This document shows positions 1 to 52,995 of a stretch of DNA of 52,995 nt, piece after piece; the first letter of the stretch is position 1; each line of letters begins with the position of its first letter. The stretch covers positions 4,467-57,461 of the forward strand of contig JAGQRI010000023.1 in NCBI GenBank assembly GCA_020425515.1. The letters are read 5' to 3'. This DNA comes from Planctomycetota bacterium. GTDB lineage: Bacteria; Planctomycetota; UBA8742; UBA2392. The translations under genes were made by a program, and so were the position numbers. The notes beneath the pieces were generated by a model that ran no database searches, was not told where the DNA came from, and saw only the letters and a program-made list of their open reading frames with translations.

Positions 1-442
1 GCAGCTTCGGGAGAAACGACAGCCCGTCGCTGGTGATTCCCTCAGCGCCGATCAGGATCAGTTCCTCCAGGTTGACCAGCGCGGCCAGCTTGGAAACGCC
101 GGCATCTGAGACGTGGATCGCGCCTAGAACCAGCCGCTTCAACGTGGTGTGTTCCGCAATTTTCGGGAGGCCGGCGTCGGTCAGGTTGCTGTAGTGAAGC
201 TGAAGGTCTTCCAACTGGTCGAAGCGTTCAAGCGCGTCTACGTCCTCGTCTTTCAAACCCTGCGTAACAAGCACCTTCTCGTCGTCCGGGTACTTGTCCA
301 GGTCGCTTGCTGATTTCGAGACCTTGGGCGGCTGACGCGATATGCCGAAGAAGACAGCGAAAGGCGCGACAATCAGCACGGCCAGTCCCAGCAGGATCAG
401 CTTGTCTTTCAAGGTGCGTACTTTCGTTCGCGCTTCAGCCAT
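1..442 (-). CDS. Leucine-rich-repeat protein with N-terminal membrane anchor (5' part only; gene runs off the left edge)
   Basis: Absent from the ORF track, presumably because it has no stop inside the window. My translation of the reverse strand from ATG at 442-440 gives MAEARTKVRTLKDKLILLGLAVLIVAPFAVFFGIS (one hydrophobic helix). LRR-like units follow (LEDLQLHYSNLTDAGLPKIAEHTTLKRLVLGAIHVSDAGVSKLAALVNLEELILIG). Confidence 0.6.
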   Translation of the reverse strand, partial: MAEARTKVRTLKDKLILLGLAVLIVAPFAVFFGISRQPPKVSKSASDLDKYPDDEKVLVTQGLKDEDVDALERFDQLEDLQLHYSNLTDAGLPKIAEHTTLKRLVLGAIHVSDAGVSKLAALVNLEELILIGAEGITSDGLSFLPKL

Positions 443-494
443 GCACAAACGATAACAATCCGGACACATCCGGGAACGAGGGCGTCTGGTCAGT

Positions 495-2135
495 GTGTCC
501 GGCGCGGGGCAAGATGTGCCCATGTCGATCAGCAACGAGCAGGCCTACCTCTTTCGCCATGCGGTGATGCAGGAAGTAGCGTACCAGTTGCAGCCGCCCT
601 CAGAGCGTTCGCGCCTGCACGGCCGCATCGTCGGTATCATCGAGGTGCTGTTCCCGAACTCGCTTGAAGAGCACGCATTGGCGCTCGCTGATCACGCGTT
701 TCATGCCCACCAGGACGAGAGCCGCGGGGATGCCACGCGAACGCACCAGAATCAGGAAGTGAAGTACCTGGCGCTGGCGGCCGAGGTTGCGCGACGGCGG
801 TTTGACAACGAGAGGGCTGTGTCGCTGTTGCGGCGTCTGGCCGGGCTGCCCTGGGCGCCTCCCCGCGAGCGCTTTGATGCCATGGAAGGTGCAGCCGGGC
901 TCCTGATGGACATAGCCCGGGTGGGCGAAGCAGCAGAGATCGTTCCTGTTCTCATTGAGCAGGCACAGCGCTCGGGCATCCCGGAAGATTCGGCGAGGGC
1001 TTATCTGCTGCTGACCCGCCTGGCGGGACTGCAGAGACGCGCGGCCGACGCGATGGTGTATGCGCAGCAGGCGGAGCATTTCGCCGGCAGGTCGGCCGAC
1101 CGTGCACTGCGCGTGAGCATTTTCAGTGAACTGGGTGTGATCTACTTCCGGCGCGGCGAAACCGCGGCGGCGCGTGCCCTGTTCGCGAAAGGGGTCGAGC
1201 TTGCCCGAGAACTCGGTCTGCGAAAAGAACTGGTGTCGGTGCTGAACCGCTGCGGGGCCACCGCAGTGATGGCGGGCGAACTGGACGAGGGTGAGAAGTA
1301 CCTGGAAGAAGCAGAACAGCTCGGGCGGGATCTGAATGACCTGCGCAATGTAGCGGCCGTGCTGTCCAACCAGGGCGTGCTGGCGCGCAGGCGCAATCAA
1401 TACGATGAAGCGCTTAGGCTATATGACGAGTCGCGCAACATCAGCGAGCGCATCGGTCTGCGCGACAACCTGATCAATTGCTACGACAACAGCGGCGTGG
1501 TGCTGAACCTGTTGAACCGTCTTGAGGAGGCGCAGGACGCCCACGAGCGCGCCCGATTGCTGGCGATAGAACTCGGTGATCCGCGGCGCGAAGCGACGTC
1601 GAATCTGAACGCTGCGTTAATCGAGCGCAAGTTCGGGCGTTTTGAACTGGCCCTGCGCATGATGGACGAGTCCTTCGAGCTGCTGGTGAAAGCGGGGGAT
1701 CTGCGGGGACAGATTAATTGCCTTGTGAATCGGGGAAACGTGTACCTGAGCAACATGGACCGGCCTTTTGACGGTCTTCACGATTTCATTCATGCGGAGA
1801 TGCTGGCACGAGGCTCGGGCGATGCTCACGAGGCGACCTGGCACCTCACCCGCCAGGCGGCTGCACTGCAGGCGATGAGGTGTTACGAGGACGCCGTTAC
1901 GGTATGCAACCGTGTGCTGGCACAGTCATCTGAGTACGCAGATGGATTCGACCTCGCCCGACTTGCCTATTTCCACCGTGCCTTTGCGGAGCACGGCCTG
2001 GAACGAAACGAGGAAGCGCTTGGGAGCATCCGGCAGTATCTGCATCTGATTGAAGATCACAGCCTGCCGGAAGAAGTGCACCGCGACGACATCGAATCAG
2101 CCCAGGCACTGTTGAAGGAGCTGACCGGAGACTAG
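495..2135 (+). CDS. Tetratricopeptide-repeat protein resembling the winged-helix plus TPR arm of a STAND-type ATPase, but without an NTPase domain
   Basis: 546-aa ORF (GTG at 495; alternative ATG at 522). The N-terminus YLFRHAVMQEVAYQLQPPSERSRLHGRI resembles the helix that follows the NTPase domain in AAA/STAND-TPR regulators. The rest is repeated 40-aa A/L/Y/G-rich TPR-like units. Confidence 0.75.
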   Translation: MSGAGQDVPMSISNEQAYLFRHAVMQEVAYQLQPPSERSRLHGRIVGIIEVLFPNSLEEHALALADHAFHAHQDESRGDATRTHQNQEVKYLALAAEVARRRFDNERAVSLLRRLAGLPWAPPRERFDAMEGAAGLLMDIARVGEAAEIVPVLIEQAQRSGIPEDSARAYLLLTRLAGLQRRAADAMVYAQQAEHFAGRSADRALRVSIFSELGVIYFRRGETAAARALFAKGVELARELGLRKELVSVLNRCGATAVMAGELDEGEKYLEEAEQLGRDLNDLRNVAAVLSNQGVLARRRNQYDEALRLYDESRNISERIGLRDNLINCYDNSGVVLNLLNRLEEAQDAHERARLLAIELGDPRREATSNLNAALIERKFGRFELALRMMDESFELLVKAGDLRGQINCLVNRGNVYLSNMDRPFDGLHDFIHAEMLARGSGDAHEATWHLTRQAAALQAMRCYEDAVTVCNRVLAQSSEYADGFDLARLAYFHRAFAEHGLERNEEALGSIRQYLHLIEDHSLPEEVHRDDIESAQALLKELTGD

Positions 2136-2181
2136 ACATCCCGGCTCAACGGCAAAGCGCGCGGCGCCAGAAGGAAGCGAA

Positions 2182-2215
2182 GCGGTCGCGTCTCATACAG
2201 CTGAGACACGACCGC
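2182..2215. terminator. Hairpin between the convergent TPR gene and tRNA-Val (possible bidirectional terminator)
   Basis: gcggtcgcgtctca / tacagc / tgagacacgaccgc: 14-bp stem with one C-A mismatch and a 6-nt loop. There is no clear U-tract, so the call is weak. Confidence 0.35.
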
Positions 2216-2225
2216 CGCAGGACGA

Positions 2226-2302
2226 TGGTGGACGTGGAGGGACTCGAACCCCCGACCCTCTGCGTGTAAAGCAGATGCTCTAACCAATTGAGCTACACGT
2301 CC
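2226..2302 (-). tRNA. tRNA-Val (anticodon TAC), CCA encoded
   Basis: The reverse complement folds by hand into a cloverleaf. Acceptor ggacgtg/cacgtcc, D-arm gctc-aattggtta-gagc, anticodon stem tctgc/gcaga with loop tttacac (anticodon TAC), T-arm ggggg-ttcgagt-ccctc, then A-CCA. Confidence 0.9.
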
Positions 2303-2417
2303 GTGCCGCCAAGATACCCTCGCGGATCATCCGCACAACGGGCGGAATTTTGGCGATCCTTGCTCTGTTTCAATGGGCGAATCGTATAACGTTGCGACCT
2401 ATTCTCAGGAACCTGCA

Positions 2418-3527
2418 ATGCGGCTTCGAGTCTTCATCGTTTGCCTGTCCTTGGTGGTGTTGGCCCTCGCGGGTTGTGGCGGCGGTGAGGACGCAGGCGG
2501 CAAACCGCGCTCCAAGTCGTTCCCCGTGCAGGTCGAACCCGTGCAAGGCCTGGAAGTCCAGTACGTGGTCAGTGCGGTCGGTTCGGTGCGTGCCTTCGAA
2601 GAAGTGTTGATCACTGCCCGCGTTCAGGGCGTGGTCGAGAAGATCAACTTCCGGGAAGGCGAGCTCGTCACGTCGGAAACCGTGATGTGCGAGATCGAAC
2701 CCAAGCGCTTCCAGTATGCCTACGACGCCGCCAAGGCGGCCCATGACCGGTCTGTCGCCGAACTCAAGGACGCCAACGACGGTCTGAAACGGCGTGAAGA
2801 CCCCAAGGGCAGCATCTTCTCAAAGGAAGAAGTCGAACTGTGGCGCACCAAGGTCGCCGTTGCCGCGGCCAATGAGCGCGAAAAGGCGGCCGACCTCAAC
2901 CGTGCCGACCTGGACCTCAAGAACGCCCGCCCGACCCCGCCGATGGAAGGCGTCGTGCAGTCGCGGCTGGTGCAGACCGGCCAATGGGTTACGCCCGGGA
3001 CGGTGATCGCCCGTCTGCTCAGGCGCGATCCGATGTTGCTGCGCTTTGCCGTTTCGGAAGACCAGGCCTCGCAGCTCAAGCCGGGGCTGGCGGCCACGTT
3101 CTCACTCAGCGGCGAAAAGCGAGAGTATCACGCGACACTCACCCACGTCGCTGCATCCGCCGACCAGACAACGCGCATGGTCGAGGTCATCGCCGAAGTC
3201 GCGCCCGAAGATGCAGGTGAGCTGACCCCCGGGACGTTCATTCGTGTCACCGTACCTGTCGGTTCGCGCAAGAACGCGCCGACAGTGCCGGAGACCGCCG
3301 TTCGCGCCAGCGAGCAGGGCTTTCTCGTCTACGTTGTCGAGGACGGCAAGGCGCACCAGCGCGTGATCGAGATCGGCCTGCGCACCGCTGACGGCCGCAT
3401 CGAGGTGAAGAGCGGGCTGGCCGTGGATGAAGACGTCGTCGTCCGCGGCGCTGAGGCCCTGCGTGAAGGCGTGGACGTGCGGGTGGTCGGTGGCGAAGGC
3501 GCCGCGCCCGCGGAGGCCAGCCCATGA
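2418..3527 (+). CDS. RND efflux periplasmic adaptor (membrane fusion protein, HlyD family), lipoprotein
   Basis: I prefer the ATG at 2418 (AGGA lies 8 nt upstream). This gives MRLRVFIVCLSLVVLALAGC with a lipobox. The barrel-sandwich, coiled-coil and beta-barrel pattern is typical of MFPs. Its stop overlaps the start of the downstream RND pump (ATGA). Confidence 0.85.
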   Translation: MRLRVFIVCLSLVVLALAGCGGGEDAGGKPRSKSFPVQVEPVQGLEVQYVVSAVGSVRAFEEVLITARVQGVVEKINFREGELVTSETVMCEIEPKRFQYAYDAAKAAHDRSVAELKDANDGLKRREDPKGSIFSKEEVELWRTKVAVAAANEREKAADLNRADLDLKNARPTPPMEGVVQSRLVQTGQWVTPGTVIARLLRRDPMLLRFAVSEDQASQLKPGLAATFSLSGEKREYHATLTHVAASADQTTRMVEVIAEVAPEDAGELTPGTFIRVTVPVGSRKNAPTVPETAVRASEQGFLVYVVEDGKAHQRVIEIGLRTADGRIEVKSGLAVDEDVVVRGAEALREGVDVRVVGGEGAAPAEASP

Positions 3528-6500
3528 AGCTGACCGAGCTGTGCGTGCGCAAACCGGTCCTCGCCTGGATGATCATGGGCGCGACGATCGTGTTCGGGCT
3601 GGTTTCAGGCAGCCGGATCGGCATCAGCCAGTTCCCGGACGTCGACTTCCCCACCGTCAGCGTCAGCGTGACGTGGGAAGGCGCATCACCGGAAGCGGTC
3701 GAGCAGGACGTCGTCGAGATTCTTGAGGAGGCCCTGGTCCAGGTTGAGGGTGTCAAGAACATCAGTTCAACCTCGCGGCAGGGGCGCGGCAACGTCACCG
3801 TGGAGTTCGACATCGACCGCGACATCGACAGCGCCGTGCAGGACGTGCAGAACGTCGTGGCCGAAGCCCAGCGCCGCCTGCCGAACGACGTCGAGCCCCC
3901 CATCGTGCGCAAGAGCAATCCGGAAGACCGCCCGATCATGTACGTCAGCCTGTCCGGCCCATACAGCCGGCAGAAACTGGCCGACATTGTTCGCTATCGG
4001 GTAAAGGAAAAGCTGCAGACGATCGAGGGTGTCGGGGAAGTCACGCTGGGTGGGTACCTCGAGCGCAACGTGCGCATCTGGGTCGACGCGGACAAGCTTG
4101 ACTCGAAGGGGCTCACCGTAAGCGACTTGATCGCCGCTCTGCGCCGTGAGCACGTCGAGTTGCCGGCCGGGCGCATCGAGACCGCCGGGCGCGAAGTCAA
4201 CGTGCGCGTGCTGGGTGAAGCGCTGCATCTGGACGAGCTGCGCGACATCGTGATCCGCGAAGTGGACGGTCACCCCGTGTACGTGCGTGACGTGGCGCTG
4301 GTGGAGGACGGCTTCGAGGATGAACGCCGGCTCAGCCGCGTGAACGGCGTGCCCGCACAGGGACTGGGTATCCGGAAGCAACGCGGCGCGAATGCCGTCG
4401 AGGTTGCAAAGTCGGTGCATGCGACGCTGGACGAAATCCGCCCGACGCTCGAAGACGATATGGACCTGGGCGTCAACTTCGATTCCACGGTGTATATCGA
4501 GGAATCGGTTCACGAGATCGAGTTCGAGCTGGTGTTGGCCGTGATCCTGACGGCGCTGGTGTGCTGGCTTTTCCTGGGCTCGATCAGCAGCACCATGAAC
4601 GTGATCCTGGCGATCCCGATGTCGCTGCTGGGCACGATCGCGATCATCTATTTTGCGGGCTTCACGCTGAACACGTTCACGCTGCTGGCGCTGGCGCTGG
4701 CGGTCGGCATCGTCGTCGACGACGCCATCATGATCATGGAGAACATCTACCGGCACAGTGAGGAGGGCGCGGATCGATTTGCCGCCTCCCTTGGCGGTAC
4801 GAGGGAAATTGCGGGCGCCGCCCTGGCGTCCACGGTTGCGATTTGCGCCATCTTCGCGCCTGTGGCGTTCATGAGCGGCGTGATCGGCAAGTTCTTCCTG
4901 CAGTTCGGCGTGGCGCTGAGTTTGGCCGTGTTGCTGAGCTACGTCGAGGCGATCACGCTGGCGCCCGCGCGCTGCGCCCAGTTGCTCAAACGCGGCGTGA
5001 AGGAAAACCGTGGAGTTGTGGGACGGTTTGTCGACCGCGGCTTCACGGGCCTGAAAGAAAGCTACTCGCGTGCCTTGCAGCCGGCCTTGCGGCACCCCTG
5101 GTTCGTGCTGGTCGTGGGTGCAGCGATCTTCGGGCTGGCATTGTGGATGATGACGAGCTTGCCCAAGGAGTTCGTGCCCAGCCAGGACCAGAGCCGGCTG
5201 ATGGTTCGTCTGTCCACGGCCGTCGGCAGCAGCCTTGAGGAAAGTGACAGCCTGTTCAAGGAAGCCGAGAAGTACGTGTATTCGCGCGATGACGTTGAGC
5301 GCGAGTTCTGCATCGTCGGCGGCTTCGGCGGTGGCGACGTCAACACGGCCATCATTTTCGTGACCCTGAAGCCGCCCGAAGAACGCACGCAAACCCAGAA
5401 CGAAATTGCGGCCGAGATTCGCAAGGAACTCAACAAGACGGCAGGCCTGAAGGCCGTGGTGCAGGATCTAAGCCAGAGCGGTTTCAGCGCGAGGCGCGGC
5501 TTCCCCGTCGAGTTCAGCGTTCGCGGGCCGGATTTCGAGAAGCTGGGCGAACTGTCGCAGCAGATGGCCGACGAAATGCGCGACAGCGGCACTGTCGTGG
5601 ACGTCGACACCGACTACCAGGTCGGCATGCCCGAGCTGCGCATCGTACCGGATCGCGCCAAGGCTGCGGACCTGGGCGTACCGATGGAGGATGTGGCGGC
5701 GACGCTCAACTCGCTCGTCGGCGGCGTGCGTGTCGGCAAGTTCAGCGATTCCGGGCGCCGCCTGGACGTCCGCCTGCGCCTGCTGGCCAGGCAGCGCAGC
5801 ACGCCGCAGGACATCAACCGCTTGCGTGTGCGCACCAGCAGCGGCGAGCGCATCCCGCTGAGCAGCCTGGTCAAGCAGGACGAACGCCCGGTGCTGCAAA
5901 GCATCATCCGCGAAGACCGCGAACGCAGCATCACAGTGTTCGCCAACGTCGCGCCGGGCCACACCCAGAACGAAGCGATTGCGAAGGTGAAAGAGTTGCA
6001 GGCAAAGATGCCTGAGGGGTACCGCATCGTCATGAGCGGCAGCTCGGTCGAATACGAGGACTCATTCACCAGCCTGCTCTTCGCGCTCATTCTCGGCGTG
6101 CTGGTTGCCTACATGGTGTTGGCCGGGCAGTTCAACAGCTTCTTCCACCCGATCACGATCCTGACCATCGTGCCACTCTCAATTGCCGGGGCCGCGGTGG
6201 CGCTGTTCGCGTTCGGGCAGACGCTGAACATCTTCAGCATGATCGGCCTGCTGCTGCTGCTGGGTATCGCGAAGAAGAACTCGATCATCCTGGTGGACTA
6301 CGCGAACCAACTGATGGCGAAAGGCATGACCGCGCGCGAAGCGATGCAGAAAGCCGCGCCGGTTCGACTACGCCCGATCCTGATGACGAGCGTCGCGACG
6401 ATGATGGCGGCGCTGCCGGCCGCGCTTGCGCTGGGGCCCGGTGGCGAGATTCGGCGTCCCATGGCGATCGGCGTGCTGGGCGGGATGTTCGTGGCGACGC

Positions 6501-6649
6501 TGCTCAGCCTGCTCGTGGTGCCGGCCTTCTACGTGCTGATGGATCGCTTCCTCGGACTGTTCCGGGGATCGCCGGCGCGTGTGGTGCCCGCCGCTCCGGA
6601 ACTGTTGCCCGAAGCGGACAGCGATCTGCAGGATTCGCGGATTACGTAG
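3524..6649 (+). CDS. RND family efflux permease (AcrB/AcrD/AcrF-like, HAE1 type)
   Basis: 1041 aa with the characteristic N-terminus (CVRKPVLAWMIMGATIVFG), two large periplasmic loops and 12 predicted TM segments. The motif AVGIVVDDAIMIMENI is typical of AcrB-type pumps. Confidence 0.95.
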   Translation: MKLTELCVRKPVLAWMIMGATIVFGLVSGSRIGISQFPDVDFPTVSVSVTWEGASPEAVEQDVVEILEEALVQVEGVKNISSTSRQGRGNVTVEFDIDRDIDSAVQDVQNVVAEAQRRLPNDVEPPIVRKSNPEDRPIMYVSLSGPYSRQKLADIVRYRVKEKLQTIEGVGEVTLGGYLERNVRIWVDADKLDSKGLTVSDLIAALRREHVELPAGRIETAGREVNVRVLGEALHLDELRDIVIREVDGHPVYVRDVALVEDGFEDERRLSRVNGVPAQGLGIRKQRGANAVEVAKSVHATLDEIRPTLEDDMDLGVNFDSTVYIEESVHEIEFELVLAVILTALVCWLFLGSISSTMNVILAIPMSLLGTIAIIYFAGFTLNTFTLLALALAVGIVVDDAIMIMENIYRHSEEGADRFAASLGGTREIAGAALASTVAICAIFAPVAFMSGVIGKFFLQFGVALSLAVLLSYVEAITLAPARCAQLLKRGVKENRGVVGRFVDRGFTGLKESYSRALQPALRHPWFVLVVGAAIFGLALWMMTSLPKEFVPSQDQSRLMVRLSTAVGSSLEESDSLFKEAEKYVYSRDDVEREFCIVGGFGGGDVNTAIIFVTLKPPEERTQTQNEIAAEIRKELNKTAGLKAVVQDLSQSGFSARRGFPVEFSVRGPDFEKLGELSQQMADEMRDSGTVVDVDTDYQVGMPELRIVPDRAKAADLGVPMEDVAATLNSLVGGVRVGKFSDSGRRLDVRLRLLARQRSTPQDINRLRVRTSSGERIPLSSLVKQDERPVLQSIIREDRERSITVFANVAPGHTQNEAIAKVKELQAKMPEGYRIVMSGSSVEYEDSFTSLLFALILGVLVAYMVLAGQFNSFFHPITILTIVPLSIAGAAVALFAFGQTLNIFSMIGLLLLLGIAKKNSIILVDYANQLMAKGMTAREAMQKAAPVRLRPILMTSVATMMAALPAALALGPGGEIRRPMAIGVLGGMFVATLLSLLVVPAFYVLMDRFLGLFRGSPARVVPAAPELLPEADSDLQDSRIT

Positions 6650-6654
6650 CCCGG

Positions 6655-7971
6655 CTACTTGTAGATCTCTTGCAGCAACAACTCGCCGGCGCGGAGCAGT
6701 TTCTGGTCCATGCTGCTGGCGGCCAGAGGTAGCAGGTTGGCGCGGGTGTCCTTGCGGTACTGGTCGATGCGATCCTTGCTGCGCCCCGAGTTATCGAGCG
6801 TTCGCAGGTTGTGAATGCGGTCGCACAGTTTGACGGCGCGCACCCAGCCGGGCGCGTTGCGCAGCCCCTGGTAGTAGCGCTGCAGGCCCATGTCCTTGGG
6901 CGAGCCGTCGCGCTTGTACATCTTGGTGAGCAGCACTACCGCCCCGGACACGCCCTCACCGAACTTGTCCGTCAGTTCCTGCGGCGTGGTTTGCATGTCG
7001 TCTTCGAGCACGTCGTGCAACAGCGCCGCGATCACCTCGTCGTGCTCGCGCAGCTTGACGTCTTCCACCGCAATCAGCGCGACTTCGAGTGGGTGTGTGG
7101 CGTAAGGCGTGCCTTCGTCGCGAACCTGGCCGGCGTGGGCGCGATACATCACCTCGAGCGCCCGCGTGACGTCGTGGTGCAGCCCCGGCTCGAGCTGTTG
7201 AAACAGGCGGGCTTCCAGCGGCTCGCATTCAGCGGGGCGCGTGATTTTCACTTCGGGCGTTGCGGTCTCGGTTTCGTCTTCGTTGTCGCCGCGGTGACGG
7301 TCATCCATTACGCGGCGCAGGTCCTCGAAGCTGATTTCCTTCTCGACCATCAGCACCATCAGGTGAAAAACCAGGTCGCACATCTCGCCGACGAGGTCGC
7401 TGCGGCTCTCGCTCTTGGCCGCGACGATGGTTTCGGTCGCTTCCTCGCCGAGCTTCTTGAGGATCTTGTTGATGCCTTTCTTGAACAGGTAACTGCTGTA
7501 GCTGCCCTCCGGCAGGGTGTCCTTGCGTTCCTGCAGCAGGGTGCGCACGTCGTCCATCAATGCGCCGAGCTGCGCCCCCCACCCCTGCGCGGCTTGTGGA
7601 GCGTCCTCGATTTCACTGAGCACGGCCTTGTTCTTGAACACGGTCTTGAAGAAGCAGTCAGCCTCTCCGGTGTGGCAGGCCGGACCTTCCGGCAGCACGC
7701 GGGCGACCAGGGCGTCGCCGTCACAGTCCAGCTTCAACTCGGCGACGCGCATGATGTTGCCGCTGGTCTCGCCCTTCACCCAGAGCTGTTTGCGGCTGCG
7801 CGACCAGAATGTCACCAGGCCGGTTTCGAGGGTCTTCCTGAAGGCCTCCGCGTTCATCCAGGCGAGCGTCAGCACCGTGCCGTCGCGGGCGTCCTGCATG
7901 ACGCAGGGCATCAGCCCATTGCTGTCGAAACGCAATCCGTCGATCGGCTGGACTTCGGTAAATTCGCTCAT
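6655..7971 (-). CDS. hisIE: Three-domain fusion: phosphoribosyl-AMP cyclohydrolase (HisI), phosphoribosyl-ATP pyrophosphatase (HisE) and a SpoT/RelA/Mesh1-type HD hydrolase domain
   Basis: The start is ATG at 7971, sharing ATGA with the hisF stop; the track's 41-aa extension is rejected. HisI motifs: [29 protein letters not shown]. HisE motifs: [32 protein letters not shown]. Residues about 251-438 carry [31 protein letters not shown] and [13 protein letters not shown], the RelA/SpoT hydrolase signature. Confidence 0.85.
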
Positions 7972-8741
7972 GTTGCCGCTACCTCCGGCGGGCGTATGTT
8001 GATGCCGCGCTCGCGCAAGTACTGCTTCGCCTCGCCCACCGTGTGTTGACCGAAGTGGAAAATGCCGGCTGCCAGTACCGCGGCCGCCCCGCACTCAAGC
8101 CCCTCGGCCAGATGCTCCAGTTTACCAACGCCGCCGGAAGCTATCACCGGGACGGCAGCGGCCTGCGCCGCCTGTTTTGTGAGGTCGAGCTCGAAGCCCT
8201 TGCCGGTGCCGTCGCGATCCATACTGGTCAGCAGGATCTCGCCCGCGCCGAGCTGAACGCCTTGTTTGATCCACTCCAGCGCGTCCCTGCCCGTGTCTTC
8301 GCGCCCGCCTTTCACGTAGACGTGATAGCTGCCGTCTTCCTGTTTGCGGGCATCGACCGCGAGTACCACCGCCTGCTTGCCGAAGCGCTTGGCGCATTCG
8401 CGGATCAGTTCGGGATGGCTGACGGCCGCGCTGTTAATGGCGACCTTGTCCGCGCCGGCCCGCAACAGCCTCTCGAAGTCGTCGACGCTGCGAACGCCGC
8501 CGCCGATGGTGAAAGGGATGCTGAGCTCGAGTGCGCAGCGCCGGGCCAGCTCGACTGTGGTGTCGCGGTTGTCGCTGCTGGCCGTGATGTCGAGGAACAC
8601 CAGCTCGTCGGCTTCCTCAGCGTCGTACCGAAGCGCGCATTCAACGGGGTCGCCGGCGTCGCGCAGCCCGACGAAATTGACGCCCTTGACGACGCGACCG
8701 TCCTTCACGTCGAGGCAGACGATGATGCGTTTGGCAAGCAT
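7968..8741 (-). CDS. hisF: Imidazole glycerol phosphate synthase cyclase subunit
   Basis: [32 protein letters not shown] is a canonical HisF N-terminus, and [12 protein letters not shown] and ASGGVG are also present. The start at 8741 overlaps the upstream stop by 1 nt. The track's longer ORF is an Arg-rich extension. Confidence 0.95.
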
Positions 8742-9517
8742 CAGCCGCGCGCCGCGAGGCCTTCTTTGGCGGCCGCCACGGCTTCCTCGTAGGTGAACTC
8801 TTCCATCATCAGCGGTTTGCCTACAAGCACTCCGTGCACACCGCGCGTTGAGGCGACTTCCTTGATGTGCTCGAGCCTGGTTACGCCGCCTGTGACGATG
8901 ACGTCGGTCGAATCCGACGCGAACGACGAGGCCTCCCCGGCGCGCGGGCCGTGGCCGGTCGCGTCCGCGGTGACATCCTGGTAGATGAAGTGACGCACGC
9001 CTGCGTCCTGGATCGCGCCGGCAATGTCGGCGACGGTTGCCTTCGAGTCCTTGACCCACTCCTGGCTGACGACCCTTCCGTCCTTCACGTCAAGGAACAC
9101 AACAACGGCTTCCGCGTTGATTTCCAGGGCCTTGTGGATAAGCGAGGGGTCGTGCATGGCGGCGCTGCCAAAGGCCGCGCGGTTGACGCCGAGCTGCGTG
9201 ACGACCTTGAAGCTCTCGATGTCCCGGATGCCGCCGCTGAGCTGGACAGTCTCCTCAAACGTCTTGGCCATCTCGCCGACAACGGTCAGGTTGCGTTCGG
9301 CGCCTGCAAGCACGCTGCCGGAGTGCTCCGCCTGGCTGACGATGAACGGACCGTCGAGGTTGTAGATATGAATGGTCTTCGCGCCGGCATCGATGAACTT
9401 GCGGGCGAAACCCAGCGGCTCGACGCGGTTCGCGCGAGTGCCCATGCCGACAGATTCATAGCGCAGGGCCATGCCGCCGCGCAGCTCAATTGCCGGAATC
9501 ACCTGAAAGTCGCTCAT
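8741..9517 (-). CDS. Diverged HisA/HisF-family (beta/alpha)8-barrel paralogue of unknown function
   Basis: 258 aa. It shares MSDFxxxPAI(D/E)LRxG, NLDG, GGxR, FIYxD, (S/T)GGVxxLEH and GxxxGK with the adjacent HisA. It differs in having AIEL instead of AIDL, a roughly 30-aa insertion after NLDG, an LDVKDGRVV segment like HisF, and [10 protein letters not shown] instead of DIARDGMLNG. Confidence 0.8.
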
Positions 9518-9521
9518 ATCG

Positions 9522-10250
9522 TTATCCTCTCGCGGCCTGCAGTGCTTCTCTTACCGTAAATCTCCCCTCATACAACGCCTTGCCGATGATAAGGCCGTCA
9601 ATTCCGGCATCGGACTGCGCCGTCCGGGTGACATGTTCGAGTTCGCCGACGCCGCCTGACGCGATCACCTTCGCGCCGGTTTGGGCCAGCTCCGTGGCGC
9701 CCTGCAGGTCCGGGCCGTTCAGCATACCGTCGCGGGCGATATCTGTGTAAATGAAGCGTGAAACCCCCGCGTCGAGCATGCGTCTGGCCAGCTCCGCGGC
9801 GCTGACTTCGCTGGTTTCGACCCAGCCCTCAACGGCGACCATGCCGCCGCGCGCGTCGATGCCGACGGCAATCTTGTCACCGAAGTCCTTCGCAAGATCA
9901 GCAACCAGATCCGGGTTTCGCAGCGCCACGGTGCCGAGAACGACGCGCGAAACGCCGCGTTTGAACGCCTGCTCGACGTCGGCACGGGTACGCAGCCCGC
10001 CGCCGAATTCGACCGGGATGTCCACGCTGTTGCAGACAGCCCGCAGCACGGCGAGATTCTGCGAGGCCTCGCCGAAAGCACCATCAAGGTTGACCACATG
10101 CAGCCACTCTGCGCCTTGCCCGCCGAAATCGCGGGCGACGGCCGGGGCATCCTCGCCATAGACGGTTTGCGCGTCGGCGCGCCCTTGCTCGAGGCGCACG
10201 ACTTTCCCCTGTCGCAGGTCGATGGCCGGGTAGATGGTGAAGTCGCTCAT
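9522..10250 (-). CDS. hisA: ProFAR isomerase (1-(5-phosphoribosyl)-5-[(5-phosphoribosylamino)methylideneamino]imidazole-4-carboxamide isomerase)
   Basis: MSDFTIYPAIDLRQGKVVRLEQG, VVNLDGA, FGGGLRT, GIDARGG, IYTDIARDGMLNGP and ASGGVG are all present. The start at 10250 shares ATGA with the hisH stop. Confidence 0.9.
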   Translation of the reverse strand: MSDFTIYPAIDLRQGKVVRLEQGRADAQTVYGEDAPAVARDFGGQGAEWLHVVNLDGAFGEASQNLAVLRAVCNSVDIPVEFGGGLRTRADVEQAFKRGVSRVVLGTVALRNPDLVADLAKDFGDKIAVGIDARGGMVAVEGWVETSEVSAAELARRMLDAGVSRFIYTDIARDGMLNGPDLQGATELAQTGAKVIASGGVGELEHVTRTAQSDAGIDGLIIGKALYEGRFTVREALQAARG

Positions 10251-10849
10251 TGCTTCAGGAAGTTCTCCAGCACCTTGGCGCCGCAGCGCTGGCTTTTCTC
10301 CGGGTGGGCCTGGATGCCCCACAGGTTGCCGCGCCGTACCACACTGCAGAAGCGTTCTCCGTATTCGGTTTCGCCGATCACGTCGCCAGCTTCGGCGGGT
10401 ACGCAGACGAAGCTGTGCACGAAGTAGAAGTATGCCTCTTCGGGCAGGTCTTCAAAGAGCGGGTCGGACTGTTTGAACTCGATGCGGTTCCAGCCCATGT
10501 GAGGCAGGGGGTTGGAACCGGGTTGCAGTTCGCGCACGCGCCCGGGTATCAAGCCGAGCCCGGCTGTTTCTCCGTACTCCTCGCCTGTCTCGAACATCAG
10601 TTGCATGCCGAGGCATACGCCCAGTATGGGTTTGCCGGCGGTGGCGTGGTCGCGGATGGCGTCGGCCAGACCGCGTTCGTTTAAGGCTTTCATGCCCGCG
10701 GGGAAGCTGCCGACGCCGGGCAGTACCAGTTTGGCAGCCTCAGCTACCTGACCCGCCGTTGTCGCAACTTTGACTTCGCCCCCCGCACGTTCAAGGGCGC
10801 GAGAAATGCTGCCAAGGTTGCAGATGCCCGAATCAACTATCGTGACCAT
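10247..10849 (-). CDS. hisH: Imidazole glycerol phosphate synthase glutamine amidotransferase subunit
   Basis: 200 aa with LPGVGSF, GVCLGMQLMF (catalytic Cys) and a C-terminal HPEKS, giving the class I glutamine amidotransferase (GATase) triad layout. Confidence 0.95.
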   Translation of the reverse strand: MVTIVDSGICNLGSISRALERAGGEVKVATTAGQVAEAAKLVLPGVGSFPAGMKALNERGLADAIRDHATAGKPILGVCLGMQLMFETGEEYGETAGLGLIPGRVRELQPGSNPLPHMGWNRIEFKQSDPLFEDLPEEAYFYFVHSFVCVPAEAGDVIGETEYGERFCSVVRRGNLWGIQAHPEKSQRCGAKVLENFLKQ

Positions 10850-10854
10850 GATGA

Positions 10855-11448
10855 TTACAACACGCCCTTGGTACTCGGCACTCCCTTGCGCCTGGGGTCG
10901 TGGTCCAGTGCGTTGCGCAGGGCCTTCGTTACGGCCTTGAAGACGCCCTCGATGATGTGGTGGGTGTCGTCACCGCGCAGGACGTCGATGTGCAGGTTCA
11001 TCGGGAAGTGCGTGCTGAAGCTGCGCCAGAAATGCTCGACCATCTCCGTCGGCAGGCCCCCCACCTCTTCGCGCTTCATGTTGCCGAGTTCGCACACGAG
11101 GTACGGTCGCCCGCTGAGGTCGAGCGCGCAGCGGATCAACGCCTCGTCCATCGGGATCAATGCGCTGCCATAGCGGTTGACGCCGGCCTTGTCGCCCGCG
11201 GCCTGTTTGAAGCACTCGCCGATGGCGATGGCGATGTCTTCAACGCTGTGGTGCGCGTCCACTTCGAGGTCGCCTTTGCATTTCACGTTCAGGTTGAACA
11301 ACCCATGCTTGGTGAACAACTCGAGCATGTGGTTCAGGAAACCGATGCCGGTGTCAATCGCGTACGTCCCGTCCCCGTCGATGTTCAACTCGACGCTGAT
11401 CTCGGTTTCGCTGGTCTTGCGGCTGAATGTCGCTTCCCGCTTGCTCAT
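10855..11448 (-). CDS. hisB: Imidazoleglycerol-phosphate dehydratase (monofunctional, no phosphatase domain)
   Basis: The start is ATG at 11448 (ATGA overlap with the hisC stop), giving MSKREATFSRKTSETEISVELNIDG. Motifs HHSVEDIAIA and HHIIEGVFKA are present. At 197 aa it has no HAD N-domain. Confidence 0.95.
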   Translation of the reverse strand: MSKREATFSRKTSETEISVELNIDGDGTYAIDTGIGFLNHMLELFTKHGLFNLNVKCKGDLEVDAHHSVEDIAIAIGECFKQAAGDKAGVNRYGSALIPMDEALIRCALDLSGRPYLVCELGNMKREEVGGLPTEMVEHFWRSFSTHFPMNLHIDVLRGDDTHHIIEGVFKAVTKALRNALDHDPRRKGVPSTKGVL

Positions 11449-12521
11449 GCCACCACCGTGATTGCGTACTCCAGCGCCTTCAGGAACGCGTCGTTTTCTT
11501 CCGGCCGGCCGATGCTGACTCGCAGTGCCTTCGCCAGTCTCGGATAGTTCGAGACGTCGCGTACGAGCACGCCGCGGCTGACCATCGCCTTCCACAACTC
11601 GCGCGGGTCGCGGTTTGTCTCGAACAGTATGAAGTTTGCACGGCTCGGGTACACCTTGCAGCCCTTGTATTCGCGCAGGCGGCGGGCGACGCGCTCGCGC
11701 TCGCGCTTGATTTCGTCCACGCGCGATTTCAGCGTCACGGCGTTGTCGATGGCGGTCTCGACGGCGGCCATCGTGAAGATGTTCAAGTTGTACGGCAGCT
11801 TGGCGGCGCTGAAGATTGGTCGCGCCTCCGGGTGCGCAACCATGCAGCCGAAACGCAGCCCGGCCGTCGCCAGCGCTTTGCTGAACGTGCGCAGCACCAC
11901 CAGGTTGCGGCAGTTGCGCGTGAGCTCGATGGCCGTCTCGCCGTGGAACTCGAAGTAGGCCTCGTCGATCACCCAGAGCGCGCCGCTGGTGTTGACCAGG
12001 TGCTCCAGGTCGGTCGGGTCGATCACGCTGCCGGTCGGGTTGTTCGGCGTTGCCAGCACAACGACCGAAGCATCCTGCGAAGCCGTCTCAAGCGCCTCGG
12101 CATCGAACTGCAGCTCCTCATCGAGTCCTTCCACGGCGATGTCCGCGCCGAGCAGGTTCGCGAGCAGCTTGTAGACCGTGAACGTCGGCTGCGGAATCAC
12201 GACCTTGCGCCCGCGCTCGAGGGTGCTGACGAAGATCGCATACAGTAGCTCGTTGCTGCCGTTGCCGACCAGTACCTGCTCGGCGTCGGCGCCAATGTGG
12301 CTGGCGACCTTGGCGACGAACGCGTCCGGCTGGAACGGCGGATAGCGGTTCCAGGGCAGGTCGCGTACGCGCTCGAACACTTCCTGTTTCAGGGTTGCGG
12401 GCCAGTCCCAGGCGTTTTCGTTCTGGTTCAGCTTGATCTCGCAGTCGGGCACGTCGAGGCTGTACCCGCCGGCCAGGCCCGGGAGCTGCGTTTTGAAGTA
12501 CTTGAGCGTCGTGTTGTCCAT
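11445..12521 (-). CDS. hisC: Histidinol-phosphate aminotransferase
   Basis: 358 aa with LNQNENAWDWP, NPNNPTG and TFSKA (PLP lysine). It sits in the expected his operon position. Confidence 0.9.
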   Translation of the reverse strand: MDNTTLKYFKTQLPGLAGGYSLDVPDCEIKLNQNENAWDWPATLKQEVFERVRDLPWNRYPPFQPDAFVAKVASHIGADAEQVLVGNGSNELLYAIFVSTLERGRKVVIPQPTFTVYKLLANLLGADIAVEGLDEELQFDAEALETASQDASVVVLATPNNPTGSVIDPTDLEHLVNTSGALWVIDEAYFEFHGETAIELTRNCRNLVVLRTFSKALATAGLRFGCMVAHPEARPIFSAAKLPYNLNIFTMAAVETAIDNAVTLKSRVDEIKRERERVARRLREYKGCKVYPSRANFILFETNRDPRELWKAMVSRGVLVRDVSNYPRLAKALRVSIGRPEENDAFLKALEYAITVVA

Positions 12522-12524
12522 GCG

Positions 12525-13925
12525 CTACTTGAAGCGTTGTTCCACACTGCGGGCGTGCGCTTCAAGTTCCTCACTGCGTGCGAGTTTGACGGCCGCATCC
12601 TTGTTGGCTTCCAGCAGCTCCTTGCTGCCGCGGATTATGCTGACCTGGCGTACGAAATCGTTCACGCCCAGCGCGCTGGCCCAGCGTGCGCTGCCGGCCG
12701 TCGGCAGCACGTGGTTGGGGCCGGCGTTGTAGTCGCCGAACGCTTCCGGCGCGTACGGCCCGACGAAAATCGCGCCCGCATTGCGAAGCTGCTTGGCGTC
12801 GTTTTCGGCGTCGCTGGTCAGCACTTCGCAGTGTTCCGGCGCGATCGAGTCCGCGAAGCGAATCGCGAAGCCCTTGCTGGGCACCGTCAGGATGCCGCCG
12901 TAGTGCGCCAGCGAAGCCTCGACGATCTCCTTGCGCGGCAGGTCGGCGACCTGCTTCTCGACTTCGGCCTTCACCTTTTCCGCGGCCTCGGCGCTGTCGG
13001 TGATGCCGATGGCGGCCGCGTGCACGTCGTGCTCGGCCTGTGCAAGCATGTCGGCCGCGACGATGGCCGGGTCGGTCGAATCGTCGAACAGGACAACGAT
13101 TTCACTGGGCCCGGCAAAGCCGTCGATACCGACACGCCCGCTGAGCAACTGTTTCGCGATCGCGACGAAGATGTTGCCAGGGCCCACGATCTTGTCGACG
13201 CGCGCGATCTTTTCCGTGCCGATTGCCGCCGCCGCAACGGCCTGCGCGCCGCCGACGCGGAAGACTTCCTCGATGCCGAGGTGGTCGATCAGCGCGCACA
13301 GCAGTGGCGACTTTTCCAGGTTCTCCGGCGGGGTCAGCACGCAGATTTCCTCGACGCCAGCGGTCTGCGCCGCGACGGCCGTCATCATCAGCGTACTGGG
13401 GTAGGTTGCCGTGCCGCCGGGGACGTACAGAGCGACGCGCCTGAGCGGCTGCATGCGAACGCCGACCGAGCCGCCGTTGTCGTCGATCTGCCAGCTTTCG
13501 AGTTTTTGCTTCTCGTGAAACTTGCGCAGGCGCGGGAGGATCTCATCGGTGCAGTGCTTGAGCAGCGCTTCGTCAACGCCGTCGGCGCCCTTCATCAGGT
13601 CCAGCTTGTTGGCCTGGATGCGGTTGGTCGGCAGTTCCTCGCCGTCAAACAGGCGGGCGCACTGGCGTACCGCTTCGTCGCCCTGTTCACGCACGCGCTC
13701 GATCACGCGCTCGACAGTCGCCAGGGCGCTGTTGGGAAGCCCTTCGTAGAACGCCTCCGCGAACTGGATGAACTCGGTGTCGCCGGTGTCGCGGGCGCGT
13801 TGCATGAGTTCAGTCGGTTTGCCGCCCAGCGAGATGTCACCGCCCTCATTGCGCGATGCCAGGCGGCTCTGGAAGGCCTCGAATTCTTCCGATCCGATTT
13901 CAAACAGCTTCAGCGATTCGCTCAT
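12525..13925 (-). CDS. hisD: Histidinol dehydrogenase
   Basis: 466 aa with GPGNIFVA, EHD, AGPNHVLPT and operon context. The N-terminus is about 30 aa longer than I recall for the enteric enzyme. Confidence 0.95.
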   Translation of the reverse strand: MSESLKLFEIGSEEFEAFQSRLASRNEGGDISLGGKPTELMQRARDTGDTEFIQFAEAFYEGLPNSALATVERVIERVREQGDEAVRQCARLFDGEELPTNRIQANKLDLMKGADGVDEALLKHCTDEILPRLRKFHEKQKLESWQIDDNGGSVGVRMQPLRRVALYVPGGTATYPSTLMMTAVAAQTAGVEEICVLTPPENLEKSPLLCALIDHLGIEEVFRVGGAQAVAAAAIGTEKIARVDKIVGPGNIFVAIAKQLLSGRVGIDGFAGPSEIVVLFDDSTDPAIVAADMLAQAEHDVHAAAIGITDSAEAAEKVKAEVEKQVADLPRKEIVEASLAHYGGILTVPSKGFAIRFADSIAPEHCEVLTSDAENDAKQLRNAGAIFVGPYAPEAFGDYNAGPNHVLPTAGSARWASALGVNDFVRQVSIIRGSKELLEANKDAAVKLARSEELEAHARSVEQRFK

Positions 13926-14563
13926 GTTCTTGCCCCTTCGACTGCGGTTTTCAGATTCACCAACAAATCCCGCACTTCGGACAGTTTGGCGTACCAGGCT
14001 GCGCGGTTCACGGCCAGTCGTGCGCTGCAGTCGGCAATCTCCTCATGCACGACTAGCCCGTTTTCACGCAGTGTGGTGCCGGTTTCCACGATGTCCACTA
14101 TGTAATGCGACAGACCCAGCACCGCGCCGATTTCGACGCTGCCAGAAAGCTTGAACACGGTGCACGGGACGCCCTGCTTGCGGAAGTAGTGCTGTGCAAC
14201 CCGCGGGAATTTGCTCGCCACGCGAACGGGCGAAAGCAGGTTGTCGAGCTTGCGCTCGATTTCCGGTTTGCCGGCTACCACCATGCGGCATTTGCTGAAA
14301 CCGAGGTCCAGCGGCTCAAGCAAATCGGCGCCTACCTCCATTAACACATCCTTGCCGCTAATGCCCGCATCGGCTACGCCCTGTTCGATGTACAGCGGCG
14401 CGTCCACCGGTTTCACCAGCAGATACTCGACGCGCCCGCACTGGCTGGGCACGGTCAGCTTGCGGGTTTCGTTCAGCGATTCCGCGGGCGCGTATCCTGC
14501 GGCTTCCAGGAACGGAATCGCCTGTTTCATCATGCGGCCTGTAGGAAGGGCGACGCGCAGCAT
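13922..14563 (-). CDS. hisG: ATP phosphoribosyltransferase, short form (HisZ-dependent type)
   Basis: 213 aa, MLRVALPTGRMMKQAIPFLEAAGY, with no C-terminal regulatory domain. It is adjacent to hisZ and shares ATGA with the hisD start. Confidence 0.9.
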   Translation of the reverse strand: MLRVALPTGRMMKQAIPFLEAAGYAPAESLNETRKLTVPSQCGRVEYLLVKPVDAPLYIEQGVADAGISGKDVLMEVGADLLEPLDLGFSKCRMVVAGKPEIERKLDNLLSPVRVASKFPRVAQHYFRKQGVPCTVFKLSGSVEIGAVLGLSHYIVDIVETGTTLRENGLVVHEEIADCSARLAVNRAAWYAKLSEVRDLLVNLKTAVEGART

Positions 14564-15657
14564 CAGGCGCCTCCTTCCATTATCGCGGGTTTTCCCTGGG
14601 CGCGCAGGTCGTGAATTCGCTTGAGGGCTTCCGCGCCGTCGCCGGCTTTGACTGATTCGGACGAAGTACCCGTATAGTCGTCCCGCGAAGTTGCCTCCGC
14701 CAGCCTGGCCAGGTTGAAGCCGAACCCGACGGCCGGTACGTCCAGTTCGAACCGGTCGAACAGGCGATCGTAGCGTCCCCCGCCACCGAGGTCTTCGCCG
14801 ACCGCGTGGTGGTACACCTTGAACATGAATCCGCTGTAGTAGTCCGAGCGACGTACTTCGCCGAGATCGAGCAGCAGATTGCCGCGGACTCCGGCTTCGG
14901 TCAGCAGTGAATGCAACGACTCCAACTCGCCCAGTGCCGCTTGTGCCGCCGCGTTCAGGTTGAACTTGCGGGCGGACTCAAACACTTCCGGGCCGCCGGT
15001 CAGCAACGGCAGCGCGGCGAGTAACTCGGCCGTGTCCGAGTCGAGGCCTATGCGCTGCGCAAGCTGGCGGATGCGGCTGGGGTTCTTGTGATCGAGCGCT
15101 TCCAGCAGGCGACGCTCGGCGCGCCCTTGCTCGCCGAGCACGGCGTGGATGAATCCGGCGTGGCCGACCACGATGATGGCGTCGTCCGCCCCGACGGCCT
15201 GCAGGGATTCGCGCGCCATCATTACCACGGCCGCGTCGTACACAGGGCCGGGGGCATTTACCCATTCCAGCCCGCGCTGGGTCTGCTCGACGCGATGGCC
15301 ATGGCCGCTCGGCGCGAAGCGGTAAACGCGCCCTTCATAGCTTGCGCGAATCGGGCGGGCGTCCCGGCGCAGTTCCATGGCCAGTGCTTTCGCGGCAATC
15401 AGTGTGAAATCCGCGCGCAGAGTCAGTTGCCGGCCTTCGCGGTCAACCAGGTGGTACAGCTCGGTTTCGTCACCGGGCTCGCCAAGCCCCTCGAAGGTTT
15501 CGCCTGAGTCGAACGCAGGCAGGATGATCTCGGTGAAACCCCAGCCGCGGAACACGCCTGCAATCCGGTCGCTGATGAACTGGCGACGCGCGGCCTGCGG
15601 TCCGAACACGAGCTCGGTACCTGGCGGGAACGACAGTTGTTTTACGTCGCCTGACAT
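14563..15657 (-). CDS. hisZ: ATP phosphoribosyltransferase regulatory subunit (HisRS paralogue)
   Basis: 364 aa with a class II aaRS-like core (GFTEIILPAFD, RLCY-type region, GGGRYD). It has no anticodon-binding domain. Its stop overlaps the hisG start by 1 nt. Confidence 0.85.
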   Translation of the reverse strand: MSGDVKQLSFPPGTELVFGPQAARRQFISDRIAGVFRGWGFTEIILPAFDSGETFEGLGEPGDETELYHLVDREGRQLTLRADFTLIAAKALAMELRRDARPIRASYEGRVYRFAPSGHGHRVEQTQRGLEWVNAPGPVYDAAVVMMARESLQAVGADDAIIVVGHAGFIHAVLGEQGRAERRLLEALDHKNPSRIRQLAQRIGLDSDTAELLAALPLLTGGPEVFESARKFNLNAAAQAALGELESLHSLLTEAGVRGNLLLDLGEVRRSDYYSGFMFKVYHHAVGEDLGGGGRYDRLFDRFELDVPAVGFGFNLARLAEATSRDDYTGTSSESVKAGDGAEALKRIHDLRAQGKPAIMEGGA

Positions 15658-15690
15658 TGGCTTCCGATTGAGCGTGAACGCCGAGGGGTA

Positions 15691-16146
15691 TTACCGCAGC
15701 GAGAACAGGTATTCAACCAGAGCGCGCAGGTCGTCGTCGGTGATCCGGTTGAACGGCGTCATGAAAGTGCCCCGGTATTCGTCCGTTCCGGCGAAGCTGC
15801 CCGGGTACTTGCGCGGGTCCTTGATGTGCTTGACCGTCCAGCGCCTCGCCTTCAACGGGTCGTGATCCTGGTGCTCGAGGGCGCGGTCCGCGTACCCGCC
15901 CAGCGGCGGCCCGGCCAGTCCCGAGCGATCCGGGCCGGTGCTGTGGCACTGCTCGCACGTCAGGCCCTTGAACAGTTTCTGGCCCCGGTCGATGAGCTCA
16001 TTGGCCTCTTCCGCAGGCGGCACGTCGGGGTATGCGGCCTTGGCGGAAGCCTCCGGGTCCTGGGTGACGCCGGGGATGTTCGCGTTGTCCGTGCAGGCGG
16101 CGAGCAGCAGTGCACTCAACAGGAACGGCAGTACTCGGGCAGCCAT
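15691..16146 (-). CDS. Small c-type cytochrome, lipoprotein
   Basis: Signal plus lipobox MAARVLPFLLSALLLAAC, a single CEQCH haem-binding motif and a distal Met candidate in TFMTPF. The start overlaps the ABC ATPase stop by 1 nt. Confidence 0.8.
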   Translation of the reverse strand: MAARVLPFLLSALLLAACTDNANIPGVTQDPEASAKAAYPDVPPAEEANELIDRGQKLFKGLTCEQCHSTGPDRSGLAGPPLGGYADRALEHQDHDPLKARRWTVKHIKDPRKYPGSFAGTDEYRGTFMTPFNRITDDDLRALVEYLFSLR

Positions 16147-16868
16147 CAGCTTGCTTCTTTCGTCTCTACGTCGGCCGGCTTCGCGGCGGCGCTTTCGATG
16201 CGCTCGATCTGGCCATCCTTGTAATGGACGATGCGATCCGCACGCTCGGCCACGCCGCGCTCGTGCGTGACCACGATCAGCGTCATGCCGAGTTCCCTCT
16301 GCAGCTTCTCAAACAGGTCGAGCAGGATCGCTTCGCTTTCGCTGTCCACGTTGCCGGTCGGCTCGTCCGCAAGCAGAACGCGCGGGCGATTCACGATTGC
16401 CCTCGCGATGGCCGCGCGCTGGCGTTCGCCGCCGCTGACCTTGGCCGGCGTGTGGGAAATGCGGTGTTCGAGGCCGACCTGCTTCAACGCTTCGTGAGCA
16501 AGCATCTGCGCGTCCGGCTTGCCCTGGATGGGCAGCGCGACGTTGTCGATCAGCGTGAGGTGCGGCAGCAGGTAGTGCAACTGGAACACAAAGCCGATTT
16601 CCTCGCGCCGGAACCGTGCGAGGTTCTGGATGCGCGTCGTGTCCTGGCCGTGGATCAGGATGCGCCCCTTGTCTGGGCGATCGAGCGTTCCCACGAGGTT
16701 CATCAAGGTTGACTTGCCGCTGCCGGACTTGCCCATGATGGCGAGCATTTCGCCCTCGGCGACGCTCAGGTCGATGCCGCGCACGGCCTCGATCCCGCCG
16801 GGATACGTTTTGTACAGTCCTTCGATCAGGACCGCGGGTGCGTTGCCGGATGTTTCCGCGTCAAGCAT
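16146..16868 (-). CDS. ABC transporter ATP-binding protein (LolD/MacB/FtsE-like subfamily)
   Basis: I prefer the ATG at 16868 (MLDAETSGNAPAVLIEGLYKTY). Walker A GKSGSGKST, signature VSGGERQR and Walker B LLADEPT are present. The track ORF continues to 17858, but that part is Arg/Gly-rich antisense of a better plus-strand gene. Confidence 0.9.
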   Translation of the reverse strand: MLDAETSGNAPAVLIEGLYKTYPGGIEAVRGIDLSVAEGEMLAIMGKSGSGKSTLMNLVGTLDRPDKGRILIHGQDTTRIQNLARFRREEIGFVFQLHYLLPHLTLIDNVALPIQGKPDAQMLAHEALKQVGLEHRISHTPAKVSGGERQRAAIARAIVNRPRVLLADEPTGNVDSESEAILLDLFEKLQRELGMTLIVVTHERGVAERADRIVHYKDGQIERIESAAAKPADVETKEAS

Positions 16869-17018
16869 TACGCGGCGTATGGAACCACCCGCGTCACGCT
16901 TTGGCAACCGATGGTCTTGGGGCTTGACACAGGTTGCCGTGCGCACCGACAATTCCGCAACCCCATTGGATTTAAGCCGCGTACGACGGGCAACGCCTAG
17001 ACAGGTGCAAAACGACCC

Positions 17019-18233
17019 ATGGCCACACAAGAAGTGATTCTGCGTCCAGGTGACTCGATCTCTGTACGCCTGGAAGTACCGGGACAGCCCCTGCGGCTTG
17101 ACATGAGCCTTACCCCCGAAGGCATGGCGGTCTCCGGCCCCGTGCCGTTGGGTGCCCCGACGGTGTTCGGGGGCGTATCTCCTGTTGATGAAGCCCAGTC
17201 TCCGGTTGACCTCACGGCGGAGTTCGAGGCGGCGGATGCGCCGGTCGAGCCGCCGCCCGCGCAGAAAATCGAAAGCCTTGCGGCTGTCGAGCCTTTTGAC
17301 AGTCCGATGGAGGCCGTGGACATTCCCTTCGAAGACATCACGGACGACACGGTCGGGGCAGAGGAAGCCACGGTTACGGAAGACGCGACGGCGACCGATG
17401 ACATCGACTTTGACCTCGGTGATTTCGACGGTGAAGAGGACGTCTCGGTTGGCGTGGACATCCCCGGTGACGACGACCTTGGCGGCGGGATCGACATCCC
17501 CGAAGACGACGACCTTGAAGGCGGCGACATCAGCATCGACATTCCGGACGATGACGCCGTGGATATTCCCGGCGACGACGACGTAGGCTTCAGTGCCGAC
17601 GCCATGACGATGGTTCCGCCGACTGGCGGCCGACCTGAACCGGCGCTTTCCATTGAAGACGATGATGCAGGAATGTCGCTCGAAGACATGACCCTGGACG
17701 AGGAGCCGGAATTGGACGCAGAAGGCAATCCCAAAGAGAAATTCCAACCCAACGAAGACGACACGCTCCCGGTCTGGACAGGCAAGGCGCGCACCTACCG
17801 TGACCCGGAAATCGAGAAGAAGAAGAAGGAAACGGCGAAACTTAACAAGGCAGGTCAACCGGCGGCCAAAGGCAAGCCCCCGGCGGGCAAACCCCTTCCG
17901 GGCAAGGCCAAGCTGCCGGGCGCTGCCAAGAAGCCGGTTACCAAGCAGATGAAGAAGCCGACCGGTGGCGTTGCGCCCGCCGCCGCAAAACCGGCGGCAG
18001 GCGGAGGCGGCAACTTCACCGTGTTTCTGTCGCCCCCCAAGGGCGCCGACAAGAAGCAGGCCGCGGCCGAAATCATCGCCGAAATCCAGGGCATCGACAT
18101 GAACTCGGCGGTCGCCCTTGCCGGCAAAATGATCGTTCCGGTGGTGAAAGGCGTCAGCGAGTCGGAAGCCCAGGGCGTTCGCGACCGTTTCAAGGATGCA
18201 GGTCTGTCCTGCCGTATCACCCAGAAGCGCTGA
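17019..18233 (+). CDS. Charge-segregated protein: short N-terminal domain, long acidic repeat region, Lys/Pro/Ala-rich basic region, and a C-terminal ribosomal L7/L12-CTD-like domain
   Basis: 404 aa. The last 70 aa or so (FTVFLSPPKGADKKQAAAEIIAEIQGIDMNSAVALAGKMIVPVVKGVSESEAQGVRDRFKDAGLSCRI) align by eye with the L7/L12 C-terminal domain ([66 protein letters not shown]). Confidence 0.7.
   Translation: MATQEVILRPGDSISVRLEVPGQPLRLDMSLTPEGMAVSGPVPLGAPTVFGGVSPVDEAQSPVDLTAEFEAADAPVEPPPAQKIESLAAVEPFDSPMEAVDIPFEDITDDTVGAEEATVTEDATATDDIDFDLGDFDGEEDVSVGVDIPGDDDLGGGIDIPEDDDLEGGDISIDIPDDDAVDIPGDDDVGFSADAMTMVPPTGGRPEPALSIEDDDAGMSLEDMTLDEEPELDAEGNPKEKFQPNEDDTLPVWTGKARTYRDPEIEKKKKETAKLNKAGQPAAKGKPPAGKPLPGKAKLPGAAKKPVTKQMKKPTGGVAPAAAKPAAGGGGNFTVFLSPPKGADKKQAAAEIIAEIQGIDMNSAVALAGKMIVPVVKGVSESEAQGVRDRFKDAGLSCRITQKR
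17457..17587 (+). repeat. In-frame tandem repeats encoding four DIPxDDD units
   Basis: gacatccccggtgacgacgaccttggcggcggg and gacatccccgaagacgacgaccttgaaggcggc are followed by two shorter copies. They are translated as DIPGDDDLGGGI, DIPEDDDLEGGDISI, DIPDDDAV and DIPGDDDVG. Confidence 0.85.
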
Positions 18234-18258
18234 TTCGTTTCACACAGCAGGGATATCA

Positions 18259-18528
18259 ATGAAGATCAACAAGCATGATGATGGCTCGGCCACGCTCGAA
18301 AGTGACCACGGAAATTTCACCTTCTCGGATGACGAGTTCGACGATCTCGTCCACGCCATCCCCATCAGCACCACGCACCTGTATCGTCTGCTGATCGACA
18401 CGCTGATCGAAGGGGACGAGCGCAAACAGCAGATGCGCGCTATCATCGAGGCGACCGGCAACTCGGATGACCAGCTGACGCTGCTCCAGAATGAAGCCTT
18501 GAAGCACGTGCCGGGGGACGACGACTAG
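18259..18528 (+). CDS. Small acidic hypothetical protein (89 aa)
   Basis: ATG at 18259 with AGGGA 5 nt upstream; it starts 25 nt after the previous gene ends and ends 3 nt before the FHA gene starts. I recognise no motif. Confidence 0.55.
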   Translation: MKINKHDDGSATLESDHGNFTFSDDEFDDLVHAIPISTTHLYRLLIDTLIEGDERKQQMRAIIEATGNSDDQLTLLQNEALKHVPGDDD

Positions 18529-18531
18529 CCA

Positions 18532-19362
18532 ATGCCTGCGACGCTGCGCTGGAACCGACTGGTGATCGCCGCCGAGACCGAAGAAGAATTCATCTCGGCG
18601 GTGTTCGACTATTTCCCCCAGCTGCTACAGCTTCCGTACGAGCAAGTCGAGATGGACATCACCGGCACCGAGGAGATTTCCGAGGACGCCTTTCGCAGCA
18701 TCGCCATCAAACTGATCGGCGGCGAAGCGGCGGAAAAGAAGGTGCTGATCCGCATCCCGCCAAGCGTCGACCGCTACTTCCGCCACGCCAACCTTTACCG
18801 GATGGTCGACGTGGACGTCGTCCATCCCATGCCGGGCAACGGCAAGGTGGACGCCGCCAAGGTCAAGGCCAACATCAAGGGCGCCAAGTACGAGGCCGTG
18901 AAGGCGCCCAAGAAGGCGCCGCCGCCTCCGGAAATGACCGAGCGTGCACCCGCGAACCTCTCGCCCGAGGCGGTCGAGCTTCAGCCGGAACCGGCCAAGA
19001 AGCAGAAGCCGCAAAAGGCGTCACGTGCGCCCGATAAAGGCACGAAGGCCGACGTCGGCTACCTCGTTGACGTGGAGACCGGCTCGAGGCACGAGATTCG
19101 CAAGACCATCATGATCGGGCGCGAGCCGCCCAGCGACCTCGTGTTCCAGATCCCGACCATCAGCAAGCGCCACTTTCAGATCCGCAAGGAAGGGGATGGC
19201 TTCCTGATTGAGGATATGCGGTCCACGAACGGTACCTACCTGAACGGCCTGCCCGTCCACGAGCCGGTGCCCCTGCGCGACGGCGATGAAGTCGTCGTGG
19301 CGATTACGCTGAAACATCCGAAGGGCGCGCGCATCTTCCAGTTCACAACCAAGCCGGAATAG
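18532..19362 (+). CDS. FHA-domain protein with an uncharacterised N-terminal domain and a K/P/A-rich linker
   Basis: The C-terminal IMIGREPPSDLVFQIPTISKRHFQIRKEGDGFLIEDMRSTNGTYLNGLPV matches the FHA pattern (GR, SR-H, STNGT-N). The N-terminal 110 aa or so loosely resemble a STAS-like fold, which is speculative. Confidence 0.85.
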   Translation: MPATLRWNRLVIAAETEEEFISAVFDYFPQLLQLPYEQVEMDITGTEEISEDAFRSIAIKLIGGEAAEKKVLIRIPPSVDRYFRHANLYRMVDVDVVHPMPGNGKVDAAKVKANIKGAKYEAVKAPKKAPPPPEMTERAPANLSPEAVELQPEPAKKQKPQKASRAPDKGTKADVGYLVDVETGSRHEIRKTIMIGREPPSDLVFQIPTISKRHFQIRKEGDGFLIEDMRSTNGTYLNGLPVHEPVPLRDGDEVVVAITLKHPKGARIFQFTTKPE

Positions 19363-19425
19363 CTTGAATGAGGGCTGCTGAACCCGGGGGCGGTTTTTCC
19401 GTTCCTAGGTTTAAGGAGTGCGGTC

Positions 19426-21378
19426 TTGGCCAAGTTGAAAATCCAGTCCAATGAACAGGGACCCGCCCTCAGCGGCGGCGCGATGTTCGTCAAGCTGATG
19501 GGGCTCGTGGTCATGAGCGCCGCCCTGCTTGGCGTGATCTCCATGCTGTTGACCTACTCATGGGAAGACAAGCGCGAGTCGTGGGACTGGAAGCCGGAAG
19601 ACATCCGCACCAATTTCGATCCGCTGATGACCAGCGACCAGATCAAGAAGCTCTTTGCCGACAAACGCCGGGAATGGATGACCGGCAACCCCATCAATGA
19701 ACTTCCCAAGGGCGTCGAAGGCGAAGACGACCCGCGCAAGGCCAACAAGCCCGCCGACAACGGGACGCCGCTGCCGTTCGGCAACGATGGCGATACCGGC
19801 GAGCTGCCCCCGCCCGGCGAATTCAAACCCCGCCACGGGAAGGACCAGCGCGAGGAAACCAGGCTCGATGAAGCGCGCGAGCTGAAGCTGGCCGAGAAAC
19901 TCAGCGACAAACGGCAGTTCGAACTGCTTGAGGAAACCCAGAACCTGCTGGACTGGATTCCGTTCGAGGATTCCTCGCGCGAAAAAACCATGAACGAGTT
20001 CGCGGCCTTCAAGGGCCGCCAGGCGCCCACCAACGAACAACTCGCCCTGCAGATCATGAGCAAACTGCCGGCGCCCGGCGCGGCGGATTACGCAACCTTC
20101 ACTGGCCGAACCGAGAAAGATGGCTGGTACTGGGGCAAGAGCCAGGGTGCAATCGACAAGTACCGAGGCCACGTGTTCGAGGTCGAAGGGCGGCTGTTTG
20201 ATCTTTACGAGATAAAGCCTGACGAGCCGATCGTGCTTCAGGATGGCACGAAAGTCGACTCCTACTATGAGGGTGTCGTTGCCTTACTCGGGCCGGGAAT
20301 GGCACGCGGTGACCACGCCGTCGAGCAGCGGGTGGTTGAATTCCAGTCGCTGACCGTGCCGGACGGCCTCGCAGAGTACGTCAACACCAGCGGCCACGTC
20401 TCACACGACGACAAGCTTGTGACCGCCAAGGTCATGGTGAAGTTTCACGGCGCGTTTCTGCGGCGCTGGATATACAGCCGCGAAGTCGCCCCCTACAGCA
20501 CGGCGGCCAAGCAGGTTCTGTCGCAGGATCACTCGCCGTTGCTGTTGACGCCCGACCTCGCGCAGTCCGCGACCGAGCCCTACCAGCTCACCGACAAGCT
20601 GCTGCAACAGGTAAAGGATGCGCTTCGGGACGACCCGGTGTTCCTCGAAACCGAGGCCGCGTACTACACCATGCTGGCCAAGGCCAACGACCCGGATGAC
20701 TCGATCGAGGTCAACGACGAGATCGGCTACTTCGACCTCGCAGGCGAGGAGACCGGCCCCCGCTACCGCGGCCAGGGAATCCGCGTCGTCGGCATGGTGG
20801 GTGACAACTACGCGCCGGTAATTCTTCCACCGAACGTCAGCGGGCTGCGGCGCGTGTTCCGCACCCTGGTGCTGGACGACACGGCTAACCTGCAGTCGCC
20901 CAAGCGCTACATGGTCGACATGATCGAGCCCCCCACCGGGCTGGAACCTCGTGCGATCGTGGACTTCAGCGCGCGCTACTACCGCAATGTGTTCGAGACC
21001 GAAAGCGCGAGCTCAACGGTTCGCCCGCTGCTGATCGTGCGCCGGGTGGAAGGACTGAAACAAAAGGGTGCGGGGCACGAGTGGATCTACGCGCTGCTGG
21101 GCGTGATAGGCATCCTTCTCCTGATGGCAGTGCTGACCTGGTTCATCCTCAGTGAACGCCGCGAACGCGCCCGGTTTGAGGCCAACACGCTCGAGCTGTC
21201 CCGCAGCCGAGTCAAGAAGGGCGCGCTGAAACTCAAGCCGCTGCCGGGCGGCAAGGGCAGCCCGCCGGAGGCCAAGCCGGACCCGGAAGACGCAGGCAGC
21301 AAGGGCGCAGAAACGCCCGCCAGTTCCGATCCGGAAGGCAAATCCGAAGCAGACGACGGTAGCGCCGACAAGGAATAG
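19426..21378 (+). CDS. Large hypothetical membrane protein with two TM helices flanking a roughly 520-aa domain
   Basis: TTG start 7 nt after AAGGAG. TM1 is FVKLMGLVVMSAALLGVISMLLTY and TM2 is WIYALLGVIGILLLMAVLTWFIL. It has a charged C-terminal tail and no motif I recognise. Confidence 0.75.
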   Translation: MAKLKIQSNEQGPALSGGAMFVKLMGLVVMSAALLGVISMLLTYSWEDKRESWDWKPEDIRTNFDPLMTSDQIKKLFADKRREWMTGNPINELPKGVEGEDDPRKANKPADNGTPLPFGNDGDTGELPPPGEFKPRHGKDQREETRLDEARELKLAEKLSDKRQFELLEETQNLLDWIPFEDSSREKTMNEFAAFKGRQAPTNEQLALQIMSKLPAPGAADYATFTGRTEKDGWYWGKSQGAIDKYRGHVFEVEGRLFDLYEIKPDEPIVLQDGTKVDSYYEGVVALLGPGMARGDHAVEQRVVEFQSLTVPDGLAEYVNTSGHVSHDDKLVTAKVMVKFHGAFLRRWIYSREVAPYSTAAKQVLSQDHSPLLLTPDLAQSATEPYQLTDKLLQQVKDALRDDPVFLETEAAYYTMLAKANDPDDSIEVNDEIGYFDLAGEETGPRYRGQGIRVVGMVGDNYAPVILPPNVSGLRRVFRTLVLDDTANLQSPKRYMVDMIEPPTGLEPRAIVDFSARYYRNVFETESASSTVRPLLIVRRVEGLKQKGAGHEWIYALLGVIGILLLMAVLTWFILSERRERARFEANTLELSRSRVKKGALKLKPLPGGKGSPPEAKPDPEDAGSKGAETPASSDPEGKSEADDGSADKE

Positions 21379-21409
21379 CCAGCCTCGCGCGCCGTGTTAC
21401 ATTCACACC

Positions 21410-22495
21410 ATGGATGCCACCGTCGTTCCCGTATCGCTGGATCAGCGCAGCTATGACGTAGTAGTCGGCGAGCGCCTGCTTGAGCAGATGCGCGATTTCG
21501 CTGAATCGGAAAAGCCGACTTCGATTTTCCTGGTCACAGACAGCAACGTCGGCCCGCTGCATGCCGAGGCCGTACAGAACGCGATCGTTGCCAATCACGT
21601 TTTCACGGTGCCGGCCGGCGAGTCGAGCAAGAGCCTGGTCCAGCTTGGCAAGCTTTTCGATCAACTGTTCGCAACCCGCCACGTGGACCGGCATTCGCTG
21701 ATCGTTGCCTTGGGCGGCGGCATGGTGGGCGACCTTGCCGGTTTCGTCGCGGCGACGCTGTTGCGCGGCGTGCGCTGCATGCAGGTCCCGACCAGCCTGC
21801 TTGCGATGGTTGATTCCAGCGTGGGCGGCAAGACGGCCGTAAACCACGCCAGCGGCAAAAACCTGATCGGTGCATTCCACCAGCCGGCCGCCGTGTTCTG
21901 CGACATGCACTTCCTCCGGACGCTGCCTAAGCGCGAGTACGTGAGCGCGCTGGGCGAGGTCGTGAAGACCGCTGCGATTTCCGGTGAGGACCTGCTGGCA
22001 ATGCTGGAAGACTGCGCCGACGGGCTGATTGGTCGCGACCTGGTGACGCTCCATCGCGTCATTGAGGCCTGCATCCGTTTCAAGGCGGAGGTCGTAAGCG
22101 ATGACGAGATCGAAACGACAGGGCGGCGCGCAACGCTGAATTTTGGCCACACCTTGGCGCACGTGCTGGAAGCGCTATGGCCGGAGCGCTGGCTGCATGG
22201 CGAGGCTGTCTCGATCGGAATCATCGCCGCGTTGCGCCTGTCCGTTGCGCGCGCCAAGCTGGACGAATCGGTGGCGGCGCGCGTCACAGGACTGCTGCGG
22301 AAGTTCGGCCTGCCCACCGTCGTGCCCGACGAGTTGCAGGCGCGGCAGATGCTGGAGTGCATGTCCGCCGATAAGAAGCGCGCGGGCCAAGCCGTCCACT
22401 TTGTCGTGATCTCGGATGTCGGCCAGGCCGGCACTCTGCCGTGCAAGCTCGACGACGAACTCGCCGCGACGCTGCTGGGGCGCGGCGATGCATGA
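21410..22495 (+). CDS. aroB: 3-dehydroquinate synthase
   Basis: GGGMVGDLAGFVAATLLRGVRCMQVPTSLLAMVDSSVGGKTAVN and GKNLIGAFHQP are canonical AroB motifs. Confidence 0.95.
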   Translation: MDATVVPVSLDQRSYDVVVGERLLEQMRDFAESEKPTSIFLVTDSNVGPLHAEAVQNAIVANHVFTVPAGESSKSLVQLGKLFDQLFATRHVDRHSLIVALGGGMVGDLAGFVAATLLRGVRCMQVPTSLLAMVDSSVGGKTAVNHASGKNLIGAFHQPAAVFCDMHFLRTLPKREYVSALGEVVKTAAISGEDLLAMLEDCADGLIGRDLVTLHRVIEACIRFKAEVVSDDEIETTGRRATLNFGHTLAHVLEALWPERWLHGEAVSIGIIAALRLSVARAKLDESVAARVTGLLRKFGLPTVVPDELQARQMLECMSADKKRAGQAVHFVVISDVGQAGTLPCKLDDELAATLLGRGDA

Positions 22496-23594
22496 GCTCG
22501 AGGCAAAAGTGGCGCTGGTCGTCGCCCGCAAGTTCACGCCGCTCGGCATGACCAACCTGCTGAAGCGGTTCGGAAGCGCCAACGGCGTTGTGAGTGCCGC
22601 GAAGACCGAGATCAACAAGGTGCCGAAGGTGAATCGCCAAGGTGCCGACGCGCTGGCGGAAGTAATCCAGAAGGGCCAGCACCTGCGTGAAATCGAAGAG
22701 TGCGGGAAACACGGAATCACGCTGCTGCAACTCGAAGACAAGGGCTACCCGCAACTCCTGAAACGCATCGATGACCCTCCGCCATTGCTGTACGTCCGGG
22801 GCGAGATCAACGAGATGGATGACCTTGCCATTGCCATCGTTGGCGGGCGGCAGGCCAGCTACTACGGCACGGCGCAGGCGGCGCGTTTCGCCCGGGACTT
22901 TGCGGTGCGCCGCGTGACCGTTGTCAGCGGGCTGGCACGCGGCATCGACACGGCCTCGCACCGTGCGGCGCTGGAAGGCGGCGGGCGCACGATTGCCGTT
23001 GTCGGCAGCGGGCTGCTGGATATCTACCCGCCCGAGAACAAACAGTTCGCCGACGAGATCGCCGAGAATGGTGCCGTCATCAGCGAGTTCCCGCTGCATA
23101 CGCCCGGTGTCGCGCGGAACTTCCCGCAGCGTAACCGGATCATCTCCGGCCTCAGCCTCGGCGTGCTGGTTGTTGAAGCGACCCGCAAATCGGGCTCGTT
23201 GATTACCGCGCGTCTGGCGGCCGAGCAAGGGCGCGAGGTCTTCGCGCTGCCGGGCAAGGTCGACAGCGACCTCAGCCAAGGGCCGCACGATCTGATTCGC
23301 GAGGGCGCCCACCTCGTCGCCGAACCCGACCACGTCTACGACGGGCTCGAAATGCTGCGCCTGCTGCCGGAAGAAGCCGCACCCGAGAAAGAGGACCGGC
23401 AGCCGCAAGGCATGTCCCCCACCGAGTCGGCCCTGTGGGCAAAGCTGCAACCGAGCGACGGGCTGACCGTGGACGAGTTGATGCACAAGACCGGGCTTGC
23501 GGCGAACCAGATCGCCAGCGGCCTGCTTACCCTCGAAATGAAGCGCCTTGCCAAGCAGTTGCCGGGAAAGCGTTACGTGCGGCTGGATGCCTGA
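22488..23594 (+). CDS. dprA: DNA-processing protein DprA/Smf
   Basis: In-frame ATG at 22488 (MHELEAK), overlapping aroB by 8 nt. SGLARGIDTASHRAALEGGGRTIAVVGSGL, FPxRNRIISGLS and a C-terminal winged-helix-like region are present. Confidence 0.9.
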   Translation: MHELEAKVALVVARKFTPLGMTNLLKRFGSANGVVSAAKTEINKVPKVNRQGADALAEVIQKGQHLREIEECGKHGITLLQLEDKGYPQLLKRIDDPPPLLYVRGEINEMDDLAIAIVGGRQASYYGTAQAARFARDFAVRRVTVVSGLARGIDTASHRAALEGGGRTIAVVGSGLLDIYPPENKQFADEIAENGAVISEFPLHTPGVARNFPQRNRIISGLSLGVLVVEATRKSGSLITARLAAEQGREVFALPGKVDSDLSQGPHDLIREGAHLVAEPDHVYDGLEMLRLLPEEAAPEKEDRQPQGMSPTESALWAKLQPSDGLTVDELMHKTGLAANQIASGLLTLEMKRLAKQLPGKRYVRLDA

Positions 23595-23653
23595 CCATGG
23601 CCCTGCGGCACGCGGGTGCTATTCTCGCGCCGCGTTGATTTCGCGGAGCCTGC

Positions 23654-25492
23654 ATGGAACCGTTTCTCGAAGCCTTGAAGCATCGCGTCCTCGTCGGCGA
23701 CGGGGCGTACGGCACCCTGCTGGCCAGCCGAGGACTGGTGGCGGGCGGCGGCGTCGGGCCGGTGCTGAACCTGGCCAAGCCGAACTTTGTGCTGTCGGCG
23801 CACCAGGAGTACCTCGACGCGGGCTCCGATGTGATCGAGACCAACACCTTCGGCGCTGATCCACTGGCCCTCTCGGCGGCCGAAGCAAACGCTACCAGCT
23901 TCGATGTCTGCAAGGCCGGCGCCGAACTAGCCCGCCAGGCCGCCGGCGACAGGGCGTACGTGCTGGGTGCAATCGGCCCGCTGTTTCGCTCGAGCGCCAA
24001 GCTGACTGACGATGAGCGCCAGGATTGCATCGCCCAGCAAGTAAAAGGCCTGGTTGAGGGCGGCGTCGACGCAATCCTGCTGGAGACGTTCCCCGACCTG
24101 TCCGAGCTGTTGTTCGCAATCGGGGCTGTGCGCGGCGCGGCGCCCGACATCCCGCTGATCGCGCAGATGGCGTTTACGCTTGCCGGCACAACCACCACGG
24201 GTACGTCGCCGGAGCGCATGATCAAGGCTTTGGCAGACCAGCCGGTCGACGTGGTCGGCGCCAACTGCGGCGGCGGCGAGAGCGCGGCCATCGAGGTTTG
24301 CAGGCGCATGGTTGAACTGACCGAACGCCCGATCAGCATCTTCCCGAACCGCGGTCTCGCCGATTTCGACGATCACGGGCGCCCGATCTACATTGAAAGC
24401 AGCGACTACTTCGCACGCAGCGCGCGTCGTCTGGCGGACCTCGGCGCCAACCTGATCGGCGGCTGCTGCGGCACAACGCCCGAGGATATCCGCAAGCTCA
24501 AGGCGCAGATCAACGCCCGCAAGCCCAGCATGCGCCAGTTGCGTGTGCCCGCCGAGCCCGCGAAAACCGAGGAAGCCCACGAGCCGGTCAAGGTCCAGCC
24601 GACGCTCGAGGCCGACCTGCGCGAGCGCCGCGTGGTCGTCGCCGAGGTAGACCCACCCCGTGGTATCGATGCATCGCGCGAAATTGACGGCGCGCAGCAG
24701 ATTGTCGAGGCCGGGGCGGAAGCGCTGACGGTGGCCGACAACCCGCTGTCGATCATGCGCATGAGCAATCTTGCGTTCGCCGCCCTGCTGATGCAGCGCA
24801 TGGACGCGCGCATCGTGCTGCACATAGCCTGTCGCGATCGAAGCCTGATTGGCACTCAGTCGCACCTGCTGGGCGCCTATGCGATGGGGATCTCCAACAT
24901 CCTCGCGGTGACGGGGGATCCTGTCGCGACGCAGGCGTACAAGGGCAGCAGCGGCGTCTTCGACATGGCCAGCCACAAGCTGATCGAGATGATCTCGCGC
25001 TTCAACCAGGGCGAGTTCGCGACCGGCAAGGACGGCGGCGCCCGCACGAATTTCTTCGTCGGCGGGGCGTTCAACTGCGCGTCGCGCAAACTTGAAAACG
25101 AAGTCAAACGCTTCCAGCGTAAGGTGCAGGCCGGCGCGCGCTACATCATGACCCAACCGGTCTTTGACATCGAAAAGGCGCGCGAAGTTACCGCCGCCGT
25201 GCGCCCGCTCGGCGTGCCGTTGATCCTTGGCGTGATGCCTTTGGTCAGCGAGCGGAATGCCGAGTTCCTGCACCACGAGGTGCCCGGCATCGACGTGCCG
25301 GAAAGCATCCGCGAGCGCATGAAGGGCAAGCGTGGCGAAAAAGGCCGCGCGGAAGGCGTCGCGATCAGCAAGGAACTGATGGAAGAGATCGCGCCCGAGG
25401 TGCAGGGTTACTACCTGATCACGCCGATGAACCGCTACGAAATGATCGCCGAGCTTACGCGGCACGCACGCAGCTTCGCCAACGTTCCGTAA
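23654..25492 (+). CDS. Bifunctional homocysteine S-methyltransferase / 5,10-methylenetetrahydrofolate reductase (YitJ-like fusion)
   Basis: The N-half has the Hcy-binding domain pattern (ETNTFGA, GANCGGG, IGGCCGTTPEDI). The C-half is MTHFR-like (LTVADNP, ACRDR, ILAVTGDP, QPVFD). Confidence 0.9.
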   Translation: MEPFLEALKHRVLVGDGAYGTLLASRGLVAGGGVGPVLNLAKPNFVLSAHQEYLDAGSDVIETNTFGADPLALSAAEANATSFDVCKAGAELARQAAGDRAYVLGAIGPLFRSSAKLTDDERQDCIAQQVKGLVEGGVDAILLETFPDLSELLFAIGAVRGAAPDIPLIAQMAFTLAGTTTTGTSPERMIKALADQPVDVVGANCGGGESAAIEVCRRMVELTERPISIFPNRGLADFDDHGRPIYIESSDYFARSARRLADLGANLIGGCCGTTPEDIRKLKAQINARKPSMRQLRVPAEPAKTEEAHEPVKVQPTLEADLRERRVVVAEVDPPRGIDASREIDGAQQIVEAGAEALTVADNPLSIMRMSNLAFAALLMQRMDARIVLHIACRDRSLIGTQSHLLGAYAMGISNILAVTGDPVATQAYKGSSGVFDMASHKLIEMISRFNQGEFATGKDGGARTNFFVGGAFNCASRKLENEVKRFQRKVQAGARYIMTQPVFDIEKAREVTAAVRPLGVPLILGVMPLVSERNAEFLHHEVPGIDVPESIRERMKGKRGEKGRAEGVAISKELMEEIAPEVQGYYLITPMNRYEMIAELTRHARSFANVP

Positions 25493-25546
25493 ACGTCGGC
25501 GCCAAACCCCATTGAACATTGATCGTTGAGCATCGATCATTCCCCC

Positions 25547-26212
25547 ATGCCCTGGCTCTGGATAATCGCAACGCTGATCGGCGCCTACCTCGTGGGCAGC
25601 ATCCCGTTCGGGCTGATCGCGGGCAAGGCCATCAAGGGCGTCGATATCCGCGAACACGGCAGCCGGAACATCGGCGCGACCAACGCCGCCCGCGTGATTG
25701 GCTGGAAGTGGTTCCCTGTGGTGCTGATTCTCGACGCGTTGAAAGGCGCCGGGCCGTGCCTGGCCGGGTTGTGGCTTTCGCGATACACGACGGCCGACCT
25801 CGCGCTTTGGGCCGCCATTGGTGCATTGGCCGGGCACCTGTATTCGGTCTACCTGAAGTTCAAGGGCGGCAAGGGTGTGGCGACCGGTCTCGGCGTGGTG
25901 CTGGTGCTGACAACCGTACCGGACGTGCACGTGCCGCTGCCGGCCCTGTGCGCGCTCGGCGTGTTCGCGCTGATACTGCTGGCCACGCGCATGGTGAGTG
26001 TGTCGAGCATCCTTGCGGCGCTGAGCATCCCGGCCTTCTACTATGCATGGCTGGGCGCCAAGACGTTCGAGGCGCCATATCTGAACCGGTTCATCTTTCT
26101 TTCGCTGGTAAGCCTGTTCGTGATGGTCAAACACCGCGCGAACATCCGTAGAATCCTGACCGGTGAAGAACCGCGAATCGGACGCAAGAAGCCCGAGGCA
26201 CAGAATGGCTGA
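25547..26212 (+). CDS. plsY: Glycerol-3-phosphate acyltransferase (acyl-phosphate dependent)
   Basis: GAYLVGSIPFGLIAGK, HGSRNIGATNAARV, DALKG and KGGKGVATG are present. I prefer ATG at 25547 over the TTG at 25526. Confidence 0.9.
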   Translation: MPWLWIIATLIGAYLVGSIPFGLIAGKAIKGVDIREHGSRNIGATNAARVIGWKWFPVVLILDALKGAGPCLAGLWLSRYTTADLALWAAIGALAGHLYSVYLKFKGGKGVATGLGVVLVLTTVPDVHVPLPALCALGVFALILLATRMVSVSSILAALSIPAFYYAWLGAKTFEAPYLNRFIFLSLVSLFVMVKHRANIRRILTGEEPRIGRKKPEAQNG

Positions 26213-27188
26213 AGTACTCATCATCGGCGCGGGGAGTTGGGGCACGGCGTTCGGCGTGCTACTGGCCGGCGCGGGCCACAACGTCACGCTGTATGAGCGC
26301 CTGCCTGAATACGCGCGCGAGATGGCCGCCAAGCGCCAGAACCCGACTTTCCTGCCGGACATCCCGTTCCCGGAAAGCCTGCAGGTCAGCAACGAACTCG
26401 ACGGGTTGGAGCGCTTCCAGTGGTGCATTAGCGCCGTGCCCACGCGTTTTGTACGCAGCGAATTCACGCGCCTGGCCGAGCACTACCCGGCCGACCTGCC
26501 GCTGGTCAGTCTCAGCAAAGGCATTGAGCAGGAGACGCTGAAGTTCCCAACACAGGTCCTGGCCGAGTGCACCAGCGCGAAACACCTGCTGTGCCTGTCC
26601 GGCCCCAGCCACGCCGAGGAAGTCGCGCGCGGGCTGCCCGCCGTGGTGGTAAGTGCCGGTGACGAATCGCGTGCACAGGCATTGGCTGAACTGGTCAGCA
26701 CGCCCAGCTTCCGCGTCTATTACAGCACCGACCTCGCCGGGGTAGAGCTGTCAGGCGCGGCCAAGAACGTGGTGGCGATCGCGGCGGGAATCGTTGACGG
26801 ACTCAAGCTTGGCGACAACGCGAAGGCGGCGCTGATTGCGCGCGGACTCGCCGAAATCGTCCGTTTGGGTTTGGCAACGGGCGCCGAGGAACGCACGTTC
26901 AGTGGTTTGAGCGGCATCGGCGATCTGTTCACGACCTGTACATCGATGCACGGGCGCAACCTGCGGTTCGGACGCCGCATCGGCGAGGGCGAGAAGCCGG
27001 ACGAGATCATCGCCTCGATGCAGATGGTCGTGGAAGGCTACAATACGGCCCGCGCGCTGCGTGAGCTTGCCAGGCAACAGAATGTCGAAATGCCGATCTG
27101 TGAAGAAGTCTGCAACGTAATCTATGATGGCGCCGACGCACGCGAAGCGGTTACGCGCTTGATGACACGGTCGCTGAAAGCAGAGTGA
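26205..27188 (+). CDS. gpsA: NAD(P)H-dependent glycerol-3-phosphate dehydrogenase
   Basis: MAEVLIIGAGSWGTAFGVLLA (Rossmann fold), KGIE, GPSHAEEV, NVVAIAAGI and EGYNTA are present. The start overlaps plsY by 8 nt. Confidence 0.95.
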   Translation: MAEVLIIGAGSWGTAFGVLLAGAGHNVTLYERLPEYAREMAAKRQNPTFLPDIPFPESLQVSNELDGLERFQWCISAVPTRFVRSEFTRLAEHYPADLPLVSLSKGIEQETLKFPTQVLAECTSAKHLLCLSGPSHAEEVARGLPAVVVSAGDESRAQALAELVSTPSFRVYYSTDLAGVELSGAAKNVVAIAAGIVDGLKLGDNAKAALIARGLAEIVRLGLATGAEERTFSGLSGIGDLFTTCTSMHGRNLRFGRRIGEGEKPDEIIASMQMVVEGYNTARALRELARQQNVEMPICEEVCNVIYDGADAREAVTRLMTRSLKAE

Positions 27189-27201
27189 CCGCGGGGGGAA
27201 C

Positions 27202-27444
27202 ATGACGACCAAACACCTGCTGACGGTCGAGCTAGCGCCGGCCTACGACGTGGTTCACATTTGCGGTGACAAAGAAGGGCTCGAAGCGCTGGCCAATGCG
27301 CTGCTGGAAGTCGCCAAGAAGGGCGGCGAAAGGCTGCTGGCAACAGAGGCCCACGACGGCCACGACCTAAGCCAGGCCAGCCAGCTGCAGGCCGCCCGGC
27401 TCGTGCACCGGCTCAGCATCCACAACGTGAAAAAGAAGAAGTAG
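27202..27444 (+). CDS. Small hypothetical protein (80 aa)
   Basis: ORF 14 nt after gpsA, ending in KKKK. I recognise no motif. Confidence 0.5.
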   Translation: MTTKHLLTVELAPAYDVVHICGDKEGLEALANALLEVAKKGGERLLATEAHDGHDLSQASQLQAARLVHRLSIHNVKKKK

Positions 27445-27460
27445 CAGCCGCCTCCGGCAG

Positions 27461-28498
27461 TTACTTCTGGATGCAGCCGTGTGTGTAGTGGAAGAGACTG
27501 CTTGGCACGGCACGCTCCAGCACCGTCTCCTCTACGGCGATGCGCAACAGCCCCCAGGCTCGGGTATCGAACGGGGTGCGCCAGAACTGGAACCTGTCGT
27601 GGCGCTCCATACTGCCGAGATCGCCGCGTGAGATGGATAGCCACGAGCTGAATCGCGAGTATCCTCCCGGCCAGTTATACACCGCCGTTGTCCGGGGCTG
27701 CGTCAACGACCATCGGCGATCCTCATCGTAAATGGAAAGTGAGATTTCTGTATCGAAGGGGTTGGCGATCCTCGCGCTCAATCGCGTACCTTTGTCGTCA
27801 ATTTGTCCGAAATCGTAGGTCACCGAAGACCAGGTGTGCACCGTGTCGTTTCCGGTGGCAGAAGCCGGTTTTTGCGGTTGTCCTTGCTCGGTAGATTTCA
27901 GGGACTTGCTGTCAGCGGGGTTGGAGCCGAGGCCGTAGGGAATCAGGAACCAATGGCGTTCCTTCAACATGTCAATCCGGACCCAGTAGTCTTCAAAGTC
28001 GGCTGGGAGATAGTCGAAGAAGATCATCATGTCACCGGATGTTCCTAGCCCACCACCGACCCAGAAACCGATCACCGGCTCGCCGTTGGTTGGCTTGCGC
28101 ACGACCTTGTCTGCGAGAATGATGGCGGCCTGAACATCCCCCTTTTCGGGCGACTTGTGCTTTGCGCGTTCTTCATCGGAAGCCATGGTGCCTGGGCCGC
28201 TCCACACAAGGTCGAAGCGGAGCCTGTCTTCCTTGTCTTGCGACAGACTGACAGAACAAGGACCCCACGGGGTTTTCGTGCTCGAATACTGGATCTCTTC
28301 AAAATTGTGCGGGGCTTTCTGAACGGCGTCAGTTGATACCGTGTCATTCTCGCGGAATTGCCCTCTCGGCCACCAGTCGCCCCACGTATCTACAGGCGCC
28401 TTGGAAGCCTCTTGGCCAAAGGTGTGTTGTGGGGAACGCTGGCCGACGGCAAAGAGCAGCAGGGCTACCAAAACCAGCATGAATGCGCGTTTGGACAT
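27461..28498 (-). CDS. Secreted hypothetical protein, Trp/Asp-rich, in a lower-GC segment
   Basis: Signal peptide MSKRAFMLVLVALLLFAVG and no recognisable domain. Two 60-nt lines I counted (27721-27840) are 50% GC, below the 60-65% I estimate by eye for the rest of the window. Confidence 0.7.
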   Translation of the reverse strand: MSKRAFMLVLVALLLFAVGQRSPQHTFGQEASKAPVDTWGDWWPRGQFRENDTVSTDAVQKAPHNFEEIQYSSTKTPWGPCSVSLSQDKEDRLRFDLVWSGPGTMASDEERAKHKSPEKGDVQAAIILADKVVRKPTNGEPVIGFWVGGGLGTSGDMMIFFDYLPADFEDYWVRIDMLKERHWFLIPYGLGSNPADSKSLKSTEQGQPQKPASATGNDTVHTWSSVTYDFGQIDDKGTRLSARIANPFDTEISLSIYDEDRRWSLTQPRTTAVYNWPGGYSRFSSWLSISRGDLGSMERHDRFQFWRTPFDTRAWGLLRIAVEETVLERAVPSSLFHYTHGCIQK

Positions 28499-28571
28499 GA
28501 CGCCTCGGTAGTCAGAGGTTTTCGCCAGCCTATCACAGAAGCGCGTGATCGGTTTCCCAAAAACGTGGGGC

Positions 28572-29504
28572 CTAGCCCTTTGCGGCGATGGCTTCCTTGG
28601 CGGCTTTTACGATGTCCGCTACGTGGACGCCGTACTTGCGCCACAGGCTGTCGGGGTCACCGCTTTCGCCAAAGGTGTCCAGCGTGCCGATGAAGCGTAC
28701 AGGCGTGGGATGGGTGCGCGCGAGCGTTTCCGCTACCGCGCCGCCGAGACCGCCGATTACGTTGTGGTCCTCCGCCGTGACCACCGCGCCGCAGGCCTTT
28801 GCGAGCTTCACCAGCAGCTCTTCGTCGAGCGGCTTGATGGTGTGGAAGTCCGCCACGGCTGCATTGATGCCATCCTTCTTCAATTCTTCCGCGGCCTCGA
28901 CGGCGAAGCCTACTTGCGGGCCGCACGCGACGATTGCTACGTCGCTGCCCTCGCGCAGCAGTTTTGCCTTGCCGATCTCAAACTGTTCGCCGTCCTGGTA
29001 GACGTCGGTCACCTTGGGGCGCCCGAGGCGCAGGTAGCACGGCCCCTTGTGCGCGGCGACCGCCTTGGTCAGCCCGAACGCCGAGGCGTAATCCGCGGCG
29101 ACACACACCGTCATGTTGGGGATCACGCGCATCAACGCGATGTCTTCAAGCGACTGGTGGCTCGCGCCGTCCTCACCTACGCCGAGCCCGCTGTGCGTGC
29201 AGGCGATTTTCACATTGAGTGACGGGTAGCCGATCGTGTTGCGGACGCTCTCCCATGCGCGGCCCGTGCCGAACATGGCGAAGGTGGTCGCAAAGGGAAT
29301 CTTGCCGGCGGTGCTCATGCCGGCGGCGACGTCGGTCATGTTGGCTTCGGCTACGCCCATCTGGAAGAAGCGGTCGGGGAACTCCTTGGCGAACTCACCG
29401 GTCTTGACCGAGCCGCCAAGGTCGGCGGTCAGGGCCACGATTTCCGGGTTTTCGCGTCCCAGTTCGAGCAGGGCTTTCCCAAAGGCATCACGTGTCGCGC
29501 GCAT
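28572..29504 (-). CDS. Transketolase-family protein, C-terminal (pyrimidine-binding plus C-terminal domain) subunit of a split enzyme
   Basis: ATG at 29504 follows GGAGA. MRATRDAFGKALLELG, ADLGGS, FFQMGVAEANM, FATTFAMF and EDGASHQ are present. It has no TPP-binding N-domain. Confidence 0.9.
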   Translation of the reverse strand: MRATRDAFGKALLELGRENPEIVALTADLGGSVKTGEFAKEFPDRFFQMGVAEANMTDVAAGMSTAGKIPFATTFAMFGTGRAWESVRNTIGYPSLNVKIACTHSGLGVGEDGASHQSLEDIALMRVIPNMTVCVAADYASAFGLTKAVAAHKGPCYLRLGRPKVTDVYQDGEQFEIGKAKLLREGSDVAIVACGPQVGFAVEAAEELKKDGINAAVADFHTIKPLDEELLVKLAKACGAVVTAEDHNVIGGLGGAVAETLARTHPTPVRFIGTLDTFGESGDPDSLWRKYGVHVADIVKAAKEAIAAKG

Positions 29505-29571
29505 GGCTGTCTCCGTCAGGTGCGGGCAGTGTAGGCGTGCGCGGGCAGCCCGCAACCATGTCAATAAATCG

Positions 29572-30945
29572 TTAGGAAGTGGCTGATGCAGGCCCGGGTT
29601 GAGGCTTCTTCACCAGCGCCAGAAACAGAATGCCAAGCAGCAGCGGCCCGGCTTGCGCGCCTATCGCGACCTTCCAGCCAGTGAGATCGCTGCCGGTCTG
29701 TTTGCTGACGACATCCTGCAGCACGCCCACAACGGCGCTGCCGATCACGCTCAGCTTGGTGGTGATGCCGTACAGCCCGAAGTACTCCCCCACCTTTTCG
29801 CGCGGACTGAGCTCGATCAGCAGCTTGCGCCCGGCGGTCCAGATGCCGCTGAGCCCGAGCCCGCCGAAGCCGCAAATGCCGATCAGGTAACCCAGGACCG
29901 TTTCGCCGGCTGCGAAGGCGGCGCCCAGCAGGCCGAGCACGAGGCATGCCGCCGAGAACCGTAACATGCGCAATGAGCCAAGCTTGTCGGTAAGGAAGCC
30001 CAGCGTGATTCCGAACACCAGTGCCAGCCCGTTAAGGGTCAGGCCTGCCAGCATCAGCAGCCCGACCTCCGATTCGATGACGTGGCCGAAAATCTTCGCT
30101 TCACCGGCGTTGATGGAAGGCGCGAAACTGGTGCGGGTCAGGTCGCCGAAGAAGAGAATGGCTGTGTTCAGCACGTCCACGCAGAAGAAGTTCCCCAGCA
30201 GGAACCACATCACCGACCTGTTCTTCGGCAGCGACTTCAGCGTCTTGATGACCGCGCCGAAACTGGATTTGACCAGCTTCAAGCTGAAGCGTTCGCTCAC
30301 GAGCACGCGGCGCTCTTTCACAAACACGAAGCTCGGCAGAGCGAACAACAGAAACATGCCCGCAGTAAGGTAGAAGGTCGCTCGCGGGCCGATCGATTCC
30401 TGCAACGGCAGGACGACAATCAGCGTTACCAGCGTACCGACATAGCCAAGCCCGACGCCAAGCCCGGAAACCAACCCCTGGTTCCGGTCTGCGGCGACGC
30501 TCGGCAGCAGCGCGTTGTAGAACACCAGAGAGCCGTTGTAGGCAAGGTTCGCGACGAAGAACGCAATCATCAGCGGCACCAGCGCCGTGGATGCACCAAA
30601 CAGCGCCATCGGGATGATGCAGGCCATGGTGGCGACGATCAGGTAGGTCCGGCAGCGACCTGTTCGGTCGCCGGCGGCCGCGAACAGCGGTACCAGCATC
30701 CCCGCACAGACCATGCTTGCGCTGGAGACGATTCCTACCAGCCCGCGCGATTCGAACAGCTCAGCCAGGTAGGGCACGAAAATGAAAGTCAGGGTGGCGA
30801 CGTACACGGTATTGGCGAGGTCGTACAGCACCCATGAAGCGGCCGGCACGGGCAGGGTTTTCTCGAGATAGCCGACCTCGGGCGCGCGTGCCGTATGCTC
30901 GCCGGTTTCGAGCGGCGGCGGAGAAATCGGGACCGAGTCAGGCAT
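29572..30945 (-). CDS. MFS transporter (Atg22/UMF1-like)
   Basis: 457 aa with about 12 hydrophobic segments. The N-terminal SWVLYDLANTVY motif is typical of the UMF1/Atg22-like MFS group as I remember it. Confidence 0.8.
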   Translation of the reverse strand: MPDSVPISPPPLETGEHTARAPEVGYLEKTLPVPAASWVLYDLANTVYVATLTFIFVPYLAELFESRGLVGIVSSASMVCAGMLVPLFAAAGDRTGRCRTYLIVATMACIIPMALFGASTALVPLMIAFFVANLAYNGSLVFYNALLPSVAADRNQGLVSGLGVGLGYVGTLVTLIVVLPLQESIGPRATFYLTAGMFLLFALPSFVFVKERRVLVSERFSLKLVKSSFGAVIKTLKSLPKNRSVMWFLLGNFFCVDVLNTAILFFGDLTRTSFAPSINAGEAKIFGHVIESEVGLLMLAGLTLNGLALVFGITLGFLTDKLGSLRMLRFSAACLVLGLLGAAFAAGETVLGYLIGICGFGGLGLSGIWTAGRKLLIELSPREKVGEYFGLYGITTKLSVIGSAVVGVLQDVVSKQTGSDLTGWKVAIGAQAGPLLLGILFLALVKKPQPGPASATS

Positions 30946-31024
30946 TGCCCGGAAGATTACCTGCGGTGGTTAAAAGAGACAGTCCCCACTTCGCGAAGAA
31001 GCGGGGACCGCGTTTTGAATATGC

Positions 31025-31234
31025 CTAGCTGGTGAAGCTGTCGCTGACCTGTGCGTGGCGGTTCGACTCGGTCTGGACCTGGTCGTTGAAGTCGATGACT
31101 TCCTTTTCGGTGAAGAACTGGCGCTCGCGTTTGCGGGTCTGGAACCAGGCGCCTTTGACGCCCTGGCTGATGCCCTGCTCGACGTAGTCGAGTTCGCGGA
31201 TGGCGCAGAACCTTGCCACTTTTTCGGCGTTCAC
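31025..31234 (-). CDS. Small hypothetical protein (69 aa)
   Basis: ATG preceded by GGGAGAG at 5-nt spacing. The codon composition looks plausible, but there is no recognisable motif. Confidence 0.4.
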   Translation of the reverse strand: MNAEKVARFCAIRELDYVEQGISQGVKGAWFQTRKRERQFFTEKEVIDFNDQVQTESNRHAQVSDSFTS

Positions 31235-31388
31235 GTTCGCTCTCCCGGCTGGAACTGCCTTAACCAGTACCGTGTGATCCTAACCGAGTCAAAGGCGTTT
31301 ACTGACACTGCCTTAATAAATCTGCATAACGCCAGACGGTCCAGCACTTGGGACGTTTTCAACGCCCTCCAAAAGTTATCCCCAACAC

Positions 31389-32591
<1,203 letters not shown>

Positions 32592-32599
32592 GTCTCGTC

Positions 32600-33442
32600 T
32601 CAGGTCGTCTTGAGTCTGGGTTCAACGCTGTCGTAGCTGCCGACCATCTGCAGATAGGTCGTGTGCTTTCGAAGCTCGGCCATGGCGGTGCGAATCTTGG
32701 TGTCTTCGTAGCGACCGGGGAATTCGACGAACACGGTGTAGTCCCACTTGTTGGTCCGGTTGGGACGCGCGAAGACGGAAGTCAGGTTGATTTCGTTGCT
32801 TCGGAAGGCCGCCAGCGCATCCATCAGCGCGCCGGGCTGGTGCTTGAGTTCGAACATCACGGTCGTGCGCACGTCCGCGGCGTCGTCCGGCGGCAGTTGC
32901 TTGTCCTTGGTCAGCGCGATGAAGCGGGTCACGCCGGTCACCGAGTTCTCGATGCTGGGCTGAAGTACTTTCAGCCCGAAGATGCTGGCCGCGAAGTCAC
33001 CGCAGACCGTGGCCTCGGTGGCGTCGCCGCGCTGGACCATTGCCGCCAATGACTCGGCGCTGTCGTAGCGCGCGATGATCTCGATATCTTTCTGCATGCT
33101 CAGGTACGTGCTGCACATGTTCAGGATCGCGGGGTGTGCGTAGACGCGCTTTACGCCGCCGTCGGCGTCCTTCTGGCCGGCGAGGTTGTAGCGCTCGTGA
33201 AAATGGATCTCGCGCGCGAAGTAGACGCGGGTGGCGCGCAGCAGGTCGAGGATATCGTAGCTCATGCCGCGTTCGCTGTTTTCGACACGGACGACGCCGT
33301 ATTGCACCTGCTCGTCGGCAAGCGCGTCGAACACGCCTTGGGCCGTGTTGGACGGGACGGTGGCGATGTCGCGGTCGGCGAACATCCATGCTGCGGCAGC
33401 CTCGGCATATGAGCCTCGCTGCCCGTGGAAAGCGATCTTCAC
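32600..33442 (-). CDS. pheA: Prephenate dehydratase with C-terminal ACT domain
   Basis: MKIAFHGQRGSYAEAAA, TRF and the ACT region TTVMFELKHQPGALMDALAAF with ESRP-like FARP are present. There is no chorismate mutase domain. Confidence 0.9.
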   Translation of the reverse strand: MKIAFHGQRGSYAEAAAAWMFADRDIATVPSNTAQGVFDALADEQVQYGVVRVENSERGMSYDILDLLRATRVYFAREIHFHERYNLAGQKDADGGVKRVYAHPAILNMCSTYLSMQKDIEIIARYDSAESLAAMVQRGDATEATVCGDFAASIFGLKVLQPSIENSVTGVTRFIALTKDKQLPPDDAADVRTTVMFELKHQPGALMDALAAFRSNEINLTSVFARPNRTNKWDYTVFVEFPGRYEDTKIRTAMAELRKHTTYLQMVGSYDSVEPRLKTT

Positions 33443-33490
33443 GGCGTATCTCCTGTGTGTGCCGGCAATTTAGCAGCCGTCCACGGGAAG

Positions 33491-35101
33491 TCAGCCCCCG
33501 ATGCGAATGCTGTGCATGCCCAGCCAGGCCAGGGAATTCACGACGTCGAAGAAGGTCTGGACCGGCTCGTCCCGCGGCATTTTGACAAACAGCGCCTCGG
33601 GGTCCTGTTTGCGCTCGGTGGCCCAGCGCGCGAGGGTCGAAGGGAACGATGCGCCCGTTGTGTTGCGCTTTTCGCCGTCCAGGAGCATCTCGATGCGGTA
33701 GTCCGCCTCGACGACGGCGCCCACGCGATCGACCTGCACGGCGGCCAGTTTGTCTTGTGCCGGGTCTTCACCGGCCGGGCGGCTGAGATCCAGCAGGCGC
33801 AGCGTCGGTCCCAGGATGTCGCTGGTCACGACCAACACCCGCCCGCAGAGGGAAAGGCGCGCCATCTCCAGGACGGCCAGCAGAGTTTCCCAGCGGGCTT
33901 CGCGGGCAATGCACAGCAGCACCTGCAAGTCGCTCTTGCCCGTGTCGAAGTCGACTTCTCCGGCGTTGCGCTGCATGGCCTGCACGACCTCCTGGTCGTC
34001 GCTGTGCTGCGTCCAGTCTGGTGCTTCGCGGGTGCGGGTGGCGTACTTTCCGTCCGCGGTTGCGCGAATTGCCAGCAGCGGCAAATCTGCATCGAGCGTA
34101 GCCGCCGGCGGCAGCCCGCGGTCGGCGGCTGATGCGCGCCAGAAGTCCGACATGGTCGGCGGCTGGATGTCCTTCGCGACGCCGAGCTTATCCTCGAAGA
34201 CAGCCAGCTCGCGGCGCGCTTTGACGACTTCGGGCGCGTCGGGTTTCGCCTCAAGCACCGGCCAGAACGGCTCCACGTCGCTGTAGCCGACAGGCGCGAG
34301 CAGGTTGGCGGCGTCGGCAAAGTCTCCGACATTCGCTTCGCCCGGCAACTCGAACTGCACGCGGGTCGCACGTGCCTTGAAGAAATCCAGTTTGCCCTTC
34401 ACGCCGCCGCGCCAGTCTTCGCCGCTGAAGACAACCTGCTCGCCCGGCGTGCTGGCCCACGCGAGCCCGACCTTGGTTTCCTCGCCGGATTCCTCGCTGA
34501 ATCGCAGCGTGACTTCGGCAGCCTTTTTCGGCAGCGTGTACCACTCATTGAAGACCTGCTCGACGTCGACTTTCAGCGGCAGCAGGCGGAAGGCGTTGTC
34601 GCGATTGTCGTGGGTGACCAGCCACAGGTTGCGTACCTGCAGGTCCACGAGTTCGCGGCACAGTTTCAGCAGCGACGTGTACGGCGCCCGGGCGTCGGCG
34701 AACAGGACCAGCGCCGCGCCGGTTGCCTTTTCTTCTTCATTCCATTCGCGTTTGGCGAGCGTCTCCATACCGGAACTGATGCCTGCCAGCGACTGCGAGC
34801 GGAACTCACCGTCGCGATATTCGGCGAAGCCGCCGTCCGCCCCGAGACGTACCACTTTGACAGCGCGCTCGCCGATGGCGGCCTTGACCGGGTAGATATT
34901 GCCGTTGCGGGTTTCAGCGAGCGTCCAGTACGCCGTGAAATCCGGCAACTGCATGCCCTCTGCAAGCTTGCCGGTATCGAATGCGACCAGCCGGGAGACC
35001 TTGCCGGTCGGGGTGACTGTGGAATTGCCGGCGTCGTTGCCGCTGCCGCAAGCCGCCAGCAGAAGCGCCAAGGCAATCAGGGGGATTGGGGTATGCCTCA
35101 C
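33491..35101 (-). CDS. Lipoprotein containing three ExbD/TolR-like repeats
   Basis: GTG start overlaps the upstream stop (GTGA). Lipobox LLLAAC. Three segments each align by eye to the ExbD core TIFFRGDKTVDYETLMKVMDTLHQAGYLKIGLV. They are ALVLFADARAPYTSLLKLCRELVDLQVRNLWLV, LQVLLCIAREARWETLLAVLEMARLSLCGRVLVV and ALFVKMPRDEPVQTFFDVVNSLAWLGMHSIRIG. Confidence 0.7.
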   Translation of the reverse strand: MRHTPIPLIALALLLAACGSGNDAGNSTVTPTGKVSRLVAFDTGKLAEGMQLPDFTAYWTLAETRNGNIYPVKAAIGERAVKVVRLGADGGFAEYRDGEFRSQSLAGISSGMETLAKREWNEEEKATGAALVLFADARAPYTSLLKLCRELVDLQVRNLWLVTHDNRDNAFRLLPLKVDVEQVFNEWYTLPKKAAEVTLRFSEESGEETKVGLAWASTPGEQVVFSGEDWRGGVKGKLDFFKARATRVQFELPGEANVGDFADAANLLAPVGYSDVEPFWPVLEAKPDAPEVVKARRELAVFEDKLGVAKDIQPPTMSDFWRASAADRGLPPAATLDADLPLLAIRATADGKYATRTREAPDWTQHSDDQEVVQAMQRNAGEVDFDTGKSDLQVLLCIAREARWETLLAVLEMARLSLCGRVLVVTSDILGPTLRLLDLSRPAGEDPAQDKLAAVQVDRVGAVVEADYRIEMLLDGEKRNTTGASFPSTLARWATERKQDPEALFVKMPRDEPVQTFFDVVNSLAWLGMHSIRIGG

Positions 35102-35475
35102 TTGCCGGCGTCCTTTGCCTCGCCGCTGGCTTGTACCCAGATCATCTTGAGTTCGCTGATGAGGCTGTCGAGCGTGGTTTGTTCGTCGTCCTTGAGGTTC
35201 CCGGCGGTCTTTTCCTTCAGCATGGCCAGCACGTCGATCACGTAGCGAGCCTGCCTGAAGTCGACTTCCGCCTGGCCGGTCATGGGGTTGGCGATGGCGC
35301 CCATGAAGATCATCGCCTGGGTGGCAAGCGAGGCACAGTGGGTGATGAAATCGGCGGGCGGCAGTTCGCGCTCGTCTCCGCCGACTTCCTCGGCCAGTTG
35401 TTCCTTTTCTTTCTCCGCCTGCTCTTTCCAGTCGGAATCCACGATGATCTTGGGTTTGTCGTTTTCGTCGCTCAT
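35098..35475 (-). CDS. DUF1844-family protein
   Basis: 125 aa. LPPADFITHCASLATQAMIFMG, NPMTGQAEVDFRQARYVIDVLAMLKEKTAGNL matches my memory of the DUF1844 consensus. It is overlap-coupled to both neighbours. Confidence 0.7.
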   Translation of the reverse strand: MSDENDKPKIIVDSDWKEQAEKEKEQLAEEVGGDERELPPADFITHCASLATQAMIFMGAIANPMTGQAEVDFRQARYVIDVLAMLKEKTAGNLKDDEQTTLDSLISELKMIWVQASGEAKDAGK

Positions 35476-36092
35476 TACTCGCCGTACTTGTGTGTGAGTT
35501 GGTCTTCCTTCATCCGGGTACCCTTTGAGCTCGGCTCGGTGGACCCGCCGTGTTTGTGCTCGCCGTAAGCGGCCTCGAAACGTCCCATCAGGGCCGCGAC
35601 TTCGTAGTTGTCAGGCCCGTCGTAGTACCAGTCCGAATCCAGCGGGCGCTTGATGTCGCTGCGTCGCTCGAGTCGCACGGCGATGCCGATACGGGTCTGC
35701 TCGAGTTCGGACTTCTTCTTGAGGTCGCCTTCCATTTCGCGGATGCGTTCGCCGTCTTCTTCGCTCAGCGGCTGGTACTCGTACGGCTTGCGCTCGGAGT
35801 ACAGGGTGGTGATCTTGACGTATGCCTTGCGGCGCATGTCGTTGCCCGGGTAGGGGCTGCCTACCTGGCGCTGGTTCCAGTCGGTCTCGAGGTAAACCTC
35901 AGGCAGGTCGTTGACGTAGTTCTCTTCGATATTCGTGACCGTGTACCCTTCCTGGTTCAGGATGGACACGGCGGACTGGTAGGCCTGTTCGCGGCTGATC
36001 GAGAATTCCTGGTACGAGTACTCTTTGTATTCGGCGCAGCCGGCCAGCAGGCCCAGCAAAAGCGCCAGGGCGGGTATCTGGAATCGTTTCAC
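35475..36092 (-). CDS. Hypothetical lipoprotein
   Basis: I prefer GTG at 36092, giving (M)KRFQIPALALLLGLLAGC with a lipobox. The track's ATG at 36149 is an alternative. The stop overlaps the DUF1844 start (TAATG). Confidence 0.65.
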   Translation of the reverse strand: MKRFQIPALALLLGLLAGCAEYKEYSYQEFSISREQAYQSAVSILNQEGYTVTNIEENYVNDLPEVYLETDWNQRQVGSPYPGNDMRRKAYVKITTLYSERKPYEYQPLSEEDGERIREMEGDLKKKSELEQTRIGIAVRLERRSDIKRPLDSDWYYDGPDNYEVAALMGRFEAAYGEHKHGGSTEPSSKGTRMKEDQLTHKYGE

Positions 36093-36226
36093 TGCAAGGA
36101 CCCTCTTCGGGGATACTGCGGGGTTCGGTGCTGAGTCTACCTGCCCCACATCCCTTCAACAACCGTGCGCGGGGCTTGGAACGGGCATTTGCGCTGCTAG
36201 ACTTGAGCCAGGAGAGCGGTACCCAT

Positions 36227-37330
36227 ATGAACTCGCTGTTCGCAGACAGTGACATTGCAGATATCGTCGCCAAGGTCGAGGCCGAAGAACGCCTGACGCC
36301 CGCGGACGGGCTGCGCCTGCTGAAAACGGCGGACATCGCGGCGCTGGGGTACGCGGCCAACCTCGTGCGCGAGCGCCTGCACGGCGACACCACCACCTAC
36401 ATCGTCAACCGCTACCTGCACTACAGCAATGTCTGCTGGGATACTTGCAAGTTCTGCAGCTTCTACCGCAAACCCGGCGAGCCCGGCAGCTTCACCAAGC
36501 CCGTCGAAGAGATCGTGGACTGGGCGCAGCAGTTCAAGGGCCAGGGCGTACAGGAGCTGCACATCGTCGGCGGGCTGCACCCCGCACTGAAGTACGACTA
36601 CTATCTCGACATGCTGCGCGGGCTGAAGGATGTGCTGCCTGAAACGTCGCTGAAGGGTTTCACCAGCGTCGAGATCGACTGGTTCAGCCGCATCAGCCGC
36701 AAGGACGCACGTACCGTGATGGCCGAGATGAACGAGGCCGGGCTGGACTCCCTGACCGGCGGCGGCGCCGAGATTTTCGCTGAGGATGTCCGGAAGCAGA
36801 TCTGCCCGAACAAAATCGGCGCGGACCGCTACTTCGAGATTCACGGCATCGCGCACGAAATGGGCCTGAAAACCCAGGTCACGATGCTGTACGGGCACAT
36901 TGAGTCGGACGAAGACCGCATCGACCACCTGATGCGCATCCGTGACTTCAATGAGCGCACCGGCGGCTTCCAGGTATTCATTCCGCTCGCCTATCACCCG
37001 GAAAACAACGCGCTGCGCGGCGTGCGACGCGCCAGCGGCATGACCGACCTGAAGGTGTACGCCGTGTCGCGCCTGATGCTCGACAACGTCCCCCACCTCA
37101 AGTGCTACTGGATCAGCGCCGGACTGAAGCTGAGCCAGGTTGCGCTGGGTTACGGCGTCGACGACCTCGACGGCATCGTTTACGAGCACGAACGCATCTT
37201 CCATGACGCCGGTTCCGGCACCCCGCAGAAACTGGGTGAAGAAGACGTGCGCAAACTGATCCGCGACGCGGGGCGAGTGCCTTGCAGACGTGATTCCCGT
37301 TACAACTTGCTTGAAGAAGTCGCGGCCTGA
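36227..37330 (+). CDS. Radical SAM enzyme of the futalosine menaquinone pathway (MqnC/MqnE family)
   Basis: ATG at 36227 follows GGAGAG. CWDTCKFCSF (CxxxCxxC), ELHIVGGLHP, FTSVEI, GGGAEIF and VTMLYGHIE are present. I cannot separate MqnC from MqnE by eye. Confidence 0.85.
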   Translation: MNSLFADSDIADIVAKVEAEERLTPADGLRLLKTADIAALGYAANLVRERLHGDTTTYIVNRYLHYSNVCWDTCKFCSFYRKPGEPGSFTKPVEEIVDWAQQFKGQGVQELHIVGGLHPALKYDYYLDMLRGLKDVLPETSLKGFTSVEIDWFSRISRKDARTVMAEMNEAGLDSLTGGGAEIFAEDVRKQICPNKIGADRYFEIHGIAHEMGLKTQVTMLYGHIESDEDRIDHLMRIRDFNERTGGFQVFIPLAYHPENNALRGVRRASGMTDLKVYAVSRLMLDNVPHLKCYWISAGLKLSQVALGYGVDDLDGIVYEHERIFHDAGSGTPQKLGEEDVRKLIRDAGRVPCRRDSRYNLLEEVAA

Positions 37331-37373
37331 AGGACGATAAACAGGTATCTGATTGCGGATTCGGGACAAAACC

Positions 37374-39395
37374 ATGAATCGACTTACTGTGTTACTTGCG
37401 CTGTTCGTGTTTGCGGCACTTTCCACGACTGCTGCATTGGCCTTCTCGCAGGACGCCAAGCCCGTCGCCACGGAAGCAAGCAAAGACGGCGAAACGGCCA
37501 AGCCTGCTGCTGACCGCGAAACCGGCGATGCCAAGGAGGGTGAGGAAGGCGAAGACGACGACGTAGTCGACGCCGGCATCCCCGCCGATTTCAACGCCTA
37601 CCTGAAGAAGCTGTATCCGAACCTCGACCCGGGTGGCGAGCACGACCTGTTCAACCTGAAGAACTATGTGAACGCTGAAAAGCGCTTCCACTACACCGTC
37701 AACATGACCCAGTTGCTGCTTGAGTACATGAAGACGCTCGGGCTCGGCTCCACGATCTCCAAGCTGTTCGACCAGTACTCACGGGGCAAGCAGGGCAACC
37801 AGCCCACCTTCAAGGTGCTGCACGCCATCGAAATGATGTACTACCCGCCGGGCCAGCCCAATGTGGTCGGGGCGCAGAAACTACTGCGCGAAGCGGCCGA
37901 AAAGGCGCCCGATTACGCGTACCCCTGGTACGTTCTCGCCCAGTTCGAGTACGCGCGCTTCACCGGCGCCATGCAGCAAGGCGGCGACGTCAGCCCGCGC
38001 GCCGTCTTGCAGATGATCGACAAGGCGCTCGAGATCCGGCCCCAGTTTCTCCGGGTGGTGCTGCTGAAGGGGCAGGTTTTCATGCAGGCGAAGCCGCCGC
38101 GTACATCCGACGTGCGCGAGCTGATTGAGCCCTGGATCGACGTCAAGAAGCTGCCCGCCGATGCCGAGGAATTCGAAGACACGCTGCGCCTCTACATTGC
38201 GTCGCACAAGGCTGAGCAGTTCTTTGAACTGGTCGGGAAGCTGGCAGCTTCCAGCAAGCTCTCGGCGCGGCAGCGCGTTGCGATGGAAATCTTTGCCGGT
38301 GAAGTTGCCCGCCAGACCAACAAGGTTGATGAGGCTATCGGCCACCTGGAAGAAGCGATCAAGTTTGCCGACGCGAAGGATAACCCGGCCGCGGCGATGA
38401 GCGCGCACCGGTCGCTGTCGCTGTGCTGGTTCCTGAAGGCCAGCGACATTCACGAGAAAGACCCGGAGTTGACGGACAAAGAGAACAAAAAGAAGTTTGA
38501 AGAGTTCCGGGAAGCCGCCCGGGCCGAGAACCTGCTGTGTGCCGGCATCGAGCGCGACAACATGCCGCTGAGCCTGCGCGGGTCGGCAGCCGGGCAGTAC
38601 GCGCAGTTCATCTGGAAGGCCATGGAGAAGACCGAGGAAGCCAAGAAGTGGCTCGACGCCTACCTGGAAGAAACCGATCTCTCCACCGCGCACCGTAATC
38701 AGCTCGAGAACCTGAGCGACCTGATCGGCCTGGAGTTGGACCCGACCGAAGAAGGCCTGATCAGACGCTACAAGGGCCAGGTCGAGCGTGACGAGATGGA
38801 GGAACTTGCGAACAGCCTCGGATTGGTCTTGGCCAGAAACCAGCGAGACGCCGAGCACTTCAAGCAACAGGCTTCGCTTGACTTCTTCCTCAGTCAGCTC
38901 GACAACCGGAACCGTCTGGTCGTGGAGTTTGTGGCCTTGCTGGCCGCTGACACGGCTTTGCAGATCGGTGGCGAGCAGGTCGAGAAGACGGCCAAGGCAA
39001 TCACCGACCGTTTCGTCAAGGAAACTGAGTTGAACTCGGAGTCCCAGGCCCACCTGCAGGAGCATCTGTGCGTTGCCATTCAATTCACCTCGCACAAGCC
39101 TTCAATCGAACGGGCGGTTCGCCAGTCAGCAAAACTCATCGATGGCGCGCAGGACAACGTTGATATTCGTACGTTGATGCGCGGCATCGTAAACGTCTGG
39201 AAGGACCCCGCATTCCTGGCCGGTTTCGAGCCGCCGATTCCGGAGCCGTCCCGCACGGCGCTGTTCCGACCGCAAGGGGCGATTGACTGGCTGAATGATG
39301 AACTCGCTGACCGGGTCAAGGAGGACATCGAGCAGGAAAGCGCGAAGGACAAGCCGGACGATGGCGGTAAAGAGGGTGACGGCGCTGAAAGGTAG
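37374..39395 (+). CDS. Secreted helical-repeat (TPR-like) hypothetical protein
   Basis: ATG at 37374 gives the signal peptide MNRLTVLLALFVFAALSTTAALA. An acidic segment follows, and the rest looks alpha-helical and repeat-like. Confidence 0.75.
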   Translation: MNRLTVLLALFVFAALSTTAALAFSQDAKPVATEASKDGETAKPAADRETGDAKEGEEGEDDDVVDAGIPADFNAYLKKLYPNLDPGGEHDLFNLKNYVNAEKRFHYTVNMTQLLLEYMKTLGLGSTISKLFDQYSRGKQGNQPTFKVLHAIEMMYYPPGQPNVVGAQKLLREAAEKAPDYAYPWYVLAQFEYARFTGAMQQGGDVSPRAVLQMIDKALEIRPQFLRVVLLKGQVFMQAKPPRTSDVRELIEPWIDVKKLPADAEEFEDTLRLYIASHKAEQFFELVGKLAASSKLSARQRVAMEIFAGEVARQTNKVDEAIGHLEEAIKFADAKDNPAAAMSAHRSLSLCWFLKASDIHEKDPELTDKENKKKFEEFREAARAENLLCAGIERDNMPLSLRGSAAGQYAQFIWKAMEKTEEAKKWLDAYLEETDLSTAHRNQLENLSDLIGLELDPTEEGLIRRYKGQVERDEMEELANSLGLVLARNQRDAEHFKQQASLDFFLSQLDNRNRLVVEFVALLAADTALQIGGEQVEKTAKAITDRFVKETELNSESQAHLQEHLCVAIQFTSHKPSIERAVRQSAKLIDGAQDNVDIRTLMRGIVNVWKDPAFLAGFEPPIPEPSRTALFRPQGAIDWLNDELADRVKEDIEQESAKDKPDDGGKEGDGAER

Positions 39396-39408
39396 TCTCA
39401 CAAACAAT

Positions 39409-39441
39409 GAAACGGGACGGGCGATTGCCCGTCCCGTTTTC
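39409..39441. terminator. Perfect hairpin between convergent genes (bidirectional intrinsic terminator candidate)
   Basis: gaaacgggacgggc / gatt / gcccgtcccgtttc forms a 14-bp perfect stem with TTTTC on the plus side and A-rich flank on the other. The NUDIX stop codon lies in the 3' arm. Confidence 0.6.
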
Positions 39442-39877
39442 ATTGGATCAACCCGGCCGTGCGCAGGTGTGCATCGGCGGCGCGCAGGACCTCACGCATT
39501 TGCTCGAAGGGAATCTTCTGCAGGGCGTCATTGAGCGTGAACCAGCCGTGGTCGCTGTGTTCGGGACTGCGTTGCACGTTCGATTCGTCCGTGGCGGCGA
39601 GCATGTAGTCGACGCGCTTGTGGTACTTGCCGCGCTCGGTGTCCACGTCGTACTCGATGGTCCCTGTGAAGCCCTCGACAGGCGTGACCTGGCTGATGCC
39701 GGTTTCTTCCTCCAGCTCTCGTCTGGCGGTTTGCAGCGGGCCGGTGTCTTCCGGGTCGGCGTGGCCTTTCGGGGGGAGCCAGTTGCCGTGGCTGCTGCTG
39801 CGCATCAGCAGGTATTTGGCCACTCCGTTTTCGATGTGTGCCAGCACGAAGCCGGCCGCGGTTCGGGTTTCGCTCAT
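39440..39877 (-). CDS. NUDIX hydrolase (Ap4A-hydrolase-like size and box)
   Basis: ATG at 39877 shares ATGA with the upstream stop. The Nudix box is GHADPEDTGPLQTARRELEEETGI. Confidence 0.85.
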   Translation of the reverse strand: MSETRTAAGFVLAHIENGVAKYLLMRSSSHGNWLPPKGHADPEDTGPLQTARRELEEETGISQVTPVEGFTGTIEYDVDTERGKYHKRVDYMLAATDESNVQRSPEHSDHGWFTLNDALQKIPFEQMREVLRAADAHLRTAGLIQ

Positions 39878-40824
39878 GGCGCCTCGTCGATCTTCCATTC
39901 GTTCCCGTCACGCACGACCGGCACGGAAACCGTGCGCTCATCCGTGTCACCCGTACGCTGGAGTTTCAGTTTGACGCGTACGGTGGCGCGTGCTGGGTCG
40001 TCCTCTTCGATCACGGAATCCAGGATTTCCCACGACATCAGGCGCTTGCGTAGCTTGTCGAGTTTGGCGGTTACGTCTTCCAGGTTGCTTTCGCTGACCC
40101 GGCGGGTGGGGTGACAGTCCAGCAGCCGGTCCGCGTCGCCCTTCTCGATCGCTTTCCAGGCCGTCTCGACGACCCGCTGCGGCGTCGCGAAGGGTGAGTC
40201 ACCGGCGTCGCTCTCGGCGAGCTCGGCGCGCAGGCGGGCCAGCTCTTTTCGCAGCGCGGTTTCCTGCGCGTCCAGCTCGGTGCGTTTTTCCGTGATCAGC
40301 TTCAGGGCCTGTTCGATTCGCTCAATCCGCTCGGCGGGTGTCAGCGTTTCCACTGGTTCACCGATGCGGGGGATCGAGTACCAGCGCCAGTGCGTGCCGT
40401 CTTCACTGAGCGTCATCTTCACGCGGAACTTTTCGGTGGCGCCCTCTTTGGTGTCCATACTGATCACGAGTTCGGCGCGCCCGTTCTCAAGGTCCGGCTT
40501 GGGTTCCTCAAGAATCTTCACGTTGCGGCTGCGGTAGGTTTCGCGGAACTGCGTGCTGCCGAACAGCGCGAACCATTGCGACCGCAACTCCGTTTGCTCG
40601 TCCTCCGTGTAGACCTTGCCTTCTTCAGCAGAGCGCTCTTTCAGCCAAGTGTCGAAGTCGAAGTAGCGCTCGAAGGTGGCCTGCTGTGCGTCGGCATCAA
40701 TGTCTTTGTCGAGCACGGCGTTGACGAAAGCCTCGTAGGATTCGCGCGGCGTCTGCGACGCGTCGTCGGCCAGCACGGTGCAGACAAGCAGCATCAGGAA
40801 GGCGATTGCGGCGGATGTGCGCAT
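39874..40824 (-). CDS. Secreted hypothetical protein: two similar roughly 110-aa domains joined by a coiled coil
   Basis: Signal peptide MRTSAAIAFLMLLVCTVLA. The central segment AERIERIEQALKLITEKRTELDAQETALRKELARLRAELAE looks like a coiled coil. The flanking halves look NTF2-like, which is inference. Confidence 0.7.
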   Translation of the reverse strand: MRTSAAIAFLMLLVCTVLADDASQTPRESYEAFVNAVLDKDIDADAQQATFERYFDFDTWLKERSAEEGKVYTEDEQTELRSQWFALFGSTQFRETYRSRNVKILEEPKPDLENGRAELVISMDTKEGATEKFRVKMTLSEDGTHWRWYSIPRIGEPVETLTPAERIERIEQALKLITEKRTELDAQETALRKELARLRAELAESDAGDSPFATPQRVVETAWKAIEKGDADRLLDCHPTRRVSESNLEDVTAKLDKLRKRLMSWEILDSVIEEDDPARATVRVKLKLQRTGDTDERTVSVPVVRDGNEWKIDEAP

Positions 40825-40867
40825 AGCGGCCTTTGACCGGGGTTTGCAGGAAAGTTAGCTTGATTCC

Positions 40868-41221
40868 ATGGGTTTGACAGGTCAAGCCATGCTGATGACG
40901 ACGACATCGGGGCTCGAGGGCTTCGTGATCACCAAGTATCTCGGGCTGGTTGCCGGGCAGGCGGCGATCGCACCGGTTGAGCTGCGCGATTTCGCGAACT
41001 TCATCCGGCGCGAAGGCGGCGGGCGACACCCCGAGTTCGAGCGCATGATCCTGGAAACCCGCCACTCCGCCATGATGAGCCTCGAGGGCCAGGCACAGGA
41101 GTTGGGGGCCAACGCCATCATCGGCGTCAGCTTCGACTACGCCAACCTCGCCAGCGACGGCCTGGTGCTGATCACCGTAAGCGGCACCGCCGTCCAGGCC
41201 GAAGACAAGAAGAACCTTTAG
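40868..41221 (+). CDS. YbjQ/UPF0145 family protein
   Basis: MLMTTTSGLEGFVITKYLGLV, ANAIIGVSFDY and ITVSGTAV match the family pattern. The true start may be ATG at 40889. Confidence 0.85.
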   Translation: MGLTGQAMLMTTTSGLEGFVITKYLGLVAGQAAIAPVELRDFANFIRREGGGRHPEFERMILETRHSAMMSLEGQAQELGANAIIGVSFDYANLASDGLVLITVSGTAVQAEDKKNL

Positions 41222-41300
41222 GCACACAAGCCAGGAACTGCAGGCCTCGCGCAGAGATAAGGAGGCCGCAGAGGACTGCTGTTGGCAGTCGTCTTTCTCC

Positions 41301-41339
41301 GCGGTCCCTGCGCACACTGTGCGAGGTCCGCTTTTCTTT
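41301..41339 (+). terminator. Intrinsic terminator candidate after the YbjQ-like gene
   Basis: gcggtccctgcgca / cact / gtgcgaggtccgc forms an imperfect 13-14 bp stem with 2 mismatches and 2 G-U pairs, followed by ttttctttg. Confidence 0.5.
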
Positions 41340-41375
41340 GTGGCTTAGTGTCTTCGTGTGGGCTAATCCATAGCC

Positions 41376-42365
41376 ATGGAGCTCGATCACCTTCACGGTT
41401 TCAACCCGCACGCGAAGTTCCCGGTGTTCGTGGTGCTTGGGCCCACGGCGAGCGGCAAGTCGCGCCTTGCCGTGCAGGTCGCCGAGCGTGTCGGTGGCGA
41501 GATCCTGAGTGTCGACGCGCTCAAGGTCTATCGCGGCATGGATGTCGGCACGGCCAAACCGACCGCGGATGAACTCGAACGCATCCCCCACCACGGCATC
41601 GACCTGGTGGACGCGAGCGATGAATTCAGCGTCGCCGAGTTCATCGACTACGCGCAGCCGAAGATCGCCGAGATCGTGAAGCGCAGGCACGTTCCGGTGC
41701 TGGACGCCACCGCGCCGTACTACCTGAAAGCGCTGGTCTACGGCATCGACCGCGGACCCGGCCCGCAGCCGGAATTCCGCGACGAAATGGAACAGCGCCC
41801 GCTGGACGAAATCTACGCTGAACTGCAGCAGAAGGACCCGGCCCGCGCCGAGAGCATCGGCCCCACCGATCGCAAACGCCTGGTGCGCGCGCTGGAGATC
41901 ATCCACTTCGGCGAGAAGCTTCCCAGCGAAGTCGAGCAATGGGGCAAACCGCGCGGGAACTACCGCTGGATTTTCACCGGTATTCGCTGGCCGCGCGAGA
42001 TGCTGTACCAGCGCGTGAAAGAGCGCGCGGAGAAGATGTTCCAGAACGGCTGGCTGCACGAGGTGCAGACGATCCTGGCGGGGAAGGGCTTCTCGAGTAC
42101 CAGCGGCAAGGCCCACGGCTACCGGCGGCTGCAGCAGTACATTGCCGGTGAGTTGACGTGGGAAGAGTGCATCGAGGAAACGGTCCGCGACGTCAAGCAG
42201 TTCGCGCGCAAGAGCATGACGTTCTTCAAGGGCTTCCCGAAAGTGCAGTGGCTGGACGTGACCACGGAAGAGGAAATTGACCGCGCGGCCGCGTACCTCA
42301 GCCATGAGTTGAAGGACATGCTCAGCCAGTGCGGCGTGCCCCGGGACGAGATCGATCTGCCGTGA
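41376..42365 (+). CDS. miaA: tRNA dimethylallyltransferase
   Basis: VVLGPTASGKSRLAVQVAE (P-loop), ILSVDALKVYRGMDVGTAKPT, HHGIDL and RALE are present. Confidence 0.9.
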   Translation: MELDHLHGFNPHAKFPVFVVLGPTASGKSRLAVQVAERVGGEILSVDALKVYRGMDVGTAKPTADELERIPHHGIDLVDASDEFSVAEFIDYAQPKIAEIVKRRHVPVLDATAPYYLKALVYGIDRGPGPQPEFRDEMEQRPLDEIYAELQQKDPARAESIGPTDRKRLVRALEIIHFGEKLPSEVEQWGKPRGNYRWIFTGIRWPREMLYQRVKERAEKMFQNGWLHEVQTILAGKGFSSTSGKAHGYRRLQQYIAGELTWEECIEETVRDVKQFARKSMTFFKGFPKVQWLDVTTEEEIDRAAAYLSHELKDMLSQCGVPRDEIDLP

Positions 42366-42449
42366 GCAGCGGCGGATCCGGTGCGTGCTTCTTGCCGGTT
42401 GGTCCCCGGTTTGTTCTATTCTTCACACGCGTTCGCTCACGGAAATCCT

Positions 42450-43256
42450 ATGGGTGCGGTAACGATGCCCAATGCCGAATCGCCCGGAAACGGCGGCGCT
42501 GCCATCGTGCGTGCGCGCTCCCGCCATGATGCAGGCGCGCTGGCCTCGGGCTATACCCGCCTGCAGCACTGGCTCAACGTTCTGGGGCTCTGTGCTTTCT
42601 GCGTTGCGGCGGTACTGGTCGGCGCGCACGTCTTTTCGCGGCCGGTGGGCTGGATTTCGCTCACGGTTGGTTTCCTGGCGGGCTGGGTGCTGACCGATTT
42701 CATCTGCGGCATGATTCACTGGGCGGGCGACACGTGGGGCCGAACCGGCATGCCGATCCTCGGGCGCATGTTCGTGCGCTCGTTCCGCGAACACCATGTG
42801 AACCCGCGCGCGATTACACATCACGGCATGGTCCAGTTGCTTGGTGAGCAGGCGATTGTGGCGGCGCCGATGCTTCCGATGCTGTGGTTCTACGAACCGG
42901 AAGAAGAACTCGGCGTCACGCTGCTGGTTTCGGTCTACACGGCATTCAACGCTTCGCTTGCGGCCAACGTGTTTCATCGCTGGGCGCACATGCGCAAACC
43001 GCCGTTCATTGCCCGCTTGATGCAGCGCACGGGACTGATCATCGGCTACCGCCACCACGCGCGGCATCACCGCCCGCCCTATTTGCGCAACTACTGCATC
43101 GCCATCGGCTGGCTCAATCCGCTGCTGGACGGCGTGCGCTTCTGGCGCGGGCTGGAATGGCTGATCTGGAAAACCACCGGCGCGGTCCCCCGCGAGGACG
43201 ACCTCGGGCGCGAAGCCGCCCTTGCACTCATGCGCGGCGAAGCCCGCCCCGACTAG
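42450..43256 (+). CDS. CarF/TMEM189(PEDS1)-family membrane desaturase-like protein
   Basis: Histidine clusters HWAGD, REHHVNP, THH, HRWAH and HHARHH lie among hydrophobic segments. The pattern matches my memory of the Kua/TMEM189/CarF family. Start chosen at ATG 42450. Confidence 0.75.
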   Translation: MGAVTMPNAESPGNGGAAIVRARSRHDAGALASGYTRLQHWLNVLGLCAFCVAAVLVGAHVFSRPVGWISLTVGFLAGWVLTDFICGMIHWAGDTWGRTGMPILGRMFVRSFREHHVNPRAITHHGMVQLLGEQAIVAAPMLPMLWFYEPEEELGVTLLVSVYTAFNASLAANVFHRWAHMRKPPFIARLMQRTGLIIGYRHHARHHRPPYLRNYCIAIGWLNPLLDGVRFWRGLEWLIWKTTGAVPREDDLGREAALALMRGEARPD

Positions 43257-44500
43257 CGCCCGTGGCGCCGCTGCCAGTTGTCCTGGATGTTTGTCAGCAC
43301 GGCGCCCGTCGGAGGCTCGCACACCGTGTTCAGGTCAACCTTGATCCCGTAGCCGGCCAGGTCATTGAACATGCTGCCCGCGAACTTGATCGGGACGCGC
43401 ACGTTCCCCGGCCGGAAGCCGTGATTCAGTGACAGGCGCTGGATGCGCTCGGACATCAGGAAATCGAGGAACACCTTGGCGGCCTTCTTGTGCGCGTCAT
43501 CGGACCAGGGCACGTTGAGGATGTAGTAGGGGTTGTCGTTCAGGACGTTGCGCTCGGGATAGACCACGCGGATATCGCCCCAGCGCCCGGCCGCCGTCGC
43601 GACGTTTTCCATGGCGACGTTCTCGTACACCATTACGCAGTCGAACTTTGACGGGCCCATCTGGACCATGCGCTTCATCAGGGTGCCGGTGCTGTGGACG
43701 CTGTAGTCCACGCCCTTCTCCAGGCTCTCAAACCAGGTCTGGAAGTCCGGGTCGAGGATGTCCTTCAGGGTCAGTTCCTTGATCTTCTTGTGGTAGTCGT
43801 AGGCCATCAGGATCAGGCTGACCAGCCCGCTGTTTGATTTGTTCGGATGGGTGTGGCCGAACTTGAACAGTCCCCAGTCGGATTTGCCGGCAATGGCATC
43901 CCAGCCGCCGGGTTCGTTCAGGGCCTGCTCAATGGTGCTGAAGCTGACCTCGCCGTACTTGGCGATGAACTCCTGGTAGCGTTCCTCCCACATCACGAAG
44001 ACCATCGGCGAGATCGCCAGGATGTCCTCCGCGTAGAACGGGTTGCCGTTGAACTTCAACTGCCAGTCCACCTTGAAACTGTCCTTGTACACCGAGCTTG
44101 CCGGGCTCCAGACGTGGATGCGCTTGTCCTCGGCCAATACGGCGTGGGCGCCTTCGATTGAGCCCATCGGGATCAGGTTGACTTTCACCTGGCGCGCGCC
44201 GGGGGTCTTCTCCCATTCCGTGACGGCCTCTTTGAGCCAGCGTTCCTTCTCGGTCCCGTAGGCGATGCCGATTTCGATCTGCTCGCCGTCCGGAGTAATC
44301 GCCGGGCCGGCGTCCGTGTGCTCCGCGCTGTCGCTGTTGCCCTGTGCCTCCGTGTTTTCCCCCACGCCGAACAGGTCGGCGCCGACGAAGATTGCGACGA
44401 CACCGATGGCCGCCACGACCGCGCAGAACACGCCTGCGATCCCGATCAGCATGATGTTCTTGCGCGAGTTGGTTTCGGCGTACGCTTCGTAGTCCTTCAT
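43253..44500 (-). CDS. Membrane-anchored solute-binding-protein-like protein (paralogue of the N-half of the next gene)
   Basis: N-terminal TM IMLIGIAGVFCAVVAAIGVVAIFV. It shares GxEKxxW, PMGS, SPAS, FGHTHPxxSNSGLxSL, VMYEN and GFRP blocks with 44510-46222. Confidence 0.8.
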   Translation of the reverse strand: MKDYEAYAETNSRKNIMLIGIAGVFCAVVAAIGVVAIFVGADLFGVGENTEAQGNSDSAEHTDAGPAITPDGEQIEIGIAYGTEKERWLKEAVTEWEKTPGARQVKVNLIPMGSIEGAHAVLAEDKRIHVWSPASSVYKDSFKVDWQLKFNGNPFYAEDILAISPMVFVMWEERYQEFIAKYGEVSFSTIEQALNEPGGWDAIAGKSDWGLFKFGHTHPNKSNSGLVSLILMAYDYHKKIKELTLKDILDPDFQTWFESLEKGVDYSVHSTGTLMKRMVQMGPSKFDCVMVYENVAMENVATAAGRWGDIRVVYPERNVLNDNPYYILNVPWSDDAHKKAAKVFLDFLMSERIQRLSLNHGFRPGNVRVPIKFAGSMFNDLAGYGIKVDLNTVCEPPTGAVLTNIQDNWQRRHGR

Positions 44501-44509
44501 GTACTTCTC

Positions 44510-46222
44510 CTAGAAGAACGTGGAGATGCTCTTGAACACTTCGCGGATGTTCTCGGGTGTGCCCTTGAAGAACTTGGCGCGGGTGCGGTCTGCGATCTGG
44601 TCCAGCTTCTGGTTCTGGTCCTCGCCGGTGCTGTAGCCGATCGTGAACACGGGCACCGTGTCGCCGTTCTCGTCGGCCGAGATACGACGCAGCAGGTCGG
44701 TCAAAGTGGTTTTGCTGAGCGTGTCCTCGCCGTCCGTCAGCACCACGATGGCCGTGATCAAATTTCCCCCGGAGGCGCTCCGCGCGTATCGATGGGCTTC
44801 AAGGATTGAGTCATACAATCGCGTTCGACCTTCCGGGAACAACCCCTGGATGTCGGAGCGCAGGTCATCCCGTTTCTTGCCAACGGGCTGCCCCTTCGAC
44901 AGCCAGGACATTTCGTTGCTGAAAGTCAGCAGTGAAAACACGTCCTCGTCGTGCAGCAGCTTCAACATCTCCTGCGCGCCCAGCCGGGCGTTCGGCATGC
45001 GCTCTTCCTCCTGCATGCTGCCGGATGTGTCCAGCACGACAATCACGTTGCTGTGCTTCTTGTGCTTGTTCCAGAGTTTCAGGATGTCGTCCATCACCTC
45101 GGCGCCGGGCACCGCCAGCGTGGTCTTCGGTTCCTTGGGGTTCACGCCGTGCGCTTCGTCGATCGGCGCGGCGAGCGGCACCTGTACGTCGGCCGGGCGG
45201 AAGCCGAATTCCATGGCGCGTTCCTGCTGCGGTTTTTCGAGCAGGTAGTCGATGAAGGTCTGTGCGGCCTTGCGGTGCTCTTCGTCGTTCCAGTCCGCGT
45301 TAACAACTCCGCAAGGGTGGTCGCTCCAGAACGTGCCTTCCTTCGGGTACACCGCGACGACTTCCATGGACAGGTCGTAGTCGCCGCGAGTCGCCTCGAT
45401 CACCATGTTTTCGTACATCACGGCGGCGCTGAGATAGCTGGGCCCGTTGTTGAACATGGTCTTGCCGAAGAAGCCCGTGCTGCTGCCGTAGTGGACGACC
45501 GCTTGTTCGATCTCTTCGAGGTACGTGGCGGTTTCGGGCTTGGCGACGTCCTCGCGCGTGAGCCCGCGTGTCTTTCCGTTGGCTGCATAGACTTCGGCCA
45601 GCAGGCTGATCAATCCGCTGTTGCTGAACTCGGGGTGGGTGTGCCCGAAGCGGAACTTCCCCCACTGCGGCTTGCCGAACTTCTTCCAGCCTTCGCCGCT
45701 CTGGGCGATTTCCAGGATGTCGCCCCAGCCGATGGCTTTGTCCGGCCAGCCCATCGCCTGGGCCATCGGCTTCCACATGGCGATGATCACCGGCGACATC
45801 ACCAGGTTGTCAGCCTTCTCGACCAGGTTCTTCCCGGTTGTGGTGCGGTTTTTCGCATTGGCAAGTTCGATGAACGCGCCGCTGGCCGGGCTGACCAGAT
45901 TGGCCTTGATGCGCCCGGTGCGGACTTCCTCCATGCATTCGCCGCTGCCCATCGGCTTGAGCGTGACGTAGATGGGCTTGCCGCTGCTGCTTTCGTGACC
46001 GGCGGCGTTGAATTCGGCGGTGACGGCCTCCATCCAGTCCTGCTTTTCCGAGCCGAAGGGGAACACCAACTCGAGCGCGCCCGGGGGCGCGGCATCGGTT
46101 GTGCCTAGTGTGGTCTTAGCGGGGTTCGGGGTGGGCTCAGCTTCCTTCTGGCAGGCCGAGACAGCCAGCATCGCCAGCAGGATGATCGGCAGCAACCGCG
46201 AGAGTGGACGTGGCATTGGCAC
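44510..46222 (-). CDS. Lipoprotein with a solute-binding-like N-domain and a C-terminal von Willebrand factor A domain
   Basis: Lipobox LAVSAC. The C-terminal VIVVLDTSGSM (MIDAS DxSxS), TRLYDS and VVLTDGED are typical of VWA domains. Confidence 0.85.
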   Translation of the reverse strand: MPMPRPLSRLLPIILLAMLAVSACQKEAEPTPNPAKTTLGTTDAAPPGALELVFPFGSEKQDWMEAVTAEFNAAGHESSSGKPIYVTLKPMGSGECMEEVRTGRIKANLVSPASGAFIELANAKNRTTTGKNLVEKADNLVMSPVIIAMWKPMAQAMGWPDKAIGWGDILEIAQSGEGWKKFGKPQWGKFRFGHTHPEFSNSGLISLLAEVYAANGKTRGLTREDVAKPETATYLEEIEQAVVHYGSSTGFFGKTMFNNGPSYLSAAVMYENMVIEATRGDYDLSMEVVAVYPKEGTFWSDHPCGVVNADWNDEEHRKAAQTFIDYLLEKPQQERAMEFGFRPADVQVPLAAPIDEAHGVNPKEPKTTLAVPGAEVMDDILKLWNKHKKHSNVIVVLDTSGSMQEEERMPNARLGAQEMLKLLHDEDVFSLLTFSNEMSWLSKGQPVGKKRDDLRSDIQGLFPEGRTRLYDSILEAHRYARSASGGNLITAIVVLTDGEDTLSKTTLTDLLRRISADENGDTVPVFTIGYSTGEDQNQKLDQIADRTRAKFFKGTPENIREVFKSISTFF

Positions 46223-46353
46223 CTCCGACTAGGGCAAAGAAGGATCGCTCAAAGGACTGCACGCGGCCAATACAATGCCGCGCGCGGTTTGGAATCGAAT
46301 CTACAAGCGCGCTGGAATGTGCCGTTACCAACTTGGATCAAGAATTTATGAAG

Positions 46354-46433
46354 TTCACGTGAAGGGAATTGGTGTGACGCCGCTTCGAAGTCGCTGACAG
46401 GGGGCGAAATCTTCACGAAGGCTTTTCGTGAAG
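46354..46433. promoter_or_regulatory. Cluster of three related palindromes in a divergent intergenic region (candidate operator sites or RNA hairpin)
   Basis: TTCACGTGAA (46354-46363), CTTCGAAG (46383-46390), and CTTCACGAA-N5-TTCGTGAAG (46411-46433, a perfect 9-bp inverted repeat). Confidence 0.35.
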
Positions 46434-46497
46434 CCGCGCAGGACCTTAATCGGGATGGGGTACTTGTTTCCTGACACTCCAGAACGGAGGAAGCGAA

Positions 46498-46578
46498 ATG
46501 ACTAACGTTGCCCGCACGCTCATCGTCGCCGTCGTATCCGCCCTGCTAAGGGCCGCCCGGCGCGACGAACAAGATTGA
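46498..46578 (+). CDS. Candidate 26-codon small ORF (MTNVARTLIVAVVSALLRAARRDEQD)
   Basis: GGAGGA lies 6 nt upstream of the ATG, which is the strongest SD I saw in the window. The product has a hydrophobic core and a basic/acidic tail. It is below the ORF-track cutoff. Confidence 0.3.
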   Translation: MTNVARTLIVAVVSALLRAARRDEQD

Positions 46579-46696
46579 GTACGCGCCCGTCCCGGAGTTC
46601 AAGGCCTGCGCTTAGGGCGTGCTATGGACTCTTTTCCGCACCATGTCTGGTCCTGTCATCCGGTTCGCATCCGGTATGATGGTTTCCGAGGACCGG

Positions 46697-49258
46697 ATGA
46701 GACGTTTTTACATCAAGCGCGCGGGTTTCCTTTTGTTTGCCGCTCTGATCCTGGCGGCACTGCCGTTGGCCGATGCCGTACTGTATTCCGCGACAGCGGG
46801 TAACGTGACACGCGGACCCTACTTACAGAGTGCTTCCCAGACGGGCATCACGATAGTCTGGAACACGGATCAGGCGTTGCCCTGCAAGCTGCGTTACGGG
46901 GAATCTCCGGAGTTGCTGGACAGCGAAATCAGCGCCGGAACGGGCACCTTGCATTCGGCAGTCCTGACCGGGCTACAGCCCGACACGAAGTACTTCTATG
47001 AAGTAGAAGTCGATGGCACCGTCGTATTCACGGGCGAGGACTACTGGTTCCGCACCTATCCGCCTGTCGGCAGCGCGCGCCCGTTTACCTTCCTCTCGTG
47101 GGGCGACTCGGGTAGCGGTAATGCCTTGCAGTCGGCTGTCGCTACCCAGATGGACTCGCTAACGCCACGTCCGGAATTCGCGCTCGGTATCGGCGACCTG
47201 GTGTATCCGGCCGGCGAGCCCGCCAACTACAACCCGCGGTTCTTTGGCCCGTACCGGAACCTGATTCGCAACATGGTGATCTGGCCGGCGATGGGCAACC
47301 ATGACGCCGGCACGGCTTCAGGGCAGCCATACCTGGACGCCTTCTATCTGCCCACCGGCAGCGGCGCGGCAACACACCCGAGCAACACTGAGTTGTACTA
47401 CTCGTTCGACTTCGGGAACGCGCACTTCGTCTGTCTGGATAGCCAGGTGACGTACAACGCCGGCGCAACGGCACGCAACGCCATGATTCAGTGGCTCTCT
47501 GACGACTTGGACGCCGCCAACACTCGCGGCGCACAGTGGAAGTTCGTCTACTTCCATCACCCGCCCTACACCAAGGGCACGCATGACAGCGACACGGAAA
47601 GCCAGTTAGTCTGGATGCGCAACAACCTGAATCCGGCCATGGAGGCGCGCGGCGTCGACATGGTCTTCACGGGCCACAGCCACGTTTACGAGCGCTCGTT
47701 CCTGCTCAAGAACGATGCCGTGGTGCAAGGCAACGCGGCCGACTACACCAAGATTGCGACACCGGACGGCTGCATCTACATCGTTACAGGTTGTGGTGGT
47801 GAGAGCGGGACCGGTTCACTGAATCATCCACTGATGGCGTTCAGCAAAGGCGACATCGCCGGTAACAGCGTCATCGACGTAAGTGCGGACGTTTGCAACG
47901 GCTACTACATCCAGAGCGACGGCCAGCGTATCGATCTGTTCAGCCTGTCCAAGGCTGCAGACACCGCACGCCCGTTTGTGCGAAGCATTGTCGCGCAGAC
48001 AAACTCGCTTGATGTTGTGTTCAGCGAACCACTTGAAATCGGCGCCGGCAGCGGCGGGGCAGAGAATACAGCCAACTACGGCATCAGCGGTGGAGTCAAC
48101 GTAACCGGTGCGGTTCTCCAGGGCGACGGTCGCACAGTCCACCTCACAACTACGACCCACATCGGCGCTACCGCGTACGCACTATCAATAAGCAACGTGC
48201 AGGACCGGGCCGCAACGCCAAACGCGGTTGCCGGTGGTTTGAAGGCAGTCTACGCGCTTGGCGCAACGACCGGCGGGAACCTCGTTCCGGTGGCCGATTT
48301 CAGGACTGACGTGAGCGTGCTGAACAGCGGAGGCACGGTGCAGTTTGACGGCGCAAACGCCTATGACCCCGACGGTACGGTTGCCGGCTATGCCTGGGAC
48401 TTTGGCGACGGGGGCAGCGCAAGCGGCATCTCGGCCTCGCACAGCTATCCGGTACCCGGCGTTTACCTGGCGTCGCTGATTGCTACCGACAATGGCGGCG
48501 CGCAAGCCGTGCGACGTCGTTTGATCTATGTGCATGGTATCGGCAGCATGCCTGTTGCCATGCTGACGGCAAGTTCGACCAGCGTTGGCCCCGGGGGGAC
48601 CGTTACGTTCAATTCAACGGGCAGCAACGACCCTGACGGCGGGGCTGTCTGGACCAATTGGGATTTCGGCGACCCCGGCGCGGGCAGCTTGAATCACTCG
48701 AACCTGAGTTCGCCGACACATACGTTTTCGAATCCCGGATACTACACCGTCACGCTGACGGTGACCGACGACGAGGGTTCGCAGGCATCCGCCAGCGTAC
48801 AGATTATGGTCGGCTCGCCGTCCGCCACCCCAACGATTCAGACGACCACGTTGCCTGACGGAACCGTGGGCTCGGTCTATCAATACGCCCTGTCAGCAAA
48901 CGGAGGCATGCCTCCCTATTCGTGGTCGCTGATATCCGGCATGCCGCCGGGGGGCCTGGTGTTCGGCAGCAACGGCAAACTGACCGGGTCGCCCACTACA
49001 CCCGAAACGGCGACTTTTCAGGTGCAGGTTCAGGACTCCGGCATGCAATCGACGACGCAGACTCTGAACCTGACTGTTCATCCTCAACCGACAAGTGATG
49101 ATGCCGAGGGCAACTGCTCGACCTCCAGCCGAAGCGGGCTTTCGCTTGTCTGGGCTTTGCTCGTCGCCGGTATACTGATCATGCGGTCCGCCCCTTCAAT
49201 AAGAAGCGCCCGGCGTTTGCCGGGCGCATCGAGTGCTGGCGAGGGTGACGGGACTTGA
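46697..49258 (+). CDS. Secreted multidomain metallophosphoesterase (purple-acid-phosphatase-like) with Ig-like, two PKD and cadherin/He_PIG-like domains and a C-terminal anchor or sorting-like tail
   Basis: I prefer ATG at 46697 (GAGGA upstream), giving the signal MRRFYIKRAGFLLFAALILAALPLADA. Metallophosphoesterase motifs are GDSGSG, GDLVYPAG, GNHD, FHHPPY and GHSHVYER. PKD signatures are YDPDGTVAGYAWDFGDG and NDPDGGAVWTNWDFGDP. Confidence 0.85.
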   Translation: MRRFYIKRAGFLLFAALILAALPLADAVLYSATAGNVTRGPYLQSASQTGITIVWNTDQALPCKLRYGESPELLDSEISAGTGTLHSAVLTGLQPDTKYFYEVEVDGTVVFTGEDYWFRTYPPVGSARPFTFLSWGDSGSGNALQSAVATQMDSLTPRPEFALGIGDLVYPAGEPANYNPRFFGPYRNLIRNMVIWPAMGNHDAGTASGQPYLDAFYLPTGSGAATHPSNTELYYSFDFGNAHFVCLDSQVTYNAGATARNAMIQWLSDDLDAANTRGAQWKFVYFHHPPYTKGTHDSDTESQLVWMRNNLNPAMEARGVDMVFTGHSHVYERSFLLKNDAVVQGNAADYTKIATPDGCIYIVTGCGGESGTGSLNHPLMAFSKGDIAGNSVIDVSADVCNGYYIQSDGQRIDLFSLSKAADTARPFVRSIVAQTNSLDVVFSEPLEIGAGSGGAENTANYGISGGVNVTGAVLQGDGRTVHLTTTTHIGATAYALSISNVQDRAATPNAVAGGLKAVYALGATTGGNLVPVADFRTDVSVLNSGGTVQFDGANAYDPDGTVAGYAWDFGDGGSASGISASHSYPVPGVYLASLIATDNGGAQAVRRRLIYVHGIGSMPVAMLTASSTSVGPGGTVTFNSTGSNDPDGGAVWTNWDFGDPGAGSLNHSNLSSPTHTFSNPGYYTVTLTVTDDEGSQASASVQIMVGSPSATPTIQTTTLPDGTVGSVYQYALSANGGMPPYSWSLISGMPPGGLVFGSNGKLTGSPTTPETATFQVQVQDSGMQSTTQTLNLTVHPQPTSDDAEGNCSTSSRSGLSLVWALLVAGILIMRSAPSIRSARRLPGASSAGEGDGT
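49204..49228 (-). terminator. Intrinsic terminator of tRNA-Asp, embedded in the 3' end of the opposite-strand CDS
   Basis: gcgcccggc / gttt / gccgggcgc forms a perfect 9-bp GC stem. Read on the minus strand it is followed by ttcttatt, 8 nt downstream of the tRNA 3' end. Confidence 0.6.
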
Positions 49259-49313
49259 ACCCGCAACCTTCGGCGTGACAGGCCGACGCTCTAACCAATT
49301 GAGCTACACCCCC
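49237..49313 (-). tRNA. tRNA-Asp (anticodon GTC), CCA encoded
   Basis: Hand-folded reverse complement. Acceptor gggggtg/caccctc (one G-U), D-arm gctc-aattggtta-gagc, anticodon stem tcggc/gccga with loop ctgtcac, T-arm gcggg-ttcaagt-cccgt, then G-CCA. Confidence 0.9.
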
Positions 49314-49441
49314 TCAGGGCCTCGCGTTTGCGAGGGGCGAATAGATACCGCCTCATTCAAAACGCGTCAAGTGCCGGACGTGCTTCACTTTTCGCCCGCC
49401 GCGTGCCGATGAACGGTTGTATTTTTCGGGGCCGGCCAGCC

Positions 49442-50266
49442 ATGGAAATCCTGAAGGCAATCATCCTCGGCATCGTGCAGGGGCTTACCGAGTTTCTGCC
49501 GGTAAGTTCAAGCGGCCACCTGGTGATCCTGGGCGAAATCCTCGGGCGCGAGCTCGGCGGTGAGGGCAGCACGGCCCAAAGCGTGCTGCTGCACCTGGGC
49601 AGTTGGCTGGCCATCCTGATCGTGTTCCGGAAGGACATCCTGAAGCTGGTCTGGCCGCGCTTCGACTTTCGGGCGTTCGCCATGCTGTTCATCGCCAGTC
49701 TGCCCGCCGCGATCGTCGGGCTGACCATCAAGAAGCTGCTGCCCGACGCACAGGAGCAATGGATCGAGGCCAACGTGCTGCAGTCGCCCTGGGTGGCGTG
49801 TTGCGGGCTGATCGCTACAGCGCTGGTGCTGTGGCTGGCCGAGCGCAAGCGCCAGCTGTTCGTTAGATTTGAGACGGCGAAAGGCGTGCACTTCTGGTTG
49901 GTTGGCGTGGTGGGCATCGCGCAGATGATTGCGATCCTGCCGGGGATATCGCGTTCCGGCTCGACGATCTGCATGGCGCTGATGCTGCGCTGGGTGAAAT
50001 CGGACGCGGTGAAGCTGAGCTTCCTGATGGGCCTGATCGCCATCGGAGGCGCCGGGCTCGTCGAAGCGAAAGAGATCAGTCACATCGACCCCGCGCCGGC
50101 AATTGCGGGGTTTCTCGCCAGCCTGGTGTTCAGCCTGATCGGGCTGGCCGGAATCAAGCTGGTCGTCGAGAAAGAGAAGCTGAAATGGTTCGGCGTCTAC
50201 ACCGCGATCGCCGGTGTAGCGGCGCTGATCTACTTCGTGCTGTACCCGCCCGTCGGCCCAGCCTAA
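49442..50266 (+). CDS. uppP: Undecaprenyl-diphosphate phosphatase
   Basis: ATG at 49442 gives MEILKAIILGIVQGLTEFLPVSSSGHL. PGISRSGSTI is present, and there are about 8 TM segments. Confidence 0.95.
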   Translation: MEILKAIILGIVQGLTEFLPVSSSGHLVILGEILGRELGGEGSTAQSVLLHLGSWLAILIVFRKDILKLVWPRFDFRAFAMLFIASLPAAIVGLTIKKLLPDAQEQWIEANVLQSPWVACCGLIATALVLWLAERKRQLFVRFETAKGVHFWLVGVVGIAQMIAILPGISRSGSTICMALMLRWVKSDAVKLSFLMGLIAIGGAGLVEAKEISHIDPAPAIAGFLASLVFSLIGLAGIKLVVEKEKLKWFGVYTAIAGVAALIYFVLYPPVGPA

Positions 50267-52959
50267 CGCTTCTTCTTCCCCGCCTTCTTCTTCGGGGCTG
50301 CCTTCTTCCGGGCGGCGGGCTTCTTCTTTGGCGCGGCAGGTTTCTTTTTCGCGGGTGCTTTCTTGACGGCTTTCGTCTTCCGGGCGCTGATCTTCTTTGA
50401 AGGTTTGCGCTTGCCCGCTACGCGCGCCGTCAGCTTCTCGGTTTTCTTGATCGCCGCGGTATCCCGCTTCTTCGGCTTCTTGCCTTCCTTGTCGAGGTCT
50501 TCGATCTTGTCGAGCCGCTCTTTCAGTTTCTCGTAGCTCTCCTTCAGCTTTTCGTAGTCGTCGCGAAGTCCCTTCACTTCCTTGTTTGCACCCTGTGCGG
50601 CACGGATGGCGTCGATCGCGCCTTTCGCGCTCTTCTTCAGGCGGCTGTCGTGCGTCGTGCGGGCGAGTTTTGCCAGCGCAGGAATAGCTTTTACATCCTG
50701 CAGCGACCGCAGCCCGCTGATTGCGGAAAGGCAGGCGCGGAAGTCTTGCTCCAGACAGGGTTCGATCGTTTCGCGCGCCGTGGTTTTGTCCTTGTCCTCG
50801 GTGCTCTCGAACGCGAGCCGCCCCAGCGCGGCGATCGCTGCATAGCGCGCCTGCTGCGAGCGCCCGTAGGCGGTCCATTCGCGCAGCACTTCCAGCGCGC
50901 GCATGTCGCGCAGTTCGCAGAAGCCATTGAACACGTGGTTCCGGATCACGTCGTTGTGGCTTTCGCGACCCAGTGCCTTTTCCATCGCGTCGAACGCGGC
51001 CGGGCCGCGAGATTTGCCGAGCGCCAGCGCGGCTTCGGCGGCAACGTAGTAGCTCCGGTCCGTTTCCAGGTAGGCGCACAACTGCGCACCGGCCCTCCCG
51101 TCCTTGAACTCGCCGAGCGCTCTGGCAACGGCACGCCGCGCCTTCGGGTGGTCCAGGTCGTTTGCCAGCAGGGCTTCGAGTGCCTCAGTTGTATGCACCT
51201 TGCCCAGCGCATACGCGCACTCGGCCTGCACGCCCCAGAACTGGTCGCCCTTCAGCGCCTTTGCCAGCGCCTCGGTCGCCTTTTTTGTGGCCTTGGTACC
51301 GAGCGTGCGCGCGGCGTAGACGCGGCTCATGACGTCGCTGTCGTGCTGGAGCTGGCTGATCAGCATTTCTTCCGAGTAGTCCAGCTCGACGGTCTTGGGC
51401 ACCGCATTGCCCGGGTCGAAGCTGATCCACTTCGGCTTGCCCGGCAGCTTGATGTGATAGCGGTGCGCCGGCTTGTCGATCTCGAAGGTGCGTACCTCTT
51501 CGCCGCCCTGGTACACGAAACGGACGGAGACCGGTGTGCGGAAGATGGCCGTGAGTTCATCCTGCTTCTGCTTCTGCAGGATGCTGTATTCGAGGCTGCC
51601 GGTCTTTTCGTCCCAGCGGGCCTTGAGCTTGAAGTCGGGATGCCCCCCACCGTAGATCCACTGGCTGAAGAACCAGTCGTAGTTCTTGCCGGTGACCTCC
51701 TCAACGGCGCTGGCGAAGTCTTGCGTAATCACGCTGCCGCCGCCGTGTTTGTTCAGGTAGTGGTTGATCACTTTCCACCACAGGCGGTCGCCTAGCTGCT
51801 TGCGCAGGTGATGCAGGATCACTGCGCCCTTCTGGTAGAGGTGACGGTCGAACAGGTCCAGCGGCTCGACGTACACGTTGGTCTGGATCGCGCGCCGGTA
51901 TGCACCGCGGTCCTCAGCCAGATAAGCGCGCCAGTCGGCGTCGAGATAGTACTCGAACTCGTCATCGCCGTAGGCGTGCTCCTGCCACATCGCTTCGAAG
52001 TATGTCGCAAAACTCTCGTTCAGCCAGGCGTGCGACCAGTCCCTGCATGTCACGTAGTCACCGAACCACTGGTGCGCGAGTTCGTGGCTGTTCAGCGGGT
52101 CGCTGCTGAAATCGAGCGCCGCACGTTCATCGTGCAGGGTTAGAGCCGTCTGCAGCGTTGCCGTCGTGTTCTCCATGCCGCCGAAGATGAAATCCTCGGC
52201 CGTGATCTGCGCGTACTTGGCGTACGGGTAACGCACGCCCGTCTTCTCGCTGAAGAACTTCACCATTTCGGGTGTGCGCCCGAAACTGCGCTCGCCGTCG
52301 GCTTCGCGCCCGGGCGGCACGTAGTAGTCGACGGGGATGCCGTCCCACTCCTTGCTGATCTTTTTGTAGTCGCCGATCACAAGCATCACGAGGTAGGCCA
52401 CGTGCGGCACGTCGTGCTTCCAGTGGTGCAGCTCAAAGTCGCCCTTGTCCTCGACGTTGATTCGCGCACCGTTGCTGAGGCTGGTCATGCCCTTGGGCAC
52501 GCGCGCGATGACCTCGCTGGTGGCTTTCTCGTTTGGATAGTCGAAGCAGGGGTACCAATAGCGGCTGTCCTCATCCTGGCCCTGGGTCCAGAATTCCAGG
52601 TGCTTGTCGGGGTAGCCGCTGTCCGGCCCGACGAAGTACGCCCCGCGTCGCGGCGTAGCGTGATAGCTGACCGCGATGTCGACGGGCTCGTCAGGCGGCA
52701 GCAGCTTGCCGAAGCGCACCGTCAGGCTTTCGCCGTCGTGGTCGAAGTTCACGGGACTGCCGTTCGCGCTGACGCTCTCGATTTCCATCTCGCAGGCGTC
52801 GAGCACCAGGAAGTCGGTGTCGTCGTAGATCGGCGCGACAGTCAGCGTGGCCGTGCCGCGGATGGTCTTGTTTTCGAAGTCGGGCGCGATTTCCAGCTTG
52901 ATGTGGCGCACGTCGACCATGCGGTCGCGGCACCACTTCGGGGGCGTGCCCTTCTTCAT
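50263..52959 (-). CDS. M1-family aminopeptidase (aminopeptidase N-like) with HEAT-repeat region, coiled coil and a Lys/Ala/Pro-rich C-terminal tail
   Basis: FGGMENTT (GxMEN), HELAHQWFGD (HExxH) and WLNESFATY are present. The C-terminal HEAT-like repeats include ARRAVARALGEF. The tail is KKAPAKKKPAAPKKKPAARKKAAPKKKAGKKKR. Confidence 0.9.
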   Translation of the reverse strand: MKKGTPPKWCRDRMVDVRHIKLEIAPDFENKTIRGTATLTVAPIYDDTDFLVLDACEMEIESVSANGSPVNFDHDGESLTVRFGKLLPPDEPVDIAVSYHATPRRGAYFVGPDSGYPDKHLEFWTQGQDEDSRYWYPCFDYPNEKATSEVIARVPKGMTSLSNGARINVEDKGDFELHHWKHDVPHVAYLVMLVIGDYKKISKEWDGIPVDYYVPPGREADGERSFGRTPEMVKFFSEKTGVRYPYAKYAQITAEDFIFGGMENTTATLQTALTLHDERAALDFSSDPLNSHELAHQWFGDYVTCRDWSHAWLNESFATYFEAMWQEHAYGDDEFEYYLDADWRAYLAEDRGAYRRAIQTNVYVEPLDLFDRHLYQKGAVILHHLRKQLGDRLWWKVINHYLNKHGGGSVITQDFASAVEEVTGKNYDWFFSQWIYGGGHPDFKLKARWDEKTGSLEYSILQKQKQDELTAIFRTPVSVRFVYQGGEEVRTFEIDKPAHRYHIKLPGKPKWISFDPGNAVPKTVELDYSEEMLISQLQHDSDVMSRVYAARTLGTKATKKATEALAKALKGDQFWGVQAECAYALGKVHTTEALEALLANDLDHPKARRAVARALGEFKDGRAGAQLCAYLETDRSYYVAAEAALALGKSRGPAAFDAMEKALGRESHNDVIRNHVFNGFCELRDMRALEVLREWTAYGRSQQARYAAIAALGRLAFESTEDKDKTTARETIEPCLEQDFRACLSAISGLRSLQDVKAIPALAKLARTTHDSRLKKSAKGAIDAIRAAQGANKEVKGLRDDYEKLKESYEKLKERLDKIEDLDKEGKKPKKRDTAAIKKTEKLTARVAGKRKPSKKISARKTKAVKKAPAKKKPAAPKKKPAARKKAAPKKKAGKKKR

Positions 52960-52995
52960 GAAGGGCTTCCAGTTGTTCTTGTTGTCGGCCGCGGC

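Follow-up and report, generated by a model that had tools for sequence, protein, structure and literature searches.

The last gene of a histidine biosynthesis operon in one clade of uncultured Planctomycetota encodes a HisIE protein that continues in frame into an HD-type hydrolase of the RSH superfamily. The fusion is real, and purifying selection on its HD module equals in strength that on HisIE (dN/dS 0.07–0.16 and 0.07–0.17, respectively). Three different gene arrangements link the module to his genes, and it co-evolves with a diverged HisA paralogue, which we refer to as HisA2. By analogy with other his operons, the HD module may be the missing histidinol-phosphate phosphatase (HolPase) of the operon, an assignment that we prefer tentatively and place somewhat short of an even chance. 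The window, i.e. the whole 52,995-nt (53-kb) stretch of DNA analysed here, contains a his operon with the gene order hisZ-G-D-C-B-H-A-[HisA2]-F-IE::HD, in which hisB encodes IGPD only (Table 1).

Table 1. Features of the his operon and of the hisIE::HD gene, in window coordinates.
Feature	Position	Strand	Description
hisIE::HD, full gene	6655..7971	−	438 aa plus stop; last gene of the his operon
C-terminal helices of HD module and stop codon	6655..6768	−	residues 402–438
RSH/SAH-type HD_4 hydrolase core	6769..7161	−	residues 271–401; Pfam PF13328
Conserved pre-HD segment	7162..7242	−	residues 244–270; K(V/I)xRPxGCxxLExRL
Variable acidic linker	7243..7287	−	residues 229–243; length and sequence differ among homologues
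HisE domain (PR-ATP pyrophosphohydrolase)	7294..7551	−	residues 141–226; Pfam PF01503 PRA-PH, E 1.9e-19
HisI domain (PR-AMP cyclohydrolase)	7648..7866	−	residues 36–108; Pfam PF01502 PRA-CH, E 3.9e-32
hisF	7968..8741	−	
HisA2	8741..9517	−	diverged (beta-alpha)8 barrel, HisA/PriA-like, 258 aa; flanked by hisA and hisF
Canonical hisA	9522..10250	−	TIGR00007, 251.8 bits, over cut-off
Upstream part of operon	10247..15657	−	hisH to hisZ
hisH	10247..10849	−	
hisB	10855..11448	−	IGPD only
hisC	11445..12521	−	
hisD	12525..13925	−	
hisG	13922..14563	−	short form
hisZ	14563..15657	−	

The fusion gene is a single open reading frame, with its ATG at 7971 and its stop at 6655; the product combines HisI and HisE with the RSH-type HD_4 hydrolase as a third domain. 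It lies on the minus strand, which the original prediction had left unstated. The start codon overlaps the stop codon of hisF in an ATGA, and a GGAGG is found 11 nt upstream of the ATG. A longer, GTG-initiated ORF extending to 8094 was discarded as spurious, since the homologues begin with MS(D/E)FTE and the ribosome-binding site precedes the ATG. The protein scores 239.6 bits against the NCBIfam equivalog NF002747 (cut-off 187) and thus qualifies as a bifunctional HisIE. The extension beyond HisE had been put at about 190 aa; it is in frame as proposed, and its actual size is 212 aa. All four motifs quoted in the original prediction are present in the translation, and a Pfam scan of the ORF bore out its claim that a synthetase domain is absent. 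The linker that follows HisE has a mean pairwise identity of 0.32, versus 0.70–0.75 for the domains, and is modelled by AF2 with pLDDT below 50. In the AlphaFold model of the full-length fusion (pTM 0.49), the HisE part and the packing between domains are of low confidence.

The chance that the fusion is an artefact of assembly or gene calling, or a decaying remnant, is vanishingly small. The frame is unbroken in 39 independent protein clusters (60–100% identity, full coverage) and across over 25 loci from genomes and metagenomes, which excludes a hidden stop or frameshift; the recurrence of the same frame in independent assemblies rules out an assembly error. Decay is contradicted by dN/dS of about 0.1 and by the invariance of the catalytic residues. 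The 39 clusters and the roughly 30 loci all belong to uncultured Planctomycetota, and at 50% identity the fusion collapses into a single cluster out of 1.84 billion representatives. Three apparently unfused HD genes (P0121–P0123) proved to be fragments of the fusion beginning inside HisE, whereas P0124–P0130 are genuinely stand-alone HD proteins. In databases, the fusion proteins are annotated as "HisIE" only. In line with the original prediction, our literature search, covering HisIE with an alarmone hydrolase, HD-domain HolPases and HisA paralogues of Planctomycetes, found no paper or other description of the architecture.

In motifs and fold, the HD module belongs with the RSH hydrolases. 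It scores 61.2 bits against HD_4 (PF13328; gathering cut-off 27.2), which assigns it to the RSH superfamily. The original prediction of a full hydrolase motif set holds in the alignment of 28 fusion proteins, where all six motifs, as defined for RSH hydrolases (PMC9293644), are invariant: HD1 R284, HD2 H293, HD3 H319-D320, HD4 E323-D324, HD5 D384-R385 and HD6 N388. The closest PDB sequences are the hydrolase domains of Rel and SpoT (E 1.8e-15 to 6e-12). The model is confident over residues 250–438 (AF2 pLDDT ~90–97) and adopts the all-helical fold of small alarmone hydrolases (SAHs), with TM of 0.80–0.83 to MESH1 and Pseudomonas aeruginosa SAH (Foldseek: MESH1 5vxa, 0.83; PaSAH 6yvc, 0.82). 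It also resembles SAHs in its single-domain size and absence of a synthetase. By contrast, it is fused to HisIE or located beside a HisA paralogue, and it has sequence features of its own. These include a family-specific loop in the HD core, TKMYKRDG(T/S)PK, with invariant YKRDG, an acidic residue following the HD1 Arg at a position that is Lys or Arg in most hydrolases, and the N-terminal RPxGCxxLE segment, in which P246, C249, L252 and E253 are invariant and which is kept in the stand-alone proteins P0124–P0130 as well. The nearest stand-alone SAHs are at most 37–39% identical to the module and have no his context, suggesting that linkage to histidine genes is a derived, clade-specific trait. 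Active-site residues were also considered as a guide to the substrate. Because RelSeq recognises the base mostly through main-chain atoms and leaves the 5' phosphates solvent-exposed (PMC13299517), sequence does not discriminate among the candidate substrates.

HolPase is the sole step of histidine biosynthesis without a gene in the operon, which favours the HD module as the enzyme in question. In agreement with the original prediction, the operon encodes no HAD-, PHP- or IMPase-type phosphatase, and hisB corresponds to IGPD only by Pfam. Proteins of these three types were not detected among the ORFs scanned in the rest of the window either, and tblastn with HisN and HisJ queries returned nothing from 546 kb of clade sequence, which represents local regions and not whole genomes. 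The fusion itself has no match to the HAD, PHP and Inositol_P profiles and thus falls outside all three known HolPase families. This absence of HisN, HisJ and HAD proteins is local, and HisN has been reported in the class Planctomycetia generally (PMC5516325); both points weaken the HolPase reading. HolPase is the most often unassigned step of amino-acid biosynthesis and is assigned with low confidence in 28% of 148 prototrophs (PMC7311316), so that further HolPase families are to be expected. A PHP gene near one of the operons (L003) was examined as a candidate and rejected, being of the 3',5'-bisphosphate nucleotidase/RNase AM type (196 bits) and not HisJ.

The gene order in other his operons lends the idea of an HD domain recruited for the HolPase step, one of the two readings put forward originally, independent support by analogy. 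The two closest HisIE-only relatives (L052 and L053) have a HisJ-family PHP gene directly after hisIE (TIGR01856, 108.5 and 93.3 bits; cut-off 90.2). An operon of an unrelated organism, identical in gene order, terminates in a HisI-HisE-IMPase fusion (P0459), a gene present on 9 contigs. The IMPase domain of P0459 scores 219 bits against the HisN model TIGR02067, which does not reach the cut-off of 275, and CysQ follows at 112 bits. A third parallel is the order hisC-HisA2-HD at locus L061, histidinol phosphate being the product of HisC. All these positional arguments are analogies, which limits their weight. Similar to the known HolPases (HAD-type HisB-N, PHP-type HisJ/HisK and IMPase-type HisN), the HD module closes an operon that otherwise has no HolPase step, in a position C-terminal to HisIE or directly downstream of it. 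It differs from them in its unrelated fold, in that its HolPase activity is putative and in that a HisA-like partner is needed or kept. Further points in favour are dN/dS values like those of HisIE combined with the six invariant motifs, the YKRDG loop and the acidic residue after the HD1 Arg, both unlike the nearest SAHs, and the ability of the fold, evident from MESH1, to hydrolyse substrates other than ppGpp; solved complexes of MESH1 include those with NADPH and PAPS. We know of no HD-domain HolPase, which counts against this assignment.

Under the HolPase reading, the HD module would be a Mn2+-dependent phosphohydrolase of the RelA/SpoT (SAH, MESH1-like) fold recruited into histidine biosynthesis. 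Its most likely substrate would be L-histidinol phosphate, and the module would have taken the place that PHP- or IMPase-type phosphatases hold in other operons. The chain of histidinol phosphate, imidazole-C-C-C-O-P, corresponds to the bond path base(N9)-C1'-C2'-C3'-O-P of a 3'-phosphorylated purine nucleotide. Given this shared path, the base-stacking HD1 Arg and the HD6 Asn could hold the imidazole, and Mn2+ together with the Glu-Asp pair would hydrolyse the ester. The retained base-binding Arg and Asn fit a nucleotide substrate equally well, which weakens the case for histidinol phosphate. The HolPase step is already served by three unrelated folds. If the assignment is correct, the HD module would represent a fourth HolPase family, derived from a stringent-response hydrolase fold, that closes the gap in this uncultured Planctomycetota clade and improves predictions of auxotrophy. 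It would also be the first enzyme of alarmone-hydrolase fold in amino-acid biosynthesis and an indication that the RSH hydrolase scaffold can move from nucleotide signalling to core metabolism, something at which MESH1, the NADPH phosphatase of animals, already hints.

The same invariant motifs, among them the HD1 Arg and HD6 Asn that contact the base, together with the Rel/SpoT sequence matches and the SAH fold (TM 0.8), also fit a module that is still an alarmone hydrolase. It would act on (p)ppGpp, pGpp or (p)ppApp, its link to HisIE would tie alarmone clearance to the expression of a pathway that consumes ATP and PRPP, and HisA2 would serve as a ProFAR/PRFAR sensor tuning the hydrolase. 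Such a sensor is consistent with the properties of HisA2, which has both phosphate-binding motifs and altered catalytic residues, and with the HisA2–HD pair outlasting the canonical his genes at its locus. We nevertheless consider this explanation quite unlikely. No alarmone synthetase is encoded within the window, the his linkage is absent from the nearest stand-alone SAHs, and the matching operon positions of HisJ and HisN indicate a pathway phosphatase. The family-specific loop and the acidic residue in place of Lys/Arg speak against it as well. The original suggestion that alarmone hydrolysis is tied to histidine flux is further weakened, and the HolPase reading favoured, by an RSH census of 2011, whose single Planctomycete genome has no RSH gene (PMC3153485). 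If the module is an alarmone hydrolase after all, it would hard-wire alarmone turnover to histidine synthesis, the first such case, and would do so in a phylum whose one surveyed genome is devoid of RSH genes.

HisA2 is clearly a member of the HisA/HisF superfamily. It matches His_biosynth (PF00977, E 2.5e-38), retains both phosphate-binding motifs, GG(V/I)RD and GGV...GK, as well as the substrate-stacking Trp, and is modelled as a (beta-alpha)8 barrel with high confidence (AF2 pLDDT 92, pTM 0.90). The nearest structure is PriA 2y89, and the TM to Mycobacterium tuberculosis PriA is 0.83. Unlike HisA and PriA, HisA2 remains far below the HisA equivalog cut-off (TIGR00007, 129.3 bits versus 228.95), carries a conserved 12-aa insert and adjoins a canonical hisA. 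In addition, the beta1 catalytic Asp of HisA is replaced by an invariant Glu, and conservation is incomplete at the beta5 Asp, which is N or S in L014 and L017–L019, and at the beta6 Asp, which is N in L001. There are 49 invariant positions, those in active-site loops including E11, R13, Y20, E21, T27, R28, R31, D55, R98, D99 and W154, and dN/dS of 0.19–0.26 points to purifying selection like that on HisA. The family comprises 47 clusters and is confined to this clade. HisA2 and the HD module occur together in about 31 of 32 loci, in three gene arrangements overall, and are adjacent also where HD is a stand-alone gene. In the lineage of L001, L002 and L024, the syntenic locus has lost the nine canonical his genes and retains the pair, and a search of 5.8 billion proteins yielded no vertically inherited HisIE-only protein above 52% identity; a pure HolPase role would fail if this lineage is a histidine auxotroph. 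In L020, the operon lacks HisA2 and the HD fusion is intact.

To our knowledge, no HolPase requires a partner, which counts against the HolPase reading, as HisA2 lacks an explanation there. One way to accommodate HisA2 is that it and the HD module would jointly convert a phosphoribosyl compound in two steps other than that from histidinol phosphate, namely an Amadori-type isomerisation or ring opening and a dephosphorylation, as a side branch or repair route fed by histidine intermediates. The near-constant pairing of the two proteins in all three arrangements, its persistence without canonical his genes, the HisA-like purifying selection with the 49 invariant positions and the PriA-like sequence and fold of HisA2 are consistent with this scheme, and paralogues of PriA and HisA can shift function (PMC13055916). 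It appears unlikely, since the data name no candidate substrate or pathway, the second and third catalytic Asp positions of HisA vary, HisA2 is missing from the L020 operon, and the parallels with HisIE–HolPase arrangements would become a coincidence.

If the HD module is the HolPase, HisA2 could instead be its partner, a ligand-binding regulatory or specificity subunit, or alternatively the enzyme of a coupled step. A precedent is HisZ, a HisRS paralogue that has no catalytic activity and acts as the regulator of short-form HisG. It exemplifies how a pathway-related enzyme can have a paralogue serving as a non-catalytic partner within the same operon, and hisZ is present here; for HisA2, the likeness is one of analogy. 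A new RSH/SAH-fold HolPase family working as a two-component enzyme, with HisA2 as the specificity or regulatory subunit, is conceivable and rather doubtful; if confirmed, it would be the second HisZ-like recruitment of a paralogue in the histidine pathway. Whichever role applies, HisA2 offers a testable example of how a (beta-alpha)8 barrel acquires a new function (neofunctionalisation). It was overlooked in the original prediction, and it is the most informative feature of the operon, explained by neither of the readings proposed there.

The last gene of the histidine operon encodes a protein in which HisI and HisE are continued by an RSH-type HD_4 domain, hereafter the HD module. According to Pfam it contains no synthetase domain. 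In NCBIfam, the protein scores above the cut-off of the HisIE equivalog, and the RelA/SpoT models match it partially, over their N-terminal hydrolase part. All four hydrolase motifs quoted in the original prediction are present in the translation. Pfam assignments give the minus-strand order hisZ-hisG(short)-hisD-hisC-hisB(IGPD only)-hisH-hisA-HisA2-hisF-hisIE::HD, covering all histidine steps except histidinol-phosphate phosphatase (HolPase). The start of hisIE::HD overlaps the stop of hisF (ATGA), with GGAGG 11 nt upstream.

Positions of the fusion gene, its domains and the additional HisA-like gene
Feature	Position	Strand	Description
hisIE::HD ORF	7971 (ATG) to 6655 (stop)	minus	438 aa
PRA-CH (HisI)	residues 36-108 of hisIE::HD protein		Pfam
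PRA-PH (HisE)	residues 141-226 of hisIE::HD protein		Pfam
HD_4	residues 271-401 of hisIE::HD protein		Pfam, 61.2 bits versus cut-off 27.2
HisA2	8741-9517	minus	second HisA-like barrel between hisA and hisF

Among 5.8 billion proteins searched, 39 clusters share the HisI-HisE-HD architecture (405-452 aa, 60-100% identical, full coverage), the next matches being ordinary HisIE of at most 52% identity. Where the source names these clusters they are called "HisIE", and those named by NCBI come from Planctomycetota MAGs. Searched exhaustively with HMMER, 1.84 billion representatives at 50% identity yielded a single one spanning all three domains, and scanning a single genome for each GTDB species gave 22 fusion loci, all from uncultured Planctomycetota. 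Given this recurrence, the in-frame architecture originally predicted is genuine, rare and confined to one clade. The accompanying claim that it was undescribed agrees with our literature search, which found no paper mentioning the fusion. Conservation of the HD core is about equal to that of HisI and HisE (mean pairwise identity 0.70, 0.75 and 0.74, respectively), whereas the acidic linker (residues 229-243) is variable (0.32). In comparisons with three or four relatives, dN/dS ranges from 0.07 to 0.16 over the HD part and from 0.07 to 0.17 over HisIE, ratios that are rough because dS is near 1.

Every computable criterion places the HD module in the RSH hydrolase superfamily, and it lies outside every known HolPase family. 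RSH hydrolases are defined by six motifs (PMC9293644); invariant in 28 aligned fusions are the Arg of HD1, His of HD2, His-Asp of HD3, Glu-Asp of HD4, Asp-Arg of HD5 and Asn of HD6. By sequence, small alarmone hydrolases (SAHs) and the hydrolase domains of Rel and SpoT are the nearest solved structures. A confident AlphaFold model of residues 250-438 (pLDDT about 90-97) superposes on human MESH1-NADPH (TM 0.83) and on the P. aeruginosa SAH (TM 0.82). Two sequence signatures mark the family: the loop TKMYKRDG(T/S)PK, invariant here but missing from the nearest outgroup SAHs, and the conserved N-terminal K(V/I)xRPxGCxxLExRL segment. Immediately following the HD1 Arg, members usually have an acidic residue, in contrast to the Lys or Arg of most hydrolases.

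The original prediction had missed HisA2, a member of the HisA/HisF barrel superfamily that falls outside HisA in the membership tests. It scores 129 bits against the HisA equivalog model (cut-off 229), versus 252 bits for the adjoining true hisA. Its 47 clusters (48-100% identity) are confined to the clade of the fusion, and the next matches are ordinary HisA of at most 35% identity; NCBI names the relatives "hypothetical protein". In HisA2 an invariant Glu takes the place of the catalytic beta1 Asp of HisA; four lineages have Asn or Ser for the beta5 Asp, and one has Asn for the beta6 Asp. Invariance also extends to the two phosphate-binding motifs, the stacking Trp and numerous loop residues, and a 12-residue insert is conserved. 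The confident predicted structure (pLDDT 92) most resembles M. tuberculosis PriA (TM 0.83). The nearer relationship by sequence is with actinobacterial PriA, at 92 bits, against about 50 bits for enterobacterial HisA. Its dN/dS (0.19-0.26) is similar to that of HisA. HisA2 may be a ligand-binding partner subunit, for which HisZ/HisG would be a precedent, or a coupled isomerase.

HisA2 and the HD module form a conserved unit. By tblastn, only one of about 32 HD-family loci reaching far enough upstream lacks HisA2; conversely, all five sufficiently long metagenome contigs found by the HisA2 profile carry the HD fusion. The exception, locus L020 of one MAG, looks like a gene replacement within an otherwise intact his operon, with the fusion retained and a 137-aa ORF (7896-8309), called GxxExxY or PD-(D/E)XK-like by eye only, in the HisA2 slot. 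HD also occurs as a genuine stand-alone gene (about 200-210 aa, 53-60% identical), in every case directly following HisA2: at L001 (the L025 contig), L002 and L024 with no other his gene nearby, at L060, and at L061 in the order hisC-HisA2-HD. The L061 protein (P0128, 2027-2626) has Gly for the metal-binding Asp of HD5 (KLCGRLHN), so that either the copy is inactivated or the low-coverage Logan contig contains a sequencing error. Synteny between L001 and the window extends to both flanks, with MTHFR, DprA, DHQ synthase, FHA, ABC ATPase and cytochrome c genes shared on one side and the RND pump on the other; at this locus L001 lacks the nine canonical his genes and retains just HisA2 and HD. 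The ABC ATPase and small cytochrome c genes, directly upstream of hisZ in the window (15691-16826, minus strand) and, from gene tables, in L003, L004 and L005, precede the HisA2-HD pair in L001 as a syntenic anchor. The window MTHFR gene (23654-25492, plus strand) is a single 612-aa ORF joining homocysteine S-methyltransferase to methylenetetrahydrofolate reductase, a fusion also found in L001. Simple neighbour-joining distance trees, built for both proteins, nest the unfused lineage within the fused diversity; thus, fission looks derived. What is new is a clade-specific HisIE::SAH-like fusion with a co-evolving HisA paralogue inside the his operon; the kinds of components are known, and the combination is not a categorically new system.

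Three independent positional parallels, and the fact that HolPase is the sole step not encoded in the operon, point to the HD module as the enzyme dephosphorylating histidinol phosphate, an assignment we favour tentatively, at somewhat less than even chance. First, the closest HisIE-only proteins, P0041 and P0040, are each directly followed by a HisJ-family PHP histidinol phosphatase gene scoring above the family cut-off. HisI is duplicated in P0040 (L053, 1468-2424; 318 aa, two PRA-CH and two PRA-PH listed) and in P0042 (298 aa, two PRA-CH stretches). Second, the exhaustive HMMER search recovered a 470-aa HisI-HisE-IMPase protein (P0459), whose C-terminal domain best matches HisN (219 bits, below the 275-bit cut-off; next CysQ, 112). 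It ends the operon hisZ-G-D-C-B-H-(hisA::hisF)-hisIE::HisN of an unrelated organism, seen on nine contigs; in L057 (6499-9413) it follows a 501-aa hisA::hisF, making two consecutive fusions. Third, HisA2-HD in L061 lies immediately downstream of hisC, whose product makes histidinol phosphate. Chemically, the path imidazole-C-C-C-O-P of histidinol phosphate would correspond to the N9-C1'-C2'-C3'-O-P bond path of a 3'-phosphorylated purine nucleotide, and solved MESH1 complexes with NADPH and PAPS demonstrate that the fold accepts substrates besides ppGpp. Two further points favour the assignment: a 2011 census found no RSH gene in its one Planctomycete genome (PMC3153485), and in prototrophs HolPase goes unassigned more often than any other step (PMC7311316).

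The retained base-binding residues count against the HolPase assignment in that they would suit a nucleotide substrate equally well; an alarmone or nucleotide hydrolase is a role we consider improbable. In RelSeq, main-chain atoms do most of the base reading, and the 5' phosphates point into the solvent (PMC13299517), so that sequence cannot reveal the HD substrate. Also against the HolPase assignment, HisA2 and HD outlast the canonical his genes at their locus. No HolPase is known to have a partner, which leaves HisA2 unexplained under that assignment. The search that found neither HisN nor HisJ covered 546 kb of local sequence, and HisN is reported from class Planctomycetia (PMC5516325). That the two proteins together run a separate reaction would be a somewhat unlikely, though less improbable, explanation. 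A pure HolPase role fails if organisms of the unfused lineage are auxotrophs; among the 5.8 billion proteins searched, this lineage is represented by no vertically inherited HisIE-only protein.

Elsewhere in the window, four long ORFs have no Pfam match (17019-18233, 19426-21378 and 37353-39395, plus strand; 33491-35101, minus strand), and some may not be real genes. The first has an extremely acidic, repetitive N-terminal half and a Lys/Ala/Pro-rich C-terminal half. The 879-aa protein encoded at 46619-49258 (plus strand), probably a secreted phosphatase, carries PKD and Ig-like repeats in addition to a purple-acid-phosphatase/metallophosphoesterase domain.

Follow-up and report, generated by a model that had tools for sequence, protein, structure and literature searches.

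The window, a stretch of 52,995 nucleotides from contig JAGQRI010000023.1 of a Planctomycetota assembly (GCA_020425515.1), contains a histidine operon in which an additional gene, here termed X, lies between canonical hisA and hisF genes (Table 1). X has an ATG start and encodes 258 aa. The hisA stop codon (TAA) is separated from this ATG by the letters cgat, with GAGAGGA located 7–13 nt upstream of the X start, and the X stop codon (TGA) and the hisF ATG share a common A (TGATG), giving a 1-nt overlap. These coordinates and junction letters agree with a preliminary description of the locus, in which a second HisA-type paralogue of 258 aa had been placed 4 nt after hisA and overlapping hisF by 1 nt, and X proved to be a true paralogue of the HisA type, though a diverged one, whose translation is coupled to that of its his-operon neighbours. 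An opposite-strand open reading frame (8867–9559, plus strand) was rejected as a high-GC artefact, with conservation, Pfam hits and dN/dS favouring the minus frame.

Table 1 Features of the his operon and of gene X (positions in the window).
Feature	Position	Strand	Basis or context
X (258-aa HisA-derived (βα)8 barrel, lineage-specific paralogue)	8741..9517	-	ORF, Pfam/NCBIfam, orthologues, AF2
Canonical hisA	9522..10250	-	context; probable parent of X
Canonical hisF	7968..8741	-	context
HisIE part of HisIE-HD fusion	7255..7971	-	context
RelA/SpoT-hydrolase-type HD domain (HD_4), C-terminal fusion to HisIE	6658..7254	-	motifs, profiles, co-occurrence with X
hisZ	14563-15657		within the his operon of the window
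Glu11 codon of X, replaces β1 catalytic Asp	9485..9487	-	alignment
Loop-1 β-hairpin of X, residues 16-32	9422..9472	-	AF2 model and alignment
13-aa insertion of X, loop β2α2, residues 59-71	9305..9343	-	alignment, AF2
GGIRD of X, residues 95-99, N-terminal (distal) phosphate site	9221..9235	-	alignment; PMC9088769, PMC13055916
W154 codon of X, equivalent of ProFAR-stacking W145	9056..9058	-	alignment; PMC9088769
Remodelled loop 6 of X, residues 180-191, [12 protein letters not shown]	8945..8980	-	alignment; PMC13055916

The X protein matched the Pfam family His_biosynth (PF00977) over residues 5–241 with 132 bits (E 2.5e-38; threshold 23.6). Its top NCBIfam model was HisA (TIGR00007), on which it scored 129.3 bits against a cutoff of 228.95 and the neighbouring hisA 251.8 bits; on the HisF model (TIGR00735) X reached 33 bits against a cutoff of 294.55, and the hisF of the window 339 bits. 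X therefore falls outside both families as these models define them. Its identity was 33% to the HisA of the window and 27% to HisF, the latter over part of the length only. An AF2 model of X (pLDDT 91.9) had HisA and PriA as its best structural matches in the PDB (Foldseek E 1e-16 against S. enterica HisA), and its best PDB matches by sequence were PriA proteins (92 bits). At the β4 position of what we take to be the HisH-activating 'DK' of HisF (D98/K99 in T. maritima), X has NR and HisA has SR. The segment LDVKDGRVV, previously singled out as HisF-like, does show that likeness; it is strand β5, which resembles HisF β1 because of the half-barrel symmetry of the fold, and is merely a majority motif among X proteins. 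Its reading as the mark of a hisF chimera was accordingly rejected. X proteins are currently annotated as 'hypothetical' or mis-labelled as ProFAR isomerase.

An exhaustive profile search found no X-type protein beyond one uncultured lineage of sludge Planctomycetota, and all data on X and on the HD domain described below come from MAGs and metagenome contigs; among RNA sequencing runs, none was found that holds X. The family forms a single 50% cluster (P0026, 438 bits), and the next single-domain match is the lineage's own HisA (P0124, 199 bits). In a neighbour-joining tree, a simple method, X formed a monophyletic long branch beside the lineage's own HisA and apart from PriA, and a derived Asn in the motif NLDG was present in 11/11 X, 7/7 HisA of the lineage and 9/67 other HisA. 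By tree, NCBIfam scores and profile search, X joins no characterised family. X is a functional protein that descends from hisA and is specific to the lineage; a tandem duplication in the ancestor of this one uncultured clade is its most probable origin. The 45 full-length orthologues (48–100% identity) have 41 invariant columns, with ω between 0.08 and 0.42 across comparisons; in the least saturated pair, NG86 ω was 0.11 for X, 0.13 for hisA and 0.11 for hisF. At depth X evolves somewhat faster than hisA (dN ~0.45 versus ~0.32), and a few lineages no longer have it, as would be expected of a decaying recent duplicate of hisA. This idea, which had been named as one that would overturn the initial account, is already refuted: the reading frame is intact in all 45 orthologues (ω 0.11–0.42), and the X-specific loops are the best-conserved parts of the protein.

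Residues of X were counted in the 45 full-length sequences and compared with a set of HisA sequences (n = 74). The motifs SGGIR and TGGV, the change of AIDL to AIEL and an altered loop 6, all reported earlier, were confirmed in the X sequence. Position 11 is Glu in 45/45 X and Asp in 74/74 HisA (Se D7 / Mt D11), and position 185, corresponding to the catalytic acid (Se D176 / Mt D175), is Asp in 37/45 and Glu in 8/45 X. Loop 6 had been described as a replacement of its DGMLNG stretch by ATGHG. The change itself stands; since RDGMLNG and ADATGHG align residue for residue, X retains, as D185, the Asp of 'RDG' that serves as the catalytic acid, and it is the Arg and Gly that have become Ala/Ser. 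R98 (Se R83 / Mt R85), which in HisA grips the distal phosphate, and the stacking W154 are invariant. With both GG sites, R98 and W154 kept, X has probably retained the binding of a long, ProFAR-type ligand with two phosphates, and its two catalytic carboxylates would be Glu11 as base and Asp/Glu185 as acid.

By the same alignment, the reacting half of the pocket appears to have been rebuilt. Q180 replaces the universal Thr of the 'TD' motif (Mt T170) in 45/45 X, the 'TD' Asp is Asn in one X sequence, and the β5 Asp (Se D129 / Mt D130; D143 in X) is kept in 40/45 and changed to N, S or A in the other 5, which would make it dispensable. In HisA, the β5 Asp and Mt T170 stabilise the ProFAR-specific conformation of loop 5 (PMC13055916), a pair that X has not preserved. 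The loop-1 hairpin contributes the X-specific invariants Y20, E21, G24, G26, T27, R28 and R31. The insertion in loop β2α2, initially estimated at ~30 aa, comes to 12–13 aa in the alignment; E64, G67 and S68 are invariant in it and residue 65 is His in 44/45 X, so that E64-H65-G67-S68 may form a lid, a segment that is flexible in the AF2 model (pLDDT <50 at 62–66).

The PriA matches in the PDB (92 bits), the location of actinobacterial priA likewise inside the his operon, and the new loop-1 arginines R28 and R31, which could bind a carboxylate, are consistent with a PRA isomerase that replaces TrpF in the manner of PriA, one of the roles suggested earlier. X does not, however, have the PRA-binding residues of PriA (R143 and S81; Mt numbering): the first is Q152 (Gln in 43/45 X) and the second is variable (S, G or A). 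Furthermore, SubTrpF and SubTrpF2 lose W145 and R85, both invariant in X (PMC5404923; PMC13055916), X stands apart from PriA in the tree, and the coupling to an HD hydrolase described below would be left unexplained. Because R98, W154 and an acidic residue at 185 are kept in X and the residues with which PriA binds PRA are missing, we consider a TrpF role very unlikely. With an approximate query (T. maritima TrpF), trpF was not found within the window or within 688 kb of fetched loci, a result that concerns those loci and not whole genomes.

The HisIE protein encoded two genes downstream of X carries a C-terminal HD domain (HD), a fusion that the preliminary description had missed. HD matched HD_4 with 61 bits (threshold 27.2) and, in part, TIGR00691 (77 bits), and matched Rel, SpoT and SAH structures in the PDB with E values from ~1e-17 (best 9e-18) to 1e-8. 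Its GQxR, HDxxED and DRxHN motifs are intact, and do not vary across sets of 5 and 16 genomes. Judged by these motifs and profile matches, which place it in the RelA/SpoT hydrolase and SAH family, HD is a ppGpp-hydrolase-like domain of the SpoT type. The PVC superphylum has been reported to be without RelA/SpoT homologues, a survey in which one planctomycete genome was sampled (PMC3153485). PADLOC defence models gave zero matches for X, HD and HisIE-HD, and in the literature searched for an X-HD module, Planctomycetes HisA paralogues, a fusion of SAH with a histidine enzyme, or SAH with a TIM barrel, none was described.

The operon form of X was found in five distant genomes and eight metagenome contigs, and in 16/19 GTDB species representatives bearing HD. 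At least six contigs carry X and a stand-alone HD as a two-gene cassette with zero his genes; assembly GCA_964652605.1 is among the cassette-only genomes. On L025, L058 and L063 the flanks are ancestral, with genes for an ABC transporter and cytochrome c upstream, followed by X, a 209-aa HD and a purine DNA glycosylase gene, and on L059 to L061 X and HD follow a sigma-54 activator at a different locus. Within cassettes, ω was 0.08–0.20 for X and 0.09–0.23 for HD; both genes are under purifying selection in operon and cassette alike. Conversely, one contig (L065) has hisZGDCBH, hisA, a stub of X, hisF and a 231-aa HisIE without HD. X is here reduced to a 15-codon stub (the 48-aa stub begins '[15 protein letters not shown]'), and the operon is otherwise complete, with no phosphatase gene in any form. 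The His proteins of L065 are nearest to the group of the window and not to the cassette subclade, and it was therefore treated as an independent loss. X and HD thus arose in the same clade, are retained jointly where his genes are absent, and have both been lost from one his operon. There are exceptions to their co-occurrence: in L023 (contig JADLAK010000041.1) the HisIE-HD fusion is present but a PDDEXK_3 gene stands in place of X, the short contig L069 bears X and hisF with HisIE unfused, and L067 has a truncated HD. Distances of X track those of HisIE-N (r 0.90) and HD (0.83) better than those of hisA (0.67), which is weak support because pairwise distances are not independent.

These distributions bear directly on the idea that X stayed in the histidine pathway, either as a further enzyme or isozyme for the ProFAR isomerase step or by linking HisA to HisF as a stoichiometric partner or a channel. 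Its position between the two genes, its translational coupling, the order hisA-X-hisF in most genomes of the clade and the retained ProFAR-binding residues would all be expected of such a protein. Nevertheless, X does not co-distribute with his genes in the way that HisA should: it is under purifying selection in cassettes without hisA or hisF, and is gone from one his operon (L065) and replaced in another (L023). In addition, HisA-universal positions are altered (Glu for the β1 Asp, Tyr for L20, Q180 for Thr, and other residues for both the Arg and the Gly in 'RDG'), and the 129 bits of X lie well below the 229-bit HisA cutoff. We regard such a role as improbable, and the partnership with HisA or HisF proposed in the preliminary description is contradicted by the cassettes and by the X-less his operon. 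The cassettes and the loss in L065 together indicate that X is dispensable for histidine synthesis and functionally tied to HD, and a functional coupling of X and HD is highly probable. As its constant partner is HD and not the histidine enzymes, X seems to belong to a two-part accessory module, so far undescribed, of which it makes up one half.

Such a module could be the missing histidinol-phosphate phosphatase (HolPase), with HD hydrolysing histidinol phosphate and X serving as an accessory or substrate-binding subunit. The operon (hisZGDCBHAF-IE) is without a phosphatase gene, its hisB is IGPD only, and HD domains are phosphohydrolases. His operons often do not include the HolPase gene, a habit that the free-standing cassettes would fit. 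By contrast, HD holds the full SpoT/Mesh1 pyrophosphohydrolase motif set, the two-phosphate pocket and stacking Trp of X are far larger than histidinol phosphate requires, and the L065 operon works without either gene. Since HisN-type HolPases are general in Planctomycetia (PMC5516325), no pathway gap has been demonstrated, and we attach little likelihood to this explanation.

Taken together, we tentatively favour the view, plausible though short of probable, that X is no longer a histidine-pathway isomerase and forms one half of a two-part accessory module with HD as the other. Speculatively, X might carry out an acid/base sugar isomerisation of the Amadori type on a ProFAR-like bis-phosphate whose modification puts it beyond the reach of canonical HisA. 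The extra arginines and lid of X would recognise an added anionic group, such as a 2'/3'-(pyro)phosphate carried by the ribose of the nucleotide, and HD would strip this (pyro)phosphate group, the outcome being a side-branch or clean-up route on the histidine pathway. That the substrate is this specific intermediate is quite unlikely; if the cassette-only genomes are truly without histidine biosynthesis, no substrate derived from ProFAR could be present in them. A new sugar-phosphate isomerase, as suggested at the outset, is possible, and the chances that X is catalytic and not only ligand-binding seem evenly balanced.

The variable β5 Asp, a residue essential in HisA, and the single Asn in the 'TD' motif could mean that X only binds its ligand. 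X might then, by analogy with HisZ, bind a metabolite of the histidine or purine pathway (ProFAR, PRFAR or ZMP) and regulate the HD hydrolase. The invariant binding residues (R98, W154 and the GG motifs) alongside a dispensable β5 Asp and an altered base, the conservation of loops 1 and 2, typical of an obligate interface, the joint retention and joint loss of X and HD, and the presence of every SpoT-type catalytic motif in HD are compatible with a sensor of this kind. The carboxylates at both catalytic positions (E11 and D/E185) in 45/45 X argue against it, and because the PVC superphylum has been reported to be without RelA/SpoT homologues (PMC3153485; one planctomycete genome), the alarmone to be regulated may not exist. 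We consider this pseudo-enzyme role a serious possibility, albeit a rather unlikely one. Taken to its furthest, the accessory module of X and HD would constitute a previously undescribed two-enzyme branch of nucleotide/histidine metabolism, in a phylum believed to be without (p)ppGpp. An adenine nucleotide with an extra 2'/3'-(pyro)phosphate (such as (p)ppApp, pAp or one of CoA/NADP type) would enter via HisG and HisIE, X, as a Glu-based HisA variant whose lid is rich in arginine, would isomerise the modified ProFAR, and HD would strip the extra group; or X would sense a metabolite of the ProFAR/ZMP type, as the first protein sensor for such a compound, and thereby gate an alarmone-type hydrolase. 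This extension is doubtful.

HisA, PriA and TrpF are the textbook system for (βα)8 enzymes that gain functions after duplication, and most natural examples come from Actinomycetota, or else from laboratory evolution. X would offer a natural case of neofunctionalisation in another phylum, an old and strongly selected duplicate in which the ProFAR-type distal site is intact, the catalytic base is Glu for Asp, the reacting half-site has been rebuilt and a conserved lid has been added. The cassette-only genomes, the double-loss genome and the genome in which X was replaced are natural genetic experiments that point to a specific partner. HD, for its part, is an orphan SpoT-type hydrolase in a phylum reported to be without (p)ppGpp synthetases, akin to metazoan Mesh1, and finding what it acts on together with X could bring to light a new metabolite, or else a new repair or branch reaction involving the labile intermediates of histidine synthesis.

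Known systems offer several comparisons. HisZ, a HisRS paralogue that acts as the regulatory subunit of short HisG, is a precedent from the same operon for the recruitment of an enzyme paralogue as a non-canonical partner; its fold is unrelated to that of X, and the analogy holds for the sensor reading only. HD resembles SAH and Mesh1 in its GQxR, HDxxED and DRxHN motifs and its structural matches (E 1e-17 to 1e-8), but differs in being part of a HisIE fusion or in having a HisA-like barrel as its partner, in a host phylum reported to be without (p)ppGpp synthetases (PMC3153485). AdeK, from adechlorin / 2'-amino-dA clusters, is a PriA homologue found alongside PriA and believed to process a ProFAR-type intermediate that is modified on the nucleotide ribose (PMC13055916), and is, like X, an extra HisA-family copy beside the housekeeping enzyme. 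It differs in belonging to a nucleoside-antibiotic cluster, in keeping Asp11 and in being under relaxed selection, whereas X has Glu11 and a new lid; nor are the neighbours of X the hisG, SAICAR-synthetase and SDR homologues of such a cluster, being his genes or a sigma-54 activator and a membrane protein. PriA, SubHisA, SubTrpF and SubTrpF2 of Actinomycetota are likewise HisA-family barrels whose specificity shifted after a change in gene content, and SubTrpF2, like X, coexists with canonical HisA; X, from another phylum, is without R143/S81 and keeps the ProFAR determinants that the SubTrpF enzymes lose. With HisA itself (EC 5.3.1.16; TIGR00007), X shares the (βα)8 fold, both GG phosphate sites, a loop-6 acid (Asp/Glu), R98 (R83), W154 (W145) and H50, and it adjoins hisA. 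Unlike HisA, it has Glu on β1, Tyr for L20, Gln for the Thr of 'TD', a conserved 13-aa lid, no 'RDG' Arg or Gly, a dispensable β5 Asp and a score (129 bits) below the 229-bit cutoff, and it is unneeded in a complete his operon (L065) and kept in cassettes without his genes.

X is encoded within a compact his operon on the minus strand (window 6.6-15.7 kb), its start ATG lying 4 nt past the hisA stop and preceded by a GAGAGGA Shine-Dalgarno that falls within the hisA 3' end, and its TGA sharing one base with the hisF ATG. This spacing is as the preliminary description gave it, and the extra 258-aa HisA/HisF-type barrel it placed between hisA and hisF is confirmed by a full-length match to Pfam His_biosynth (132 bits). 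X scores 129 bits on the HisA equivalog model, whose cutoff is 229, and 33 bits on the HisF model, whose cutoff is 295, and is 33% identical to HisA of the window. Two long ORFs overlapping X are spurious, as is typical of 63-65% GC DNA. Elsewhere in the window are a two-domain protein and aromatic amino-acid genes (3-dehydroquinate synthase, prephenate dehydratase, class I/II aminotransferase); the whole window is free of trp genes.

Features of the his operon, its surroundings in the window and the loci of relatives (L-numbers, MAG or metagenome contigs)
Feature	Position	Strand	Remark
hisZ	14563-15657	-	his operon
hisG, short form	13922-14563	-	his operon
hisZ, hisG and hisB stretch	10855-15657	-	short-form HisG used together with HisZ
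hisD, hisC		-	his operon; between hisG and hisB in operon order
hisB		-	his operon; IGPD only; between hisC and hisH in operon order
hisH	10247-10849	-	his operon
hisA	9522-10250	-	passes own family cutoff
X	8741-9517	-	matches Pfam His_biosynth end to end
hisF	7968-8741	-	passes own family cutoff
hisIE + C-terminal HD_4 domain	6655-7971	-	fusion gene; HD_4 ~199 aa, GQxR, HDxxED, DRxHN intact
GTG-extended 'hisF', spurious	7968-9059	-	363 aa, other frame over X
Antisense ORF, spurious	8867-9559	+	230 aa, over X
Homocysteine S-methyltransferase + methylenetetrahydrofolate reductase domains	23654-25492	+	612 aa
Aromatic amino-acid genes	21410-22495	+	near operon
Aromatic amino-acid genes	31389-33442	-	near operon
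48-codon ORF	L065:6749-6895		between hisA and hisF
PDDEXK_3 gene	L023:3899-4312		at X position
132-aa ORF	L067:727-1125		HD residues 69-192
717-aa ORF	L055:180-2333		begins with ~100 X codons
Uncalled hisA position	L004:9223-10001		MAG, same species as L003

A word-indexed search returned 47 relatives of X, from 100% down to 48% identity, followed at ~33% by ordinary HisA. The sequences all derive from MAGs and metagenomes, the source being activated sludge, and every taxon-labelled relative comes from a 'Planctomycetes bacterium' MAG. When 1.84 billion cluster representatives were searched exhaustively by profile, a single X cluster emerged (438 bits), and no X-type protein outside the lineage; the runners-up were HisA-HisF fusion proteins, scoring on two domains, and then single-domain HisA, headed by the lineage's own (P0124, 199 bits). 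In a neighbour-joining tree, the phylogeny that had been suggested as a check, X forms a monophyletic long branch next to the lineage's HisA clade and apart from PriA. Both subtrees, that of X and that of HisA, pair L001 with L003 and the window with L005 but place L007 differently; the derived Asn of 'NLDG' is common to X and the lineage's HisA. The simplest origin is a tandem hisA duplication predating the clade radiation. A pseudogenising duplicate is the least probable of all readings, given 41 invariant columns across 45 full-length X sequences and a Nei-Gojobori ω of 0.11 in the least saturated pair (hisA 0.13, hisF 0.11); ω of X rises to 0.25-0.42 in deeper pairs, where dS is saturated. 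No gene was called at the hisA position of L004, in which X, hisF and hisIE::HD were called, probably reflecting a frameshift or assembly error.

Genomic context is the decisive evidence on X and links it to HD, the RelA/SpoT-hydrolase-type domain fused to HisIE in the window. The order hisZ-G-D-C-B-H-A-X-F-IE::HD was found in five genomes spanning the full divergence of the X family, and operon order with X also on eight metagenome contigs. An HD-alone search of GTDB species representatives identified 19 clade species with HD at 59-87% identity (next matches <=37%), 16 of which carry hisA-X-hisF-hisIE::HD; one contig was too short, and the exceptions are L023 and L025. L023 keeps HisIE::HD and has a PD-(D/E)XK nuclease family gene (PF13366, 123 bits) in place of X; in this genome hisA too carries a small insertion in loop β2α2, a separate one (DGGSGPAAANM). 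L025 retains the flanks of the ancestral locus (ABC ATPase and cytochrome c upstream, purine DNA glycosylase and methyltransferase downstream), but all his genes are gone, leaving X (258 aa, all motifs intact) and, after 15 nt, a stand-alone 209-aa HD. The same cassette occurs in L058, an independent JGI sample whose X shares 93% identity with the L025 X, and in L063, a 35.6-kb MAG contig. Three further samples (L059-L061) have X and HD, separated by 3 nt, in a different neighbourhood, where a sigma-54 activator lies upstream of them. Within the cassettes, ω spans 0.08-0.20 (X) and 0.09-0.23 (HD).

Joint loss was seen on one contig, L065, whose proteins are 67-88% identical to those of the window and whose operon reads hisZGDCBH-hisA-hisF-hisIE. 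Its HisIE terminates in the linker, with HD absent, and the 48-codon ORF between hisA and hisF is what a deletion left of X: it opens with 15 residues of the X N-terminus, and what follows is unrelated sequence. Histidine synthesis thus does not require X, which is tied neither to HisA nor to HisF, as the L065 operon and the cassettes devoid of his genes both attest; the proposed partnership with these enzymes is unlikely. A residual role of X in the histidine pathway, as its place in the operon might suggest, meets the same evidence. Ranked just ahead of it, though also improbable, is a histidinol-phosphate phosphatase (HolPase) module, the first among the lesser rivals: no such gene was found in the operon of any genome examined, L065 included, hisB being IGPD only.

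X and HD go together as one unit, in retention and in loss, and rate covariation points weakly in the same direction. Two loci have HisIE (224 aa) followed directly by a separate ORF (L067, L068), probably a decaying HD domain; in L067 the first 68 HD residues are missing, including the GQxR/HP motif of the N-terminal third. L067 counts as an exception to the pairing, as does a 1.8-kb contig (L069) with X, hisF and unfused HisIE. In L055 (2.25x coverage), about 100 initial codons of an X almost matching that of the window run in frame into sequence unrelated to X; most likely an assembly chimera, this ORF was left out of the evidence.

HD is a match to HD_4, to the hydrolase portion of Rel/SpoT and to small alarmone hydrolases (solved structures, E down to 9e-18). 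Its motifs, GQxR...PYxxHP, HDVLED and DRxHN, are invariant in five genomes (alignment A2) and, except for the final Pro of the first, in 16 paired genomes. The fusion is kept in ~18 clade species. Unfused clade HisIE proteins are 63-78% identical among the matches listed in a HisIE-alone search, which is incomplete for fused forms, the 433-438-aa fusions being missing though expected to score highest. The nearest non-clade relatives of HD (<=37%) are stand-alone, in Sumerlaeota/BRC1, CPR bacteria, DPANN archaea and Thaumarchaeota. Since a 2011 census found no RelA/SpoT homologues in Planctomycetes (one genome sampled), Verrucomicrobia or Chlamydiae (PMC3153485), HD may be an orphan hydrolase with a non-alarmone substrate, by analogy with metazoan Mesh1.

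The AF2 model of X is a confident (βα)8 barrel (pLDDT 91.9, pTM 0.90) closest to S. enterica HisA and M. tuberculosis PriA, with loop 1 (residues 16-32) as a β-hairpin and a disordered tip at residues 62-66. Three details of the preliminary description change: the ~30-aa insertion is 12-13 aa, in loop β2α2; loop 6, where ATGHG had been read as replacing DGMLNG, aligns with HisA residue for residue; and the 'HisF-like' strand is β5.

Residue states over 45 X sequences, compared with 74 HisA (Se, S. enterica HisA; Mt, M. tuberculosis PriA; roles from PMC9088769, PMC5404923, PMC13055916)
Reference residue	Role	X position	State in X
D7/D11	catalytic base	11	Glu 45/45
Se D176 / Mt D175 ('RDG' Asp)	catalytic acid	185	Asp 37, Glu 8
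R83/R85	distal phosphate grip	R98	invariant
W145	stacks on ProFAR	W154	invariant
R19	ProFAR binding	19	R 39, K 5, Q 1
GG motifs	both phosphate sites	G95, G96, G210, G211	G95/G96/G211 invariant; G210 43/45
Mt T170	stabilises loop 5	Q180	Gln 45/45 (Thr 74/74 HisA)
'RDG' Arg and Gly	loop 6	184, 186	Ala or Ser (one Thr at 186)
β5 Asp	essential in HisA	D143	Asp 40/45
Leu (all HisA)	loop 1	Y20	Tyr 45/45
PriA R143	PRA binding	Q152	Gln 43/45
PriA S81	PRA binding	94	not conserved

Residues invariant and specific to X cluster in loop 1 (Y20, E21, G24, G26, T27, R28, R31) and in the inserted lid (E64, G67, S68, with H65 His in 44/45); both are near-identical throughout the family and far more conserved than the remaining protein. 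On this reading, the ProFAR pocket keeps its AICAR-ribotide half, and the half for the reacting sugar is rebuilt, with two carboxylates still present. The proposed TrpF-like (PRA isomerase) role is unlikely, ranking below a residual histidine-pathway role, because X keeps the W145/R85 equivalents and lacks the residues that PRA binding needs; specialised TrpF derivatives of PriA have lost W145 and R85, whereas X has kept both.

We infer the functions of X and HD from sequence. X would bind a bis-phosphate of ProFAR length and may retain acid/base capability via Glu11 and Asp/Glu185, the rebuilt proximal half-site and lid pointing to a substrate other than that of HisA; HD would act as a (pyro)phosphohydrolase, either on the molecule that X handles or on the one after it. 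The main rival, X as a ligand sensor controlling HD, would share their coupling and the preserved half-pocket, and has to be weighed against the retained carboxylates. The reading we favour is an enzymatic side branch or clean-up reaction, in two steps, acting on a modified ProFAR-type intermediate; ProFAR is known to be chemically labile (PMC3485032). In the literature searched, no description was found of a Glu-base HisA variant with an X-type lid, of its pairing with a SpoT-type HD domain, or of the HisIE::HD fusion architecture. Function-shifted HisA-family paralogues are already known, namely PriA, SubHisA, SubTrpF, SubTrpF2 and AdeK, and AdeK, which stands beside a housekeeping copy and putatively handles a modified intermediate, offers a precedent for X.

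Follow-up and report, generated by a model that had tools for sequence, protein, structure and literature searches.

A conserved non-ribosomal protein of Planctomycetota that carries a diverged bL12 C-terminal domain at the end of a long tether

The gene at 17019..18233 (+ strand) of the window, by which we mean the whole 52,995-nucleotide stretch of planctomycete DNA analysed here, encodes a protein of 404 amino acids (plus stop) whose C-terminal domain, although diverged, is truly homologous to that of ribosomal protein bL12 (L7/L12). On balance we favour, at somewhat better than even chances, the reading that this L12-like protein is a conserved non-ribosomal bL12 paralogue which serves as a tethered binding head or adaptor and not as a decoy for translational GTPases. 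To our knowledge, the bL12 head is known almost solely as the factor-recruiting domain of the ribosome. Here it has been reused under strong purifying selection, with its binding face rewritten and its tether-and-head plan kept. New in this analysis are a superfamily in which a two-headed form is the commoner one, the finding of the one-headed form and its gene trio in one GTDB family, and the recognition of the neighbouring membrane-protein gene as an older, separate unit. A search for the new partner can start from the head itself, a small, defined domain that folds well, and the family offers a natural test of which features of bL12 are structural and which are functional.

The head spans residues 331-404 (18009..18230, + strand) and is nearly invariant among orthologues. 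The initial annotation had aligned the last 70 or so residues with L7/L12 by eye, and that alignment held: the head (~74 residues) aligns with bL12 C-terminal domains without a gap, and its L7/L12-like character was confirmed by hhalign, Foldseek, VIA and PF00542 intermediates. In hhalign, the family matched bL12 C-terminal domains with a probability of 95.7% (E 8e-9, gapless over 66 columns) and the superfamily matched bL12 with 98.4% (E 9e-15), and the best match of the family profile in the PDB was mitochondrial bL12 (E 0.007). The AF2 model has a beta-alpha-alpha-beta-alpha-beta fold (pLDDT 84-90), for which the top Foldseek match was 1ctf (TM 0.88, rmsd 1.5 Å) and the top match across VIA was Mtb L7/L12 (Z 10.2, rmsd 1.9 Å over 70 residues). 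The head falls short of both curated cut-offs (PF00542, 15 versus 25.9 bits; TIGR00855, 21.2 versus 84.4 bits), and its link to PF00542 is transitive, 39 of 96 diverse relatives matching that model directly at E <0.01 (best E 2.3e-73).

The protein is not the ribosomal bL12 of this organism, as had been proposed. The bL12 N-terminal dimerization and L10-binding domain was not found in a Pfam search of the full protein at E values up to 10, and the canonical rplL, for which the initial annotation had advised a search, lies on another contig (G000:C347) after rplA and rplJ. The L12-like gene sits outside the rplJ-rplL operon, with an ABC ATPase gene on one side and an FHA gene on the other, and both it and rplL are present in 19 of the 21 genomes of the family. 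Membership of bL12 was judged by TIGR00855, by PF00542 together with PF16320, by position in rplKAJL and by occurrence once per genome. Weak PF00542 matches elsewhere in the genome, in tsf and in a radical-SAM gene, were dismissed as chance. Since these same genomes have a real rplL elsewhere, the name 'ribosomal protein L7/L12' in several public records is a misannotation.

The open reading frame is genuine and evolves under strong purifying selection. Its codon-position GC (0.70/0.45/0.72) resembles that of adjacent genes, and dN/dS over the C-terminal 83 codons against 11 orthologues was 0.035-0.18 at dS of ~1. The 68 homologues have a common architecture and vary in length in-frame; orthologues are 75-100% identical in the head and 34-76% over the whole protein. 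It had been allowed that the opposite strand might hold the real genes, and long opposite-strand open reading frames do overlap the gene, as is usual at 63% GC. However, those at 17019-18233 have the inverted, antisense codon-position pattern, and this pattern, the dN/dS values, the homologues with their in-frame length changes and the confidently predicted fold have already refuted both a chance reading frame and an opposite-strand gene, leaving either with a virtually negligible probability. Homologues conserve residues 1-28, which places the start at the ATG at 17019 and rules out the internal start at Met29 used in a database gene call (P0003, 376 amino acids). A sigma-70-like site at 16924-16953 was no better a match than expected by chance.

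The remainder of the protein is a short N-terminal module followed by a long disordered region of contrasting charge. The conserved module (residues 1-42; 17019..17144, + strand) is predicted to form three short beta strands, at 13-38 (AF2, pLDDT about 81); it matched no known family and showed no profile similarity to bL12 or to the N-terminal head of the two-headed relatives described below. The strongly acidic character assigned to residues 55-240 was borne out (17181..17738, + strand): this disordered block of 186 residues contains 63 D/E (34%) against 3 K/R, differs in length among orthologues and has conserved islands (SLAAVEPF, AVDIPF, DDLDLDLGDL and GFSADAMTMVPPT). Four in-frame DIPxDD units, starting at residues 147, 159, 174 and 182 (nucleotides 17457-17579), are present within it as noted previously, and DIPFED at residue 101 is a fifth unit of this kind; the tandem array that had been seen in the DNA is not. 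The four 31-nt direct copies (17453..17588, + strand) are 61-84% identical and irregularly spaced (36, 45 and 24 nt), and as Tandem Repeats Finder made no call they are best described as degenerate in-frame repeats and not as a clean tandem array. A conserved linear motif, DTLPVWTGKARTYRDPEIEKKKKETAKL, follows at residues 248-275 (17760..17843, + strand; pLDDT 61-70, helix predicted at 263-275). Its core, LPxWxGxAxxY, is invariant in 66 motif instances and takes the form LPxWTGxARxY in the window; next comes a conserved Thr that has L/I/V at +3. Motif and head travel together: more remote proteins that share this C-terminal domain also contain one or two copies of the motif. A disordered basic linker of variable length, rich in Lys, Pro, Ala and Gly, then leads to the head (residues 276-330; 17844..18008, + strand). 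The composition originally noted for residues 255-330 was correct (18 K, 15 A, 11 G and 11 P in 76 residues), and the protein as a whole is strongly net negative.

The protein of the window is the one-headed form, which we term type 1 and which bears the LPxWTGxARxY motif, of a large Planctomycetota superfamily. A search with the head alone found the domain in 184 cluster representatives, and 124 of 401 Planctomycetota genomes (about one-third) contain a superfamily match; the one-headed form was present in all 19 sampled genomes of one uncultured GTDB family, each time ahead of the 89-amino-acid gene and the FHA gene described below. In the commoner form there are two heads, one at each end of a disordered tether, N-terminal and C-terminal copies both being encoded at 35 of 40 distant loci. 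In the AF2 model of one such relative (m356cc547a94c) both heads had the same topology with pLDDT 91-96, and hhalign related the N-terminal head to the C-terminal head (probability 94%) and to bL12 (92%). The fold search with this model listed the C-terminal head only; for the N-terminal head the fold is assigned from topology and hhalign. The neighbours of two-headed genes showed no coherent function and included no FHA gene, metagenome scans for distant one-headed relatives (P0071-P0075, P0086) found no loci, and NCBIfam has no model for the one-headed form, the two-headed form or the 89-amino-acid protein encoded downstream of the L12-like gene.

One explanation for a free head of this kind, raised in the initial annotation, is that it acts as a decoy or recruiter, either binding EF-G, EF-Tu, IF2 or RF3 off the ribosome or concentrating these factors. 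In favour of this, the head is a genuine bL12 homologue with a like fold, K65 and the VKGVS loop are bL12-like, and the tether-plus-head plan mirrors that of the stalk. However, the face by which bL12 contacts IF2, EF-Tu, EF-G and RF3, a conserved and positively charged site on helices 4 and 5 (PMC6753160), has been replaced in the head. With the site taken from that study and its residues listed as the positions invariant in E. coli and in the clade's own bL12, the replacements in the family are K70 to E (88%), R73 to A (95%), I69 to A, V/I66 to Q, E82 to S/A, K84 to L/M/V and E88 to G. Charge is thus reversed at K70 and lost at R73 and K84; the face is variable across the superfamily, whereas the clade's own bL12 retains all of these residues. 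The replacements point to a repurposed paralogue and make a decoy or recruiter role towards translational GTPases very unlikely, although the retained K65 and structural core may allow a residual, altered contact with the translation apparatus.

A second suggestion was that the protein simply reuses a fold that ClpS shares. Read as a ClpS-like adaptor, it would recognize N-degrons or dock on a Clp or other AAA+ unfoldase. The shared fold stands, ClpS chains lying near bL12 in fold searches (VIA Z 9.0-9.4 versus 10.2; Foldseek TM 0.65-0.75), and an architecture that joins an AAA ATPase to PF00542 is listed in the Atlas for Actinomycetota. A closer relationship to ClpS does not: bL12 outranks ClpS in TM-score, in rmsd and in identity (20-28% versus 11-15%), the head had no ClpS Pfam match at E values up to 10, and sequence profiles tie it to bL12. 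Neither clpA nor another AAA+ gene is adjacent, and none was seen in the window. We consider a ClpS-like role most improbable. Another possibility is a polyanion-binding role, in which the basic linker and the head's basic tail would contact RNA, DNA or a similar ligand while the acidic block competes within the same molecule, in the manner of the acidic tail of HMGB1-type proteins. The Lys/Pro/Ala linker resembles histone H1 in composition and adjoins the acidic block, and basic residues are kept across the superfamily as a pair ahead of helix 4, singly behind helix 5 and in the C-terminal tail (GRITxKK). Against this, the reasoning is purely compositional, the protein as a whole carries its strong net negative charge and no nucleic-acid-binding family was matched. 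At a median of +2, the head also does not differ in net charge from the clade's bL12 C-terminal domain, and an argument from charge was therefore dropped. We consider polyanion binding by this analogy unlikely, though less so than the two roles above.

The L12-like gene is followed after 25 nt by a gene for an 89-amino-acid acidic protein (18259..18528, + strand), which had no Pfam, NCBIfam or PDB match, and then, beginning 3 nt further on, by a gene for a protein of 276 amino acids (18532..19362, + strand) that consists of an N-terminal domain, a basic linker and a canonical, phosphothreonine-reading FHA domain. Across related loci the 89-amino-acid gene was present in 22 of 22 and the FHA gene in 21 of 22, with gaps of 25 and 3 nt. 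All of these loci come from a single GTDB family with synteny throughout the neighbourhood, so adjacency is weak evidence of a functional link; a paralogue of the FHA protein and its orthologue in a sister family adjoin no L12-like gene. The next gene, for a membrane protein of 650 amino acids with two TM segments (19426..21378, + strand), forms an older unit of its own that is linked to aroB and dprA. As for the FHA protein, its N-terminal domain had no Pfam STAS match at E values up to 10, gave an hhalign probability of 1.3% against 12 STAS domains of the clade, and as a profile found only FHA in the PDB; Atlas feature matches did include STAS clusters, only at 0.77-0.78. Complex prediction for the L12-like and FHA proteins and the 89-amino-acid protein as scored partner gave a score of 0.00, which is not evidence either way, and PADLOC found nothing in the four proteins of the module.

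We propose that the L12-like protein is a tethered adaptor. Its overall plan is that of the ribosomal stalk: a short module at the N terminus, then a flexible tether of great length, then a compact head. Judged from architecture alone, its function would be that of a scaffold or adaptor in which the head captures a highly conserved partner, and the N-terminal module and linear motif may anchor the protein to something else. In the lineage of the window it may work with the 89-amino-acid protein and the FHA phosphothreonine reader, and the latter could perhaps read the conserved Thr-x-x-Leu/Ile site beside the motif. Such a Thr-x-x-L/I/V site, at residue 272 in KKKKE-T-AKL, is conserved past the KKK stretch in orthologues; it falls within the predicted helix and is absent from more distant motif-bearing relatives, and no Ser/Thr kinase or phosphatase is encoded within the window. 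A more ambitious reading, that the whole phylum has a family of extraribosomal, stalk-like proteins, with one or two bL12-derived heads on disordered tethers of great length, which serve as fly-casting adaptors for a conserved partner other than a translational GTPase and in this lineage have been wired to phosphothreonine signalling through the FHA protein and the Thr-x-x-Leu site, seems to us doubtful.

Other non-ribosomal proteins also reuse the bL12 C-terminal domain, in different phyla and with different partner domains. Catalogued PF00542 architectures include a Zn-ribbon with L12 in Bacillota, an AAA ATPase with L12 in Actinomycetota and a 792-amino-acid family in Bacteroidota, and one cyanobacterial orthocaspase has a PF00542 domain (PMC8283722). 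The literature searched yielded no described function for these architectures and no study of non-ribosomal bL12 C-terminal domains. The other catalogued domains pass the Pfam threshold, whereas the head described here falls below it. The N-degron adaptor ClpS (PF02617) has the general fold in common with the head, without a sequence-profile link or a Clp context. Much closer are the two-headed Planctomycetota proteins (alignment A5), whose C-terminal head matches the superfamily profile with an hhalign probability of 99.9% and which share the long acidic, Pro- and Ala-containing disordered tether and a usual occurrence of one copy per genome. At their N terminus stands a second bL12-like head, after which come LPK(I/V)(D/N)WPxRP and often a CPxC zinc-ribbon element; in place of these the protein of the window has an unrelated beta module of ~40 residues and LPxWTGxARxY; beside their genes lie an epimerase, a thiolase and unknowns, with no FHA gene among them. 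In bL12 itself (PF00542; PDB 1ctf, 8yeq and 6gaw chain CL) the homologous head of ~70 residues is 20-28% identical and is likewise attached C-terminally to a flexible linker. K65, A83, L86, the VKxGVS loop and the hydrophobic core have been kept from bL12, whereas the linker has a length of ~290 residues instead of ~20 and the head ends in a basic tail, CRITQKR, that differs from bL12.

The ORF at window positions 17019..18233 (+ strand) encodes 404 residues and is a real coding sequence, as its codon-position GC (0.70, 0.45, 0.72) is like that of hisZ, aroB and the genes beside it, both long opposite-strand ORFs over it show the inverted codon-position GC typical of antisense, and its last 83 codons give dN/dS values of 0.035 to 0.18 against 11 orthologues, with dS near 1. 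The initial annotation had allowed for the opposite-strand reading being the true one, and these values argue against it. Residues 1-28 are kept in every full-length member of A1, which aligns 27 homologues, and this places the start codon at the ATG at 17019. The database gene call (P0003) begins at Met29 (17103 in the window), giving 376 amino acids, and loses these 28 conserved residues. A1 and the AlphaFold2 model derived from it divide the L12-like protein into five parts: a conserved N-terminal module (residues 1-42; three short strands, pLDDT about 81), a disordered acidic block with a few conserved islands (55-240), a linear motif (248-275; core LPxWxGxAxxY, pLDDT 61-70), a disordered basic linker (276-330) and the C-terminal head (331-404; beta-alpha-alpha-beta-alpha-beta, pLDDT 84-90). 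The charged stretches described at first sight were confirmed, with 63 acidic and 3 basic residues within 55-240 and a richness in Lys, Ala, Gly and Pro over 255-330. Four in-frame DIPxDD units are likewise present (residues 147-187, with a fifth, weaker one at residue 101), though not as a clean tandem array: the DNA at 17453-17588 holds four 31-nt direct copies of 61-84% identity at irregular spacing, which Tandem Repeats Finder did not call. Among the orthologues in A1, unit number and the lengths of the two charged blocks change freely without loss of frame. A short GGCGGC(A) microsatellite at 17993-18012 codes for the Ala/Gly run immediately N-terminal to the head and is a likely source of linker length variation. 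Both the N-terminal module and the linear motif are conserved in the family, the core of the motif being invariant in 66 instances; in two proteins PWTGSARxY is doubled before the same head, indicating that the motif travels with the domain. Identity of the head itself is 75-100%, in proteins whose overall identity is only 34-76%.

The head is a homologue of the bL12 C-terminal domain, and four independent lines agree on this. As a single sequence it does not reach the Pfam threshold for PF00542 (E 0.033, 15 bits, the cut-off being 25.9), and the TIGR00855 match of the protein is also sub-threshold (E 3e-4). In a search of all PDB sequences with the family profile, mitochondrial bL12 came top (E 0.007). 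The head alone as query retrieved 184 proteins from 1.84 billion representatives, and PF00542 was matched directly by 39 of the 96 that were scanned (best E 2e-73). Compared profile to profile with bL12 C-terminal domains (19 canonical proteins from the same clade, and E. coli), the family scored a probability of 95.7% (E 8e-9, no gaps over 66 columns) and the wider superfamily 98.4% (E 9e-15). Foldseek with the head placed E. coli 1ctf first (TM 0.88, rmsd 1.5 A, 23% identity), and M. tuberculosis L7/L12 was the top match of an aligner independent of Foldseek (Z 10.2, rmsd 1.9 A across 70 residues). Profile and predicted structure both rank bL12 first, and the by-eye alignment of the last 70 residues or so with L7/L12 holds. 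The L12-like protein is not the ribosomal protein: a canonical rplL of 133 aa, immediately downstream of rplA and rplJ, lies on another contig of the same genome, and a search of this genome with the head gave the L12-like gene as the sole clear match and the real rplL as a weak second (E 0.04). Across the family, rplL was found in 19 of 21 genomes, the two without a match being 86% and 76% complete. Several proteins of 250-1260 aa (P0015, P0027, P0051, P0061, P0068, P0074, P0136 and P0142) carry the automatic JGI name 'ribosomal protein L7/L12', a misannotation given the canonical rplL in the same genomes.

ClpS, raised initially because it shares this fold, came about one Z unit behind bL12 in the structure ranking, as expected from the common fold; identity was 11-15%, there was no sequence-profile support and no Pfam match to the head even at E 10, which leaves the fold in common and little else. 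A role as decoy or recruiter of translational GTPases had also been suggested. In bL12, a positively charged, conserved surface of helices 4 and 5 is where IF2, EF-Tu, EF-G and RF3 bind (PMC6753160). We compared all aligned columns of bL12 (clade and E. coli), 65 family members and 131 superfamily domains. Residues invariant in bL12 are replaced in the family, among them those of the helix 4/5 face: V/I66 by Q; I69 by A; K70 by E (88%); R73 by A (95%); E82 by S or A; K84 by L, M or V; E88 by G; and P91 by I. Across the 131 superfamily domains this face is variable. Taken together, the aligned columns do not support the decoy or recruiter reading. Another possibility is that the L12-like protein binds a polyanion, with the acidic block self-inhibiting; composition is the sole basis for this, however, and the net charge of the head is no different from that of bL12 in this clade. 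What is established is that the head derives from bL12, that it is strongly constrained with its helix 4/5 face rewritten, and that a tether of about 290 residues carries it at its end. We propose that the physical principle of the stalk is kept, a flexible tether allowing a small head to search for and hold a partner, and that this partner would be a new one, not that of bL12. As the head is near-invariant, its partner may itself be highly conserved.

A gene for an 89-aa acidic protein without a match to any known family lies 25 nt downstream, followed after 3 nt by a gene for a 276-aa FHA protein (an unassigned domain at the N-terminus plus a canonical FHA domain; PF00498, E 3e-19) and, 63 nt further, by a gene for a 650-aa two-TM protein (19426-21378), aroB (21410-22495) and dprA (22416-23594). 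In 22 related loci the 89-aa gene is always present and the FHA gene is present in 21. The 650-aa membrane protein is also encoded in the sister GTDB family (about 30% identity), in the same place before aroB and dprA (L119:4273-8497), preceded by glmS and with no L12-like, 89-aa or FHA gene at that locus. Because it keeps its place without them, the lineage-specific unit is the trio of L12-like, 89-aa and FHA genes, not four genes, and the membrane protein is a separate, older neighbour. A functional link of the L12-like protein to the FHA protein is only suggestive, since every trio locus is from a single family, with synteny across the whole region, and FHA homologues occur elsewhere: a full-length paralogue (40% identity; linker acidic, that of the window protein basic) in the same genome (G000:C346, L121:7339-8184) and an orthologue in the sister family (L120:7216-8205), neither beside an L12-like gene. 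In addition, the neighbours of the two-headed relatives (see below) differ, being an epimerase, a thiolase and uncharacterised genes, and no kinase or phosphatase genes were found in the window. Directly C-terminal to the invariant motif and a run of KKK, a Thr with a +3 residue of L, I or V is conserved among orthologues. This pattern is the generic FHA preference; the Thr is a putative FHA site and is offered as a lead. The N-domain of the FHA protein had no Pfam or PDB-profile match to STAS, hhalign against 12 STAS domains of the same clade gave a probability of 1.3%, and Atlas feature matches of the protein to STAS clusters were low-scoring. With lower confidence, we suggest that in this lineage the L12-like protein may work with the 89-aa protein and the FHA reader. 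The window is otherwise housekeeping chromosome. Other observations there are a HisIE-type gene (PRA-CH and PRA-PH) at 6658-8094 (-) with an extra C-terminal HD_4 domain (E 1.5e-16), a fusion unusual for a histidine-biosynthesis gene; two neighbouring solute-binding-protein-like genes at 44513-46222 and 43256-44500 (-), one carrying a fused von Willebrand factor A domain; an 879-aa protein (46619-49255, +) combining a purple-acid-phosphatase-type metallophosphoesterase with several PKD/Ig-like domains; and five ORFs of 316-680 aa with no Pfam family at E 1e-5 (27464-28498, 33494-35101, 37353-39392, 39877-40824 and 41175-42305).

Among 401 Planctomycetota genomes, an even sample of the phylum, all 19 from the window's GTDB family had a single copy of a close orthologue (E below 1e-35) and neither of the two from the sister family had one; weaker matches to the head turned up in about 104 other genomes, spread over many families. 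In 35 of 40 distant loci fetched (L078-L117; for example L113:7200-8234) the head domain stands at both the N- and C-terminus. The first head is followed by LPK(I/V)(D/N)WPxRP, often a CPxC zinc-ribbon element, and a long acidic/Pro/Ala linker. The two heads are homologous (probability 94% to each other, 92% and 97% to bL12), and in the AlphaFold2 model of one of these proteins both ends have the same topology (pLDDT 91-96) and the middle is disordered; a structure search with this model placed M. tuberculosis L7/L12 first (Z 11.2), with only the C-terminal head listed. These two-headed proteins are the majority of Planctomycetota relatives and are usually single copy per genome. Unlike them, the window protein does not start with a bL12-like head, and its N-terminus has no detectable similarity to their first head; its one-headed plan is also seen in a somewhat wider metagenomic set (P0071-P0075, P0086).

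Catalogues list non-ribosomal PF00542 proteins in other phyla, and PMC8283722 mentions one briefly; we found no study of their function in the literature searched. NCBIfam has no model for the L12-like protein, which belongs to a large, uncharacterised phylum-level family publicly named 'hypothetical protein' or, wrongly, 'ribosomal protein L7/L12'. Set against bL12, it lacks the N-terminal domain, and its head has K65, A83, L86, the VKxGVS loop and the core in common with the bL12 C-terminal domain. The protein places a known domain in an architecture not described before, and the functional face of that domain is demonstrably altered.
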